NCBI RefSeq assembly: GCF_963921235.1
Contig: NC_086108.1
Location: forward strand, 2,356,001-2,420,000
Origin: Mobula hypostoma
Lineage: Eukaryota
Reading direction: 5' to 3'
DNA length: 64,000 nt
Within the stretch, counting starts at the first letter, position 1. Each line of letters starts with the position of its first letter. Both the position numbers and the translations under genes were made by a program. Positions 1-64,000 of this stretch are shown here, piece after piece. The notes below the pieces were generated by a model. The model made no database searches, was not told where the DNA came from, and saw only the letters and a list, made by a program, of their open reading frames with translations.

Positions 1-220
1 GTTACAGTTCTATAGATTTGCTGGGTATGCCCACAGGAAAATGACCCTCAGGGTTGCAGGTGGTGACATATATGTACGCTGATTATAAATTTTTCTTTGA
101 ACTTTGAACCTCTCACTTTTGCTAGGATTAAGAGGAACCCAAGATCATGGTGAAGACACCTCACACGCCTTCCTGATCTCTGTGAACTGAGCATGGACTG
201 GGCAGGGTCCATGTACTCAC

Positions 221-289
221 ACGGAAAGGTCACGCACTTCATGGGGGGAAAAGGAGAGGCCGGTGCTGGTAGATTCAGGGTCTCGGTGT
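221..289 (-). other. Candidate internal exon of an unidentified minus-strand transcript (69 nt)
   Basis: Minus strand reads ...ccctgttgtttggcaacAG|exon|GTGAGT. The exon is open as HRDPESTSTGLSFSPHEVRDLS and lies in non-repetitive sequence. No protein family recognised. Confidence 0.4.
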
Positions 290-649
290 CTGTTGCCAAA
301 CAACAGGGACACAGCTGGCTCCACCCAGCACTGTGTTACACAGTGACGCAGATTTAAGAGAGAAACCCAGCCTCGGGCATATAGTTTTATCAACCGTGGT
401 CTCCAGTTTGGTGCTGTAACACAAGACAAAGCCCAGCATCTACGTGCCTGATTCAAAGGTAACACACCTCTCTGAATCCCGTCAAGGATTGGGAAAGAGT
501 GGTTGGACTTAGGAAGGTATCAGTGAGGACATATACCAAGATCAGTATTAACCCTTCCCTCCCACATAGCCCTCCATTCTTCTGTCATCCATGTGTCTAT
601 CTAAGGGTTTTTTAAGTGTCCCATTCCTACCCCAACCAATGCTGTGGGG

Positions 650-846
650 CAGCAGCACAGTAGTGAAGTGGCCAGCAAAACCAAGCGCTGCAGTTTCCTG
701 CCACATTCCAAAGACATAGGTTAATTGGTCATTGTAAATCGCCCCGTGATTAGGATAGGGCGGAATCGAGGGATTGCTGGGAGACGCAGCTGGAAGGGTT
801 GGAAGAGCTACTCCATGTTGAATCTCAATAAATAAAGCAATAAAAT
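650..846 (+). mobile_element. Degenerate V-SINE/HE1-type SINE
   Basis: 'ttaattggtcattgtaaatcgccccgtgattagg' and an aataaataaa tail match the copy at 47211-47464. Confidence 0.6.
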
Positions 847-1281
847 ACCATCGGGATGGTATTCGTTTTGGCAGGAATATTTAGAGGGTGTCACCAGCCT
901 CTGAAATGGACAGACAGACTGGTTTATTATCTTAACTGAAACACAGAAGCCCTCCAAATGCACACAGCAGCCTGTTGTAAATAAGGTTCTTCTGAAAAAA
1001 GACTTTGCAGGGTCCTGGAGTGATGAACTCGGTGAGTTTGTGTAGGAGGGGGATTCTCTCTTTGTCTGCTGCAGATATTTCTGGGTGTAACGCAGTGATT
1101 CAGGGCGGTAATGGCAACCCCCTCACTCCCGCTTTGATACAACAGTCAGTCAGGATTCCCCTCGCCCGTGGAAAGAGCTCATCTCATTGATAAATAACAC
1201 TGTTGCTCTTCAAAGGCCAGTGCTTTGGCACGGAGTGGGAGGTTGATGTGGTTAGCTCAGGCCAGTGGATGTCAACCTCAC

Positions 1282-1418
1282 CTTTGACTCAGGGGGCTGT
1301 AGGCTGCAATCCTAATGACAGAGATGACCGTGCAGTTTTGTCTGACACTTCCTCTGTTGTCTCGAATGCCGGGGGTGTAATCTAGCTGTTGAGATGCTTT
1401 TCCACAAGCCAATAATTG
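1282..1418 (-). other. Candidate exon (137 nt), frame-compatible with 221-289
   Basis: Pyrimidine-rich acceptor cttccccactcttctttgtaaAG and donor AAG|GTGAGG. Only one frame is open (QLLACG...SPLSQR); it ends in phase 2. Confidence 0.3.
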
Positions 1419-1464
1419 CTTTACAAAGAAGAGTGGGGAAGTTCTCTGTGGACTTTTAGGGTCA

Positions 1465-1830
1465 CCATCTTCATTCTGTGCCATGTGGGTGATCATGGTC
1501 TTATCCATGACCGTGATTGTTCTTGGCTAATTTTTCTACAGAAGTGGTTTGCCATTGCCTTCTTCTGGGCAGTGTCTTTACAAGACAGGTGACCCCAGTC
1601 ATTATCAATACTCTTCAGAGATTGTCTGCCTGGGGTCAGTGGTCACATAACCAGGACTTGTGATGTGTACCAGCTGCTCATACGACCATCCACCACCTGC
1701 TCCCATGGCTTCATGTGACCCTGATCGGGGGTGGGGAGGGGTCTACGGAGGTGCTACATCTTGCCCAAGGGTGACCTGTAGGAGCACCATGCATCTCCTT
1801 TGGTAGAGACGTATCTCCACCCCACCACCC
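1465..1830 (-). mobile_element. RTE-related SINE / non-autonomous element (family A)
   Basis: Minus strand carries gaaggcaatggcaaaccact, a Bov-A/RTE-like motif. Further copies at 6335-7430 (split) and 14380-14645. Confidence 0.7.
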
Positions 1831-2039
1831 ATATACAGTTAGGGTGGATTACATGGTCATATGTACACAGTGAATGCATGTCATCAAATATCCAGCTGGT
1901 TGAAGAGATTCTTCAGATGTTTTATGGAGACAAGGTAAGTATAGGGTTTACTTCAGGGCCATCTCTGGTCTAAGAACAGAGAACCAGAGTCTGCTGCTTC
2001 TCGAGTCGGTGAGCTTGAATAAGTGTTGCTGCAGATTGT

Positions 2040-2410
2040 AATGTGTAAGCAGCAAGCCGTCAGTTTCCCCCTTTGCTATGGAAGGGGTGACACCTCTCTC
2101 ACTCCCTTGTTAGTGAGTGAGAGAGAACTTGTGGCATGTTGAAGTGCTGGGTTATGGACTGAGATCATGGTCTCTTTGGGGGATTTGCTATGCTTCCATG
2201 GTGGGTGAAGGGTGGGGGTTGATCTTTCCTGCTGGTGCTTTGCTGCTACTTGTGCATGGGAGGGAGGGGGTGGAGCTTTGAGGTTCTGATATTTTTCTGT
2301 CAATCATTCTTTGGGGTTTTCTTCTGTTTCGTGGATGTCTATGAAGAATAAGAATTTCAGGTTGTATACTGTATACATTCTCTGATATCAAATTGAACTA
2401 TTGAATCATT
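2040..2410 (+). repeat. Dispersed non-autonomous repeat ending in the common Rex-type 3' tail
   Basis: Aligns by eye to the reverse complement of about 41750-42200. Ends with aagaatttcaggttgtatac...ttgaactattga. Confidence 0.5.
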
Positions 2411-2724
2411 GAGCTAGTGATCTCTGGGCTGACCCAGTGTGAGACAAGTGGATCTGCCCTGTCAAAGAAATGCTGTGTGCTTGTCGTGCAGAATTCGTGG
2501 TTCCAGGACACCATCCCATACACCATCAATCTTCTGGCCGTGCCATTCTGAGCCTTGGTCTAATATTATTCTCTGACTCTTTGTGCTATTGTTTTGATAT
2601 GTGCTGTGTGTGACTGTATGTACTGTAATTTACACCTTGGTCCTGGAGGAAAGCTGTTTCATCCAGCTGTACTCGTGTATGGTTGAACAACACTTAAACT
2701 TGAATTTGAACATGAGAAGAGCAG

Positions 2725-3790
2725 GGAAAGCTGCCTTAATGACTATCGCCCAGTGCTTTCAGAGACTTGCTCATGGCTAGACCTAACTCCTGCCTAAGCA
2801 AGGGCCTGAACGTGTCTACAATGATGACAGATCTGCAGCGGATGCAATCTCACCGGCTCTCCACTCAGCCTTGGAGCACCTGGACTACAACAATACCTTT
2901 GTCAGGCGGCTGTTTATTTATTACTGCTCAGTGTTTAACACTACCAAACTCTCATACTAATCAACAAGCTCCAAATCCGGGGTCTCTGTACCTCCCTTTA
3001 CAACTGGATGCTTGGCTTCCTCGCCAGGAGACCCCAGTCAGTGTGGATCGGAAATACCATCTCCTCCGCACCTCACGGATCCGTGCTTAGCCCACTGCTC
3101 TGCGCTCTCCTCCTATGACTGTGTGCCTCGGCACAGCTCAAACGCCAATGACACAGTTACGGTTGGCAGAATGTCAGTGAGTGAGCTAGATCAGGTGATT
3201 GAGTGGTGTCACAACAACAACCTTGCACACAACATCAGTAAGAGCGAGGAACTGATTGTGAAGATCGGGAAGGAGAGGTTGGGGGAACACACGCGTGTCC
3301 TCATTGAGGAATCAACAGTGGAGAGAGTGAGCAGCTTCAAGTTCCTGGCAGTCAACGTCTCTGAGCACCTACCCGGGTCCAACATACTGATGCAATTACA
3401 AAAGAAGGCACACCAGCAGTAACAGTTCATTGGGGATTTCAGGAGATTTGGTATGACACCAAACACTCCAGCAAGTTCCTACAGCTGTACCAAGGAGACC
3501 ATTCTGATTGGCTGCGTCGCCGTCCGGTATGGAAGGGCCACTGCACAAGATTGAAAAATGTTGCAGATGGTTGTACAGTCAGCCAGCTCCACCATGGACA
3601 CGAGCATCCCCGCTATCAAGGACATCTTCAAAAGGCGATGCCTCAGGATGTTATCAATAAGGAGCTCACCAGCCGGGAGGAGGTACAGGAGCCTGAACAT
3701 TTTAGGGACAGATTCTTCCCACCACCATCAGGTTTCTGAGCGGTCCATGTACCCATGAACAACATCTCACTATTCCTCTTTGCACTGTTT
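2725..3790 (+). mobile_element. Rex/Babar-type LINE, decayed RT and 3' part
   Basis: Peptide remnants such as WCHNNNLAHNISKSEELIV...VERVSSFKFLAV, with frameshifts. Confidence 0.8.
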
Positions 3791-3806
3791 ATTTATTTAC
3801 TTACTT

Positions 3807-4492
3807 TAGATTATGAGAACACTCAGTCCTCTTTTATTGTCATTTAGAAATGCATACATGCATTAAGAAATGATACAATGTTTCTCCGGAGTGATATCAC
3901 AGAAAACAAGATAGACCAAAGACTAACACTGACAGAACCACATAATTATAACATATAGTTACAGCAGTGCAAAGCAATACCATAATTTGAAGATGAACAG
4001 CCCATAGGCACAGTAAAAAAAAAGTCTCAAAGTCCCCGAGTCGATCGACTCCCGAGTCCCTGATAGCAGGCGGCAAAAGGGAGAAACTCCCTGCCATAAA
4101 CCTCCAGGCACCGTCAACTTGCCGATACCTTGGAAGCAGCCGACCACAGCCGACCCTGAGTCCATCCGTCCGAAAACTCCGAGCTTCCGACCAGCCCCTC
4201 CGATACAGCCTCCCGAGAGCCATCCTCTGCCGAGTGCCTTCGACCTCGCCCCGGCCGCTGAAACACACAAAGCCGAGGATTTCGGGGCCTTCTGCTCCGG
4301 AGATTCTGGTTACCACACAGTAGCAGTGGCAGCGAAGCGGGCATTTCAGAAGTTTTCCAGATGTTCCGCTGTGCACTCACGTCTGTCTCCATCAAATCAG
4401 AATTATGCACGGTCCCCTACTTGACAGATAACAGAAATTCATCATCGAAGTGGCCGCGCGCGCTGCCGTCACGTTGCCATCTTCTCCCCTCT
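3807..4492 (-). mobile_element. Non-autonomous LINE-derived element (family B), copy 1
   Basis: 5' end gaagatggc (YY1-like), 3' aataaa followed by ...cataatctaa. Colinear with 24724-25371. Confidence 0.75.
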
Positions 4493-4539
4493 CCTTGATT
4501 GATTGTTGTAATGTACAGTAATTTTTTATGTATGGCACT

Positions 4540-5052
4540 GTGGTGGTTGTCCACTATGTCTGACAATGACGGGAAACCTGTGTGGGAGAGTTTTTAAAGT
4601 GGAAAAGCCATTGGACTAGGCAGTTCCACTCTCTCGACCTCAGAAGTCAGGTCCAGTGGTGTGAACAAGTGCCAGAAACTGGGGCCTTCCTAGGTTACAG
4701 TGGATGACCAAATCATCTTCTGTGCCTTGCTCTCCACAGGGAGTTGCAGAACAGCCTTCGTGGCCGTTGGATCTCACTGTAGATCTCATCGGCCCAGCCT
4801 GCCGGAGCTGACGTCACATGCTAGGACAGGCATGTCCCTGTCTCACCAGGGTATGAGGCCCGTGGCTACACTCACTTGGTTTAGCCCACCTGTCGAAGTT
4901 GTGCGCCCGAGTGTGGCCACTGACAAACAAATACTTGGAGCCACGGGTGAGAGCTGAGTGTCTGGTGGGGAACAAAGGAGAGTGAGCCACCCTGGAATCC
5001 CCTTCACCAGAGGTGTTCCCCCTCCCCCAGAATGGACACGACAAGCCCCTTC
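4540..5052. repeat. Dispersed repeat (family C)
   Basis: Reverse complement matches 26570-26700, 30743-30948 and 37111-37146 (ctggtgaaggggcttgtc..., ctccaagtatttgtttg). Confidence 0.65.
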
Positions 5053-5059
5053 GTTTGAA

Positions 5060-6330
5060 CTAGAGGGCACAGCCTCAAAATTGAGGGGAGACCTTTTAGA
5101 ACAGAGGTAAGGAGGAAGAGAGTAGTGAATCTGTGGAAGGCTCTGCCACAAACTGCAGTGTAGGCCAAGTCCGTGGAGATACTTAAGGCAAAAGTTGATA
5201 GTTTCCTGATCGGTCAGGGCATCAAAGGACATGGCGAGAAGGCAGGGGTATGGGGTTGAGTGGGATCCAGGATCAGACATGATGGAATGGTGGAGCAGAC
5301 TAATTCTGTTCCTATGTCTTACGGTCTCTGTCTTAAAGGTTAATTTGCAGGTTGAGTCTGTGATGACGAAGGCAAATGTAAATCTTTTTGAGAGGACAAG
5401 AATATAAAAGCAAGGATGTAATGCTGAGGCTTTATAGGGTATTGGTGAAGATATTGAGAGTGGTTTTGGGCCCCTTAACTAGAAAGGATGTGCTGACATT
5501 GGAGAGGGTTCATAGGAAGTTCATGAAAATAAGTCCAGGAATGTAAGGCTTTTTGTACGAGGAGTGTTTGAAGGCTGTGGGCCTGTAGTCGTCGGAACTT
5601 AGGAGAATGAGGGAAATGAAAAGAAATTAGAAGAATGAAATTAGGAGAATGAGGGAATTGAAACTTATCGAGTAGTGAAAGTCCTCAATAGAGTGGCCGA
5701 GAAGAGGATGTTTCCTATGGTGGGAGAGTCTAAGACCAGAAGGCACAGCCTCAGAATCGAGGGACATCCCTTTAGAATAGAAAGGAGGAGGAATTTTTCA
5801 GCCAGAGCGTGGTGAATCTGAGGAATTTGTTGCCACAAGTGGCTGTGGAAGACAGGTCATTGGGTATATTTAAGGCAGAGATCGATAGATTCTTGATTAG
5901 TCAGGGCACGAGGGGATATGGGGAGAAGACAGGAGATTGGGGCAGAGGGAGAAGATGGATCAATACTGATCAAACGGCTTTAGAGAGGGTGCAGAGGAGA
6001 TTTACCAGGCTACCGACTGGATTACAGAACATATCTTGTGAGGAAAGGATGGGTGAGCCAGGGCTTTTCTCTTTGGAGTGAAGGAGGATGAGTGGTGATT
6101 TGAAAGAAGTGTTTAAAATGATAGATAGAGAGAACAGCCCTCGCTTTTTCCCAGGGTGGAAAAGACTAATCCGAGGAAGCATAATTTTAGGGTAATTGGA
6201 GGAAAGTATAGGGGGACTATCAGATGTCGTTTTTAAAACATAGAGTGGTGAGAGCATGAGCATACTGCCAGGAGGCCAGGGACGATGGTGGAGGCAGCTG
6301 CATCAGGGACATTTAGGAGATGCTTAGATA
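5060..6330 (+). mobile_element. Three consecutive decayed CR1 3' fragments
   Basis: VNLRNLLPQVAVEDRSLGIFKAEIDRFL and LERVQRRFTRL motifs typical of the CR1 ORF2 C-terminus. Confidence 0.8.
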
Positions 6331-6334
6331 ATCA

Positions 6335-7430
6335 CATCATCATCATCGTTCTGTGACATGGGCCATCGTGGTCTTTCCATGACCGTGATTGTTCTTGGCA
6401 AGCTTTTCTACAGAAATGATTTTCCATTGCCTTCTGGGCAGTATCTTTACAAAACAGGTGACCCCAGTCATTGTCAATACTCTTTGGAGATTGTCTTCCT
6501 GGTGTCAGTGGTCACATAACCAGGACTTGTGATATAGAGACATAGAAACATAGAAAATAGGTGCAGGAGTAAGCCATTCGGCCCTTCGAGCCTGCACCGC
6601 CATTCAGTATGATCATGGCTGATCATCCAACTCAGAACCCTGTACCTGCCTTCCCTCCATACCCCCTGATCCCTTTAGCCACAAGGGCCATATCTAACTC
6701 CCTCTTAAGTATAGCCAATGAACTGGCCTCAACTGTTTCCTGTGGCAGAGAATTCCACAGATTCACCACTCTCTGTGTGAAGAAGTTTTTCCTCATCTTG
6801 GTCCTAAAAGGCTTCCCCTTTATCCTCAAACTGTGATCCCTCATTCTGGACTTCCCCAACATCGAGAACAATCTTCCTGCATCTAGCCTGTCCAATCCCT
6901 TTAGGATTTTATACGTTTCAATAAGATCCCCCCTCAATCTTCTAAATTCCAACGAGTATAAGCCTAGTTCATCCAGTCTTTCATCATATGAAAGTCCTGC
7001 CATCCCAGGAATCAATCTGGTGAATCTTCTTTGTACTCTCTCTATGGCAAGGATGTCTTTCCTCAGATTAGGGGACCAAAACTGCACACAATACTCCAGG
7101 TGTGGTCTCACCAAGGCCTTGTACAACTGCAGTAGTACCTCCCTGCTCCTGTACTCGAATCCTTTCGCTATAAATGCCAGCATACCATTCGCCTTTTTCA
7201 CCGCCTGCTGTACCTGCATGCCCACTTTCAATGAATGGTGTATAATGACACCCAGGTCTCGTTGCACCTCCCCGGCTGCTCATATGACCATCCACCACCT
7301 GCTCCTATGGCTTCATGTGACCCTGATCGGTGGGGGGGGGGGGTTAAGCAGGTGCTACACCTTGCCCAAGGGCGAGCTGCAGGCCAGCGGTAGAAAGGAG
7401 CGCCTCACGCTTCTCCACCCCACCACCCAG
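6335..7430 (-). mobile_element. Family A element interrupted by a CR1 insertion (6535-7272)
   Basis: 6335-6534 and 7273-7430 rejoin to match 1465-1830 (ggacttgtgat...gctgctcatatgacc). Confidence 0.75.
6535..7272 (-). mobile_element. Young 5'-truncated CR1 LINE
   Basis: Uninterrupted 211-aa ORF (RPHLEYCVQFWSP...VVNLWNSLP) and (ttctatgt)n tail. Nearly identical to 44886-45625. Confidence 0.92.
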
Positions 7431-8145
7431 ATAGGCGCAAGGATTAAAGAAAAATGGAGAGCTTTGTGGGAGGGAAGGGCTGGATTGATCTTGGCTAAGT
7501 TAAGAGGTTGGCACGACATCGTGGATCAAAGGGCCTGTTCCGTGTTCTATGTTCTATGTTCAGCATGGTATCATGATATCTTTTATGAGCATCCGAGAGG
7601 AGGTGGTGCCTCATATCAATTTAGTATCTCAGAAATGGGGCAGCTGGGCTGATATTCCTGGTGGAGTGCCGAGGGAATCTTCGGTGCAAGGCTTGAACCA
7701 ACAAGCATGCAATAGCTTCTGCCAGGCAGAACCTCGGCTGCACACAGGCTTCGGCTTCGATTTGTGATCGGGTTAAGGGCGGAGGTTACATGCTGGAGGC
7801 TCAGGCTTGAACCCAAACAATCAACAGGAAATCTGCTAGCTTCTCTGCTGCTCTCTCCCGAACACTTGAAGCCACAACTTCTTTGCAACTTCCTGTCATC
7901 AAAAGTGTGGGCGTCCAAAGAAAAAGGGAGAGAGACAACAAAAAAAACTATGCTTATGTTTAAGGCAATCCGTTGTGAGTATGCTGTTGGAAATTCATAA
8001 AAGCCCTGTAACATTTAAGGGTTTTATTTTCCATTAAACTCAGAGCCAATGAGGTTTTGGAAAAAAATGATTGAAACTGTATTTAAAAATGGCCATATGA
8101 GTCAATGGAATAGACTAACAGTAAAACCACCACTCTTTGGCTTAC

Positions 8146-8231
8146 CTGGGTTAACAACTAAGCCGGTTGCCATAACAACGCCTCAGTGTGACTCATATCT
8201 TCCAGACGAATTTGGCTTCCCCATTAAACCA
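8146..8231 (-). other. Candidate non-coding exon containing RFX X-box-like and AP-1 motifs
   Basis: Acceptor tgttatatttgcAG and donor CAG|GTAAGC, with stops in all three frames. GTTGCCATAACAAC at 8166-8179 and TGACTCA at 8189-8195. Confidence 0.35.
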
Positions 8232-8514
8232 CTGCAAATATAACACAAACCTTCAAATAACAAAAAAAACCTGTAAGGTTAGGAGATGTCAACAAACCAC
8301 ATGGGTTATCCAAGGTGTTGATATTTATACCACAAGATGGACTTTTGCGATAGACTTCCATCCATTCACAGAAAGTTGTGTAATAGGGCAAAAGATGCTG
8401 ACAGATGACCTCATTTCAGTGGAAATTGGGGCAGCTGAGGAGGCAAGGTGTGTATTTTGTTTTTTTTTTAAAGCGAAAAAGAAACCCTGAACTAAGAGGA
8501 AATATTACTGTACT

Positions 8515-8930
8515 TGCCCCGGCGCCCACCAAGAGGAACAAAACCTCGTTGTTTGGTTTAGAGGCTTGTGTGCCCCAATGATCTGGAGAGTTATGTTGGC
8601 TGGAGTCAGGACCTTGTGCTTTGGCTCGTGGTAGGGTCACCCATGCCAAAAAGGTCAAAGGGTAGAGGCCAGAATAAGAGTGGTCCACTGGTCCTCCAAG
8701 TTCAGGGAATTCAGTTGAGGACTAACAATCCTGACTGGTAAAACAAAATTGTTACAGAAACAGCAATGAAGAATCTTTCTACATCTGAGTGTGATGGTAT
8801 TCCTGAATCTCCATTTGGGACTTGCATGACTGACAGTAGCGAAAATCAGGAGGAAGCTACTGACATGATGAAGGAAGCCCTGAACACCACCAGAGATGGA
8901 GGAGCTTCACTGCTGCCCGAAGCAGGTAGT
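8515..8930 (+). mobile_element. RTE 5'UTR-like non-autonomous element (family D)
   Basis: Contains the ggtcctcca(a/g)gttc...ctaacaa(t/c)cctgactggt motif resembling RTE 5' regions. Copies at 13715-13850 and 47085-48312. Confidence 0.65.
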
Positions 8931-9092
8931 AAATAAGGTGGCTCAGTACCCTCTTTAGCAGCAATTTATTTATTGAGATATAGGGTGGGATAGGCCCTTC
9001 CTGTCCTTAGAACTACAGCTCCCAGCAATCCCTGATTTACCCTTAGCCTAATCATGGGACAATTTACAATGACCAATTAACATTAATGGTAG

Positions 9093-9793
9093 GACTCTTG
9101 GCAGTGTGGAGGATCAGAGGGATCTTGGGGTCTGAGTCCATAGGACGCTCAAAGCAGTTGCGCAGGTTGACTCTGTGGTTAAGAAGGCATACAGTGCATT
9201 GGCCTTCATCAATGGTGGAACTGAATTTAGGAGTCGAGAGGTAATGTTGCAGCTACATAGGACCCCAGTCAGACCCCACTTGGAGTACTGTGCTCAGTTC
9301 TGGTCACCTCACTACAAGAAGGATGTGGAAGCCATAGAAAGGGTGCAGAGGAGATTTACAAGGATGTTGCCTGGATTGGGGAGCATGCCTTATGAAAACA
9401 GATTGAGTGAACTCGGCCTTTTCTCCTTGGTGCGACGGAGGATGAGAGGTGACCTGATAGAGGTGTATAAGATGATGAGAGGCATTGATCATGTGGATAG
9501 TCAGAGGCTTTTTCCCAGGACTGAAATAGTTGCCACAAGAGGACACAGGTTCAAGGTGCTGTCAGAGATAAGTTTTTTACGCAGAGAGTGGTGAGTGTGT
9601 GGAATGGGCTGCTGGCAACTGTGGTGGAGGCGGATACGATAGGGTCTTTTAAGAGACTTTTGGATAGGTACATGGGGCTTAGAAAAATAGAGGGCCATGG
9701 GGAAGTCCTGTAATTTCTAAGGTAAGGACATGTTCGGCACAACTCTGTGGGCCGAAGGGCCTGTATTGTGCTGTAGGCTTTCTATGTTTCTAT
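9093..9793 (+). mobile_element. CR1 LINE 3' fragment (second subfamily)
   Basis: ORF 9175-9594 (RPHLEYCAQFWSPHYKKDVEAIERVQRRF) and ttctatgtttctat tail. Confidence 0.88.
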
Positions 9794-9794
9794 T

Positions 9795-9945
9795 TTACTA
9801 ACCTACCAACTATCTTTGGATTGTGGGAGGAAACCAGAGCACCCGTAAAAAACCCAAACAGTCACGAGGAGAATGTACAAACTCCTTACAGGCAGCGGTG
9901 GGAATTGAACCCAGCTTACCTGAACTGCAAAGTGAACTAACCACT
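9795..9945 (-). mobile_element. V-SINE/HE1-type SINE
   Basis: Minus strand has B-box gggttcaattcc followed by gagtttgtacattctcctcgtgactg (V-domain). Confidence 0.7.
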
Positions 9946-9946
9946 A

Positions 9947-11130
9947 TGATGTATATTTGAACTTTCAGTAGGCTTTTGACAAGGTGCCACATCAGGCTGC
10001 TTACCAAGTTAAGAACCCATGGTATTTCAGGAAAGTTACTGGCATAGTTAGAGCATTGGCTGATTGGTAGAAGGCAGCAAGTGGGAATAAAAGGATCTTT
10101 TCTGGTTGGCTGCCAGTGACTAGTGGTGTTCCACAGGGTTGGTTTTGGGACCACTTCTTTTTATGCTGTATGTAAATGATTTAGATGATGGATAGATGGC
10201 TTTTTTGCCAAGTTTGCAGATGATATGAGGATTGGTGGAGGGCAGGCAGTGTTGAGGAAACAGGTAGGCTGCAGAAGGACCTAGACAGATTAGAAGAATA
10301 GGCAAGAAAATGGCAAATGAATTATAATGTTGGAAAATGCATAGTCATGCACTTCAGTAGTAGAAATAAATGTGCAGGCTATTTTCTAACTGGTGAGTAA
10401 ATCCAAAAATCTGAGATGCAAAGGGACTTGGGTATCCTTGTGCAGAACACCCTGAAGGTTAACTTGCAGATTGAGTTGGTGGTGAGGAAGGCAAAGGCAA
10501 TGTTAACATTCATTTCAAGAGGTCTAGAATAGAAAAGCAGGAGTGTGTGGCTGAGGCTCTGTAAGGCACTGGCGAGACCTCAGCTTGAGTATTGTGAATA
10601 GATTTGGATTCCTCACTTAAGGAAAGATGTGCTGGCATTGGAGAGGGTCCGGAGGAGGTTCACAAGGATGGTTCCGCGACTGAAAGGGTTATCATTCAAG
10701 GAAAGTTTGATGGCTCTGGGTCTGTACTTGCTGAAATTCAGATGGATATGGGAGGGATCTCATTGAAACCTTTTGAATGTTGTAAGGCCTAGACAGAGTA
10801 TATGTGAAAATGATGTTTCCCGTGGTAGGGGAGTCTAGGACAAGAGGGTACAGCCTCAGGATAGAGAGGCATCCATTTAAAACAGCGATGTAGATAAATT
10901 TCTTTTGCCAGAGGGTGGAATTTGTTGCCACATGCAGCTGTGGAGGCCAGGTCGTTGGGTGTACTTAAGGCAGAGCTTGATAGGTTCTTGATTGGAAAAG
11001 GGATTAAGGGGTACGGGGAGAAGGCCAGGGACTGGGGCTGAGGAGAGGGAAAAAAAAATCAGCCATGATTGATTGTTGGAGCAGACTGGATGGGCCAAAC
11101 GGCCTAATTCTGCTCCTATGTCTTGAGGTA
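9947..11130 (+). mobile_element. Decayed CR1 LINE (RT to 3'UTR)
   Basis: GVPQG and KFADD remnants, and CR1 3' end cctaattctgctcctatgtctt. Confidence 0.85.
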
Positions 11131-12349
11131 TTTTGGTACTGTGCTGCCCAATGTCCAAACTCAGAATGAAAATCACTATCAGGTTTATCATCATTGACAA
11201 ATCTCATGAAATGTGTTGTTTCTGTGGCAGCAGTACTGTGCAATACATAAAAATCACTGTAAATTACACTAAGAAATATTCTGGGTGATGAGGGTTCTCA
11301 ATGATGGACGCCGCCTGTTTGAGGCATTGCCTTTTGTAGATGTCCTCGGTGCTGGGAAGTCTTGTGCCCCTGATGGAGCTGGTTGAGTTTACAACCCTCT
11401 GCAGCTTCTTCTCATCCTATGCATTGACACCCCCACACCAGGCAGTGATACAGCCAGTTAGAATGCTCTCCATGGTAGACCTGTAGAAATTTGTGAGTGT
11501 CTTTGGTGAGATACCAAATCTCCTCAAACTCCTGATGAAATATGGACTGCGGGCTGGAGCAATAAACAAGCTGCTGGAGGAACTCAGTAGCTCAAGAATC
11601 ATCTGAGGGGGCAAAGGATTGTTAATGTTCTCTCGTGTCTCCAGGAATTAGAAGTGACTCTCCTTCACACTGCTTTGATCTAAACCCACGATTAAATTAA
11701 CTCCTCCACCTATCACCGCCCACCTTCTGCTGATGTTTCTGCGCTCCCCTCCTCCAGCTGCCTATCAACCCTCCTCATTAGTGTCCACCAATCAACTTTG
11801 AGCTTTTGGGGACTCTTTACAACTCATGTTCTCAGTATCACTTTTATTTGCTCAGTTTGTCATCTTTTGCTCATTGGTGTCTGTCAGACTTTGTCTGCTG
11901 ATGTGTAGATTCTCATAAAATACTGTATTTTCATTTTCTTGTAAATACTTGCAAGAAAATCAATCTCAAGTTAGTATGTGGTACTTCGATGATTGAGTTA
12001 CCTTGAGATTTGATACATCACTAAAGAAACTCACAAATTTCTATGGAGCATTCTAACTGGCGGCATCACCATCTGGGATAGGTGGGGTGTGGGGTGTTGC
12101 GGGGGAAGCTACTGCACAAGATCGAAATAAGCTGCAGAGAGCTGTGACTCTGGGGAATGGTTAGAGAGATTTGGTGAAACGTACAATTGCTTCTGCTTGT
12201 CTTATCAGTAAATTCCTCCAGCTTCTGCAAATCCCTCCCTGCCAAGGAATTTCTTCAAAGCTGATTTTTTTTCTCAGATCTTTTGATAAGTTCTGAGCTT
12301 GTCTCCTGCCTCATTGATGCACCTTGGTGTTAAAGACATCACATATTTT

Positions 12350-12760
12350 TGACACAAGGGATCTCACCGATGCTGGAAATCCAGAGTGACAAACACAAAG
12401 TGCTGGATGAACTCAGCAGGTCAGGGAGCTTCTATGAAGGGGAATGAGGCGAGGACAGATGTCCGGGGAGTGGAGGAGATGTGGGTGAGGGCATTCTTTG
12501 AGGAAGGAGGGCATCTCAGATATCCAGGAATGGGAAGTCTCATCCTCGGAACCGATGTGGAACGGGGAAAGGGAAATACAATTTTACAGTTGGCAGGGTG
12601 GGGAAAGGTATAGTCAAGATAGCTGTGACAGTCAGTAGGTTTATAAAAGATATCAGAAGACAATCTGTCTTCAGAGGTGGAGACGGAGAGATTGAGAAAG
12701 GGGAGCAACGTGTTAGACGTAGACCAGGTAAATTTGAGGCCAGGGTAGAAACTGGAGGCA
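12350..12760 (-). mobile_element. Penelope-like element fragment (RT C-terminal region plus terminal repeat)
   Basis: LKFTWSTSNTLLPFLNLSV...DIFYKPTDCHSYLDY resembles the PLE RT thumb. The terminal sequence is shared with 58640-58706. Confidence 0.75.
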
Positions 12761-12824
12761 AAGCTACAGAAATAAATAGTACAAAAGAGAACTAGCCATT
12801 TCATAGGTTCAGCCTGATAGTAGA

Positions 12825-13385
12825 CTATCAGATACAGGAGCAGAATTAGGCCATTGGGCACATTGAGTCTGCTCTGATCCACTTTCCTCTCAGCCCCCAT
12901 ATCTGGCCTTCTCCCCGTATCCCTTCATGTCCTGACTAATCAAGAACCTCTGCCATAAATATACCCAATGACTTGGCCTCCATAGCTGCCTGTGGCAATT
13001 AATTCCACAAATACACCACCCTCAGGTGAAAGAGAAATCCCTCCTCATCTCCATTCTGAAAGGATGACCCTCTATTCTGAGGCTGTGGCCTCTGGTCATA
13101 GATTCCCTCACCACAGGAAACATCCTCTCCCCCACCCCACTCCCATCCACTCTATCAAAGCCTTTCAACATTTGATGAGTTTCAATGAGGTCACCCCTCA
13201 TTCTTCTGAATTCCAGTGAGTAGAGGCCAGAGCCAGCAAACGCTCTTCATGTAACAGGCCTTTCAGTAATGGAATAAGTTTTGTGAACCTCCTATGGATC
13301 CCCTCCAATGTCAGCACAACCTTTTTTAGATTATGGGGCCCAAAGCTACTCACAATACTCAAGTATGAACTCACCGGTGCCTCAA
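12825..13385 (-). mobile_element. Decayed CR1 3' fragment
   Basis: LEGIHRRFTKLIP...LHEERL motif and CR1 3'UTR. Confidence 0.75.
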
Positions 13386-14904
13386 CATTACATGCTTTTA
13401 TATTTAGTCCTATTCTAGTTACATCCTGCGCGATCTGCTGGCAGAGGGGAAGAAGCTGTTCCTGAGTCATTGACTGTGGGTCTTCAGGGTCCTGTACCTC
13501 CTCCCTGATGGTTGCAATGAGAAGAGAGCAGCAGGTCAGGGAGCATCTAAAGAGGGAAGTGGACAGCCAGTGTTTCAGATGAAGGATTTCAACCTGAAAC
13601 TGTGACTGACAAACATCCAATACAGGCACTGGCGGCATACTGGTAGAGTCGCAGTTTCACAGCGCCAGAGACCCATCTTGACCCCCTGACCTCAGGTGCT
13701 GCATCTGAATGCAACGCTATTCCTGAGTCTCCATCCAGAACTTGTGTGACTGACAGTAGTGAAAACCAAGAGGAAGCTACTGGCACGATGAAGGAAGCCC
13801 TGAACGCCACCACAGATGGAAGATGTCATTGCTGTCCTAATCGCTAGTTGGATAATAGGCAGGACGTAAGTGAGGGGAACTTCTTCACTCAGAGGGTGGT
13901 GAGAGTGTGGAACGGGCTGCCAGGGGAAGTGATGGAGTGATGGGTGTGGGTTCAAATGCAATGTTTAAGATTAGTTTGGAGAGGAGGGTTTTAAAGGACT
14001 ATGATCCAGGTATGATTGATGGGACTAAGCAGAACAATTCAGCATGGACTAGATGGACTGAATGGCCTGTTTCTGTGTTCAATGACTCTTTTATTCTTGG
14101 TTCTTCTGAACTTCAGTTTAGCCTCTGTCATCCCTGAACCTAATCATTCTCCCTTCTTGCTGGTAAACTCCAGAACAAAGGAATACCTTTCCTAATGGAA
14201 TTTTTGGGCTAGCTACTTCTTTGTCTTTCTTTCAGATTCTCTAAGCTTTTCAATGTTCAAAAGTTCTAAGTAAATTTATTCTCAAAGCGCATATATGTTA
14301 CCATAGTCAACACTGACATTCATCTCCTTCAGGGTAGACTCAATAGATCCACAATAGAATGATAACCATAATCCATTCATCCATTTTGTGCCATGTTGTA
14401 TGATGTGGGTGATCATGGTCTTTCCATAACCATGATTGTTCTTGGCAAATCTTTCCACAGAATTGGTTTGCCATTGCCTTCTCTAAGCAGCATCTTTACA
14501 AAATGGGTGACCCCAGCCATTACCAATACTCTTCAGAGATTGTCTGCCTGGCATCAGTGGTCGCATAACCAGGACTTGTGATGTGCACCAGCTGCTCATA
14601 CGACCATCCACCACCTTCCCCCATGGCTTCACGTGACCCTGACCAAAAGGAAGATGTGCAGCGTGATACAAAGAGATCCCCCCTTCTCCAGCCATTTATC
14701 GCTTTCAACAATCAACTTCAAAGTAAAATTTATCATCGGAGTACAGACATGTCACCACATACAACTCTGAGATTCTTTTCTGCGGGCATACTTAGCAAAT
14801 CTATAGATCAGTAACTGTAAACTGTAAACATCAGGAACTATGAAAACTGTGCAAATGCAGATACTGTATAAATAAATAGCTGTAATGATGAGCATGAAAT
14901 TAAA

Positions 14905-16025
14905 AGAGGACCTGGAGATGAAAATCATGGCCCAGCTAGGGCACTGGTCAGGCCTTCTCAGGGTGCTTTCCTATCGAGACAGGGTGGTGGTCATAAACCA
15001 GCCGGTGGCCTCCATGTTGTGGTTCCAGATGGTCACCTTGGCCCCACCTGCTCCCTTTGTTGCAAGAATGCAGAGGAAGTTAGTGGACTTTTCTCTGGGG
15101 TAACAGGAAACACTGGGTCTCTGCAGCGGTCTTGAGTCTCCCAATTAGGGAGGGCAGACAGTCACTGGTGTGTGTCTGTACATGACTGGCAGCTCTCCGT
15201 CTCAGGACCCTGCAGAGATTCCCGTATGCCGAGCAGTCTCCCAGGTGGCACGTGTTAGCGACGTACTTTCTCCAGAGGGGCTGCTGTCTTCACGAAGAGA
15301 TGTGGCTACACCTGTACCACACCCTCCACTTCCGAGCCCTCGTCCACAGTCCCAACATGCCATGGCAGTCGGTCTTTCCACCTGGAGGTGAGGGGGATCC
15401 CCAATGGAGTCCTTTACAAGGGAGTTCTTCCCTTTCACCTTGAGGATCTGGGGTGGATGCTGCTGCATAAAGTGGTGCCCTGTAAGCAGTTCCTTAGTTT
15501 GTACACTAAGGAAGCATGTCACTTCTGCGGGCTAGAGGAGACCGTGTACCACATGTGCATGGAGTGCGTGAGGCTGCAGCCTATTTTTGCATATCTGTGT
15601 GGGCTGCTCCTCGCCTTCTGGTCACATTTTAGCCCCATCCCATTTATATACATTCATCCAGTAAGGATGGGGGCACGGAGGGATGAGGATGTCCTTGTCA
15701 ACTTGCTCCTGGGGCTGACAAAAACAGGTAGCCATGGGTTCTGGAAATGGGTGGCAGAGGGATCTGCCCGGCTACTACCTGGCAATATTTAAGGGATATG
15801 TCCGTGCCTGGGTAACAATTGAGAGGGAGCACGTGCTGTTCATGACAACCATAGAGGTGTTCTGGGACCATTGGGCCCTGCGGGGGATTAGCGCCATCAG
15901 GAATAGAAACATTCTATTCTAGTTTAATATTGTTTGTCTAGTAGTTGTGTAGTAAATGTGTTAGACACTGGTTTGCATATATTGTAGTGCTGAATTTGTA
16001 ATAAAGATATTTTGTATGAAAAAAG
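14905..16025 (+). mobile_element. Tx1-clade (L1-like) LINE, decayed ORF2 C-terminus
   Basis: LSYRDRVVVINQPVASMLW motif, CCHC finger CHFCGLEETVYHMCMEC, AATAAA and A-rich end. Confidence 0.82.
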
Positions 16026-16344
16026 TCCTTAAATGAGTGTAGTAGCTATCCCCCTTTGATCAGGAGCCTGACGGCTGAGGGGTAGTAAATATTCTTGGTG
16101 CCAGTCCTGAAGCACTTGTACCTTCTACCTGATGGCAACAGCAAGAAGAGAGCATGGTTTGGGTGGTGAGGATCTTTGATGATAGATGCTGATTTCATGT
16201 AGACGTGCTGAAAGGTTGAGAGGGTTGTACCCGTGATGTACTCTGCTGAATCCACTAGCTCAAAGGCACTGGTGTTCCCATACCAGGCTGTAGTGCAGCT
16301 AGCCAGCACACTTTCCAGCACACATTTATAGAAGTTTCCCAGCT

Positions 16345-16550
16345 CTTTACTTTGCCCCCTTCTCCTCCTGCCACCTCCCCCACCTTCTTACTCTGACTTC
16401 TCCCCATCCTTTCCAGTCCTGAAGAAGGATCTTGGCCCGAAACATCGACTGTTTACTCTTTCTCCATAGATGCTGCCTGAGCTGCTGAGTTCCTCCAGCA
16501 TTTTGTGTTTTTGCTTTGGATTTCTAGTATCTGCAGATTTTCTCATGTTT
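16345..16550 (+). mobile_element. PLE terminal-repeat remnant with degenerate hammerhead motif (16414-16451)
   Basis: cagtc-CTGAAGA-aggatcttggccc-GAAAC-ATC-gactg. Confidence 0.75.
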
Positions 16551-17399
16551 GGGATATGGGAAGAAGGTGGGAGGTTAGATCAGAGGGGGAAAATGGATCA
16601 GCCATGATGAAATGGCAAAGAAGGCTCGATGGACTAAATGGCCTAATTCTGCTCCTATATCTTATGGTCTAAGAGACAACAAACTGTGCAAATACAAAAA
16701 AGAAAGAAATAATAATAATAAATAAATAAGCAATAAATATTGAGAACGTGAGATGAAGAGCTTTAACCTTATATTTAGGTCTTTCCCTCACCCCCTTCCC
16801 AAGAGTGCATATAAAAACGTTTGTGTGACTTGACAGAACAAAGATCAAATGTACTTTACCAAGAGTCATGCAAGTATTGAAAGAACATATGTAGATTCTC
16901 ATTTACAATCTGCCATGGGTACTATGACTCCAGCAGTAGATTCAACACAAAACCATGCTTGAGAATTGTGCGTCACAGTTGCCCCAAACCTCCATTACCT
17001 GAGTTGCTGATTCATATTTTGCTGATTAACAAATGACACCCCCGAGTTCCGTGTGACTGAAGAGGAAACCTTGTTATTTGAAGCCCTGCCTGGTATGAAA
17101 CACCCAGAGGCAAAAGTCCCATGTGAACAGAGTAACCTGCTCACCGTACTGAGATGAGACTCGGGCCCTTCAGGAATTCCCTCCATTACACCACGCCCCC
17201 AGAATGAAATGGCATTTGGCCGCGTGATTGCAAATGAGGGAGAAGGATTCAGACAGCAGTAACTGAGGAGGGCAAAACAACTCAAGGTTGTGCACAAAAA
17301 TGAGCAGTGGGCAGCAACAGAGGGTCTTTGGAGAGTTGTTCCATCTGTGAAGTGACATCAAATCAGCACTTGTGTTGAGCGTGAAATGAAGCATTTTTC

Positions 17400-18745
17400 A
17401 AAGTCAAAGTAAATAGATTATCAAAGTACATATACCCATGTCACCACATACTGCCAACTTGAGTTTAATTTTCTTGCAGGCTTTACAGGGAAATAGAGAC
17501 ATACTATGGAATTTAATAAAAAAAAACTATGCAGAAACAAAGACTGAGAAACAACCAGTGTGCAAAAGACAACAAGCTGTGCAAATAAATAAAAAACACT
17601 GAGAACTTGAATTGTCAGGTCCGTGAAAGTGAGTCAATAGGTTCAGATCAGAGTTGTGGTGAGTGAAGTTATCCACACTGGTTCAGGAGCCTGATGGTCG
17701 AGGGGTAATAACTGTTCCTGAACCTGGTGGTGTGGGACCTGAGGCCCATTGTGGTGAGTGAAGTTATCCACACTGGTTCAGGAGCCTGATGGTTGTGGGG
17801 TAATAACTGTTCCTGAACCTGGTGGTGTGGGACCTGAGGCTCATTGTGGTGAGTGAAGTTATCCACACTGGTTCAGGAGCCTGATGGTTGTGGGGTAATA
17901 ACTGTTCCTGAACCTGGTGGTGTGGGACCTGAGGCCCATTGTGGTGAGTGAAGTTATCCACACTGGTTCAGGAGCCTGATGGTTGTGGGGTAATAACTGT
18001 TCCTGAACCTGGTGGTGTGGGACCTGAGGCTCATTGTGGTGAGTGAAGTTATCCACACTGGTTCAGGAGCCTGATGGTTGTGGGGTAATAACTGTTCCTG
18101 AACCTGGTGGTGTGGGACCTGAGGCTCATTGTGGTGAGTGAAGTTATCCACACTGGTTCAGGAGCCTGATGGTTGAGGGGTAATAACTGTTCCTGAACCT
18201 GGTGGTGTGGGACCTGGGGCTCATTGAGGTGAGTGAAGTTATCCACACTGGTTCAGGAGCCTGATGGTTGTGGGGTAATAACTTTTCCTGAACCTGGTGG
18301 TGTGGGACCTGAGGCTCATTGTGGTGAGTGAAGTTATCCACACTGGTTCAGGAGCCTGATGGTTGTGGGGTAATAACTGTTCCTGAACCTGGTGGTGTGG
18401 GACTTAAGGCTTTTGTACCTCCTGCTCGATGGTAGCAGTGAGAAGAGAGCATGGCCTAGATGGTGGGGGTGCTTGTTGTTGGACGCAGCTTTCCTGTCAC
18501 AGCGCTTCTTGTAGATGTGCCCAGTGGTGAGGGTGGTTTTACCTGTGATGGACTGGGCTGTATCCAACACGTTCTGTGATCTGTTCCATTCCTGGGCATC
18601 GATGTTCCCATACCAGGCTGAGATGCAACTAATTAGAATGCAGCTTTGGAAGTTTGCCAAAGGTTTTGGTGACATGCCGTGTCTATAGAAACTTCTAAGA
18701 AAGTGGCTGTACTGTCCTGCTTTCTTCGGGATGGCATTTACGTGC
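17400..18745 (-). mobile_element. Rex/Babar LINE 3' fragment containing a tandem array
   Basis: HHLGHALFSLLPSSRRYKSLKSHTTRFRNSYYPTTIRLLN, followed by the common 3' tail. Confidence 0.8.
17654..18403. repeat. Tandem array, 8 x 95 bp
   Basis: Unit ttgtggtgagtgaagttatccacactggttcaggagcctgatgg...cctgaggctca. The ORF track repeats at exact 95-nt intervals. Confidence 0.95.
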
Positions 18746-18829
18746 TGCCAGACTTGCTGGTTTGTCTAGATATCTTCACCCCTCCCACTGCCCGAAACAG
18801 CTGGATGCTTTTACCAGTATTTGCTGTAT

Positions 18830-19815
18830 ATAAATTATTTAGATGATAAATTGTTGCCAAGTTTGCAGATGATATGAAGATTGGTGGAGGGGAAGGTAGT
18901 GTTGAGGAAACAGGTAGGATGCAGAAGGACTTAGATTAGGAGAATGAGCAAGTAAGTGGCAAAAGAAATACAATGTTGGAAAATGCATGGTCGTGCACTT
19001 TAGTAGTGGAAGTAAATGTGCAGACTATTTTCTAAACAGGGAGAAAATCCAGGAATCTGAGATGCTGAGAGACTTGGGAGTCCATGTGCAGAACACCCTG
19101 AAGGTTAATTTGCAGGTTGAGTCAGTGGTGAGGAAGGCAAATGCCATGTTAGCATTCATTTCAAGAGGTTTAGAATACAAAAGCAAGGATGTGATGCTGA
19201 GGCTTTATAAGGCACTGGTGAGGCCTCACCTTGAGTATTATGAACAGTTTTGGGCCCCTGATCTTAGAAAAGATGTGCTGGCATTGGAGAGGGTCCAGAG
19301 GAGGTTCACAAGGATGATTCCAGGAGTGAAAGTGTTATCATATGAGGGACGTTTGATGGCCCTGGGTCTGTACTTGCTGGAGCTCAGAAGGATGAAGGGG
19401 GGAACCTCTTTGAAACCTTTCGACTGTTGAAAGGCCTAGACAGAGTAGATGCGGAAAGGATATTTCCCATGGTGGGAGAGTCTAGCACAAGAGGGCACAG
19501 CCTCAGGATAGTGGGGCACCCTTTCAAAACAGAGATCCGGAGAAATTTCTTTCGCAAAGTGGTGGTGAATTTGTGGAATTTGTTGCCACTTGCAGCTGTG
19601 GAGGCCAGGTCATTGGGTGTATATAAGGCAGAGATTGATAGGTTCTTGATTGGACATGGCATCAAAGCCTACAGGGAAAAGGCCAGGAACTGGCGTTGAG
19701 GAGGAGATAGAAAAAAGGATCAGCCATGATTGAATGGCGGAGAAGACTCGACGGGCCAGATGGCCTAATTTTGCTCCTATGTCTTATGGTCTAATGGTCT
19801 TATAGTCTTATGGTC
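18830..19815 (+). mobile_element. CR1 LINE 3' portion
   Basis: ORFs 18987-19430 and 19427-19699, with a (tcttatgg)n-type tail. Confidence 0.9.
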
Positions 19816-20021
19816 TAACTTCACTTGTCTGCATTTTCTAAAGTTGTGGCCAAAATCTCAGCATTTCTTACATTCCTTTCAACATCCAAGGGAGCTGGAA
19901 ATCAGAGCGACTTCTCCACCATGAAAGTTTTTTTTCTTAAGAATCGCTTCCTTTTCTACAATAATTTCAATCGATTGTTCCACATGCCCTGCTGATACAC
20001 TTTCACTTCCATCATCAGTTG

Positions 20022-23000
20022 CACCCCAGGGCGGGTAGTCAGGATGTGCGCAGCACAACTGGCAAGTGTGTTTACAGACATTTTTTAATCTCTCCCTCTC
20101 CCAGTGTAGAGTTCCCTCCTGCTTCAAAACATCCACCATTGTTCCTGTACCGAGACAGACCGAGGTAACATGCCTGAACGACTGGTGTCCTGTCGCACTC
20201 ACCTCAATAATAAGCAAATGTTTTGAGAGGCTGGTCAAGGATTACATCTGCAGCAAACTACCACCCACACTGGAAGCCTTACAATTTGCCTACCAACACA
20301 ACCAATTGACAGATGACGCAACAGCCATAACTCTACACACTGTCCTTACCATAGTCATAGTTATAGTCATACTTTATTGATCCCAGAGGAAATTGGTTTT
20401 CGTTACAGTTGCACCATAAATAATTAAATAGTAATAAAACTATAAATAGTTAAACAGTAATATGTAAATTATGCCAGGAAATAAGTCCTGGACCAGCCTA
20501 TTGGCTCAGGGTGTCTGACCCTCCAAGGGAGGAGTTGTAAAGTTTGATGGCCACAGGCAGGAATGACTTCCTATGACGCTCTGTGTTGCATCTCGGTGGA
20601 ATGAGTCTCTGGCTGAATGTACTCCTGTGCCCACCCAGTACATTATGTAGTGGATGGGAGACATTGTCCAAGATGGCATGCAACTTGGACAGCATCCTCT
20701 TTTCAGACACCACCGTGAGAGAGTCCAGTTCCATCCCCACAACATCACTGGCCTTACGAATGAGTTTGTTGATTCTGTTGGTGTCTGCTACCCTCAGCCT
20801 GCTGCCCCAGCACACAACAACAAACATGATCGCACTGGCCACCACAGACTCGTAGAACATCCTCAGCATCGTCCGGCAGATGTTAAAGGACCTCAGTCTC
20901 CTCAGGAAATAGAGACGGCTCTGACCCTTCTTGTAGACAGCCTCTGTGTTCTTTGACCAGTCCAGTTTATTGTCAGTTCGTATCCCCAGGTATTTGTAAT
21001 CCTCCACCATGTCCACACTGACCCCCTGGATGGAAACAGGGGTCACCGGTACCTTAGCTCTCCTCAGGTCTACCACCAGCTCCTTAGTCTTTTTCACATT
21101 AAGCTGCAGATAATTCTGCTCACACCATGTGACAAAGTTTCCTACCGTAGCCCTGTACTCAGCCTCATCTCCCTTGCTGATGCACCCAACTATGGTAAAG
21201 TCATCAGAAAACTTCTGAAGATGACAAGACTCTGTACAGTAGTTGAAGTCCGAAGTGTAAATGGTGAAGAATAAGGGAGACAAGACAGTCCCCTGTGGAG
21301 CCCCAATGCTGCTGATCACTCTGTCGGACACACAATGTTGCAAGCACACGTACTGTGGTCTGCCAGTCAGGTAATCAAGAATTCATGACACCAGGAAAGC
21401 ATCCACCTGCATCGCTGTCAGCTTCTCCCCCAGCAGAGCAGGGCGGATGGTGTTGAATGCACTGGGGAAGTCAAAAAACATGACCCTCACAGTGCTCGCT
21501 GGCTTGTCCAGGTGGGCGTAGACACAGTTCAGCAGGTAGACGATGGCATCCTCAACTCCTAGTCAGGGCTGGTAGGCGAACTGGAGGGGATCTAAGTGTG
21601 GCCTGACCATAGGCCGGAGCAGCTCCAGAACGAGTCTCTCCAGAGTCTTCATGATGTGGGAGGTCAATGCCACCGGTCTGTAGTCATTGAGGCCGCTGGG
21701 GCGCGGCGTCTTCGGCACAGGGACAAGGTAGGACATCTTCCACAGTACAGGAACCCTCTGGAGCCTCAGGCTCAGGTTGAATACATAGCAAAGTACTCCG
21801 CACAGCTGAGGGGCACAGGCTTTGAGCACCCTGGTACTGACACCATCCAGTCCTGCAGCCTTGCTTGGGTTGAGACGTTTCAGCTGTCTTCTCACCTGTT
21901 CAGCTGTGAAGCCCACCGTGGTGGTTTCGTGTGGGGAAGGGGTATAGTCATGAGAGCAGGGTGGGGGACTGTGAGGAGGAGTAGGAGGGGAGAGTGAAAT
22001 ATGTGATGGTTTGGGGGCCAACATCAGATGACTCATGTGGGGGATGGGCAGGGGCCATCTGTTAAGGAACAGGTTAAGTTCGTTGGCCATGTCCACACTG
22101 CCTTCAGTTCCTCTGTTGCTAGTTTGCCGGAACCCAGTGATGGTCCTCATCCCACTCCAGACCTCTCTCATGTTGTTCTGCTGGAGTTTCCACTCAAGCT
22201 TCCTCCTGTACCTGTCTTTAGCCTCCCTGATCCTGGCTTTCAGGTCCCTCTGTATTGCCCTCAGCTCCTCCCTATTTCCATCTCTAAACGCCCTCTTTTT
22301 AGTGTTCAGGATGTCCTTAATGTCCTTTGTCACCCATGGCTTGTTATTTGAATAACAAAGGACAGTTCTTGTCAGAACATTGCAGTCCACACAGAAGTTG
22401 ATGTAATCAGTGATGCACTCTGTGAGCCCATCAATATCCTCTCCATGTGGCTCACAGAGTGCCTGCCAGTCTGTCACCTCAAAACAACCCTGGAGCGCCT
22501 CATAAGCCTCCTCCGACCATTTCCTCACTGTCCTCGAGGTTGCAGGTTTACTCTTCACCAGAAGCATGTAGCAGGGTTTTAGATGCACCAGGTTGTGATC
22601 TGACCTTCCCAGTGGGGGGAGGGGAGAGGAGCTGTATGCATCCTTAACGTTAGCGTACATCAAATCCAGAGTCCTCTCCCCTCTGGTTGTACAGCTCACA
22701 TACTGCGTGAAGTTGGGCAGTGTTCTAGCCATGGTAACCTGGTTGAAGTCACCCGAGATGGTAATGAGGACACTCGGGTGCTGGGTTTGTAGTCTGGCTA
22801 TTACGGCGTAAATGATGTTACACGCCGACATCGGGTTGGCAGAGGGAGGGATGTACACAACAACCACAATTGCATGCGAGATTTCCCTTGGCAAATAATA
22901 TGGCCGGAGTCCAACAGCAAAAAGTTCAATATCCAGGCTACAAACACGTTCCTTGATCGTAATATGCCCAGGATTGAACCATCTGTTGTTACCAGAACCA

Positions 23001-24330
23001 CCAGCCCCCTTCCTTTACGCTTACCGCTCTCAGTGTAATTCCCGTCAGCTCGAATGGTCTGGAAGCCCTTTATGGAAACATTTTGATCGGGTATGTCCTC
23101 GTGCAGCCACGTTTCAGTAAAACACATGACACTGCTCTCCCGAAATGTTCTCTGACTCCTGACAAGCGCCATCAATTCGTCTATACACACGTGGAGAGGA
23201 GGAATCCTTATGTGAGAATGCTATTTTTGGACTACAGTTCAGCATTCAACACCATAATTCCCTCCAGGCTTGACAGGAAGCTCAGAGACCTCAGCCTTCA
23301 CCCTGCCTTGTGTCGCTGGGTCCTGGACTTTTCTGTCAGATCGCCGGCAGGTGGTAAGAGTGGGCTCCCTCACCTCTGCCCCTCTGACCCTCAACACATG
23401 TGCCCTCTGGGCTGTGTCCTAAGCTCCCTCCTTTACTCTTATATATCCATTACTGTCTCACCACCCACAGCTCCAATCTGCTAATTAAATTTGCTGACAA
23501 CACTCCACTGATTGGCCTAATCTCAAATAATAATGAGGCAGCCTACAGAGAGGAAGTCATCACCCTGACACAGAGGTGTCGAGAACACAATCTCTCCCTC
23601 AATGTTGCAAGAACAAAGGAGCTGGTTGTGGACTACAGGAGCAATGAAGACAGGCTAACCCCTGTTGACATCAATGGATCTAAGGTTGAGAGGATGAACA
23701 GCTTTAAGTTCCTCGGCATCCACTCCACTGACGATCTCACGTGGTCAGTACATACCGGCTGTATGGTGAGAAAGGCACAACAGTGTCTCTTTCACCTTAG
23801 ATGGTGAAGAAGTTTGGTGTGGGTCCCCAAATCCTAAGAACTTTCTACAGGGGCACAATTGAGAGCATCCTGACTGTCTGCATCACTGCCTGGTATGGGA
23901 ACTGTACTTCCCTCAATCGCAGGACTCTGCAGAGAGTGGTGCAGACAGCCCAGCGCATCTGTAGATGTGAACTTCCCACCATTCAGGACACTTACAAAGA
24001 CAGGTGTGTAAAAAGGGCCCGAAGGATCATTGGGGACCTGAGCCACCCCAACCACAAACTGGTCCAGCTGCTACCATCCGGGAAACAGTAGCGCAGCATA
24101 AAAGCCAGGACCAACAGGCTCCAGGACAGCTTCTTCCACCAGGCCGTCAGACTGATTAATTTATGCTGATACAATTGTATTTCTATGTTATACTGACTGT
24201 CCTGTTGTACATACTATTTATTATAAATTACTATAAATTGCACTTTGCACATTTAGACCGAGACGTACAGTAAAGATTTTTATTCCTTGTGTATACAAAG
24301 GATGCAAGTAATAAAGTCAATTCAATTCAG
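20022..24330 (+). mobile_element. Rex/Babar LINE (host copy), split by an insertion at 20351-23180
   Basis: ...AITLHTVLT at 20350 resumes as [25 protein letters not shown] at about 23188. KFADN motif, aataaag and (ttcaa)n tail. Confidence 0.88.
20351..23180 (-). mobile_element. Rex/Babar-type LINE with APE endonuclease and RT, about 2.8 kb
   Basis: CFTETWL, GDFNQ and SDH (APE motifs); GAPQGTVLSP and KFSDD (RT motifs). ORFs of 443 and 283 aa; AATAAA and (atgact)n tail. Confidence 0.92.
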
Positions 24331-24594
24331 ACTGAAAAAAAATATTTATTTCTGCCAGGTATTTATCCTCCAACTTAAACTTAATACTCTGAGACTCAGT
24401 GCTTGTATGTTGCTACTTCAAAAAGGAGCTGTACCCTACAGTAGCTCAGTTTTAGACTTACAGGAAAGATCGTGCTCAGTAAAATTTTGATCAGTAAAAA
24501 ACAAATTAGCAGAGAGGAGGCTACCTTGTCCATTGTACTTGAGCTAATTCTTTTGAGATATCATCATCAGTGATTCCTGGGGTTAATAACGAAA

Positions 24595-26063
24595 ACATGG
24601 GCAACAAAGATTTTGCTTCGTGAATACTTTTGGATTCATCGTATGGATTTTGGGTTGCTGATAATGAAAATCACCGTGAAATTTCACGATCATGCACTAT
24701 TTTTTTAAAAATCACCTATATTTTTAGATTATGAGGACACTCAGTCCTCGTTTATTGTCATTTAGAAATGCATGCATTAAAAATGATACAATGTTCCTCC
24801 AGAATGATATCACAGGACAAACCAAGACTAAAACTGACAAAACCACATACTTATAACATATAGTTACAACAGTGCAAGCAATACCATAATTTGATAAGAG
24901 CAGACCATGGGCACGGTAAAAAAAAGTCTCAAAGTCCCGATAGACTCATCATCTCACGCAGGCGGCAGAAGGGAGAAACTTTCTCTGCCATGAACCTCCA
25001 AGCACTGCAAACTTGCCGATGCAGCACCATTGGAAGCACCCGACCACAGCGGACTCTGAGTCCGTCCAAAAACTTCGATCCTCCGACCAGCCTCACCGAG
25101 CACCATCCTCTGCCGAGCGCTTCAACCCCACCCCGGCCGCCGAGCAACAGGCAAAGCCGAGGACTCGGGGCCTTCCCCTCCGGAGATTCTGGATCACACA
25201 GTAGCAGCAGCAGCGAAGCAGGTATTTCAGAAGTTTCACCAGATGTTCCTCCGTGCTCTCACATCTGTCTCCATCAAATCAGGATTGTGCACGGCCCCCT
25301 ACTTGACAAATAACAGACATCACCACCGGAGTGGCCGCTGCAAGCTGCGTCACGCCACCATCTTCTCCTCCCAATTTATATTTGTTATTGTATCTGTTAT
25401 TTCAATTCAAAATTCAAGTGAGAATAATTGAGGCCAAGATTAGGGAAAGCTTTTTTGTTGGTCCACAAATCAATGACAGGCAATTCAAAGAACTTCTGGT
25501 GGGACTGGAGAAAACCGCATAGAAGACATTTAAGGATGTTGTCATAAGTTTTCTTGGCAACTACAGAGCACTAAACTATATGCAGCTGGTTGACAACATG
25601 CTTCAAGCACACAAAACCACAAAGAGCAACATGTCACTAAAGATTCATTTTCTGCATTCCCATTTAGACTTCTTCCCTGCAAATCTTAGTGCTGTCAGTG
25701 ATGAGCATGGTGAAAGGTTTCACCAGGACATTGCGGTCATGGAGAAACTGTATCAGGGCAACTGGAATCCATCAGTGCTGGCTGATTATTGTTGGACACT
25801 TGAGCGAGAAGCCTCAGACACTGAGTACAAATGAAAATCATCAACAAAACATTTTTAGCTGAGTTGACTATGCAAAGTGTCAACACCATCATACAACTAA
25901 ATGTATTATATTCAAAAATATTCAATAAAAGTTAACTTCATGTTTTTCCAAATTCCTACATGATACAAGCAGTCTGAAATTATATTTATGTTCAGCTTCA
26001 AGCATTCTATCATAAAAAAAATTCTGAGCAAGCAACGCTAATGAGAAAATGTGTTGTCCACTG
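24595..26063 (+). mobile_element. Chapaev (CMC superfamily) DNA transposon, internally deleted
   Basis: MSLKIHFLHSHLDFFPANLSAVSDEHGERFHQDI...ADYCWTL is the Chapaev transposase C-terminal signature. Imperfect termini catgggcaaca / tgttgtccactg. Confidence 0.82.
24724..25371 (-). mobile_element. Family B non-autonomous element, copy 2, nested in the Chapaev element
   Basis: Colinear with 3807-4492. Possible TSD tatattt at 24717-24723 and 25377-25383. Confidence 0.78.
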
Positions 26064-26754
26064 CAATCAAAGCCACAAGTTTAATTGAAAGACAAGTTTG
26101 AAGCATGAAGATTGATCAGAAATTGATGGCCGGTACCCTGAGCCAGCAGATCTCTGCAAGTCCACTGGGGAAGGACGTCTGCGAATCCAAAAGGTCCTCT
26201 GGAGGCTGAAGTTGGTCTGTCCGGTGGTTTCTGTGTAGGGAGGAATGGGTGTTCATTTGGCTGTTGTTGCAATGTATGTTCTGGAGACAGTGTTTCTGTA
26301 CAGCGAGGAATGGGTGTTTATTTTGCTGTATGTTCTGTTCTATTGTGTTTCTGTGTTGTTCTGCTGAGCATCGTGGGCGTCAAAATGCGTGATGCCACCT
26401 TGGGAGTGTTGGTTGTTAGCACAGACAACACGTTTCACACGATGGTTCGATGAACGTGTGATCAATCAATCAGAATCCAATTCTGAAGCTGAGGCATTAA
26501 ACTGGCCTCATTTTTCATTCAGTGTGTGGGGAGGCCAGGGGGTGGGGAAGGATGTGGGGAGAGGTAGCACCTCTGGTGAAGGGACTTGTCATGTCTGGAG
26601 AGGGGCAACACCTCTGGTGAAGGGGCTTAACATGTCTGGGGAGGGGGAGCACTTCTGGTGAAGGGGTTTATCGTGTCCATTCTGGGGAAGGGAGAGCAGC
26701 TCTGGGATTGTCATGTTAGGGGAGGGAAAGAAGCTCACCAGAGACAGGGGCACC

Positions 26755-29700
26755 TATAAGACCGTAAGACCAGGAGCAGAGGTAGCCCATCCGGCCCATA
26801 GAGTCTGACTGAAGTAATTCCTCCACATCTCTCTTCTAAATGGATATCCTTCAATCCTGAAGTCGTGCCCTCTTGCCCTAGACTCCCCTACAATGGGAAA
26901 TAACTTTGCCACATCTAATCTGCTCAGGCCTTTTAACATTCAGAATGTTTCTATGAGATCCCCCCTCATTCTCCTGAACTCCAGGGAATACAGTCCAAGA
27001 GCTGCCAGACGTTCCTCATACGGTAAGCCTTTCATTCCTGGAATGATTCTCCAATGTCAGTATATCTTTTCTAAAATGAGGAGTCCAAAACTGCACACAA
27101 TGCGCCTAGTGTGGTCTTACAAGTGCCTTATAGAACCTCAACGTCACATCCCTGCTCTTACATTCTTTATCTCTAGAAATGAATGCCAACACTGCATTTG
27201 CCTTCTTCACCACTGACTTAACCTGGAGGTTAACCTTTAGGGTATCCTGCACGAGGACTCCCAAGTCTCTTTGCATCTCTGCATTTTGAATTCTCTCCCC
27301 ATCTAAATAATAGTCTGCCCATTTATTTCTTCCACCGAAGTGCATGACCATACACTTTCCAACATTGTATTTCATTTGCCACTTCTTTCCCCATTCCCTT
27401 AAACTATCTAAGTCTCTCTGCAGGCTCTCTGTATCCTCAACACTGTACTCAACAGCAGTCCCAACACCGACCCCTGTGGAACTCCACTGGTAACCGGCAG
27501 CCAGCCAGAATAGGATCCCTCTATTTCCACTCTCTGTTTTCTGCCGATCAGCCAATGCTCCACCCATGCTAGTAACTTCCCAGTAATTCCATGGGCTCTT
27601 ATCTTGCTAAGCAGCCTCATGTGCGACATCTTGTCAAAGGCCTTTTGAAAATCCAAGTACACCACATCTACTGCATCTCCTTTGTCTACCCTGCTTGTAA
27701 TTTCCTCAAAGAATTGCAGTAGCTTTGTCAGACAGGATTTTCCTTTCAGGAACCCATGCTGGCTTTGGACTATCTTGTCATGTGCGTCCAGGTACTCCGT
27801 AATCTCATTCCTAACAATCGATTCCAACAACTTCCCACCCACTGATGTCAGGCTAACAGGTCTATAGTTTCCTTTCTGCTGCCTCCCACCCTTCTTAAAT
27901 AGCGGAGTAACATTTGCAATTTTCCAGTCATCCGGTACAATGCCAGAATCTATCGATACTTGAAAGATCACCGTTAGTGCCTCGCAATCTCTCCAGCTAC
28001 TTCCTTCAGAACACAAGGGTGCATTCTGTTAGGTCAAGGAGATTTATCCACCCTCAGACCATTAAGCTTCCTGAGCACCTTCTCAGTTTTTTTTTTACTG
28101 CATGTACTTCACTTCCCTGACACTCTGGAATGTCCAGTATACTGCAGACGTCTTCCACTGTGAAGTCTGATGCAAAATACACATTCAGTTCCTCTGCCAT
28201 CTCTGCATCTCTCATTACACTATCTCTAGTATCATTTTCTATTGGTCCTATATCTACCCTCAACTTTCTTTTACCCTTTATATACTTAAAAACGTTCTAA
28301 GTATTTTCTTTGCTATTAGTCACCAGCTTCCTTTCATAATTCATCTTTTCCTTCCTCATAACCTTCTTAGTTTCTTTCTGCAAGTCTTTAAAAGCTTCCC
28401 AGTCCTCTATCTTCACACTGGCTTTGGCTTCCTTGTATGCCCTCTCTTTTGCTTTTACTTTGGCTCTGACTTCACTTGTCAGCCACGGTAGTGTCCTTCT
28501 TCCCTTTGAAAAATTCTTCTTATTTGGAATAAATCTGTCTTGCATTTCCCTCATTTCTCGCAGAAACTCCAGCCATTGCTGCTCTGCTGTTCTTCCTGCA
28601 AATGTCCCTTTCCAGTCAATTTCGGCCAGTTCCCCTCTCATGTCATTGTAATTTCCTTTATTCCACTGAAATATCAACACATTGGATTTTAATTTCTCCT
28701 TCTCAAATTTCAAAGTGAAGTCAATCATATTGTGATCACTGTTCCCTAAGGGATCCTTAACCTTAAGCTGTTTTATCACCTCTGGATCATTGCACAACAC
28801 CCAATCCAGCACAGCCGATCCCCTAATGGGCTCAACAACAAACTGCTCTAAAAAGCCATCCCTTAGACATTCTACAAATACTCTCTCTTGAGATTTAGTA
28901 CTGACCTGGTTTTCCCAATCCACTTTCATGTTAAAATCCCCAATGATTATCATAAGATTGCTCTTCTGATATGCCTTTTCAATCTCCTGCTGTAATTTGT
29001 AATCCACATCTTCATTGCATTTGGAGGCCTGTATACAACTGCCATTAGAGTCCTTTTACATCTTGCCATTTCTTAACTTAACCCATAGAGACCCAACACC
29101 TTCTAATCCTATGTCATCCCTTTCTAATGATTTAATATTATTTCTTGCACACAAGGCCACACCACTCCCTCTGCCTACTAACCTATCTTTCCGATACATC
29201 ATATGTCCTTGGACATTCAGCTTCCAATGGCAGCCATCCTTTAGCTAAGTTTCAGAGATGGCCACAACTTCACACTTGCCAATCTGTAGCTGAATTTCAA
29301 GATCATCCAATTTATTCCTTATGCTGCGTGTATTCAAATATTACACTTTCAGACCAGTATTTGTTGCTTTCTGTTTTACCTGCACCACGCCTCTATTGCC
29401 CTGTAACTCATGCTACTGGCTGTGATTATGCCTCACCTCCTGCCTGTTCTTTCTATCATCTCTGTTGCATGCTACCTTTGATTTATTTCTGCTTTCCCCT
29501 TCCTCAGCCCTATCACTCCAGTTCCCATCCCACTGCCAAATTAGTTTAAACCTTCCTAACAGCTCTATTAAACCTGCCTGCTAGGATATTGGACCCCTTT
29601 GGGTTCAGGTGTAACCCGTCATTTTTGTACAAACCAGACTTCCCCCAGAAGAGGCCCCAATGATCCAGGAACCCGAAGCCCTGCCCCCTACACCAGTCTC

Positions 29701-30742
29701 TCAGCCATACACATTAATATATCTGATCATGCTATTCTTGCACTCATTAGCACGTGGCACAGGCAGCAATCCTGAGATTACCACCCTGGAGGTCCTGCTT
29801 TTCACCTTCCTACCCAAATCCCTGAATTCTCTCTTCAGGACCTCCTCCCTTTTTCTACCTATGTCATTGGTACCAACGTGTCCCAAGACTTCTGGCTGTT
29901 CACCCTCTCCCTTCAGAATATTCTGCACCCAATCCAAGACATCCCGTACCCTGGCACCTGGGAAGCAACATACCATGCTGGTATCTCTATTAGGTTGCCA
30001 GAACCTCCTGTCTGTTCCCCTCACTATGGAATCCCCTATGACTACCGCATTCCTCATCTTCCTCTTTCCATTCTGCACCACGGAACCAGGCTCAGTGCCA
30101 GAGACCCGATCACTGTGCTTGTCCTCCGTCAGTTCACCCCCCTGAACAGCATCCAAAACCAGATAACGATTATTGAGGGGAATGGTCACAGGCACAGGGG
30201 TGCTCTCTACTATCTGAGCTTTTCCCTTCGCTTCCCTGACTGTTACCCACTTATCTAACTCCTGCAGCCTCCGGGTGACTAACTGCCTGTAGCTCCTATC
30301 TATCTCCTGCTCACTTTCCCTGATAAGCTGTAGGTCATCGAACCGCAGCTCCAGATCCCTAACACGGTCTCTCAGGAGCAGCATCTCGGTGCACCTGGTG
30401 CAGATGTGGCTATCTGGGAGACTGAAAGATTCCCAGGATTCCCACAGCTGACCTATTCCTCAAAAAATACAAGGAAAAACAAAGTCCACTTCCCTCGCCC
30501 AAGCCCGAATGAACCAAATCACTACCAGTCTGACTCAGACCACTCCAATGATGACCGCTGCTTTGATGAACACTAGGCATTGTCTCCTTTTTATGCCGGA
30601 ATCTTCCCTGCTCTCCAACACAGGATTGATGTGCCGGTTATAGCGAATTCCCGCGAAACTCTCCCTTTTAAACTTTGCTTACAGACACGTGCGCCACCTC
30701 CTCTGTCGTAGCTCTCCAACTCACGATTGGTGCACCGGTTGT
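26755..30742 (-). mobile_element. Near-full-length CR1 LINE (5'UTR, SGNH-esterase ORF1, APE-RT ORF2), disrupted
   Basis: ORF1: CTRC knuckle, coiled region, VIGDSIVR, FPGA, HVGTND and DGLH. ORF2: GDFN, SDH, LDFQKAFD and GVPQGSVLG. Frameshifts and internal deletions present. Confidence 0.93.
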
Positions 30743-30949
30743 CTGGTGAAGGGGCTTGTCGTGTCCATTCTGGGGAGAGGGACCATCTGCAGTGAAGGGG
30801 GCTTGTCATGTCCGGGGAGGGGTGGCATCCCTGGTGCCCTTTCTGGGGGGGAGGGGTGGTAGAGGGGCTTGTTGTTTCTATTCCAGGGCAGCTCACTGAC
30901 TGTACACCCCACGAGACACCCCAGCTCCAAGTATTTGTTTGCATGTGAA

Positions 30950-33900
30950 AGGACGGTCATGGGGCGGGGGGGGGGAACGTACGCCAGACGGTCACAGGGG
31001 GAACGTACGCCGGATGGTCACTGGGGGGGGGGAAACATACGCCGGACGGTCACGGGGGGGGGGGGAACGTACACCGCACGGTCTCGGGGGAAACGTACAC
31101 CAGACGGTCACTGGGTGGGGGGGAATGTACAACGGACGGTCACGGGGTGGGGGGAACATACAACGGACGGTCTCGGGGGAAACGTACACCAGACGGTCAC
31201 TGGGTGGGGGGGAATGTACAACGGACGGTCACGGGGTGGGGGGAACGTACACCGGACGGTCACTGGGGGGGGGGAAACGTACAACGGACGGTCACGGCGG
31301 GGTGGGGGGGAGGAACGTACGCCGGACGGTCACAGGGGGAACGTACACCGGACAGTACTGGGGGGGGAACATACACCGGACGGTCACGGGGGGAACGTTC
31401 ACTGGACTGTACTGGGGGGGGGGGAGGAATGTACGCCGGACGGTCACGGGGGGAGGGGGACGTACAATGGACGGTCACGGGGGGGGGGACGTACAACGGA
31501 CGGTCACGGGTGGGGGACGTACACCGGACAGTCATGGGGGGGGGGAACGCACAATGGACGGTCACGGTGGGGGGGGAATGTACGCTGGACGGTCACGGGG
31601 GGGGGAATGTACAACGGACGGTCACGGGGGGAATGTATGCTGGATGGTCACCGGGGGGGGGGGGGAACGTACGCCGGACGGTCACAGGGGGAACGTACGC
31701 CGGACGGTCACGGGGGGGGGGAACGTATGCCGGACGGTCATGGGGGGGGGAACGTACGCCGGACGGTCACGGGGGGGGGAACGTACACCAGACGGTCACG
31801 GGAGGAACGTAAGCTGGACGGTCATGGGGGGGAACGTACGCCGGACGGTCACGGGAGGAACGTACACCGGATGGTCACGGGGGTGGGGGGAGGAACATAC
31901 GCCGGACGGTCACGAGGGGAACGTTCACCGGACTGTACTGGGGGGGGGAGGAACGTACGCCGGACGGTCACGGGGTGGGGGGAGGAGGAACGTACGCCAG
32001 ACGGTCACCGGGGGGAATGTACACCGGACGGTAACTGGGGGGGGGGGAGAAACGTACAACGGACGGTCACGGGGGTAGGGGGACGTACAATGGACGGTCA
32101 CGGGGGGGGGGAACGTACAACGGACAGTCACGGGAGGGGGACGTACACCGGACGGTCACGGGGGGGGCATGGAACGCAGAATGGACGGTCACGGTGGGGG
32201 GGAATGTACAACGGATGGTCACAGGGGGAATGTACGCTGGATGATCACGGCGGGGGGGGGAATGTACAACGGACGGTCACGGGGGGAATGTACGCTGGAT
32301 GGTCACCCGGGGGGAACGTACACCAGACGGTCACGGGAGGAACGTAAGCCGGATGATCATGGGGGGGAACGTACACCGGATGGTCACGGGAGAGGGAGGA
32401 ACGTACGTCGGACGGTCACAGGGGGAACGTACGCCAGATGGTCACGGGGGGGGGAGGAACGTACGCCGGACGGTCACGGGGGGGGGTAGGAACGTATGCC
32501 GGACGGTAACGGGGGGAACGTACGCCAGACGGTCACGGGAGGAACGTACGCCGGACGGTCATGGGAGGAACGTACGCTGGACGGTCACAGGGGGAACGTA
32601 CACCGGACGGTAACTGGGGGGGGGGGGGGAACGTACAACGGACGGTCACGGGGGGAGGGGGACGTACAATGGACGGTCATGGGGGGGAACGTACAACGGA
32701 CGGTCACGGGGCGGGGGAACGCACAATGGACGGTCACGGTTGGGGGGAATGTACAACGGACGGTCACAGGGGGAATGTACGCTGGATGGTCACGGGGGGG
32801 GGAATGTACAACGGACGGTCACGGGGGGAATGTACGCTGGATGGCCACCGGGCGGGGGAACGTACGCCGGACGGTCACGGGCGGGGGGGGAACATACGCT
32901 GTACGGTCACTGGGGGAGGAACGTACACCGGACAGTACTGGGGGGAACGTACATCGGACGGTCACGGGGGGAACGTTCACTGGACTGTACTGGGGGGGGG
33001 GAGGAATGTACGCCGGACGGTCACAGGGGGAACGTACACCGGACAGTACTGGGGGGGAACGTACACCGGACGGTCACGGGGGGAACGTTCACTGGACTGT
33101 ACTGGGGGGGGGAGGAATGTATGCCGGACGGTCACGGGGGGAATGTACGCTGGATGGTCACCGGGGGGGGGAATGTACAACGGACGGTCACGGGGGGAAT
33201 GTACGCTGGATGGTCACCGGGGGGGGGGGGGAGGAACGTACGCTGGACAGTCACGGGGGGGGGGGGAACGTACGCCGGATGGTCGGGAAACGTATGCCGG
33301 ATGGTCACGGGGGGGCGGGAAACGTATGCCGGACGGTCACGGGGGGGGGTATGTACGCCGGACGGTCACGGGGGGGGGGAACGTACACCGGACGGTCACG
33401 GGAGGAACGTAAGCCGGACGGTCATGGGGGGGAACGTATGCCGGACGGTCACGGGAGGAACGTACGCCGGATGGTCACGGGGGGGGGGAGGAACGTACGC
33501 CGGACGGTCACGGTGGGGGGAGGAGGAACGTACGCCGGATGGTCACGGGGAGGAATGTACACCGGACGGTAACTGGGGGGGGGGAAACGTACAACGGACG
33601 GTCACGGGGGGAGGGGGACGTACAATGGACGGTCACGGGGGGGGGAACGTACAACGGACAGTCACGGGAGGGGGACGTACACCGGACGGTCATGGGGGGG
33701 GGAACACACAATGGACGGTCACGGTGGGGGGGAATGTACAACGGATGGTCAAGGGGGGGACGTACGCCGGATGGTCACGGGGGGGGGGAGGAACGTACGC
33801 TGGACAGTCACAGGGGGGGGAAACGTACGCCGGATGGTCACGGGGGGGCAGGAAACGTATGCCGGATGGTCACGGGGGGGGCGGGAAACGTATGCCGGAC

Positions 33901-36900
33901 GGTCACGGGCGGGGTATGTACGCCGGACGGTCACGGGGGGGGGGGGAACGTACACCGGACGGTCACGGGAGGAACGTAAGCCGGACGGTCATGGGGGGGA
34001 ACGTACACCGGACGGTAACTGGGGGGGGGGGGAAACGTACAACGGACGGTCACGGGGGGAAATGTACACCGGACGGTAACTGGGGGGGCGGAATGTACAA
34101 CGGACGGTCACAGGGGGGAGGGGGACGTACAATGGACGGTCACGGGGGGGGGGAACATACAACGGACGGTCACAGGTGGGGGACGTACACCGGACGGGCA
34201 CGGGGGGGGGGGAACGCACAATGGACGGTCACAGTGGGGGGGAATGTACAACGGACGGTCACGGGGGGAATGTACACCGGACGGTAACTGGGGGGGGGGG
34301 GAAACGTACAACGGACGGTCACGGGGGGAAATGTACACCGGACGGTAACTGGGGGGGCGGAATGTACAACGGACGGTCACAGGGGGGAGGGGGGGAGGGG
34401 GACGTACAATGGACGGTCACGGGGGGGGGGGAACATACAACGGACGGTCACAGGTGGGGGACGTACACTGGACGGGCACGGGGGGGGAACGCACAATGGA
34501 CGGTCACGGTGGGGGGGAATGTACAACGGACGGTCACGGGGGGAATGTATGCTGGACGGTCACGGGGGGGGGAATGTACAACGGACGGTCACAGGGGGAA
34601 TGTACGCTGGATGGTCACCGGGGGGGGGGGGAGGAACGTACGCTGGACAGTCACGGGGGGGGGGGGGACGTACGCCGGATGGTCGGGAAACGTATGCCGG
34701 ATGGTCACGGGGGGGCAGGAAACGTATGCCGGATGGTCACGGGGGGGGCGGGAAACGTATGCCGGACGGTCACGGGCGGGGTATGTACGCCGGACGGTCA
34801 CACGGGAGGAACGTAAGCCGGACGGTCATGGGGGGGAACGTACACCGGACGGTAACTGGGGGGGGGGGAAACGTACAACGGACGGTCACGGGGGGAAATG
34901 TACACCGGACGGTAACTGGGGGGGCGGAATGTACAACGGACGGTCACAGGGGGGAGGGGGACGTACAATGGACGGTCACGGGGGGGGGGAACATACAACG
35001 GACGGTCACAGGTGGGGGACGTACACCGGACGGGCACGGGGGGGGGGAACGCACAATGGACGGTCACAGTGGGGGGGAATGTACAACGGACGGTCACGGG
35101 GGGAATGTACACCGGACGGTAACTGGGGGGGGGGGGAAACGTACAACGGACGGTCACGGGGGGAAATGTACACCGGACGGTAACTGGGGGGGCGGAATGT
35201 ACAACGGACGGTCACAGGGGGGAGGGGGGGAGGGGGACGTACAATGGACGGTCACGGGGGGGGGGGAACATACAACGGACGGTCACAGGTGGGGGACGTA
35301 CACTGGACGGGCACGGGGGGGGAACGCACAATGGACGGTCACGGTGGGGGGGAATGTACAACGGACGGTCACGGGGGGAATGTATGCTGGACGGTCACGG
35401 GGGGGGGAATGTACAACGGACGGTCACAGGGGGAATGTACGCTGGATGGTCACCGGGGGGGGGGGGAGGAACGTACGCTGGACAGTCACGGGGGGGGGGG
35501 GGACGTACGCCGGATGGTCGGGAAACGTATGCCGGATGGTCACGGGGGGAGGGGGACGTACAATGGACGGTCACGGGGGGGGGAACGTACAACGGACAGT
35601 CACGGGAAGGGGACGTACACCGGACGGTCACGGGGGGGGGGAACACACAATGGATGGTCACGGTGGGGGGGAATGTACAATGGACGGTCACGGGGGGAAT
35701 GTACGCTGGATGGTCACCAGGGGGGAACGTACGCCGGACGGTCACGGGGGGGGGGGCGGGGGGAACATACGCTGAACGGTCACTGGGGGAGGAACGTTCG
35801 CCGGACAGTCAGGAGGGGAACATACGCCAGACGGTCATGGGGGGAACGTACGCCGGAAGGTCACGGGGGGAGTGTACGCTGGAAGGTCACGGCGGGGGAA
35901 TGTACAACGGACGGTCACGGGGGGAATGTACGCTGGATGGTCACCAGGGGGGAACGTATGCCGGAAGGTCACGGGGGGGGAACGTACGCCGGAAGGTCAC
36001 GGGGGGAGTGTACGCTGGAAGGTCACGGCGGGGGAATGTACAACGGACGGTCACGGGGGGAATGTACGCTGGATGGTCACCAGGGGGGAACGTATGCCGG
36101 AAGGTCACGGGGGGGGGAACGTACGCCGGACGGTCACGGGGGGAGTGTACGCTGGAAGGTCACGGCGGGGGAATGTACAACGGACGGTCACGGGGGGAAT
36201 GTACGCTGGATGGTCACCAGGGGGGAACGTATGCCGGAAGGTCACGGGGGGGGGGCGGGGGGAACATACGCTGAACGGTCACTGGGGGAGGAATGTACAA
36301 CGGACGGTCACAGGGGGAATGTACGCTGGATGGTCACCGGGGGGGGGGGGGGGGGAGGAACGTACGCTGGACAGTCACGGGGGGGGGGGGGACGTACGCC
36401 GGATGGTCGGGAAACGTATGCCGGATGGTCACGGGGGGAGGGGGACGTACAATGGACGGTCACGGGGGGGGGAACGTACAACGGACAGTCACGGGAAGGG
36501 GACGTACACCGGACGGTCACGGGGGGGGGAACACACAATGGATGGTCACGGTGGGGGGGAATGTACAACGGACGGTCACGGGGGGAATGTACGCTGGATG
36601 GTCACCAGGGGGGAACGTATGCCGGACGGTCACGGGGGGGGGGCGGGGGGAACATACGCTGAACGGTCACTGGGGGAGGAACGTTCGCCGGACAGTCAGG
36701 AGGGGAACATACGCCAGACGGTCATGGGGGGAACGTACGCCGGAAGGTCACGGGGGGGGAACGTACGCCGGACGGTCACGGGGGGAATGTACGCTGGAAG
36801 GTCACGGCGGGGGAATGTACAACGGACGGTCACGGGGGGAATGTACGCTGGATGGTCACCGGGGGGGAACGTACGCCGGAAAGTCACGGGGGGGGGAACG

Positions 36901-37101
36901 TACGCCGGACGGTCACGGGGGGAGTGTACGCTGGAAGTTCACGGGGGGGGAATGTACAACGGACGGTCATGGGGGGAACGTACACCAAACGGTCACGGGG
37001 GGGGGAACGTACGCCGGACGGTCACGGGGGGAGTGTACGCTGGAAGGTCACGGGGGGGGAATGTACAACGGACGGTCATGGGGGGAACGTACACCAAACG
37101 G
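30950..37101 (+). repeat. G-rich, CpG-rich minisatellite, about 6.15 kb, unit about 25-35 bp
   Basis: Unit GGACGGTCAC-(G)n-AACGTACGCC with variants. Roughly 200 units estimated from length. Confidence 0.97.
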
Positions 37102-37339
37102 TACCAAGTCAGCTATGAACCCAGGTGATTGGGGTCATGGGGCTCCAGTTCTACTGGCTTTGCCACAGTGACACCGATTTGAAAAGTGTCACGATTTTCT
37201 CTTACTTTACTAAGATTAGATGAAAGAGATTTGAATCAATGGGAGGGCGTTACTGTGAATCAAAGGGGGAGGAGGGTGTGTAGGAGTGGAGGATTGTCAC
37301 ACACTCTAAGCTTTGTCACGTAAGTGACATTTTCTTCAT

Positions 37340-37960
37340 ATAGAGCACAGACAAGTAAAGCACAGGAACAGGACCTTCAGCCGACTACATCGTGCCAAAC
37401 CAATTGAATTAGTAATCAAGAGGCCAATTAACTGATCTCTTCTGCCTACACAGTGCTCATATCCTTCCAATTTCCTCACATTCAGCTGCCTAACTAAACG
37501 TCTCTCAGTCTCTCATGTATCTGCCCCTACCACCACAGGCAGCACATTCCAGACACACACCACTCTGTGTAAAACACTTGCCGCTCACCCCTCACATCTC
37601 CTTTGAACCTACCCTCTCTCACCTTCAATGCATGCCCCCTGGTATTCCCTGGGAAAATGATACTGTCTGTCCACTCTATCTCCACCTCCCACAATCTTAT
37701 AAACCTCTATCAGATCTCCCCTCAGCCTCTGGCACTCCAGGGAAAATAACCCAAGCTTCTCTCATGCCCTCTAAACCGGGCAGCATCCTGGTAAACCTCT
37801 TCTGCACCCTCTCTAAAAAAGGTTCAAAATCCTTCCTATAGTGAGGAGACCAGAACTGTATGCACTACTCCAGATAGGCCTAACCAGAGTTCTATAAAAT
37901 TGTAGCATAACTTCCTGACTTCTGAACTCAATGCCTCAACTAATAAAGGCATCTGCCCTG
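37340..37960 (-). mobile_element. Decayed CR1 3' fragment
   Basis: 'gcatcctggtaaacctcttctgcaccctct' is the reverse complement of the ERVQKRFTRM coding sequence. Confidence 0.72.
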
Positions 37961-38429
37961 TTAATCACCCTCTCTATATCTCATTCAATCAGAGAATCTT
38001 TGCTTTCATAAATAATGAACTACAACACTGCTTAGCACATTCAAACATTTGGAAACTTAAGCGCAGGTGCTTTAAGGAATAATGCAACCACATCTGATGT
38101 GGTTGGGAAACTTGGCTCTGAACCAAGACTGTCAATGCTTTCATCTGTGGCTCAACCAACAGCTCTCTTTCCTCTGACTCAGAATTCTGCGGATTCATGT
38201 TCCATTCCAGAGACTAGAGCCCAAAACCCAGCCCAATTATCCCAACACATTACTGGGAGACGGCAGATATCAAACCACAAATTGCCAGAAACAATTAGCA
38301 GGTCAGCCAGCATCCATGGAAAAAACAATTCAATCCTGATGTGGGGTCTTTGAGCTGAAACATTAACTCTCTTTCACTCTCCACAGATGCTGCCCAACTA
38401 GTTGTGCGTTTGTAGTATTTTCTGTTTTT

Positions 38430-38843
38430 TTTTGGCGTGTGCCTGCGTGCGTGTGAGTCTGTGCGTGTGTGCGTGTGCGTGCATGTGAGTCTGTGCGTGT
38501 GAGTCTGTGCGTGTGTGCGTGTGTGTGCATGTGAGTCTGTGCGTGTGAGTGTGTGAGTCTGTGCGTGTGAGCGTGTGCATCCGTGATGATGTCTTTTTCA
38601 TGGCCTTTTACAAGGCACTGAACAAGACAGAGAGAGAGAGAGAGACTGTGTGGCGTGCCACTCCCCACACAGACACCTTTGCAGTATTTTCCCTTTTTTC
38701 TATTTTACAAGATCGGGTTGTGATCTCGACACTCACCCCAGCATGGATGGAAAGCATACTCGGGAGCAGACCCAACTGGTTTCGAACCCGGGAACCTCCA
38801 CTCCCGAGTCCGGCGCCGATGTCTTTGAACCACCAACCGGCCC
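38430..38843 (-). mobile_element. tRNA-headed SINE with CA-rich microsatellite, poly(A) tail and 15-bp TSD
   Basis: Head gggccggttggtgg... with B-box gggttcgaaacc. TSD gtattttctgttttt at 38415-38429 and 38844-38858. Inserted into a PLE terminal remnant. Confidence 0.75.
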
Positions 38844-39104
38844 GTATTTTCTGTTTTTATTTCAGATTTCCAACACCTGCAGATTTTTTGTTCTTTCTCT
38901 AAAGCAAAGTTCTGATAGTCTGTCATTCTTGGGACTTTGGTGGTGCTGGGCAGGCAAAATTTTGAAACTCCAGGTGTGATGTGGAGTAACCTTCATGAAC
39001 TGATGTAGTGCTTGTGCTGAAGCTGCTCTTACAGAGCTGTTGAGTTATGAGTTTCAGCATGGTGAATTGTTCCCAGTAGTGAGATGGTTTAGGACTTCAG
39101 CCTC

Positions 39105-39900
39105 TGACGCTCCACGGAAAAACAACCCAAGTTTATCCAGCCTCTCATGATAGCACATGCCCTCTAAACCAGGTAGCATCCCGGTAAACCTCTTCTGCAC
39201 CCTCTCCAAAGTCTCAAAATCCTTCCTATGGCGGGGCAACCAGAACTGTACACATTACTCCAGATGCGGCCAAACCAGTGTTTTATAAAGTTGCAACATT
39301 ACCTCTTGACTTTTGAACTCAGTGCCTCGACTAATAAAAGCCAACATTCCATAAGCCTTTTTAACCGCCTTATTGACCTGTTACAAGGAGCTATGAACTT
39401 GGATCCCAAGATCTCTTTACTCAACAACACTCTTAAGGATCTTGCTCTTAACAGTGTACTGTCTCCTTGCACTGGGGAGGGTTCAGAGGAGGTTCATGAG
39501 AATGATTCTGGGAATGTAAGGTTTATCATACGAGCAGCGATTGAAGGCTATGGGCCTGTACTCACTAGAATTTAGAAGAATGAAGGGGGAATCTCACTGA
39601 AACCTATTGAATGTTGAAAGGCCTCGATCGAGTGGATGTGAAAAGGATCTTTCCTGTAGTGGGGGAGTCTAGGTCCAGAGGGCACAGCCTCAAAATAGAG
39701 GAATGTCCATTTTAGAATGGAGATGAGGAGTAATTTCTTTAGCCAGAGGGTGGTGAATCTGTGGAATTCATTGGGTATATTTACAGCAGAGGTTGATCGC
39801 TTTCTGACTAGTAAAGATATCAAAGATTAGAAAGGCAGGAAAATGGGGTTGAGAAGGATAAAAATCAGCTGATTAAATGGCAGAGGACAAATAATGGACC
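39105..39900. mobile_element. Two decayed CR1 fragments in opposite orientation (junction about 39470)
   Basis: Minus strand LERVQKRFTGMLPG; plus strand gggttcagaggaggttcatgagaatg and CR1 3' motifs. Confidence 0.75.
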
Positions 39901-42315
39901 AAAAGAGGGGAGAATGGACCATGGGAGAAAGGGGTGGAGGAGAGGCACAAGGAGGAGAAGGGAATGAATGAGAGGAAAGCAAATGAGAAAAGAGAGAAGG
40001 GGAGGGGGAGAAATTACCAGAAGTTAGAAAAATCGATGTTGGAAGTCACCCAGAAAGAATGTGACATGTTGCTTCTCCAAGCTGAGAGTCCATCCGATAG
40101 TCAGAGCTATTCTGGCATTGTAGGTGTATCACAAAACAAGACGTCAAATCTTTAAAAAGAGAAGGTAGAGTTTTGAAGGACATTTGAAGGGAAGTTTCCA
40201 CATGGAGAGTGGTTTATACCTGGAACTCACTGACAGATGATGTGACAGGCTCAGATGCATTAAATAGACATTTTGACAGGCACTTGATCTTCAAAGTAAA
40301 TTTATCATCAAGGGACATATTTCTCACCATATACAACCCTGAGATTTGTAAATGACAGAGTACAACAAAGAAATACAATCGAATCAATGAAAAATTACAC
40401 ATAAGCAAAGACTGACAAACAAATCAGTGCAAAAATAAATAGTAATTAAATTACACTGAGAACAGGAGTTGTAGAGTTCTTGAAAGTGAGTCCATAGGTT
40501 GTGGGGTCAGTTCAGAGATAAGGCAAGTGAAGTTAACTATGTTAGTTCAGGAGTCTGACGGTTGAAGGTTAATAACTGTCCCTGAACTTGGTGGTGTGGG
40601 ACACAAGACTTCTTTGCCTGCTTCCCGATGGCAGCGGTGAGAAGAGAGCATGGCCTGGGTGGTGGAGGGTGGTGGTTTGATGATGGATGCTGCTTTCTTG
40701 AGGTAAGATGGAAGATTCAATATTCAAGATTGTTCAATATTATTTCTAGTTTGCAAGTGTAAAGGGGAACAAAATAATTGTTACTCCAGATGTGAAGCAG
40801 CACAACAAACGCAATAAGATGTAGAACACCAGTATAAAAAGACACAATAACTATCAGTACTTAAGGTTGCTTACATACAATTGTACGTCAATAAAGTGAC
40901 ACTCGGCATGGGTGTAACTGCACACAGGTGTCTGACAGGAAATGATGAGGTAGTGGCAGTTGGGTGTGTGGAGGCACAAGTTAATGGATGGAGATGTTGA
41001 TTAGATTTACTGCTTGGGGAAAGGAATTGTTTTTGAGCCTGGTAGCCCTGGTCTGGATGTTACACAGCTCCCTCCCTAATGGGAGTGGGACAAACAGCGT
41101 AGGAGCACCGCTCATTGTGGATAGCTCAGTGGTGTCACACCTCAAACTGGCCACCAGAGGGAGGCAGAGATGAGAAGGCCAGCCCTTTCCTGCTCACCTA
41201 CCTATCAGGCTAATTATTAGTCCATTATGATCATCTGTGCCTTGTTTATAGCCCTACACAAGTTCCTTGTCTCTTGGCTCAGTCTCTGAGCCATCTTTTC
41301 TAAGTGAAGTCTTGGTAGGTAGGAATGTTTAATTAATGTATGTTTTTTTGGATTTTGACTTTGCCTGTTAAGGAATCTGGAAAAGCCTTGTTGATTTTTT
41401 TCCTCTAATTTTGTGTGACTTCTCTGCAATTAGGTTCACACTATTCAGTGTGAGGGAAGTTCAAACTGAAGAAGTTACCTAGTCAGCTGAGACAAATGGC
41501 ACACGGGCAAAGCATTGAAGAATACAGACCAAAAGTGTAAATGTGAGAAATAGTTGACATGGGTAGACAGGGCTGCAGGGCGTGTTTCTGTTCTAAACAA
41601 ATTCACGACTCTATTCTGTTCAGCTAAGCAAAATCATTAAGGAATTTCCTTGGAAAATAAGGAGAATCTTCATTCTGTGCATGGGGAGGAGTGTGGTGGG
41701 TAGGTTTGCCAGTCATATCAAAAGGACTAGAGAAGAGTTGATGACTACAGTTCAAATTAATATTATAGAATGTATACTGTATGGAACCTGAAATATGTGC
41801 ACTTTGCAAATGTCCATGAAACAGGAAAAAAAAGCTCCAAAGAATGCATGGAGGAATGTTAGAGCCCCCTCACAAGCAGCGGCAAAGCTTCAACTCCCCC
41901 CTCCCACTTGCCCCGGCAAAAGCATCAACTCCCACCACCAAACAAGCAATAGCAAAGCCCCAGAGACCACAATCTAAAGTCCATCCAAAACTGCTGTCCA
42001 TTCCAACACTTTGACATCTCAGCCAGTCCCACTCTCTCACTAATGAGGGAGAACGAGATACCTCTCCTGTCACAGTGAGAGTGGCCAGCAGTTTGCTGTT
42101 TTCAGCTCATCTGGCTTGAGAATCAACAGACTCTCACTAGATGGAGAGCACTCAAGAACAGAGACCTCCAACAGCTGTGCCTGCTGTGCTGATGTTTCAA
42201 TTTCTCACCAGGTTTAGTGACCTGACACTGTCTGAAATTATGATGAAAGAAAATTCAATGTTAGTTTTCAGAGAGGAACTGGATAAATATCAATCAATAG
42301 TAAATCAGGGCAACG

Positions 42316-42862
42316 GGACTTGTTGTGTTGTCTAGAAGACGTTTCGCCACTCATCCGAGAGGCTTCTTCCGTTCTGATCCTTGGTGGGTAGTTTTCCGGT
42401 TTATAAACTCTGCGAGTTGTTTGAAGGTATAGCAATCACATTTGGGCTGTTAAGAGTCACAGAGGTAATGAGAGGGTCACTAGTCATATCTCTGCATGAA
42501 TGGAGGTGTGAACTGTTGTGGAGCCACCGGGGTGGAGATGTTCGGACTGCATTGTAAGTAGCTGATAGGTGAAGTCGTACTCCACCCCCTCCGATCAGGG
42601 ATGGGTTTTCCAGTTTGACAAAGATGGCTTCTTTAACCCCTCTTTCAAACTACCTGTGCTCCCTGTCCAAAATGTGCACATTGTTATCATCAAAGGAGTG
42701 TCCCTTGTCCTCTAAGTGTAGATATACAGCTGGGTCTTAACCAGAGGTATTAGCCCTGCTATGTTGGGCCATCTGTTTCTGAAGTGGTTGTTTGTCTCGC
42801 TGATATACAGATCTGTGGAGTCCTCATTGCATTGGATAGCAGGTACAATATGCCTCTGTTGA
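42316..42862 (-). mobile_element. Penelope element (second lineage): GIY-YIG remnant plus hammerhead motif (42334-42375)
   Basis: Manual translation: IVPAIQCNEDSTDLYISET/QPLQKQMAQHSRANTSG*DPAVYLHLEDKGHSFDDNNVHILDREHR*FERGVKEAIFVKLENPSL. Confidence 0.85.
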
Positions 42863-42879
42863 AAACCCCTTGTTAATGA

Positions 42880-43240
42880 AAGGGGTCAGAGAAGAACGGT
42901 CAAACTGGTTCAAGCTGACAGGAAGGTGACAATAACTCAAAAAAACCATGAATAAAATGGAAGGATACGGACATTGTGTAGGCAGAAGGGAGTAGTTGAG
43001 TTGGCTATTTGGTTTCTAATTTAATTGTCTGGCACAACATTGTGAGCCGAAGGGCCTGTTCCTGTACTGTACTCATCTATGTTCTACATTACAACAGTGG
43101 TGTACAGAAGAGCATCTCTGAATGCACAACACATTGAACCTCAAAGTGGCTGGGCTACAGCAGCAGAAGACCGTGAACATACACTCAGTGGCTACTTTAT
43201 TATTTACAGGTGGCACCTAATAATGTGGCTACTGAGTGCA
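42880..43240 (+). mobile_element. Tc1-like transposon remnant with adjacent TIR pair; CR1 tail fragment interposed at about 42960-43087
   Basis: GQRRTVKLVQADRKVTITQ...YNSGVQKSISECTT resembles a Tc1 HTH region. Palindrome cactcagtggctac...gtggctactgagtg at 43183-43238. Confidence 0.7.
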
Positions 43241-44885
43241 ATTGTAGCACGTCAAAAGCCTATGAGAAAAGAACTGGGGGGAATGGGTCAAACTGTACAA
43301 CTTCCTGCTTATGATGGCGCTACTGAAGGCGGGTGACAGCTCACTGGCAGTTCGAAAGGTACGACATTTGACTAAAAACATTAATTACAACACCTTTCCT
43401 GAAGTAAATTGTGGTAGGCTATCACTGTGAACAAAGGCAAAGAGCATTCGAGAGATGAGCCGTGCTGGGAATTGGCTTTGGGGTTGGAGTGAGCGATTCA
43501 GAGAGGAGAATCAACGCCCATCTGACTCTGAGCTCACTTGAGAACGGCTTCTGGCTGGGCACCGAGGTCTAGGCCCAGAGCGTATCACTGCAGGGGGGCC
43601 CTGGTCCTAATGTGGGGCACCACGTAAATGCCGGCCCAGATGGACTGGAAAGGCAGGGTGTCAGGACAGGAGTTGAGGGATGGGTCGATCTTTCACTGAG
43701 GCTGCGAGACTGCTCCAACTGCTAGGCTTCGTGTTGTGAGCTTCGCGGCGATTTACCCTACTAATGTGAGGAACTGAGACCCAGGCTTTGGGCCTACTGC
43801 AGGCTCCTCTGGAGATCCGAATCTGAGGACTCAATTTGGTTCAGAATGAAGCTGTGGCTTGCTTCTATTGTTTGCATGAGTTGTGCTTTTATTCTCTTTC
43901 TCTCTGCAAATTAAGTGTTGGCCTTTTTTTCTTTCATAGGGTTCTTTCGGGTTTCTTGCCTTGTGGCTGTCTTTAAGTCAACAAATCTCAAGGTTGTACA
44001 ATTTATACATTCTTTGATATTAAATGTACTTTGAAACTTTACCATAGAGTAGAAACAGGCTGAGTGTGGTACAGGGCTCTGAGAACAGGAGCGACTCGCT
44101 GAAGGAATAAAGATATCACCCGTAGTGGGGTGACTCATACTCGAACTGAGAGCAGCCAACCATTCATGGTTTTAATGAAATGATGCATCATGGAACAGAA
44201 GGAGCTCACTGACTTGCACTCACACACTCTCGTGCGTTTTCACGAGTTACCGAAAATCAGAGTCTTTCCGAATGACTGAGGCCGTGCCACGCACGTCCTC
44301 ATGAGAATCTCAGCTTTGTAGTCTCTCATGTACCTTTTGAAGTGTTGTAACATTGGAAACATTACAACAGGGTAAAACCCACCCTACCATTGAGCACATC
44401 TACATGAAACACTGCCACAGGAAAGCAGCATCCATCATCAGGGACCCCTACCATCCCGGACATGCTCTCTTCTCGCTGCTGCCATTGGGAAGGAGATTCA
44501 GCAGCCTTAGGACTCACACCACCAGGTTCAGGAACTGTTATTACACCTCAACTTTCAGACTCCTGAACCAGAGGGAATAACTTCACTCACTCCATCATTG
44601 AAGAGAACAGTCAGGAAAGTCGGTAGAAGTGATTTTCAGAAGACCTTTCACAAGATGCTGCACGAGAGGCCGTGGTATTAAAAGAAAGATACAGACATGG
44701 ATCTAGCTGAGTGGAAGGAGGCAGTGAGTGGAATAAAGGGAGTCTTTTCCGGTTGGCAGCCAGTGACTAGTGGTGTTCCATAGGGGTCAGAGTTGAATCA
44801 CCTAGTTTTCATGTTGTACATCAACGATTTGGATGACTAAATCAATAGGACTGGTGAGCAGTTTTGGGTGCCTTATCTGAGAAAT

Positions 44886-46404
44886 AATAGAAACATAGAA
44901 ACATAGAAAATAGGTGCAGGAGTAGGCCATTCGGCCCTTCGAGCCTGCACCGCCATTTATTATGATCATGGCTGATCATCCAACTCAGAACCCCGCCCCA
45001 GCCTTCCCTCCATACCCCCTGACCCCTGTAGCCACAAGGGCCATATCTAACTCCCTCTTAAACATAGCCAATGAACTGGCCTCAACTGTTTCCTGTGGCA
45101 GAGAATTCCACAGATTCACCACTCTCTGTGTGAAGAAGTTTTTCCTAATCTCGGTCCTAAAAGGCTTCCCCTCTATCCTCAAACTGTGACCCCTCGTTCT
45201 GGACTTCCCCAACATCGGGAACAATCTTCCTGCATCTAGCCTGTCCAATCCCTTTAGGATCTTATACGTTTCAATCAGATCCCCCCTCAATCTTCTAAAT
45301 TCCAACGAGTACAAGCCCAGTTCATCCAGTCTTTCTTCATATGAAAGTCCTGCCATCCCAGGAATCAATCTGGTGAACCTTCTTTGTACTCCCTCTATGG
45401 CAAAGATGTCTTTCCTCAGATTAGGGGACCAAAACTGCACACAATACTCCAGGTGTGGTCTCACCAAGGCCTTGTACAACTACAGTAGTACCTCCCTGCT
45501 CCTGTACTCGAATCCTCTCGCTATAAATGCCAGCATACCATTCGCCTTTTTCACCGCCTGCTGTACCTGTATGCCCACTTTCAATGACTGGTGTATAATG
45601 ACACCCAGGTCTCGTTGCACCTCCCCTTTTCCTAATCGGCCACCATTCAGATAATAATCTGTTTTCCTATTTTTGCCACCAAAGTGGATAACTTCACATT
45701 TATCCACATTAAATTGCATCTGCCATGAGTTTGCCCACTCACCCAACCTATCCAAGTCACCCTGCATCCTCTTAGCATCCTCCTCACTGCTAACACTGCC
45801 ACCCAGCTTCGTGTCATCCGCAAACTTGGAGATGCTGCATTTAATTCCCTCATCCAAGTCATTAATATATATTGTAAACAACTGGGGTCCCAGCACTGAG
45901 CCTTGCGGTACCCCACTAGTCACCGCCTGCCATTCTGAAAAGGTCCCGTTTATTCCCACTCTTTGCTTCCTGTCTGCTAACCAATTCTCCACCCACACCA
46001 ATACCTTACCCCCAATACCGTGTGCTTTAAGTTTGCACACTAATCTCCTGTGTGGGACCTTGTCAAAAGCCTTTTGAAAATCCAAATATACCACATCCAC
46101 TGGTTCTCCCCTATCCACTCTACTAGTTACATCCTCAAAAAATTCTATGAGATTCGTCAGACATGATTTTCCTTTCACAAATCCATGCTGACTTTGTCCG
46201 ATCATTTCACCGCTTTCCAAATGTGCTGTTATCACATCCTTGATAACTGACTCCAGCAGTTTCCCCACCACTGACGTTAGGCTAACCGGTCTATAATTCC
46301 CCGGTTTCTCTCTCCCTCCTTTTTTAAAAAGTGGGGTTACATTAGCCACCCTCCAATCCTCAGGAACTAGTCCAGAATCTAACGAGTTTTGAAAAATTAT
46401 CACT
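44886..46404 (-). mobile_element. Young CR1 LINE (RT to 3' end) inserted in an older plus-strand CR1
   Basis: 307-aa and 164-aa ORFs in the same frame, separated by one stop at 45480-45482 (TAG; CAG in the 6535 copy). KFADD motif. Confidence 0.95.
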
Positions 46405-47210
46405 AATCTAACGAGTTTTGAAAAATTATCACTAATGTGCTGGCTTTGGAGAGGGTCCAGAGGAAGTTCATGAGAATGATTCCAGGAATGAAAGGGTTAA
46501 TATATAACAAGTGTTTGACTCTGGGCCTGTACTCACCGGAATTTAGAAGAATGAGGGGGGAGTCTCATTGAAACTTATCGAATATTGGAGGGCCTAGATA
46601 GAGTGGATGTGCAGAGGATGTTTCCTATAGAGGGCACAGCATCTAAATAGCGGAACATTCCTTTAGAAAAAAGATGAGAAATTTCTTTACCCAGAGGGTA
46701 TTGAATCTGGAATTCATTACCAGAGACAGTTGTAGAGACCAAATCATTGGGTATATTTAAAGTGGGAGTTGGCAGATTCTTGATTATTAGGGGTGTCAAA
46801 TATAATTGGGAGAAGGCAAGAGAATGGGGTTGACAGATAATAAATCAGCCATGATGGAATGGTGGATCAGACTCGGGGCTGAATGGCCTAATTCTGCTCC
46901 TGTGTCTTATGGCCTAACTGTGCTTGTGGGATCCTTTAAATCTGCCATAAATTTCAGAAGCATCTCTGTTTGGATCATGTCTGAGAACAGGTGCATCTAA
47001 CTGTGCTGCACTGCCCATCACTGCACTGGAAATATCAGTCTTTATCAGGTGTTTGTGAAGATCGCAACCTGCTTACTCACTTTCTTACTGCCTGTTACGC
47101 CGCTGGCGTTCGGGGCAGCGTTGAAGATCTTCCATCTCTGACAGTGCTCAGGGCTTCCTTCATCGTGACAGCAGCCTCCTCTCGGTTTTCACCGTTGTCA
47201 GCCATGCAAG

Positions 47211-47464
47211 CTGCACGGTAGTGTAGTGGTCAGCACAACGCTCTACAGTACAGGTGACCCGTGCTCAGTTCCTGCCATTGCCTGTAAAGAGTTTCTATGT
47301 TCTCCCCGTGACCGCGTGGGTTTCGCACGGTACAGGGATGTACCAGTGAGTAGGGTAATTGGTCATTGCAAATTGTATTGTGATTAGGCTAGGGTTAAAA
47401 ATCGGGGGATTGCTGGGTAGTGCGGCTTAAAGGACCAGAAGGACTTATTAATAAATAAATAAAA
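47211..47464 (+). mobile_element. V-SINE/HE1-type SINE
   Basis: tRNA-like head (ggtagtgtagtggtcagc), V-domain gagtttctatgttctccccgtgaccgcgtgggtttc, (aata)n tail. Confidence 0.8.
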
Positions 47465-47734
47465 GTCCCGGGTGGAGACTCAGGAATACCGTCGCACTCA
47501 GGTGTAGAAGGATTCTTCACTGCTGTTTCCGTAACAGTTTTGTTTGACCAGTCAGGGTTGTTAGCCCTGAGCTGAACCCCCGAACCTGGAGGACCGGTGG
47601 ACCACTCTGAGTCTGGCCTCTACCCTTTGACCTGCTTGTCATGGGTGACCCTACCAGGAGCCAAAGCATAAAGACCTGACTACAGCCAACATAGCTCTCT
47701 GGGTCATCGAGGCATGCAAGACTCCAAATCCTAC

Positions 47735-48281
47735 CACGAGGAATTCTGCAGATGCTGGAAATTCAAGCAACACACATCAAAGTTGCTGGTGAACGCAGCA
47801 GGCCAGGCAGCATCTCTAGGAAGAGGTACAGTCGACGTTTCAGGCCGAGACCCTTCATCAGGACTAACTGAAGGAAGAGCTAGTAAGGGATTTGAAAGGG
47901 GGAGGGGGAGATCCAAAATGATAGGAGAAGACAGGAGGGGGAGGGATGGAGCCAAGAGCTGGACAGGTGATAGGCAAAAGGGATATGAGAGGATCATGGG
48001 ACAGGAGGCTCAGGGAGAAAGAAAGGTGGGGGAGGAACCCAGAGGATGGGCAAGGGGTATAGTCAGAGGGAGAAAAAGGAGAGAGAGAGAGAAAGAATGT
48101 ATGTATATAAATAAATAACGGATGGGGTACGAGGGGGAGGTGGGGCATTAGCGGAAGTTAGAGAAGTCAATGTTCATGCCATCAGGTTGGAGGCTACCCA
48201 GACGGAATATAAGGTGTTGTTCCTCCAACCTGAGTGTGGCTTCATCTTTACGGTAGAGGAGGCCGTGGATAGACATATCAG
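47735..48281 (-). mobile_element. Truncated PLE with 8-bp TSD
   Basis: TSD aatcctac at 47727-47734 and 48282-48289. Near-identical to 58185-58706. Confidence 0.88.
47830..47865 (-). ncRNA. Minimal type I hammerhead ribozyme motif, intact core
   Basis: AGUC-CUGAUGA-AGGGUCUCGGCCU-GAAAC-GUC-GACU. Confidence 0.8.
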
Positions 48282-48914
48282 AATCCTACGACAAGATTGC
48301 AGTCCTCTTGGAGGCCATAACCTGCTTACAGTGTGATAATTCACATCTTCAAGATAAATATCAATATCCAAAGGAAACAGAATATGCAACACCACATTTA
48401 TAACCTGGCCACCGGTCTCTTCCTTTCATCATGCCATGGTAATATAGCGGTTAGCATGACGCTCTACAACGCCAGTGATCTGGGTTCAATTCCCACCACA
48501 GTATGTAAGAAGTTTGTAATTCTCCCTGTGGTTGCCTCCCATATCTGAAAAATGTAGGGGTGACTTGTGAACATGCTGTTTAGCTGGAGGTATGGTGACA
48601 CTTGCAGGCTGCTGTCATCACATTCTCACTGTGATGGCATTTTTTTTAAGATACATCGCGGTGTAGGCCTTTCTGGCCCTTTGAGCTGATTAAACCCTGG
48701 CCTAATTACGGGACAATTTACAATCACCAACTTCTCACTGGCTGCTACTGGAGGAAGATGTCTACAAATGACTGTCTCTCTTCCTCTCCACCACCCTCTC
48801 ACTCGCTGTCCCCGAAGAGAGGTTCCTGTGTTCAAAGTTTCTCCCCCTCCCCCTCTTCCCCATCGATGCTGTCGGAGGATAATATCAGAGTTCTGGGTCT
48901 TGGGCAAGATTTAA

Positions 48915-49075
48915 TCAAAGAACAGTAGGTTTTTGGACTGTGAGAGGAAGCTGGAGTACCTGGAGGAAACCCACACGGTCACGGGGAGAATGTACAAACT
49001 CCTTACTGTCAGTGGTGGGAATTGAACCTGGGTCACTGGTACAATAAAGCGTTGTGCTAACCACCACACTACTGG
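48915..49075 (-). mobile_element. V-SINE/HE1-type SINE
   Basis: B-box caggttcaattcc and V-domain gagtttgtacattctccccgtgaccgtgtgggtttcctcc. Similar copies at 48440-48560 (+) and 57810-57950 (-). Confidence 0.78.
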
Positions 49076-49635
49076 CCATCCTAAGATGGTTGTTGACGCA
49101 AACAGCATATTTCACTATATATTTTGAAATGTGTGTGACAAATAAACTAATCTTTGAGTAAGGGGAATTACTTAGTTCCGATTACCACTAAGTGGGGATC
49201 TCGGGGATTACTGGGTTGTCGAAATTCCCCTGTGGAGTCGGGGGCTGGCTTTTTGTAGTAGTGGGTGACATCTAGTGGAAGATGTGTGATAGTGCAGCTT
49301 TTCCTGTCAGTGCCAATGCATGAACGATCCAGTCATAGCAGATTTAGATTATATACAGATTAATTTACTGATCACTTGTACATCAAAACATAGGTTGTGC
49401 TGGTTGTTAATGCAAATGATGTATCTCACTCTAATGATGTGCTGGCGGCAGCCGGTGAGTGTCACCACACAACATAGCACGCCTACAACATTCACAAGCA
49501 ACAACAACATCCCACCCACACACACATACGGGCCTCCAATCCCAGGACAAAATCCTTAGTCCCAATCTCTCAGACAACTACTGTAGTAGCAGCCCAATTC
49601 TCATTGAGCAAGGCAAATCATTGACATGGGAGTTA

Positions 49636-51340
49636 AGAGACATGAGAGTTCTCTTCCTGACGAACTTACTATATTCTACGCAAGATTCGAACAGAAGAGG
49701 AGTGTCCCGCTCCCTCCTGATGAACCGGACCTGGTGGCATCGAGATTCATCGTCACCGAGGAGGACGTTAGAAGGGCCTTCCTGAAGATAAATCCAAGGA
49801 AGGTGATGGGCTCAGATGGCGTCCCGGGACGGGTTCTCCGGGCCCGTGCAAGCGAGCTAGCTTGAGTGTTTGCTGACATCTTCAACTGCTCCTTGCTTCA
49901 GTCTAAGATCCCCTCGTGTTTTAAGAAGGCAACGATAATCCCGGTGCCGAAGAAGAGCAAGGTGACATGCCTGAATGACTATCGACCTGTGGCTCTGACA
50001 TCAATTGCTATGAAGTGCTTCGAGAGATTGGTTATGGCACACATCAACCACAGCCTACCGGTCAACCTCGACACTTTGCAATTCGCCTACCGGAGCAACA
50101 GGTCAACGGCAGATGCCATCTCTCTGGCCCTACATTCCTCCTTAGAACACCTGGAGAATAAAGACACATACATAAGGCTCCTTTTCATTCACTACAGCTC
50201 TGCCTTTAATACCATCATTCCAAATAAACTGATTCCTAAGCTCCGGAACCTGGGCCTTAGCACTCAGATCTGCAGCTGGATCTTCAACTTCCTCACAGAC
50301 AGGACCCAGGCTGTAAAAATAGGGGACAAGCTCTCCTCTACAATCACTCTGAGCACCGGTGCCCCACAAGGCTGTGTACTCAGCCCCCTGCTGTACTCAC
50401 TGTACACCCATGATTGTGTAGCCAAGTTTCCATCAAACTCAATATGTAAGTTTGCTGATGACACAATAATTGTAGGCCGTATCTCAGGTAATGATGAGTT
50501 TGAGTACAGAGAGGAAATTAAGAACCTGGTGGCATAGTGTGAAGACAATAACCTATCCTTCAATGTCAGCAAGACGAATGAATTGGTTGTTGACTTCAGA
50601 AGGCGTAGTGGACCGCACGACCCAATTTACATCGGTGGTGCGCAAGTGGAACAGGTCAAAAGCTTTAAGTTCCTCGGGGTCAATATCACAAATGACCTGA
50701 CTTGGTCCAACCAAGCAGAGTCCACTGCCAAGAAGGCCCACCAGCGCCTTTACTTCCTGAGAAAACTAAAGAAATTTGGCCTGTCCCCGAAACCCTCACT
50801 AATTTTCATTGATGCACCGTAGAAAGCATTCTTCTAGGGTGCATCACAACCTGGTATGGAAGTTGTCCTGTCCAAGACTGGAAGAAGCTGCAGAAGATCG
50901 TGAACACAGCACAGCACATCACACAAACCAATCTTCCGTCCATGGACTCACTTTACACCGCACACTGTCAGAGCAGTGCTGCCAGGATAATCAAGGACAC
51001 CACCCACCAGCCAACACACTTTTCGTCCCTCTTCCCTCCGGGAGAAGGCTCAGGAGCTTGAAGACTTGTACTGTCAGATTTGGGAACAGCTTCTTTCCAA
51101 CTGTGATAAGACTGCTGAACGGATCCTGACCCGGATCTGGGCCGTACCCTCCAAATATCCAGACCTGCCTCTTGGTTTTTTTGCACTACCTTACTTCCCA
51201 TTTTTCTATTTATGATTTATAAATTAAATTTTTAATATTTACTATCAATTTGTAATCTAGGGAGCGGGAAGCACAGAATCAAATATTGCTGTGATGATTG
51301 TACGTTCTACTATCAATTGTTTGGCGACAATAAAGTATAA
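49636..51340 (+). mobile_element. Rex/Babar LINE, RT to 3' end
   Basis: 223-aa [13 protein letters not shown]...[10 protein letters not shown]...KFADD, and aataaagtataa end. Confidence 0.9.
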
Positions 51341-51881
51341 GAGAGTGTATTGGAGGAGTCCAACTCAGCCGCAGAATAGTTCATTTTTGCTCAAGTCCTC
51401 CTCCGTAATCATCTGACTGCTCAGACTCTTCCTGATCAGCCTCTTCTCTGTAGACATGAGGTCATCTGGAGTTCGTCTGAATGCATCCCACTTGCATCAT
51501 ATCTCTAATTTATTGCTGATAGTGCTTACTGGCCTAACATGGTCCCTGTTTAAGCAATGCCTGAATTTGCAAATTTTCTTCCTTGCTTCCAAATCGTACC
51601 ATGATATTTTCCCTCCAATATCACTGCTATGAGTTGGAGGAGATTTGGTATGTCACCAAAGGCACTTGCAAATTTTTTTACAGACGTACCATTAGAGTAT
51701 TCTAATTGGCTGCATCACCATCTGGTATGGGGGGGAATGAAATAAGCTATAGAAAGTTGTAAAATTAGTCAGCTCCATTATCGGCATTAGCTTTGCCAGC
51801 ATTCAGGACATTTCCAAGGAGCGATGCCTCAAAAAGGTGGCATCAATCATTAAGGACCTTCAGCACCCAGGACATGCTGCC

Positions 51882-52385
51882 CTCTACTGCCATGATGAGG
51901 CTAAACTCAGGTTGGAGGAGCAACACCTCATATACTGTCTGGGCAGTCTCCAGCCCCTTGGTATGAACATAGAATTCTCCAACTTCCGGTAATTCCCTCC
52001 CCCTCCCTTCCCCTATCCCTATTTCACTCTGCCCCCTCCCCCAGCTGCCTATCACCTCCCTCTTGGTTCCACCTCCTACTACTACCCATAGTGTTTTCCC
52101 CTATTCTTTCTAAACCTTTCCTGCCTATCACCTCCCTGCCTCCCTTCCCCCACCCCTTTATCTTTCCCCTTACTGGTTTTTCACCTGGAACCTACCAGCC
52201 TTCTCCTTCCCACCCCCCCCACCTTCTTTATAGAGCCTCTGCCCCTTCCCCCTACAGTCCTGATGAAGGGTTCCGGCCCGAAACAGCGACCAATCTTTTC
52301 CACGGATGCTGCCCGACCCGCTGAGTTCCTCCAGCGTGTTGTGAGTGTTGCTTTGACCCCAGCATCTGCAGATTATTTTGTGTTT
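51882..52385 (+). mobile_element. Truncated PLE inserted in a Rex fragment; degenerate hammerhead at 52257-52290
   Basis: Approximate TSD acatgctgcc (51872) / acatgccgcc (52386). GIY-YIG C-terminus LRLEEQHLI. Motif CTGATGA...GAAAC-AGC. Confidence 0.82.
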
Positions 52386-54204
52386 ACATGCCGCCTTCTC
52401 ATTGCTACCATCAGGGAGGAGATACAGGAGCCTGAAGACACACATTCAACAATTCAGGAACAGCTTCTTCCCCTCTGCCATCAGATTTCTGAATTGACAT
52501 TGAACCTATGGACATTGTGTATATATATGTGTGTGTGTATATATGTATAGAAATATAACATACACCAGTAAGTATATAAAAATATACTTTAATCTAGTTC
52601 TTAGTATGTATTGCAATGTACAGGCTGTTGCATAAACACAAATTTCACAAAATGCCGGTGATATTAAACCTGATTCTGACTTACTCCAATTCTGTTAATT
52701 CCCAAGATTTATTGTAGGCCATGTTTTTAACAATCGTCTATCTCCAATACTTCCACATCCCTCTGCTCCTGCATCATTTAGTACAGTATCCCCTCTGTCC
52801 TTCCATACCTTATCAGATGACACTCAAATAGACATGATTGCAGATAGTGAAAAAAGTAATTAAAAAAAACTACAAGGGGATTTTGATCAGCTAGGTAAGG
52901 GGACCAAGGAATGACCTATATTAATCAATGCCTCTATTATTCTACTGAGCATAATGCATCAGTTCACATAAACACAAGAGATTCTACAGGTGCTGGAAAT
53001 CCGGAGCAACACACACAAAATGCTGGAGGAACTCAGCAGGTCAGGCAGCGTCCATGGAAATGAATGAACAGTTGCTTTTTTGGGCTGAGACCCTTCATCA
53101 GGACCAAAACCACTTCTCATATCTTCACAATGAATTTCATTTGCCCCTTCCTTGGAACTGGAATTGATTTATTATTGCTGCATGCAGTGAGGTGCAGTGA
53201 AACTTTTGCCTTAAAATGATTACCCAAAACATTGAGTATTACAGGATAAAACATCGAGGATATCTTCATGCTGCTTTAAAAAGGCAGCACCTATCATAAG
53301 ACCATAAGGTAGAGGAGCAGAATTAGGCCATTTGGCCCATCGAGTCTGTTCCACCATTTCATCATGACTGATCCATTTTCCCTCTCAGCCTCAAACTCCT
53401 TCCTCCTCCCTGTATCCCTTTATGCCCTGACTAATCAAGAATCTATCAACCTCTGCCTTAAATATGCCCAATGACTTGGCCTCCAAAGCCGCCTGTGGCA
53501 ATTAATTCCACAGATTCATCCCTCTCTTGCTAAAGAAATTCCTCCTCTGTTCTAAAAGGACGCCCCTCTATTCTGAGGCTGTGTCCTGTTGTCTTAGACT
53601 CTCCCACCATAGGAAACATCCTCTCCGCATCCACTCTACTGAGGCCTTTCAATTTTTGATAGATTTCAAAAAGGTCATTCCTCATTCTTCTGAATTTCAG
53701 CAAGTACAGGCCCAGAGCCATCAAACACTCCTCATATTCGATCTTAGAATCATTTTTGTTAACTTCCATTTTCAATGTCAACATTCATAACATACTGCCT
53801 TTTCATTGCTACCATCAAGTAAGAGGTACAGGAGCCTGAAGGCACACATTCAACATTTTGGAAAGGTTTCTTCCCCTCTACCATCAGATGCTGTTCATTT
53901 ATTTATAGATACGGCACAGTAACAGGACTCACCAACGCAGTACTGTTCCCAATTACACCCATGTGTCCAATTAAACTAATCCCCCCCCGCCTCTAGTCCC
54001 CACTCTGACCTTCTACCTCTTCTCACCTGCCTATCATTTTCCCTGGGTCCCCTCTCCTTTCCTATCAGATTCCTTCCTCTGCAGCCCTTGACCTTCAGCT
54101 AGCCTCCTTCCCCTCCGGCCCCCCATTTATTCTGGTATCATCCCTCTTCTTTCTCAGTCCTGATGAAGAATCTTGTCCTGAAATGTCGACTGTTTGTTTA
54201 TTTC

Positions 54205-57200
54205 ATAAGATATACAAGATATTGGAGCAGAAGTAGGCCATTCGGCCCATTGAGTCTGTCCTGCCATTCAATCATGGGCTGATCTAATTCTTCCAGTCAT
54301 CCCCACTCCCCTGCCTTCACCTCGTACCCTTTGATGCCCTGGCTAATCAAGAACTTATCTATCTCTGCCTTACATACACCCAATGACTTGGCCTCCACAG
54401 CCACTCATGAATGGATGTCCTTTAATCCTGAAGTCGTGCTCTCTTGTCCTAGAATCGCCTACCATGGGAAATAACTTTGCCATATCTAATCTGTTCAGTC
54501 CTTTAACATTTGGAATGTCTCTATGAGATCCCCCCTCATTCTCCTGAACTCCAGGGAATACAGCCCAAGAGCTGCCAGACATTCCTCATACGGTAACCCT
54601 CTCATTCCTGGAATCATTCTGTGAACCCTCTCCAATGTCAGTATATCCTTTCTAAAATAAGGAGCCCAAAACTGCACACAATACTCCAAGTGTGGTCTCA
54701 TGAGTGCCTTATAAATCTTCAACATCACATCCCTGCTCTTATATTCTGTACCTCTAGAAATGAATGCCAACATTGCATTCGCCTTCTTCACAACTGACTC
54801 AACCTGGAGGTTAACCTTTAGGGTATCCTGCACAAGGACTCCCAAGTCTCTTCGCATCTCTGTATTTTGAATTCTCTCCCAATCCAAATAATAGTCTGCC
54901 TGTTTATTTCTTCCACCAAAGTGCATAACCATACACTTTCCAACATTGTATTTCATTTGCCACTTCTTTGCCCATTCCCCTAAACTATCTAAGTCTCTCT
55001 GGAGGCTCTGTTTCTTCAACACTACACACTCTTCCACCTATCTTTGTATCTTCGGCAAATTTAGCCACAAATCCATTAATACCGTAGTCTAAATCATTGA
55101 CATACATCATAAAAAGCAGCGGTCCCAACACCGACCCCTGTGGAACTCCACTGGTAACTGGCAGCCAGCCAGAATAGGATCCTCTTATTTCCACTGTTTT
55201 CTGCCGACCAGCCAATGCTCCACGCATGCGAGTAACTCCCCTGTAATTCCAAGGACTAAGCAGACTCATCTGTGGCACTTTGTCAAAGGCCTTCTGAAAA
55301 TCCAAGTACACCATGTCTACTGCATCTCCTTTGTCTACCCTGCTTGTAATTGACTCAAAGAATTGCAGTAGGTTAGTCAGGCAGGATTTTTCTTTCAGGA
55401 AACCATGCTGGTTTTGGCTAATCTTGTCATGTGCCTCCAGGTACTCCGTAATCTTATCTCTAACGATCGATTCTAACAACTTCCCAACCACTGATGTCAG
55501 GCTATAGTTTCCTAAACACAAAGTACTCTGCAGATGCTGGGGTCAAAGCAACACTCACAACACGCTGGAGGAACTCAGCAGGTCGGGCAGCATCCGTGGA
55601 AAAGATCGGTCGACGTTTTGGGCCGGAACCCTTTGTCAGGACTGTAGAGGGAAGGGGCAGAGGCCCTATAAAGAAGATGGGGGGAGAGTGGGAAGGAGAA
55701 GGCTGGTAGGTTCCAGGTGAAAAACCAGTAAGGGGGAAGATAAAGGGGTGGGGGAGGGGAAGCAGGGAGGGGATAGGCAGGAAAAGTGAAGGAGGAATGG
55801 GGGAAAGATCAATGGGTAGTAGAAGCGGAACCATAGTTTTCTTTCTGCTGCCTCTCACCTCTTAAATAGTGCAGTAACATTTGCAATTTTCCAGTCTTCC
55901 AGTACAGTGCCAGAATCTATCGATTCTTGAAAGATCATCATTAATGCCTCCGCAATCTCCCCAGCTACTTCCTTCAGAACCCGAGGGTGCATTCCATCAG
56001 GTCCAGGAGATTTATCCACCCTCAGACCGTTAAGCTTCCTGAGCACCTTCTCAGTCATAATTTTCACTGCAAAAACTTCACTTCTCTGACACTCTTGAAT
56101 GTCTGGTATTCTGCAAACATCTTCCACTGTGAAGACCGATTGTAAAATATGCATTCAGTTCCTTTGCCATCTTTGCATCTCTCATTACAATATCTCCAGC
56201 ATCATTTTCTATTGATCCTATATCTATCCTCGTTCCTCTTTTACCCTTTATATACTTAAAAAAGGTTTTAGTATATTAGTCGCTAGCTTCCTTTCATAAT
56301 TCAGCTTTTCCTTCCTAATGACCTTCTTAGTTTCCTTCCGCAAGTTTTTAAAAGCTTCTTGATCCTCTACTTTCCCACTAGCTCTGGCTTCCTTGTATGT
56401 CCTTTCTTTTGCTTTTACTTTGGCTCTGACTTCACTTGTCAGTCATGGCAGTGTCCTTCATCCCTTTGAAAATTTCTTCTTATTTGGAATGTATCTGTCT
56501 TGCACTTCCCTCATTTTTCATAGAAACTCCAGCCATTGCTGCTCTGCTGTCCTTCCTGCAAATGTCCCTTTCCAGTCAACTTCGGCCAGTTCCCCTGTCA
56601 TGCCATTGTAATTTCCTTTATTCCACTGAAATACCAACACACTGGATTTTATTTTTTCCCTCTCAAATTTCAATATGAATTCAATCATATTGTGATCACT
56701 GTTCCCTAAGGGTTCCTTAACCTTAAGCTCTCCTATCACCTCTGGATCATTGCACAACACCCAATCCAGCACAGCTGATCCCGTAGTGGGCTCAACAACA
56801 AACTGTTCTAAAAAGCCATTCCTTAGACATTCTACAAATTCTCTCTCTTGAGGTTCAGTACTGGCCTGGTTTTCCCAATCCACTTTCATGTTAAAATCCC
56901 CAAAGATTATCATGACCTTGCCCTTCTGTCACGCCTTTTCTATCTCCTGCTGTAATTTGTAATCCACATCCCGGCTGCTGTTTGGAGGCCTGTATACAAC
57001 TGCCATTAGGGTCCTTTTACCCTTGTCATTTCTTAACTCACCCCACAGAGACCTTACACCTTCTAATCCAATGTCATCTCTTTCTAACGATTTAATATTA
57101 TTTCTTTTACACAGAGCCACACCACCCCCTCTGTCTACTAACCTATCTTTCCGATACACTGTATATCTTTGGATGTTCAGCTCCCAATGGCAGCCATCCT

Positions 57201-57720
57201 TTAGCCAAGTTTCAGAGATGGCCACAACATCATACTTGCCAATCTGTAGCTGGGTTTTAAGATTGTCCATGTGTCTATTGCCCTGTAACTCATGCCACTG
57301 GCTGTGATTAAGCCTCATCCCCTGCCTGTTCTTTCTATAATCTCTGTTGCATGCTATCTTTGATTAATTTCTGTTTTCCCCTTCCTCAGCCCTATCATTC
57401 CGGTTCCCATCCCCCTGCCAAATTAGTTTAAACCCTCTCTAACAGCTCCATTAAGTGTGCCTGCTAGGATATTGGACCCCTTTGGGTTCAGGTGTAACCC
57501 GTCCTTTTTGTACAGGTCATACCTCCCCCAGAAGAGGCCCCAGTGAACCAGGATCTGAATGCTTGCCCTCTACACCAGTCTCTCAGCCACACATTATATG
57601 CCTGATCATGCGATTCTTGCACTCGTTAGCATGTGGCACAGGCAGCTATCCTGAGATTACTACCCTAATGATCCTGCTTTTTAGCTTCCTACCTAACTCC
57701 CTGAATTCTCTCTTCCATGG
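54205..57720 (-). mobile_element. CR1 LINE (ORF1 3' part plus ORF2), same subfamily as 26755-30742
   Basis: VAISETWL, GDFN, SDH, LDFQKAFD and KFAED motifs. Colinear with the 26755 copy. Confidence 0.92.
55514..55832 (-). mobile_element. PLE terminal-repeat insertion in CR1 ORF2
   Basis: Reverse complement of 52075-52385. Approximate TSD atagtttcct / atagttttct. The 27843-27880 copy shows the empty site. Confidence 0.85.
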
Positions 57721-57987
57721 GTGCTACCTGTCCTGCTGAGTTCCTCCGGCATTTTGTGTGTGTGGCTTTGGATTTCCAGCATTTGCAGACTTTTCTCATG
57801 TTTATAACCTTCTACCTGTATGCCTTTGGGTGGTGGTAGGTAATTGGAGAGCCTGGTGAAACCCATGTGGTAACGGGAAGAATGTACAAACTCCTTCCAG
57901 ACTGCAGTGGGAATTGAACCTGGGTCACTGGCTCTTCAGTCACTATGCTATGGCGCTGCCCTATTTGAATGGCCCATGAACCTATAG

Positions 57988-58706
57988 TGAGGCGACACTT
58001 CACCTGTGAGTCGGCTGGGGTGATATACTGTGTCCGGTGCTCCCGATGTGGCCTTCTATGTATTGGTGAGACCCGACGCAGACTGGGAGATCGTTTTGCT
58101 GAACACCTATGCTCTGTCTGCCAGAGAAAGCAGGATCTCCCAGTGGCCACACATTTTAATTCCACGTCCCATTCCCATTTTGACATGTCTATCCACGGCC
58201 TCCTCTACTGTAAAGATGAAGCCACACTCAGGTTGGAGGAACAACACCTTATATTCCATCTGGGTAGCCTCCAACCTGATGGCATGAACATCAACTTCTC
58301 TAACTTCCGCTAATGCCCCACCACCCCCTCGTACCCCATCTGTTACTTATTTTTATACACACATTCTTTCTCTCACTCTCCTTTTTCTCCCTCTGTCCCT
58401 CTGACTATACCTCTTGCCCATCCTCTGGGTCACCCCCCCTCCTTTCCTTCTCCCCGGACCTCCTGTCCCATGATCCTCTCATATCCCCTTTTGCCAATCA
58501 CCTGTCCAGCTCTTGGCTCCATCCTTCCCCCTCCTGTCTTCTCCTATCATTTTGGATCCCCCCCTCCCCCTCCCACTTTCAAATTTCTTACTAGCTCTTC
58601 CTTCAGTTAGTCCTGACGAAGGGTCTCGGCCTGAAACGTCGACTGTACCTCTTGCTAGAGATGCTGCCTGGCCTGCTGCGTTCACCAGCAACTTTGATGT
58701 GTGTTG
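57988..58706 (+). mobile_element. Penelope-like element 3' part: GIY-YIG endonuclease plus terminal repeat
   Basis: FTCESAGVIYCVRCSRCGLLCIGETRRRLGDRFAEH...LEEQHLIF...GMN. TSD ctatag at 57982-57987 and 58707-58712. Confidence 0.9.
58609..58644 (+). ncRNA. Minimal type I hammerhead ribozyme motif, intact core
   Basis: AGUC-CUGACGA-AGGGUCUCGGCCU-GAAAC-GUC-GACU, on the same strand as and downstream of the GIY-YIG ORF. Confidence 0.82.
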
Positions 58707-59054
58707 CTATAGATGACACCTCTCGTTTTGCACTTTGTATTATTAAATATATTCTGATCAGAATAGAATAGAACTTTATTGTCATTGCTCAAGAGAGTGA
58801 GATTGTGGTGCTACTCCATTCCATGCAAAACAGATAACTTACAATGCACGGACAATTCCTATACTCACTTGCAACAAGTGACTTTGATAGACCGTAACAC
58901 TCAAAGGCCATTGGCAAGCCGGGGTGTAGCAATATTCAGCTGCACAACAGCCCTGGGGAAGAAGCTGTATTTCAGCCTTGCTGTCTTGGCTAAGATGTTT
59001 CTGTGTCTCCTACCAGATGGCAGGAGATTGAACAGACAGCGTCTGAGATGGGAT

Positions 59055-59730
59055 CCGTCCACCACGAAAAGCAGGATCTCTCGATAGCCACCCATTTCAA
59101 TTCCATTTCCCATTCCTATTCCGACGTGTCAGTCCATGGCTTCCTCTACTGCCACGATGAAGCCACACAGGTTCAAGGGGCAACCCCTTACATTCCGCCT
59201 GGGTAGCCTCTAACCTGATGGCATAAACAGTGACTTTTTCGATCTACAAGTAACTGTCCCAACCCCCTCCACCATCACCCCCCAGAGCCCCATCCACCAC
59301 CCACCCCACCCCTCAGTACTACCCCCCGCTCCCCCAACAAACCCCCTCCACCACCCTCCCCACCCCCACCTCCTACTCCCACCATTCACCCCCCCACCCT
59401 CCACTCCTACCCCTCACCCCCCCACTCCCTCCACCCCTCCACTCACACACCCCTCACCATTCCCGTTTTCCTCTTTCACCTCACCTGCCTCTCACTGGTG
59501 CTTCTCCCTCCCTCCCTTCCTTCCATGGGCTGCTTTCCTCTCCTGTCAGATTTCCCCTTTATCTCTTTCACCAATTGACTTCCCAACGCTGTCACCTACC
59601 AGCTTGCACTCCTTCTTCTCGCCTGATTTCCTCCCCAGTGCTGCCGAAGGGTCTCGGCCTGGAACGTCGATGCCGCCGGACCTACTGAGTTTGTGTGTGT
59701 CTGTGTTGCTTTGGATTTCCAGCATCCATC
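59055..59730 (+). mobile_element. Older PLE 3' fragment with expanded C-rich tract (59255-59460) and decayed hammerhead
   Basis: DLSIATHFNSISHS remnant and ctgccgaagggtctcggcctggaacgtcga. Confidence 0.75.
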
Positions 59731-59904
59731 GTGTTTGCTAAAATATGTCTACCTTCTGGGAATAGCCAGCACTACAACTACTTACCACGCCTTTCTGAGC
59801 TTCCTGCTTTAAATTCGTGAATTTAAATGGTCACAGCAGAATATTTAATCGTGAGGGACCCTTCAGAAAGTTTCTCCCTCCAGCCTGGGATAATGTGGCT
59901 TTAA

Positions 59905-60560
59905 GGGAGTGGGATCCGCCCCCTTTCGCTCATCTGATTGGTGGCGCGGAACGTCCATCAAGGCGTGGGGGGAGGCCGGCTTCCGGTGTCGTCGCGTCGC
60001 GTCGCCGTGTACAGAGCGAGAGCGAGCGCGCGCGCGCGAGAGCGAGCGGCTGAGGGCGATTAAAAGAAGAAAAAAAAGATTTAAAAGGAAAAGCCATCGG
60101 TTTTTTTCTTTCTCCTCATGTGGAGTTAGTCTGCGGCGGTCACCGAGTCGGTTGATTGTTGGTGGAAATTGAGCGCGGAGATAAACACTTCAGGTAAAAC
60201 AGTGAGGCCTAATAATGGATGTGGAGAAATTAATTTGTTTTTTTAAAATCCCCGCAGCAGGCGCGACTTTCACCTTTCTCTAAGCAGGTAATCAACGCTC
60301 TTTCTCTCTGTGTGCCTGGACATGTAGGGTGTCTTATTTTACGAATTTATATATAAATTTAGGTTTGCCGGTGGAAAGTTGTGAATCAGGAGCGCAATTG
60401 GAGTGGGAGCCACACCGGACCGGAAGTGGCGGTGTTGTGATTGAATGACGGTCGTGTTTGCCAATCAGAGGGCAACCTGATTATTGGGTGACCAATCGGC
60501 GAGCGGCTGAGTAGGCACATTGTTTGATTGACAGTCCTGTCGAGCCCTGGTATGTGTTTG
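59905..60560. promoter_or_regulatory. CpG-island promoter region of an unidentified gene
   Basis: Dense CpG. GC box 59916, ATTGG 59937, ETS cttccgg 59980, CCGGAAGT 60420, CCAAT/ATTGG at 60397, 60461, 60483 and 60492, TGATTGACAG 60525. Confidence 0.8.
59990..60193 (+). other. Probable non-coding first exon (start approximate)
   Basis: Follows the GC box/CCAAT/ETS module and ends at donor CAG|GTAAAA (60193/60194). Confidence 0.5.
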
Positions 60561-61109
60561 TGTGTAAACATTCAAGTCACTAACAAGACTGAAGGTTATT
60601 ATACAGCTGTGCTTTAATTTAGTCCGCAGGGTTGTTTTGCATCCGCTTGTGGTATCGTGAAATGAGGCGGCTGAGAGGTTAATCCTTGTTATTTAAATTG
60701 CAGTACTTAAAACTTTTGAGCAACTTTTAGCTGGAGTGTCGGTATCCAGAGGAGACAGGAGCCAAAATTTCGGCAGTAATGTCAATGGTGATAAATTATC
60801 AGCTTTATGTAAGCCAGGAGGTTTTATCATTGTCACAAAGGGGTGGAAAGAGTAATGAGATTTTATTTTTACAAAATCACAGCAACAAGCTTTCAGTTGC
60901 ATTGTGGTGATGCAGTCTTAAGGTTTGTACTTCCTATCTAGTCCGTGTAAGGATGTCAAATGGCTTTTTTGTCTGAGCTGGAAAGATTTGGAATTTTTTT
61001 TTAGCTGCAAAGTTTGAATGAGACAAAGGAGGGTAAGCCTTTTAAAATGAAGGGAAGGCTTTCTTCTTTCCGTATGTCATTTAAAAAACAATCCTTTGCT
61101 TCGCAAGCG

Positions 61110-61326
61110 ATTCTGCAGATGCTGGAAATCTTGAGCAGCACAAACAAAATGCTGGAGGAACTCAACAGCTCAGGCAGCCTCTATGGAAAGGAATAAAAAG
61201 GTCAAGACCCTTTAAGACTCGTGCGAATCTGGTGAAGGGGCTTGGCCTGAAATATGGACTCTTCAATCCCCTCCATAGATGCTGCCTAACCAGCTGAGTT
61301 CCTCCATCCTTCTGTGAGTTGCTCAA
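61110..61326. mobile_element. Inverted pair of PLE terminal-repeat remnants
   Basis: ggaggaactcaacagctcaggcagcctctatgga is followed by tccatagatgctgcctaaccagctgagttcctcc, its approximate reverse complement. Confidence 0.72.
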
Positions 61327-61899
61327 TACTTAGTCTCACTTTTCCCAGTTCTGATGCAAGGTTTATGACCTGGAACTAACTCCTTGCCTTCCGGAGAAAT
61401 TCCAACATCTGCTTTTACTTTGCATTTCTGAAAACAAGTAGTCATAAGGTGTTTTATGGACCAGGTATTAGAGACATTTTGATGCTGGGCCGTATGGAGA
61501 TATTAGAAGAAGTACCCAGAGAATGTTGATTTGAAGATTAGAATAAAAAGCTGCAGCCTGCAGTCAATGAGCAATGCAGCGGTAAATTGAACTGAACATT
61601 CCCAGACTATTTCAATGCCTCTGTGGTTTGATGTTTTGTGCTTTTCACTCGTTTCTGCAGTTTGCATGATTTATTCTTTGTATTTTTGCATGTTGGGTGT
61701 TTGAACCTCTTTGGGTTCTGTGGTGTTTTTGTTTCATAGCTCTCTATAGGAAGAAGAATCGCAGGGTTGGATAATGATAAAAAGTGTACTTTGAAATTTT
61801 GGTGGTAAAGATTATGTACCTATTAGGTTATTTGAAACTGAGCCAGGTTTGCTGATGCCCTTTAGAGAAGGATAGTTTGGCTGTCTACAGTCATACATT

Positions 61900-62635
61900 G
61901 TCAGAATCAGAATCGGGTTTAATATCACCAGCATGTGTCGTGACATTTGTTTTTGTGGCAGCAGTACAATCCAATACAGGATGATAGAGGAAAACTGAAT
62001 TGCAATAAATATATATAAAATAGTTAACTAAGCAGTGCAGATAAAAGTAGTAAGTTGGTGTTCATGGGTTCAAAGTCCCCATTCATAAATAGATGGCAGA
62101 GGAGAAGGAGCTGTTCCTGATTCGTTGAGTGTGTCTCGTCAGGCTTCTGTATGTCCTTCCTGGTGGTAACAATGAGAAAGGGGTATGTCCTAGGTGCTGG
62201 GAGTCCTTAATGATGGACGCTGCCTTTTTGAGGCATCACTCCTTGAAGATGTCCTGGATACTATCGAGACTAGGGCGCACGATGGAGTTGACTAAGTTTA
62301 CAACTTGTTGCAACTTATTTTGATCCCATGCAGTGCCACCCCCAGACCCCCAATACCTGACAATGATGCAGCCTGTCAGAATGCTCTCCACAGTACATCT
62401 GTAGAAATTTGCGAGTGCCTTTGGTGACATACCAATTCTCCTCAAACTCCTAATGAAATATAGCTGCTGTCATGCCTTCTTTGTAGCTGGGTCGATATGT
62501 AAGACCCAGGTTAGATCCTCAGAGATCCTGACATCCAGGAACTTGAAATTGCTCACTCTCCCCATTTCTGATCCCTCTATGAGGACTGGTGTGTGTTCCC
62601 TCTGGAATCCACAGTCACTTCTTTGGTCTCACTGA
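61900..62635 (-). mobile_element. Rex/Babar LINE 3' fragment
   Basis: GMSPKALANFYRCTVESILTGCI motif and (tctgat)n-type tail. Confidence 0.8.
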
Positions 62636-63683
62636 TATTATGATTGACTCTTGCTTAACTCTTCAGTCCTGGGACAGTTAGGATGAATGATCAGCTTCAG
62701 TGAGAATCTCCTCCACATTCAGGCCTGGAGGGTGTACTAAAACTGAGAGTGTAGGTTAAGTCAGAGATGAGAGATTTAGAAGGATCATTGGGGGGAAATT
62801 CTTCACGCACGTTTGAAAGAGCTGCCAGAGATGGTGTTCGAGCATGCGCGTTAGCAGTATTTAAAAGTATATAGGAGAGTTTAGAGGGCATTGGGCAAGT
62901 TGGACACAAGGGTCTGTCCATACTCTGTATCACTCCATGACAGTGCCATGGTCAGTAAGTGGAGCATACTGCTTTGTCTTCTTTCCTCCAATCAGATTGG
63001 CCTGTCTCTTTGCCGTTAGACACTTAAGCTCTAGGGTGTCTTGTGCAGTCTTTGTAGAATTCTGAGGTCATTCTGGATGGCGGGTGTTGGCATACTTGTG
63101 GCTACACATTCTTTCCTATGGACCAACCCCCTTTAATTTACCCCTGGAAGGCTGATCAGACACCCAAGCCAGCAGCAAGACTCTTTCAATTTAAAAATAC
63201 ATGCCACAGAATCTTGAAATACTCTGAAGGTCCCACTTTAAACTCTTGTTCTTTAACTTTTTTGCCTAAATGTGTTATGATTTTGCCTGTGTTGTCATGA
63301 ATTGGCTGAGCTGCCGTATTTTCCCTTCTCTTTTGCTCTGCATCTGCATGTTGGGATGGGTGAGAAAAACCAGTTATATATAAAAAAAAGATCTCGCCCA
63401 ATGCTGCCTGTGCTTCCAATGTGAACATTGTGAGCTTTGTGACATTGTAAAATCAAAATAGTGAAGGCCTGTCATGGAAAACAATTCTCCCTTTGCATTT
63501 TGCCATCCTACTATGTTTTAATCTTCTCCCCTTATCCTGCCCCCCCCCTCTCTCCCCAACTTAAAAACTGATGCAAAAGAATAGGCTAGAATGGGTAATT
63601 CAGCACCTGAAAACCTGTTCACCGAGGTCTCTGTCCTTGCTTGCTTTGTCCCCTGTCCTTTGATACTCTTGGTTTGAACTGTC

Positions 63684-63978
63684 AAAGTTCAAAGTAAATT
63701 TTGTTATCAAAGTACATGTATGTCAGCACATACAACCCTGGGATTCATTTTTGTGCGGGTGTACTCTCAATGATGGGAGAAGTGAATGTAGTTATCCCCC
63801 TTTCGTTCAAGAGCCTGATGGTTGAGGGGTAGTAACTGTTCTTGAACCTGGTGGTGTGAGTCCTGAGGCTCTTGTACCTTCTACCTGATGGCAGCAGTGA
63901 GAAAAGAGCATGGCCTGGGTGGTGGAGATCTCTGTTGGTGGATGCTGCTTTCCTACAACAGCATTTCATGTAGATGTG
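63684..63978 (-). mobile_element. Rex/Babar 3' fragment
   Basis: HPGHALFSLLPSGRRYKSLRTHTTRFKNSYYPSTIRLLN plus the common 3' tail. Confidence 0.8.
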
Positions 63979-64000
63979 ACATTACCTCTGGATCATTTTA

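Follow-up and report, generated by a model that had tools for sequence, protein, structure and literature searches.

Minimal hammerhead ribozymes (min-HHRs) have been known since 2014 from the Penelope-like elements (PLEs) of metazoans. They were reported in the Xena, Poseidon and Neptune elements of fishes and by the thousands in coelacanth and Xenopus, and their marks in that account are an additional letter separating position 9 from 10.1, strong conservation of the G10.1-C11.1 pair, and a palindrome at 15.2-16.2 (Cervera and De la Pena 2014, PMC4209133). As described there, a motif without a helix III loop is unable to build the active core as a monomer. In the dimer, the two ACGU strands pair, helix I becomes intermolecular and each core cuts the partner strand (PMC4209133), with G12 of the hammerhead serving as the base and G8 as the acid (review PMC6155905). 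For the Schistosoma motif, monomer cleavage is reported as undetectable and dimer cleavage as low (PMC4209133). In the anole, a PLE hammerhead cleaved only once the protein of the element had been added, catalytic mutants left insertion in vitro unaffected, and no read of the RNA-seq described in that study starts or ends at the cut site (PMC11167929). In addition, Naiads are described as spreading without canonical hammerheads (PMC8557442), and the role of PLE hammerheads is presented as still open (PMC8557442, PMC11167929).

A motif of this kind is found at 58609-58644 (+) in the window analysed here, a stretch of 64,000 nucleotides from the ray Mobula hypostoma (NC_086108.1, positions 2,356,001 to 2,420,000). 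We hold with considerable confidence that it is the min-HHR of the pseudo-LTR of a high-copy PLE of the Neptune type in a myliobatiform ray, and that at 58609 it survives as a young, passive relic that most likely cuts no host RNA. The class, a minimal type I hammerhead of PLEs thought to act as a dimer, is the one proposed by an earlier note on this DNA, and the letters of the motif support it.

Letters, helices and predicted folds of the motif

Read directly from the sequence, the letters of 58609-58644 conform to a minimal type I hammerhead that has the palindrome ACGU and an intact core, as the earlier note had described them; CUGANGA, GAAA and UH are all present. Helix I consists of four Watson-Crick pairs between AGTC (58609-12) and GACT (58641-44) and is extended by a U58608·G58645 wobble. 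Next to its first strand lie the core CTGACGA (58613-19; CUGACGA in RNA), an extra unpaired A (58620), helix II with the letters GGGT-CTCG-GCCT (58621-32; strands 58621-24 and 58629-32, the first pair being G·U) and GAAA (58633-36). The palindrome ACGU (58636-39) makes up the whole of helix III, which has no loop. CG follows GAAA, then TC (58639-40), and the cut is predicted after C58640 in the numbering of PMC4209133. A second motif with the full core and palindrome lies at 47830-47865 (-); it had also been called intact, and it differs from the 58609 copy at a single letter, N7 (CUGAUGA).

The earlier note had paired helix II as AGG with CCU. This register does not hold up well, as the first pair of helix II forms in five of nine copies of the window with AGG/CCU and in all nine with GGGU/GCCY after the unpaired A, and the isolated hairpin is calculated at -1.1 kcal/mol in the former register and at -2.3 kcal/mol in the latter. 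The unpaired A between positions 9 and 10.1 is itself found in nine of nine copies. Because helix II starts after this extra A, the two intact copies carry G10.1·U11.1 and not G-C. Positions 10.1 and 11.1 are paired in every one of the nine copies, as G-C in four and as G·U in five, both young copies included, while consensus rows built from the loose ends of older copies in public runs show CCC ahead of GAAA. U11.1 may have arisen through CpG decay or may characterise the young subfamily.

A scan with hammerhead models, which had been suggested as a check, gave a divided answer. A structural descriptor gave five matches in the window, two of which include the palindrome; in 200 shuffles of the window, the respective means were 0.05 and 0.01 matches per shuffle. 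One of the five matches (20018, -) is unrelated to the PLE repeat. By contrast, the Rfam covariance models returned seven matches in the window at E up to 5, none of them a hammerhead. This result, together with folding z-scores of about zero, would suit a chance match to a short motif. Such a coincidence is refuted by the descriptor shuffles and by the position of the motif in a PLE tail, which is where the class is known to occur (PMC4209133), and we give it practically no credence.

In the nearest-neighbour model, the monomer preferentially folds into an inactive rod (-10.0 kcal/mol). In folds of 76 nt and 161 nt, the upstream pyrimidine tract is predicted to pair with the core, hiding CUGA. 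For 58605-58650, the hammerhead dimer is calculated at -11.1, the best dimer at -32.7 and two monomers at -24.4, contacts within the core being outside the model; the hammerhead dimer would be held by one helix of 4 bp and two of 4-5 bp.

One reading of these features is that the motif of the youngest subfamily is already non-catalytic, with U11.1 and with CUGA hidden in the upstream hairpin, and is carried along as a passenger or as a protein-binding structure. The G10.1·U11.1 pair of both young copies, set against the CCC of the older consensus, would fit this reading, as would the predicted pairing of the pyrimidine tract. The in vitro insertion of the anole PLE despite catalytic mutations (PMC11167929) and the spread of Naiads (PMC8557442) point in the same direction. 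Nevertheless, neither young copy has lost C17, the palindrome or any of the 11 scored core letters, and G·U still pairs. Moreover, copies decay most commonly from CG to TG, which makes two independent events plausible. A loss of catalysis in the subfamily is doubtful, though it deserves some weight; for the 58609 copy itself, it is compatible with the preferred reading of a passive relic.

The parent element and its other copies

The motif is carried by a 5′-truncated PLE of 722 bp (57987-58708, +), delimited by a tblastn start at 57987 and by the loose ends of other copies. TATAG is present at both ends of the element (57983-87 and 58708-12), and this pair is possibly a target duplication or microhomology. 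Other copies in public runs continue past both 57987 and 58708; thus, the copy in the window is cut short at its 5′ side and is without the last part of its 3′ end. The missing 3′ terminal part is present in a second young copy, a member of the same subfamily, at 47766-48284 (-), which contains a GIY-YIG end, the 3′ region and the motif at 47830-47865, with U11.1 as well. The two copies are 91.6% identical over 534 columns by blastn, with 28 mismatches in 517 aligned letters.

Within the 58609 element, 57987-58313 (+) is an open C-terminal tail of a GIY-YIG endonuclease with its stop TAA at 58311-13 and without any reverse transcriptase (RT) part. In Pfam, the GIY-YIG match of this frame (E=0.0014, 19.3 bits) lies just under the cut-off of 22.6. 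The motif begins 296 nt 3′ of the stop, and a full element with two repeats is absent from the window. The tail is 96% identical over 101 aa to a Mobula hypostoma protein (P0001) and, among ten protein matches, 73-86% identical to four proteins of Hypanus sabinus; Mobula or Hypanus is the source of eight of the ten. It aligns to the C-terminus of P0001 and P0003, whose N-terminal parts hold the RT region with YIDD/YVDN. A CX2-5CxxC linker is found in seven of the ten relatives (in P0001 at residue 236) and is truncated away in the window copy. Such a linker between RT and endonuclease is given as a mark of Neptune and Nematis (Craig et al., PMC8557442). By the order of RT and GIY-YIG and by the linker, the parent element would be a PLE of the Neptune type.

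The PLE family that carries the motif is plainly very large. In DNA run X1, contig depths over 58626-58746 add up to 7.0 million, compared with 17-24 on the unique flank, although summed depth is not equivalent to copy number. Two further observations concern PLE sequence outside the motif copies. An RT fragment at 12568-12777 (-) is 61-67% identical to P0001 and P0003 and precedes a PLE end piece (12344-12440) that lacks the motif part. The Hypanus models P0003, P0005 and P0010, which bear the host names DIPK1C, mucin-2 and ABHD14A isoforms, are made up in part, or for the most part, of this PLE frame; they are annotation artefacts or exonised repeats.

All ten motif sites that the earlier note had named were located, within 1-2 nt wherever an exact place had been given. 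A scan by edit distance found nine sites at distances of 0-9, with none at 9 or less in ten shuffles on both strands. The tenth, at about 38333, has an edit distance of 11, which is chance level for the motif alone, and is recognised through a longer repeat match of a strongly decayed copy (38327-38433, +; nhmmer, E=1.8e-5). A further faint trace at 61346-61381, at edit distance 12, is likewise at chance level. The spacing of "every few kb" holds locally, with eight of the ten copies in 47830-61260, and fails elsewhere, as the first 47.8 kb contain two. A recognisable GIY-YIG tail precedes four of the ten (47865, 52256, 58609 and 59637). Scans for the motif pattern in metagenome contigs, viral contigs and prokaryote genomes found no copies.

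The copies other than the two young ones had been called decayed, and this label fits most of them. It is too strong for 16415-16450 (+) and 54156-54191 (+), which keep all 11 core letters and C17 and have lost the palindrome; the former reads ACAT and has C11.1, and the latter reads ATGT and has a broken helix II. An older PLE fragment directly 3′ of the 58609 element (58955-59716, +) has a motif at 59637-59672 (+) with A6 and A13 changed and the palindrome kept. A copy of another subfamily at 52256-52291 (+), 3′ of a GIY-YIG tail at 51873-51989, has lost U16.1; a closely related copy at 55608-55643 (-; 90% over 313 nt) has lost G8 and G12. G12 and U16.1 are lost at 53070-53105 (-), and A6 and C17 at 61225-61260 (+). 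This last copy and an inverted end piece at about 61103-61242 (-) stand back to back. Inverted pairs of PLE ends in this arrangement, which has been described for PLE insertions (PMC8557442), were noticed at 61103-61324 and at 38271-38433.

Motif changes concentrate at CpG sites. The palindrome ACGT is present in four of nine copies, including 58609 and 47865, and the CpG of helix III (15.2-16.2) is changed in the other five, in three of these to plain TG or CA. The two young copies differ from each other at 1 of 36 letters in the motif and at 27 of 481 in the flank (Fisher p=0.71), and an unbroken core of 14 letters would be expected by chance with a probability of 0.45 at this divergence. 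As the motif is no better kept than its flank, the youth of the copies would explain why these cores are intact. When seven older copies are compared with 58609, 8 of 77 core letters and 41 of 175 other letters differ (p=0.016), a test biased by the choice of these copies for their likeness to the motif. The lower divergence of the core fits selection in the parent lineages, and selection on the copies could produce it as well. Stem covariation, which had been named as a check on the ribozyme, did not rise above shuffles in the nine window copies (339 of 500 shuffles reach the score), a sample too small to settle the matter.

Several other repeats were observed in the window. A G-rich minisatellite at 30966-37102 (6.1 kb, unit of about 26-30 bp, GC 0.66) has an observed/expected CpG ratio of 1.0-1.18, against 0.33 elsewhere; it would be young or unmethylated, and its G-runs may form quadruplexes. 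At 17654-18411, eight tandem units of 95 bp share 97% identity and match the ends of dispersed repeats at 44371-44590 and 63782-63978, as in a recent array derived from the end of a LINE. A nearly intact LINE at 20501-23220 (-) contains three frames (139, 483 and 294 aa), and the 294-aa frame has RVT_1 and ALKBH8_N matches. Related LINE copies, which we take to be CR1-like, lie at 26804-30459 (-) and 54392-57715 (88% over 1450 nt), the former with a weak GDSL esterase match at 29704-30459. Finally, a 67-nt inverted repeat at 43177-43243 matches mir-9256 on both strands with 34 bits, against a gathering score of 80, and is probably a small hairpin repeat.

Host transcripts near the motif

The CpG promoter that had been placed about 1.3 kb from the motif is real, as an island, and the distance is right: observed/expected CpG is 1.23 at 60001-60500, against 0.33 in the window with the satellite excluded. 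The first exon of a gene on the plus strand starts from it (60023-60193, +), with the donor CAG/GTAAAA at 60193/60194. A contig of 4849 nt matches 60023-60194 without difference and departs at the donor, and depth in this bin is 66 and 15 in two runs, compared with 0-6.5 in adjacent bins. The RNA nature of both runs, which covered 57900-61500, is a guess, and the direction of the transcript is taken from the donor letters, as contigs carry neither strand nor ends. Since the gene starts 1.38 kb 3′ of the motif and runs away from it, the motif is outside its transcript. A significance of the closeness to the promoter, to which the earlier note had drawn attention, is not supported, the spliced RNA starting at about 60023 and heading away. 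The decayed copy at 61225-61260 is within the first intron of this gene.

A divergent spliced RNA from the island is also weakly suggested. One contig matches 59598-59820 inside a repeat (223 of 314 letters agree; depth 5.1) and departs at GTAGGT on the minus strand, which makes 59600-59820 (-) a candidate exon with a donor-like GTAGGT at 59599 (-). Such an RNA would possibly contain 58609-58644 as antisense, and 47830-47865 would be sense to it only if the RNA, for instance through its first intron, extended more than 11.7 kb further. The CpG island at 59600-60550 may be a two-way promoter. A second cluster of what we take to be CCAAT and CCGGAAGT motifs was seen at about 60420-60500 in the island region. 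A Pfam scan of 173 of the 191 listed non-repeat frames (the other 18 overlap LINE frames) revealed no host exon, and an Unkempt-like zinc finger match at 4817-5059 was set aside (22.6 bits against a cut-off of 27; 0 stretches).

For two motifs of one transcript to cut each other, an intact partner is needed in cis. The sole neighbour of 58609 on the same strand within 2.5 kb is the motif at 59637, whose core is broken; as it has lost A6 and A13, it is unable to cut C58640. Similarly, the minus-strand copies upstream of 47865 (53105 and 55643) have lost G12.

These results bear on the proposal of the earlier note that intact copies cut host transcripts that read through them. In such a scenario, dispersed intact copies would cut host or read-through RNA, by pairing in trans or with the help of PLE protein, and would serve as a genome-wide signal for decay or termination. 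The size of the family and its presence in runs guessed to be RNA are in its favour, and the anole hammerhead does cleave when the protein of the element is added (PMC11167929). Furthermore, P0003, P0005 and P0010 of Hypanus contain the PLE tail in sense, and a divergent first intron of more than 11.7 kb would read 47830-47865 in sense. Against this, 58609 is upstream of the plus-strand gene and would be read as antisense by the divergent RNA, no intact partner exists in cis, monomers of the class are inactive and its dimers weak in vitro (PMC4209133), and the anole reads neither start nor end at the cut site (PMC11167929). Neither an excess of conservation over the flank in the young copies nor a stable hammerhead dimer speaks for cleavage, the dimer being weakly held in the model and far from the best fold. 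A general role in cutting host RNA is therefore very improbable. It is just as hard to credit that the youngest tails in introns and untranslated regions cut host pre-mRNA, again by pairing in trans or with PLE protein, often enough for sense copies to be selected against. If the divergent transcript of the island reached it, the copy at 47830-47865 would be the candidate for such cutting. Most likely, the 58609 copy cuts nothing in the host.

Relation to known systems

The preferred reading, a passive relic of a PLE with a min-HHR, would explain the arrangement as follows. From known PLE biology, reverse transcription would copy the 3′ end of the element first and usually stop early, and such stops would leave short motif-bearing tails scattered through the genome, as they are in the window. 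In the parent element, by analogy with described systems, the two motifs of a tandem transcript would be joined by their ACGU palindromes and exchange helix I strands, so that each core would cut the strand of the other after C17; this cutting would probably be slow and helped by the protein of the element (PMC4209133, PMC11167929). The relic at 58609, with U11.1 and with neither RT nor an intact partner in cis, would decay as its older neighbours do, chiefly through CpG deamination.

Among described systems, the min-HHRs of PLEs are the closest. Shared with them are the type I layout with a helix I of 4-5 bp, the unpaired letter between 9 and 10.1, the palindrome without loop 3, and the location at PLE ends in mostly single, dispersed copies (PMC4209133). 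The 58609 copy differs in having G10.1·U11.1 where the usual pair is G-C, and its helix II has 4 bp, compared with the 7-8 bp of the Schistosoma family (PMC4209133). The abstract, results and discussion of that study name no cartilaginous fish, and the motif described here is from a ray. Among the reports listed in a literature search, none from a ray or shark concerned this PLE family; the supplements of PMC4209133 and of the retrozyme preprint discussed below may contain motifs of cartilaginous fishes.

The Anolis Poseidon element PAc also has a hammerhead in the pseudo-LTR of a vertebrate PLE. In contrast to the truncated Neptune-type tail of the ray, PAc is an element of the Poseidon clade, with a motif that overlaps the start of the open reading frame in a tandem locus; moreover, cleavage has been shown for PAc, with protein only (PMC11167929). 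Non-LTR retrozymes, found in one chondrichthyan genome according to the preprint that describes them, likewise have type I hammerheads that originate from the pseudo-LTRs of PLEs, and they form tandem arrays with a motif in each unit, while the ray copies are dispersed (bioRxiv 10.64898/2026.07.22.740005). An identity with these retrozymes was rejected, as no motif copy falls within any of the 41 tandem-repeat rows.

Judged by its letters and its place in the element, the motif family falls within the min-HHR class of metazoan PLEs, to which the result adds a ray family. The value of the motif lies in genome-wide study and not in the locus at 58609: a young family of very high copy number offers statistical power on selection within the element and on harm to host RNA.
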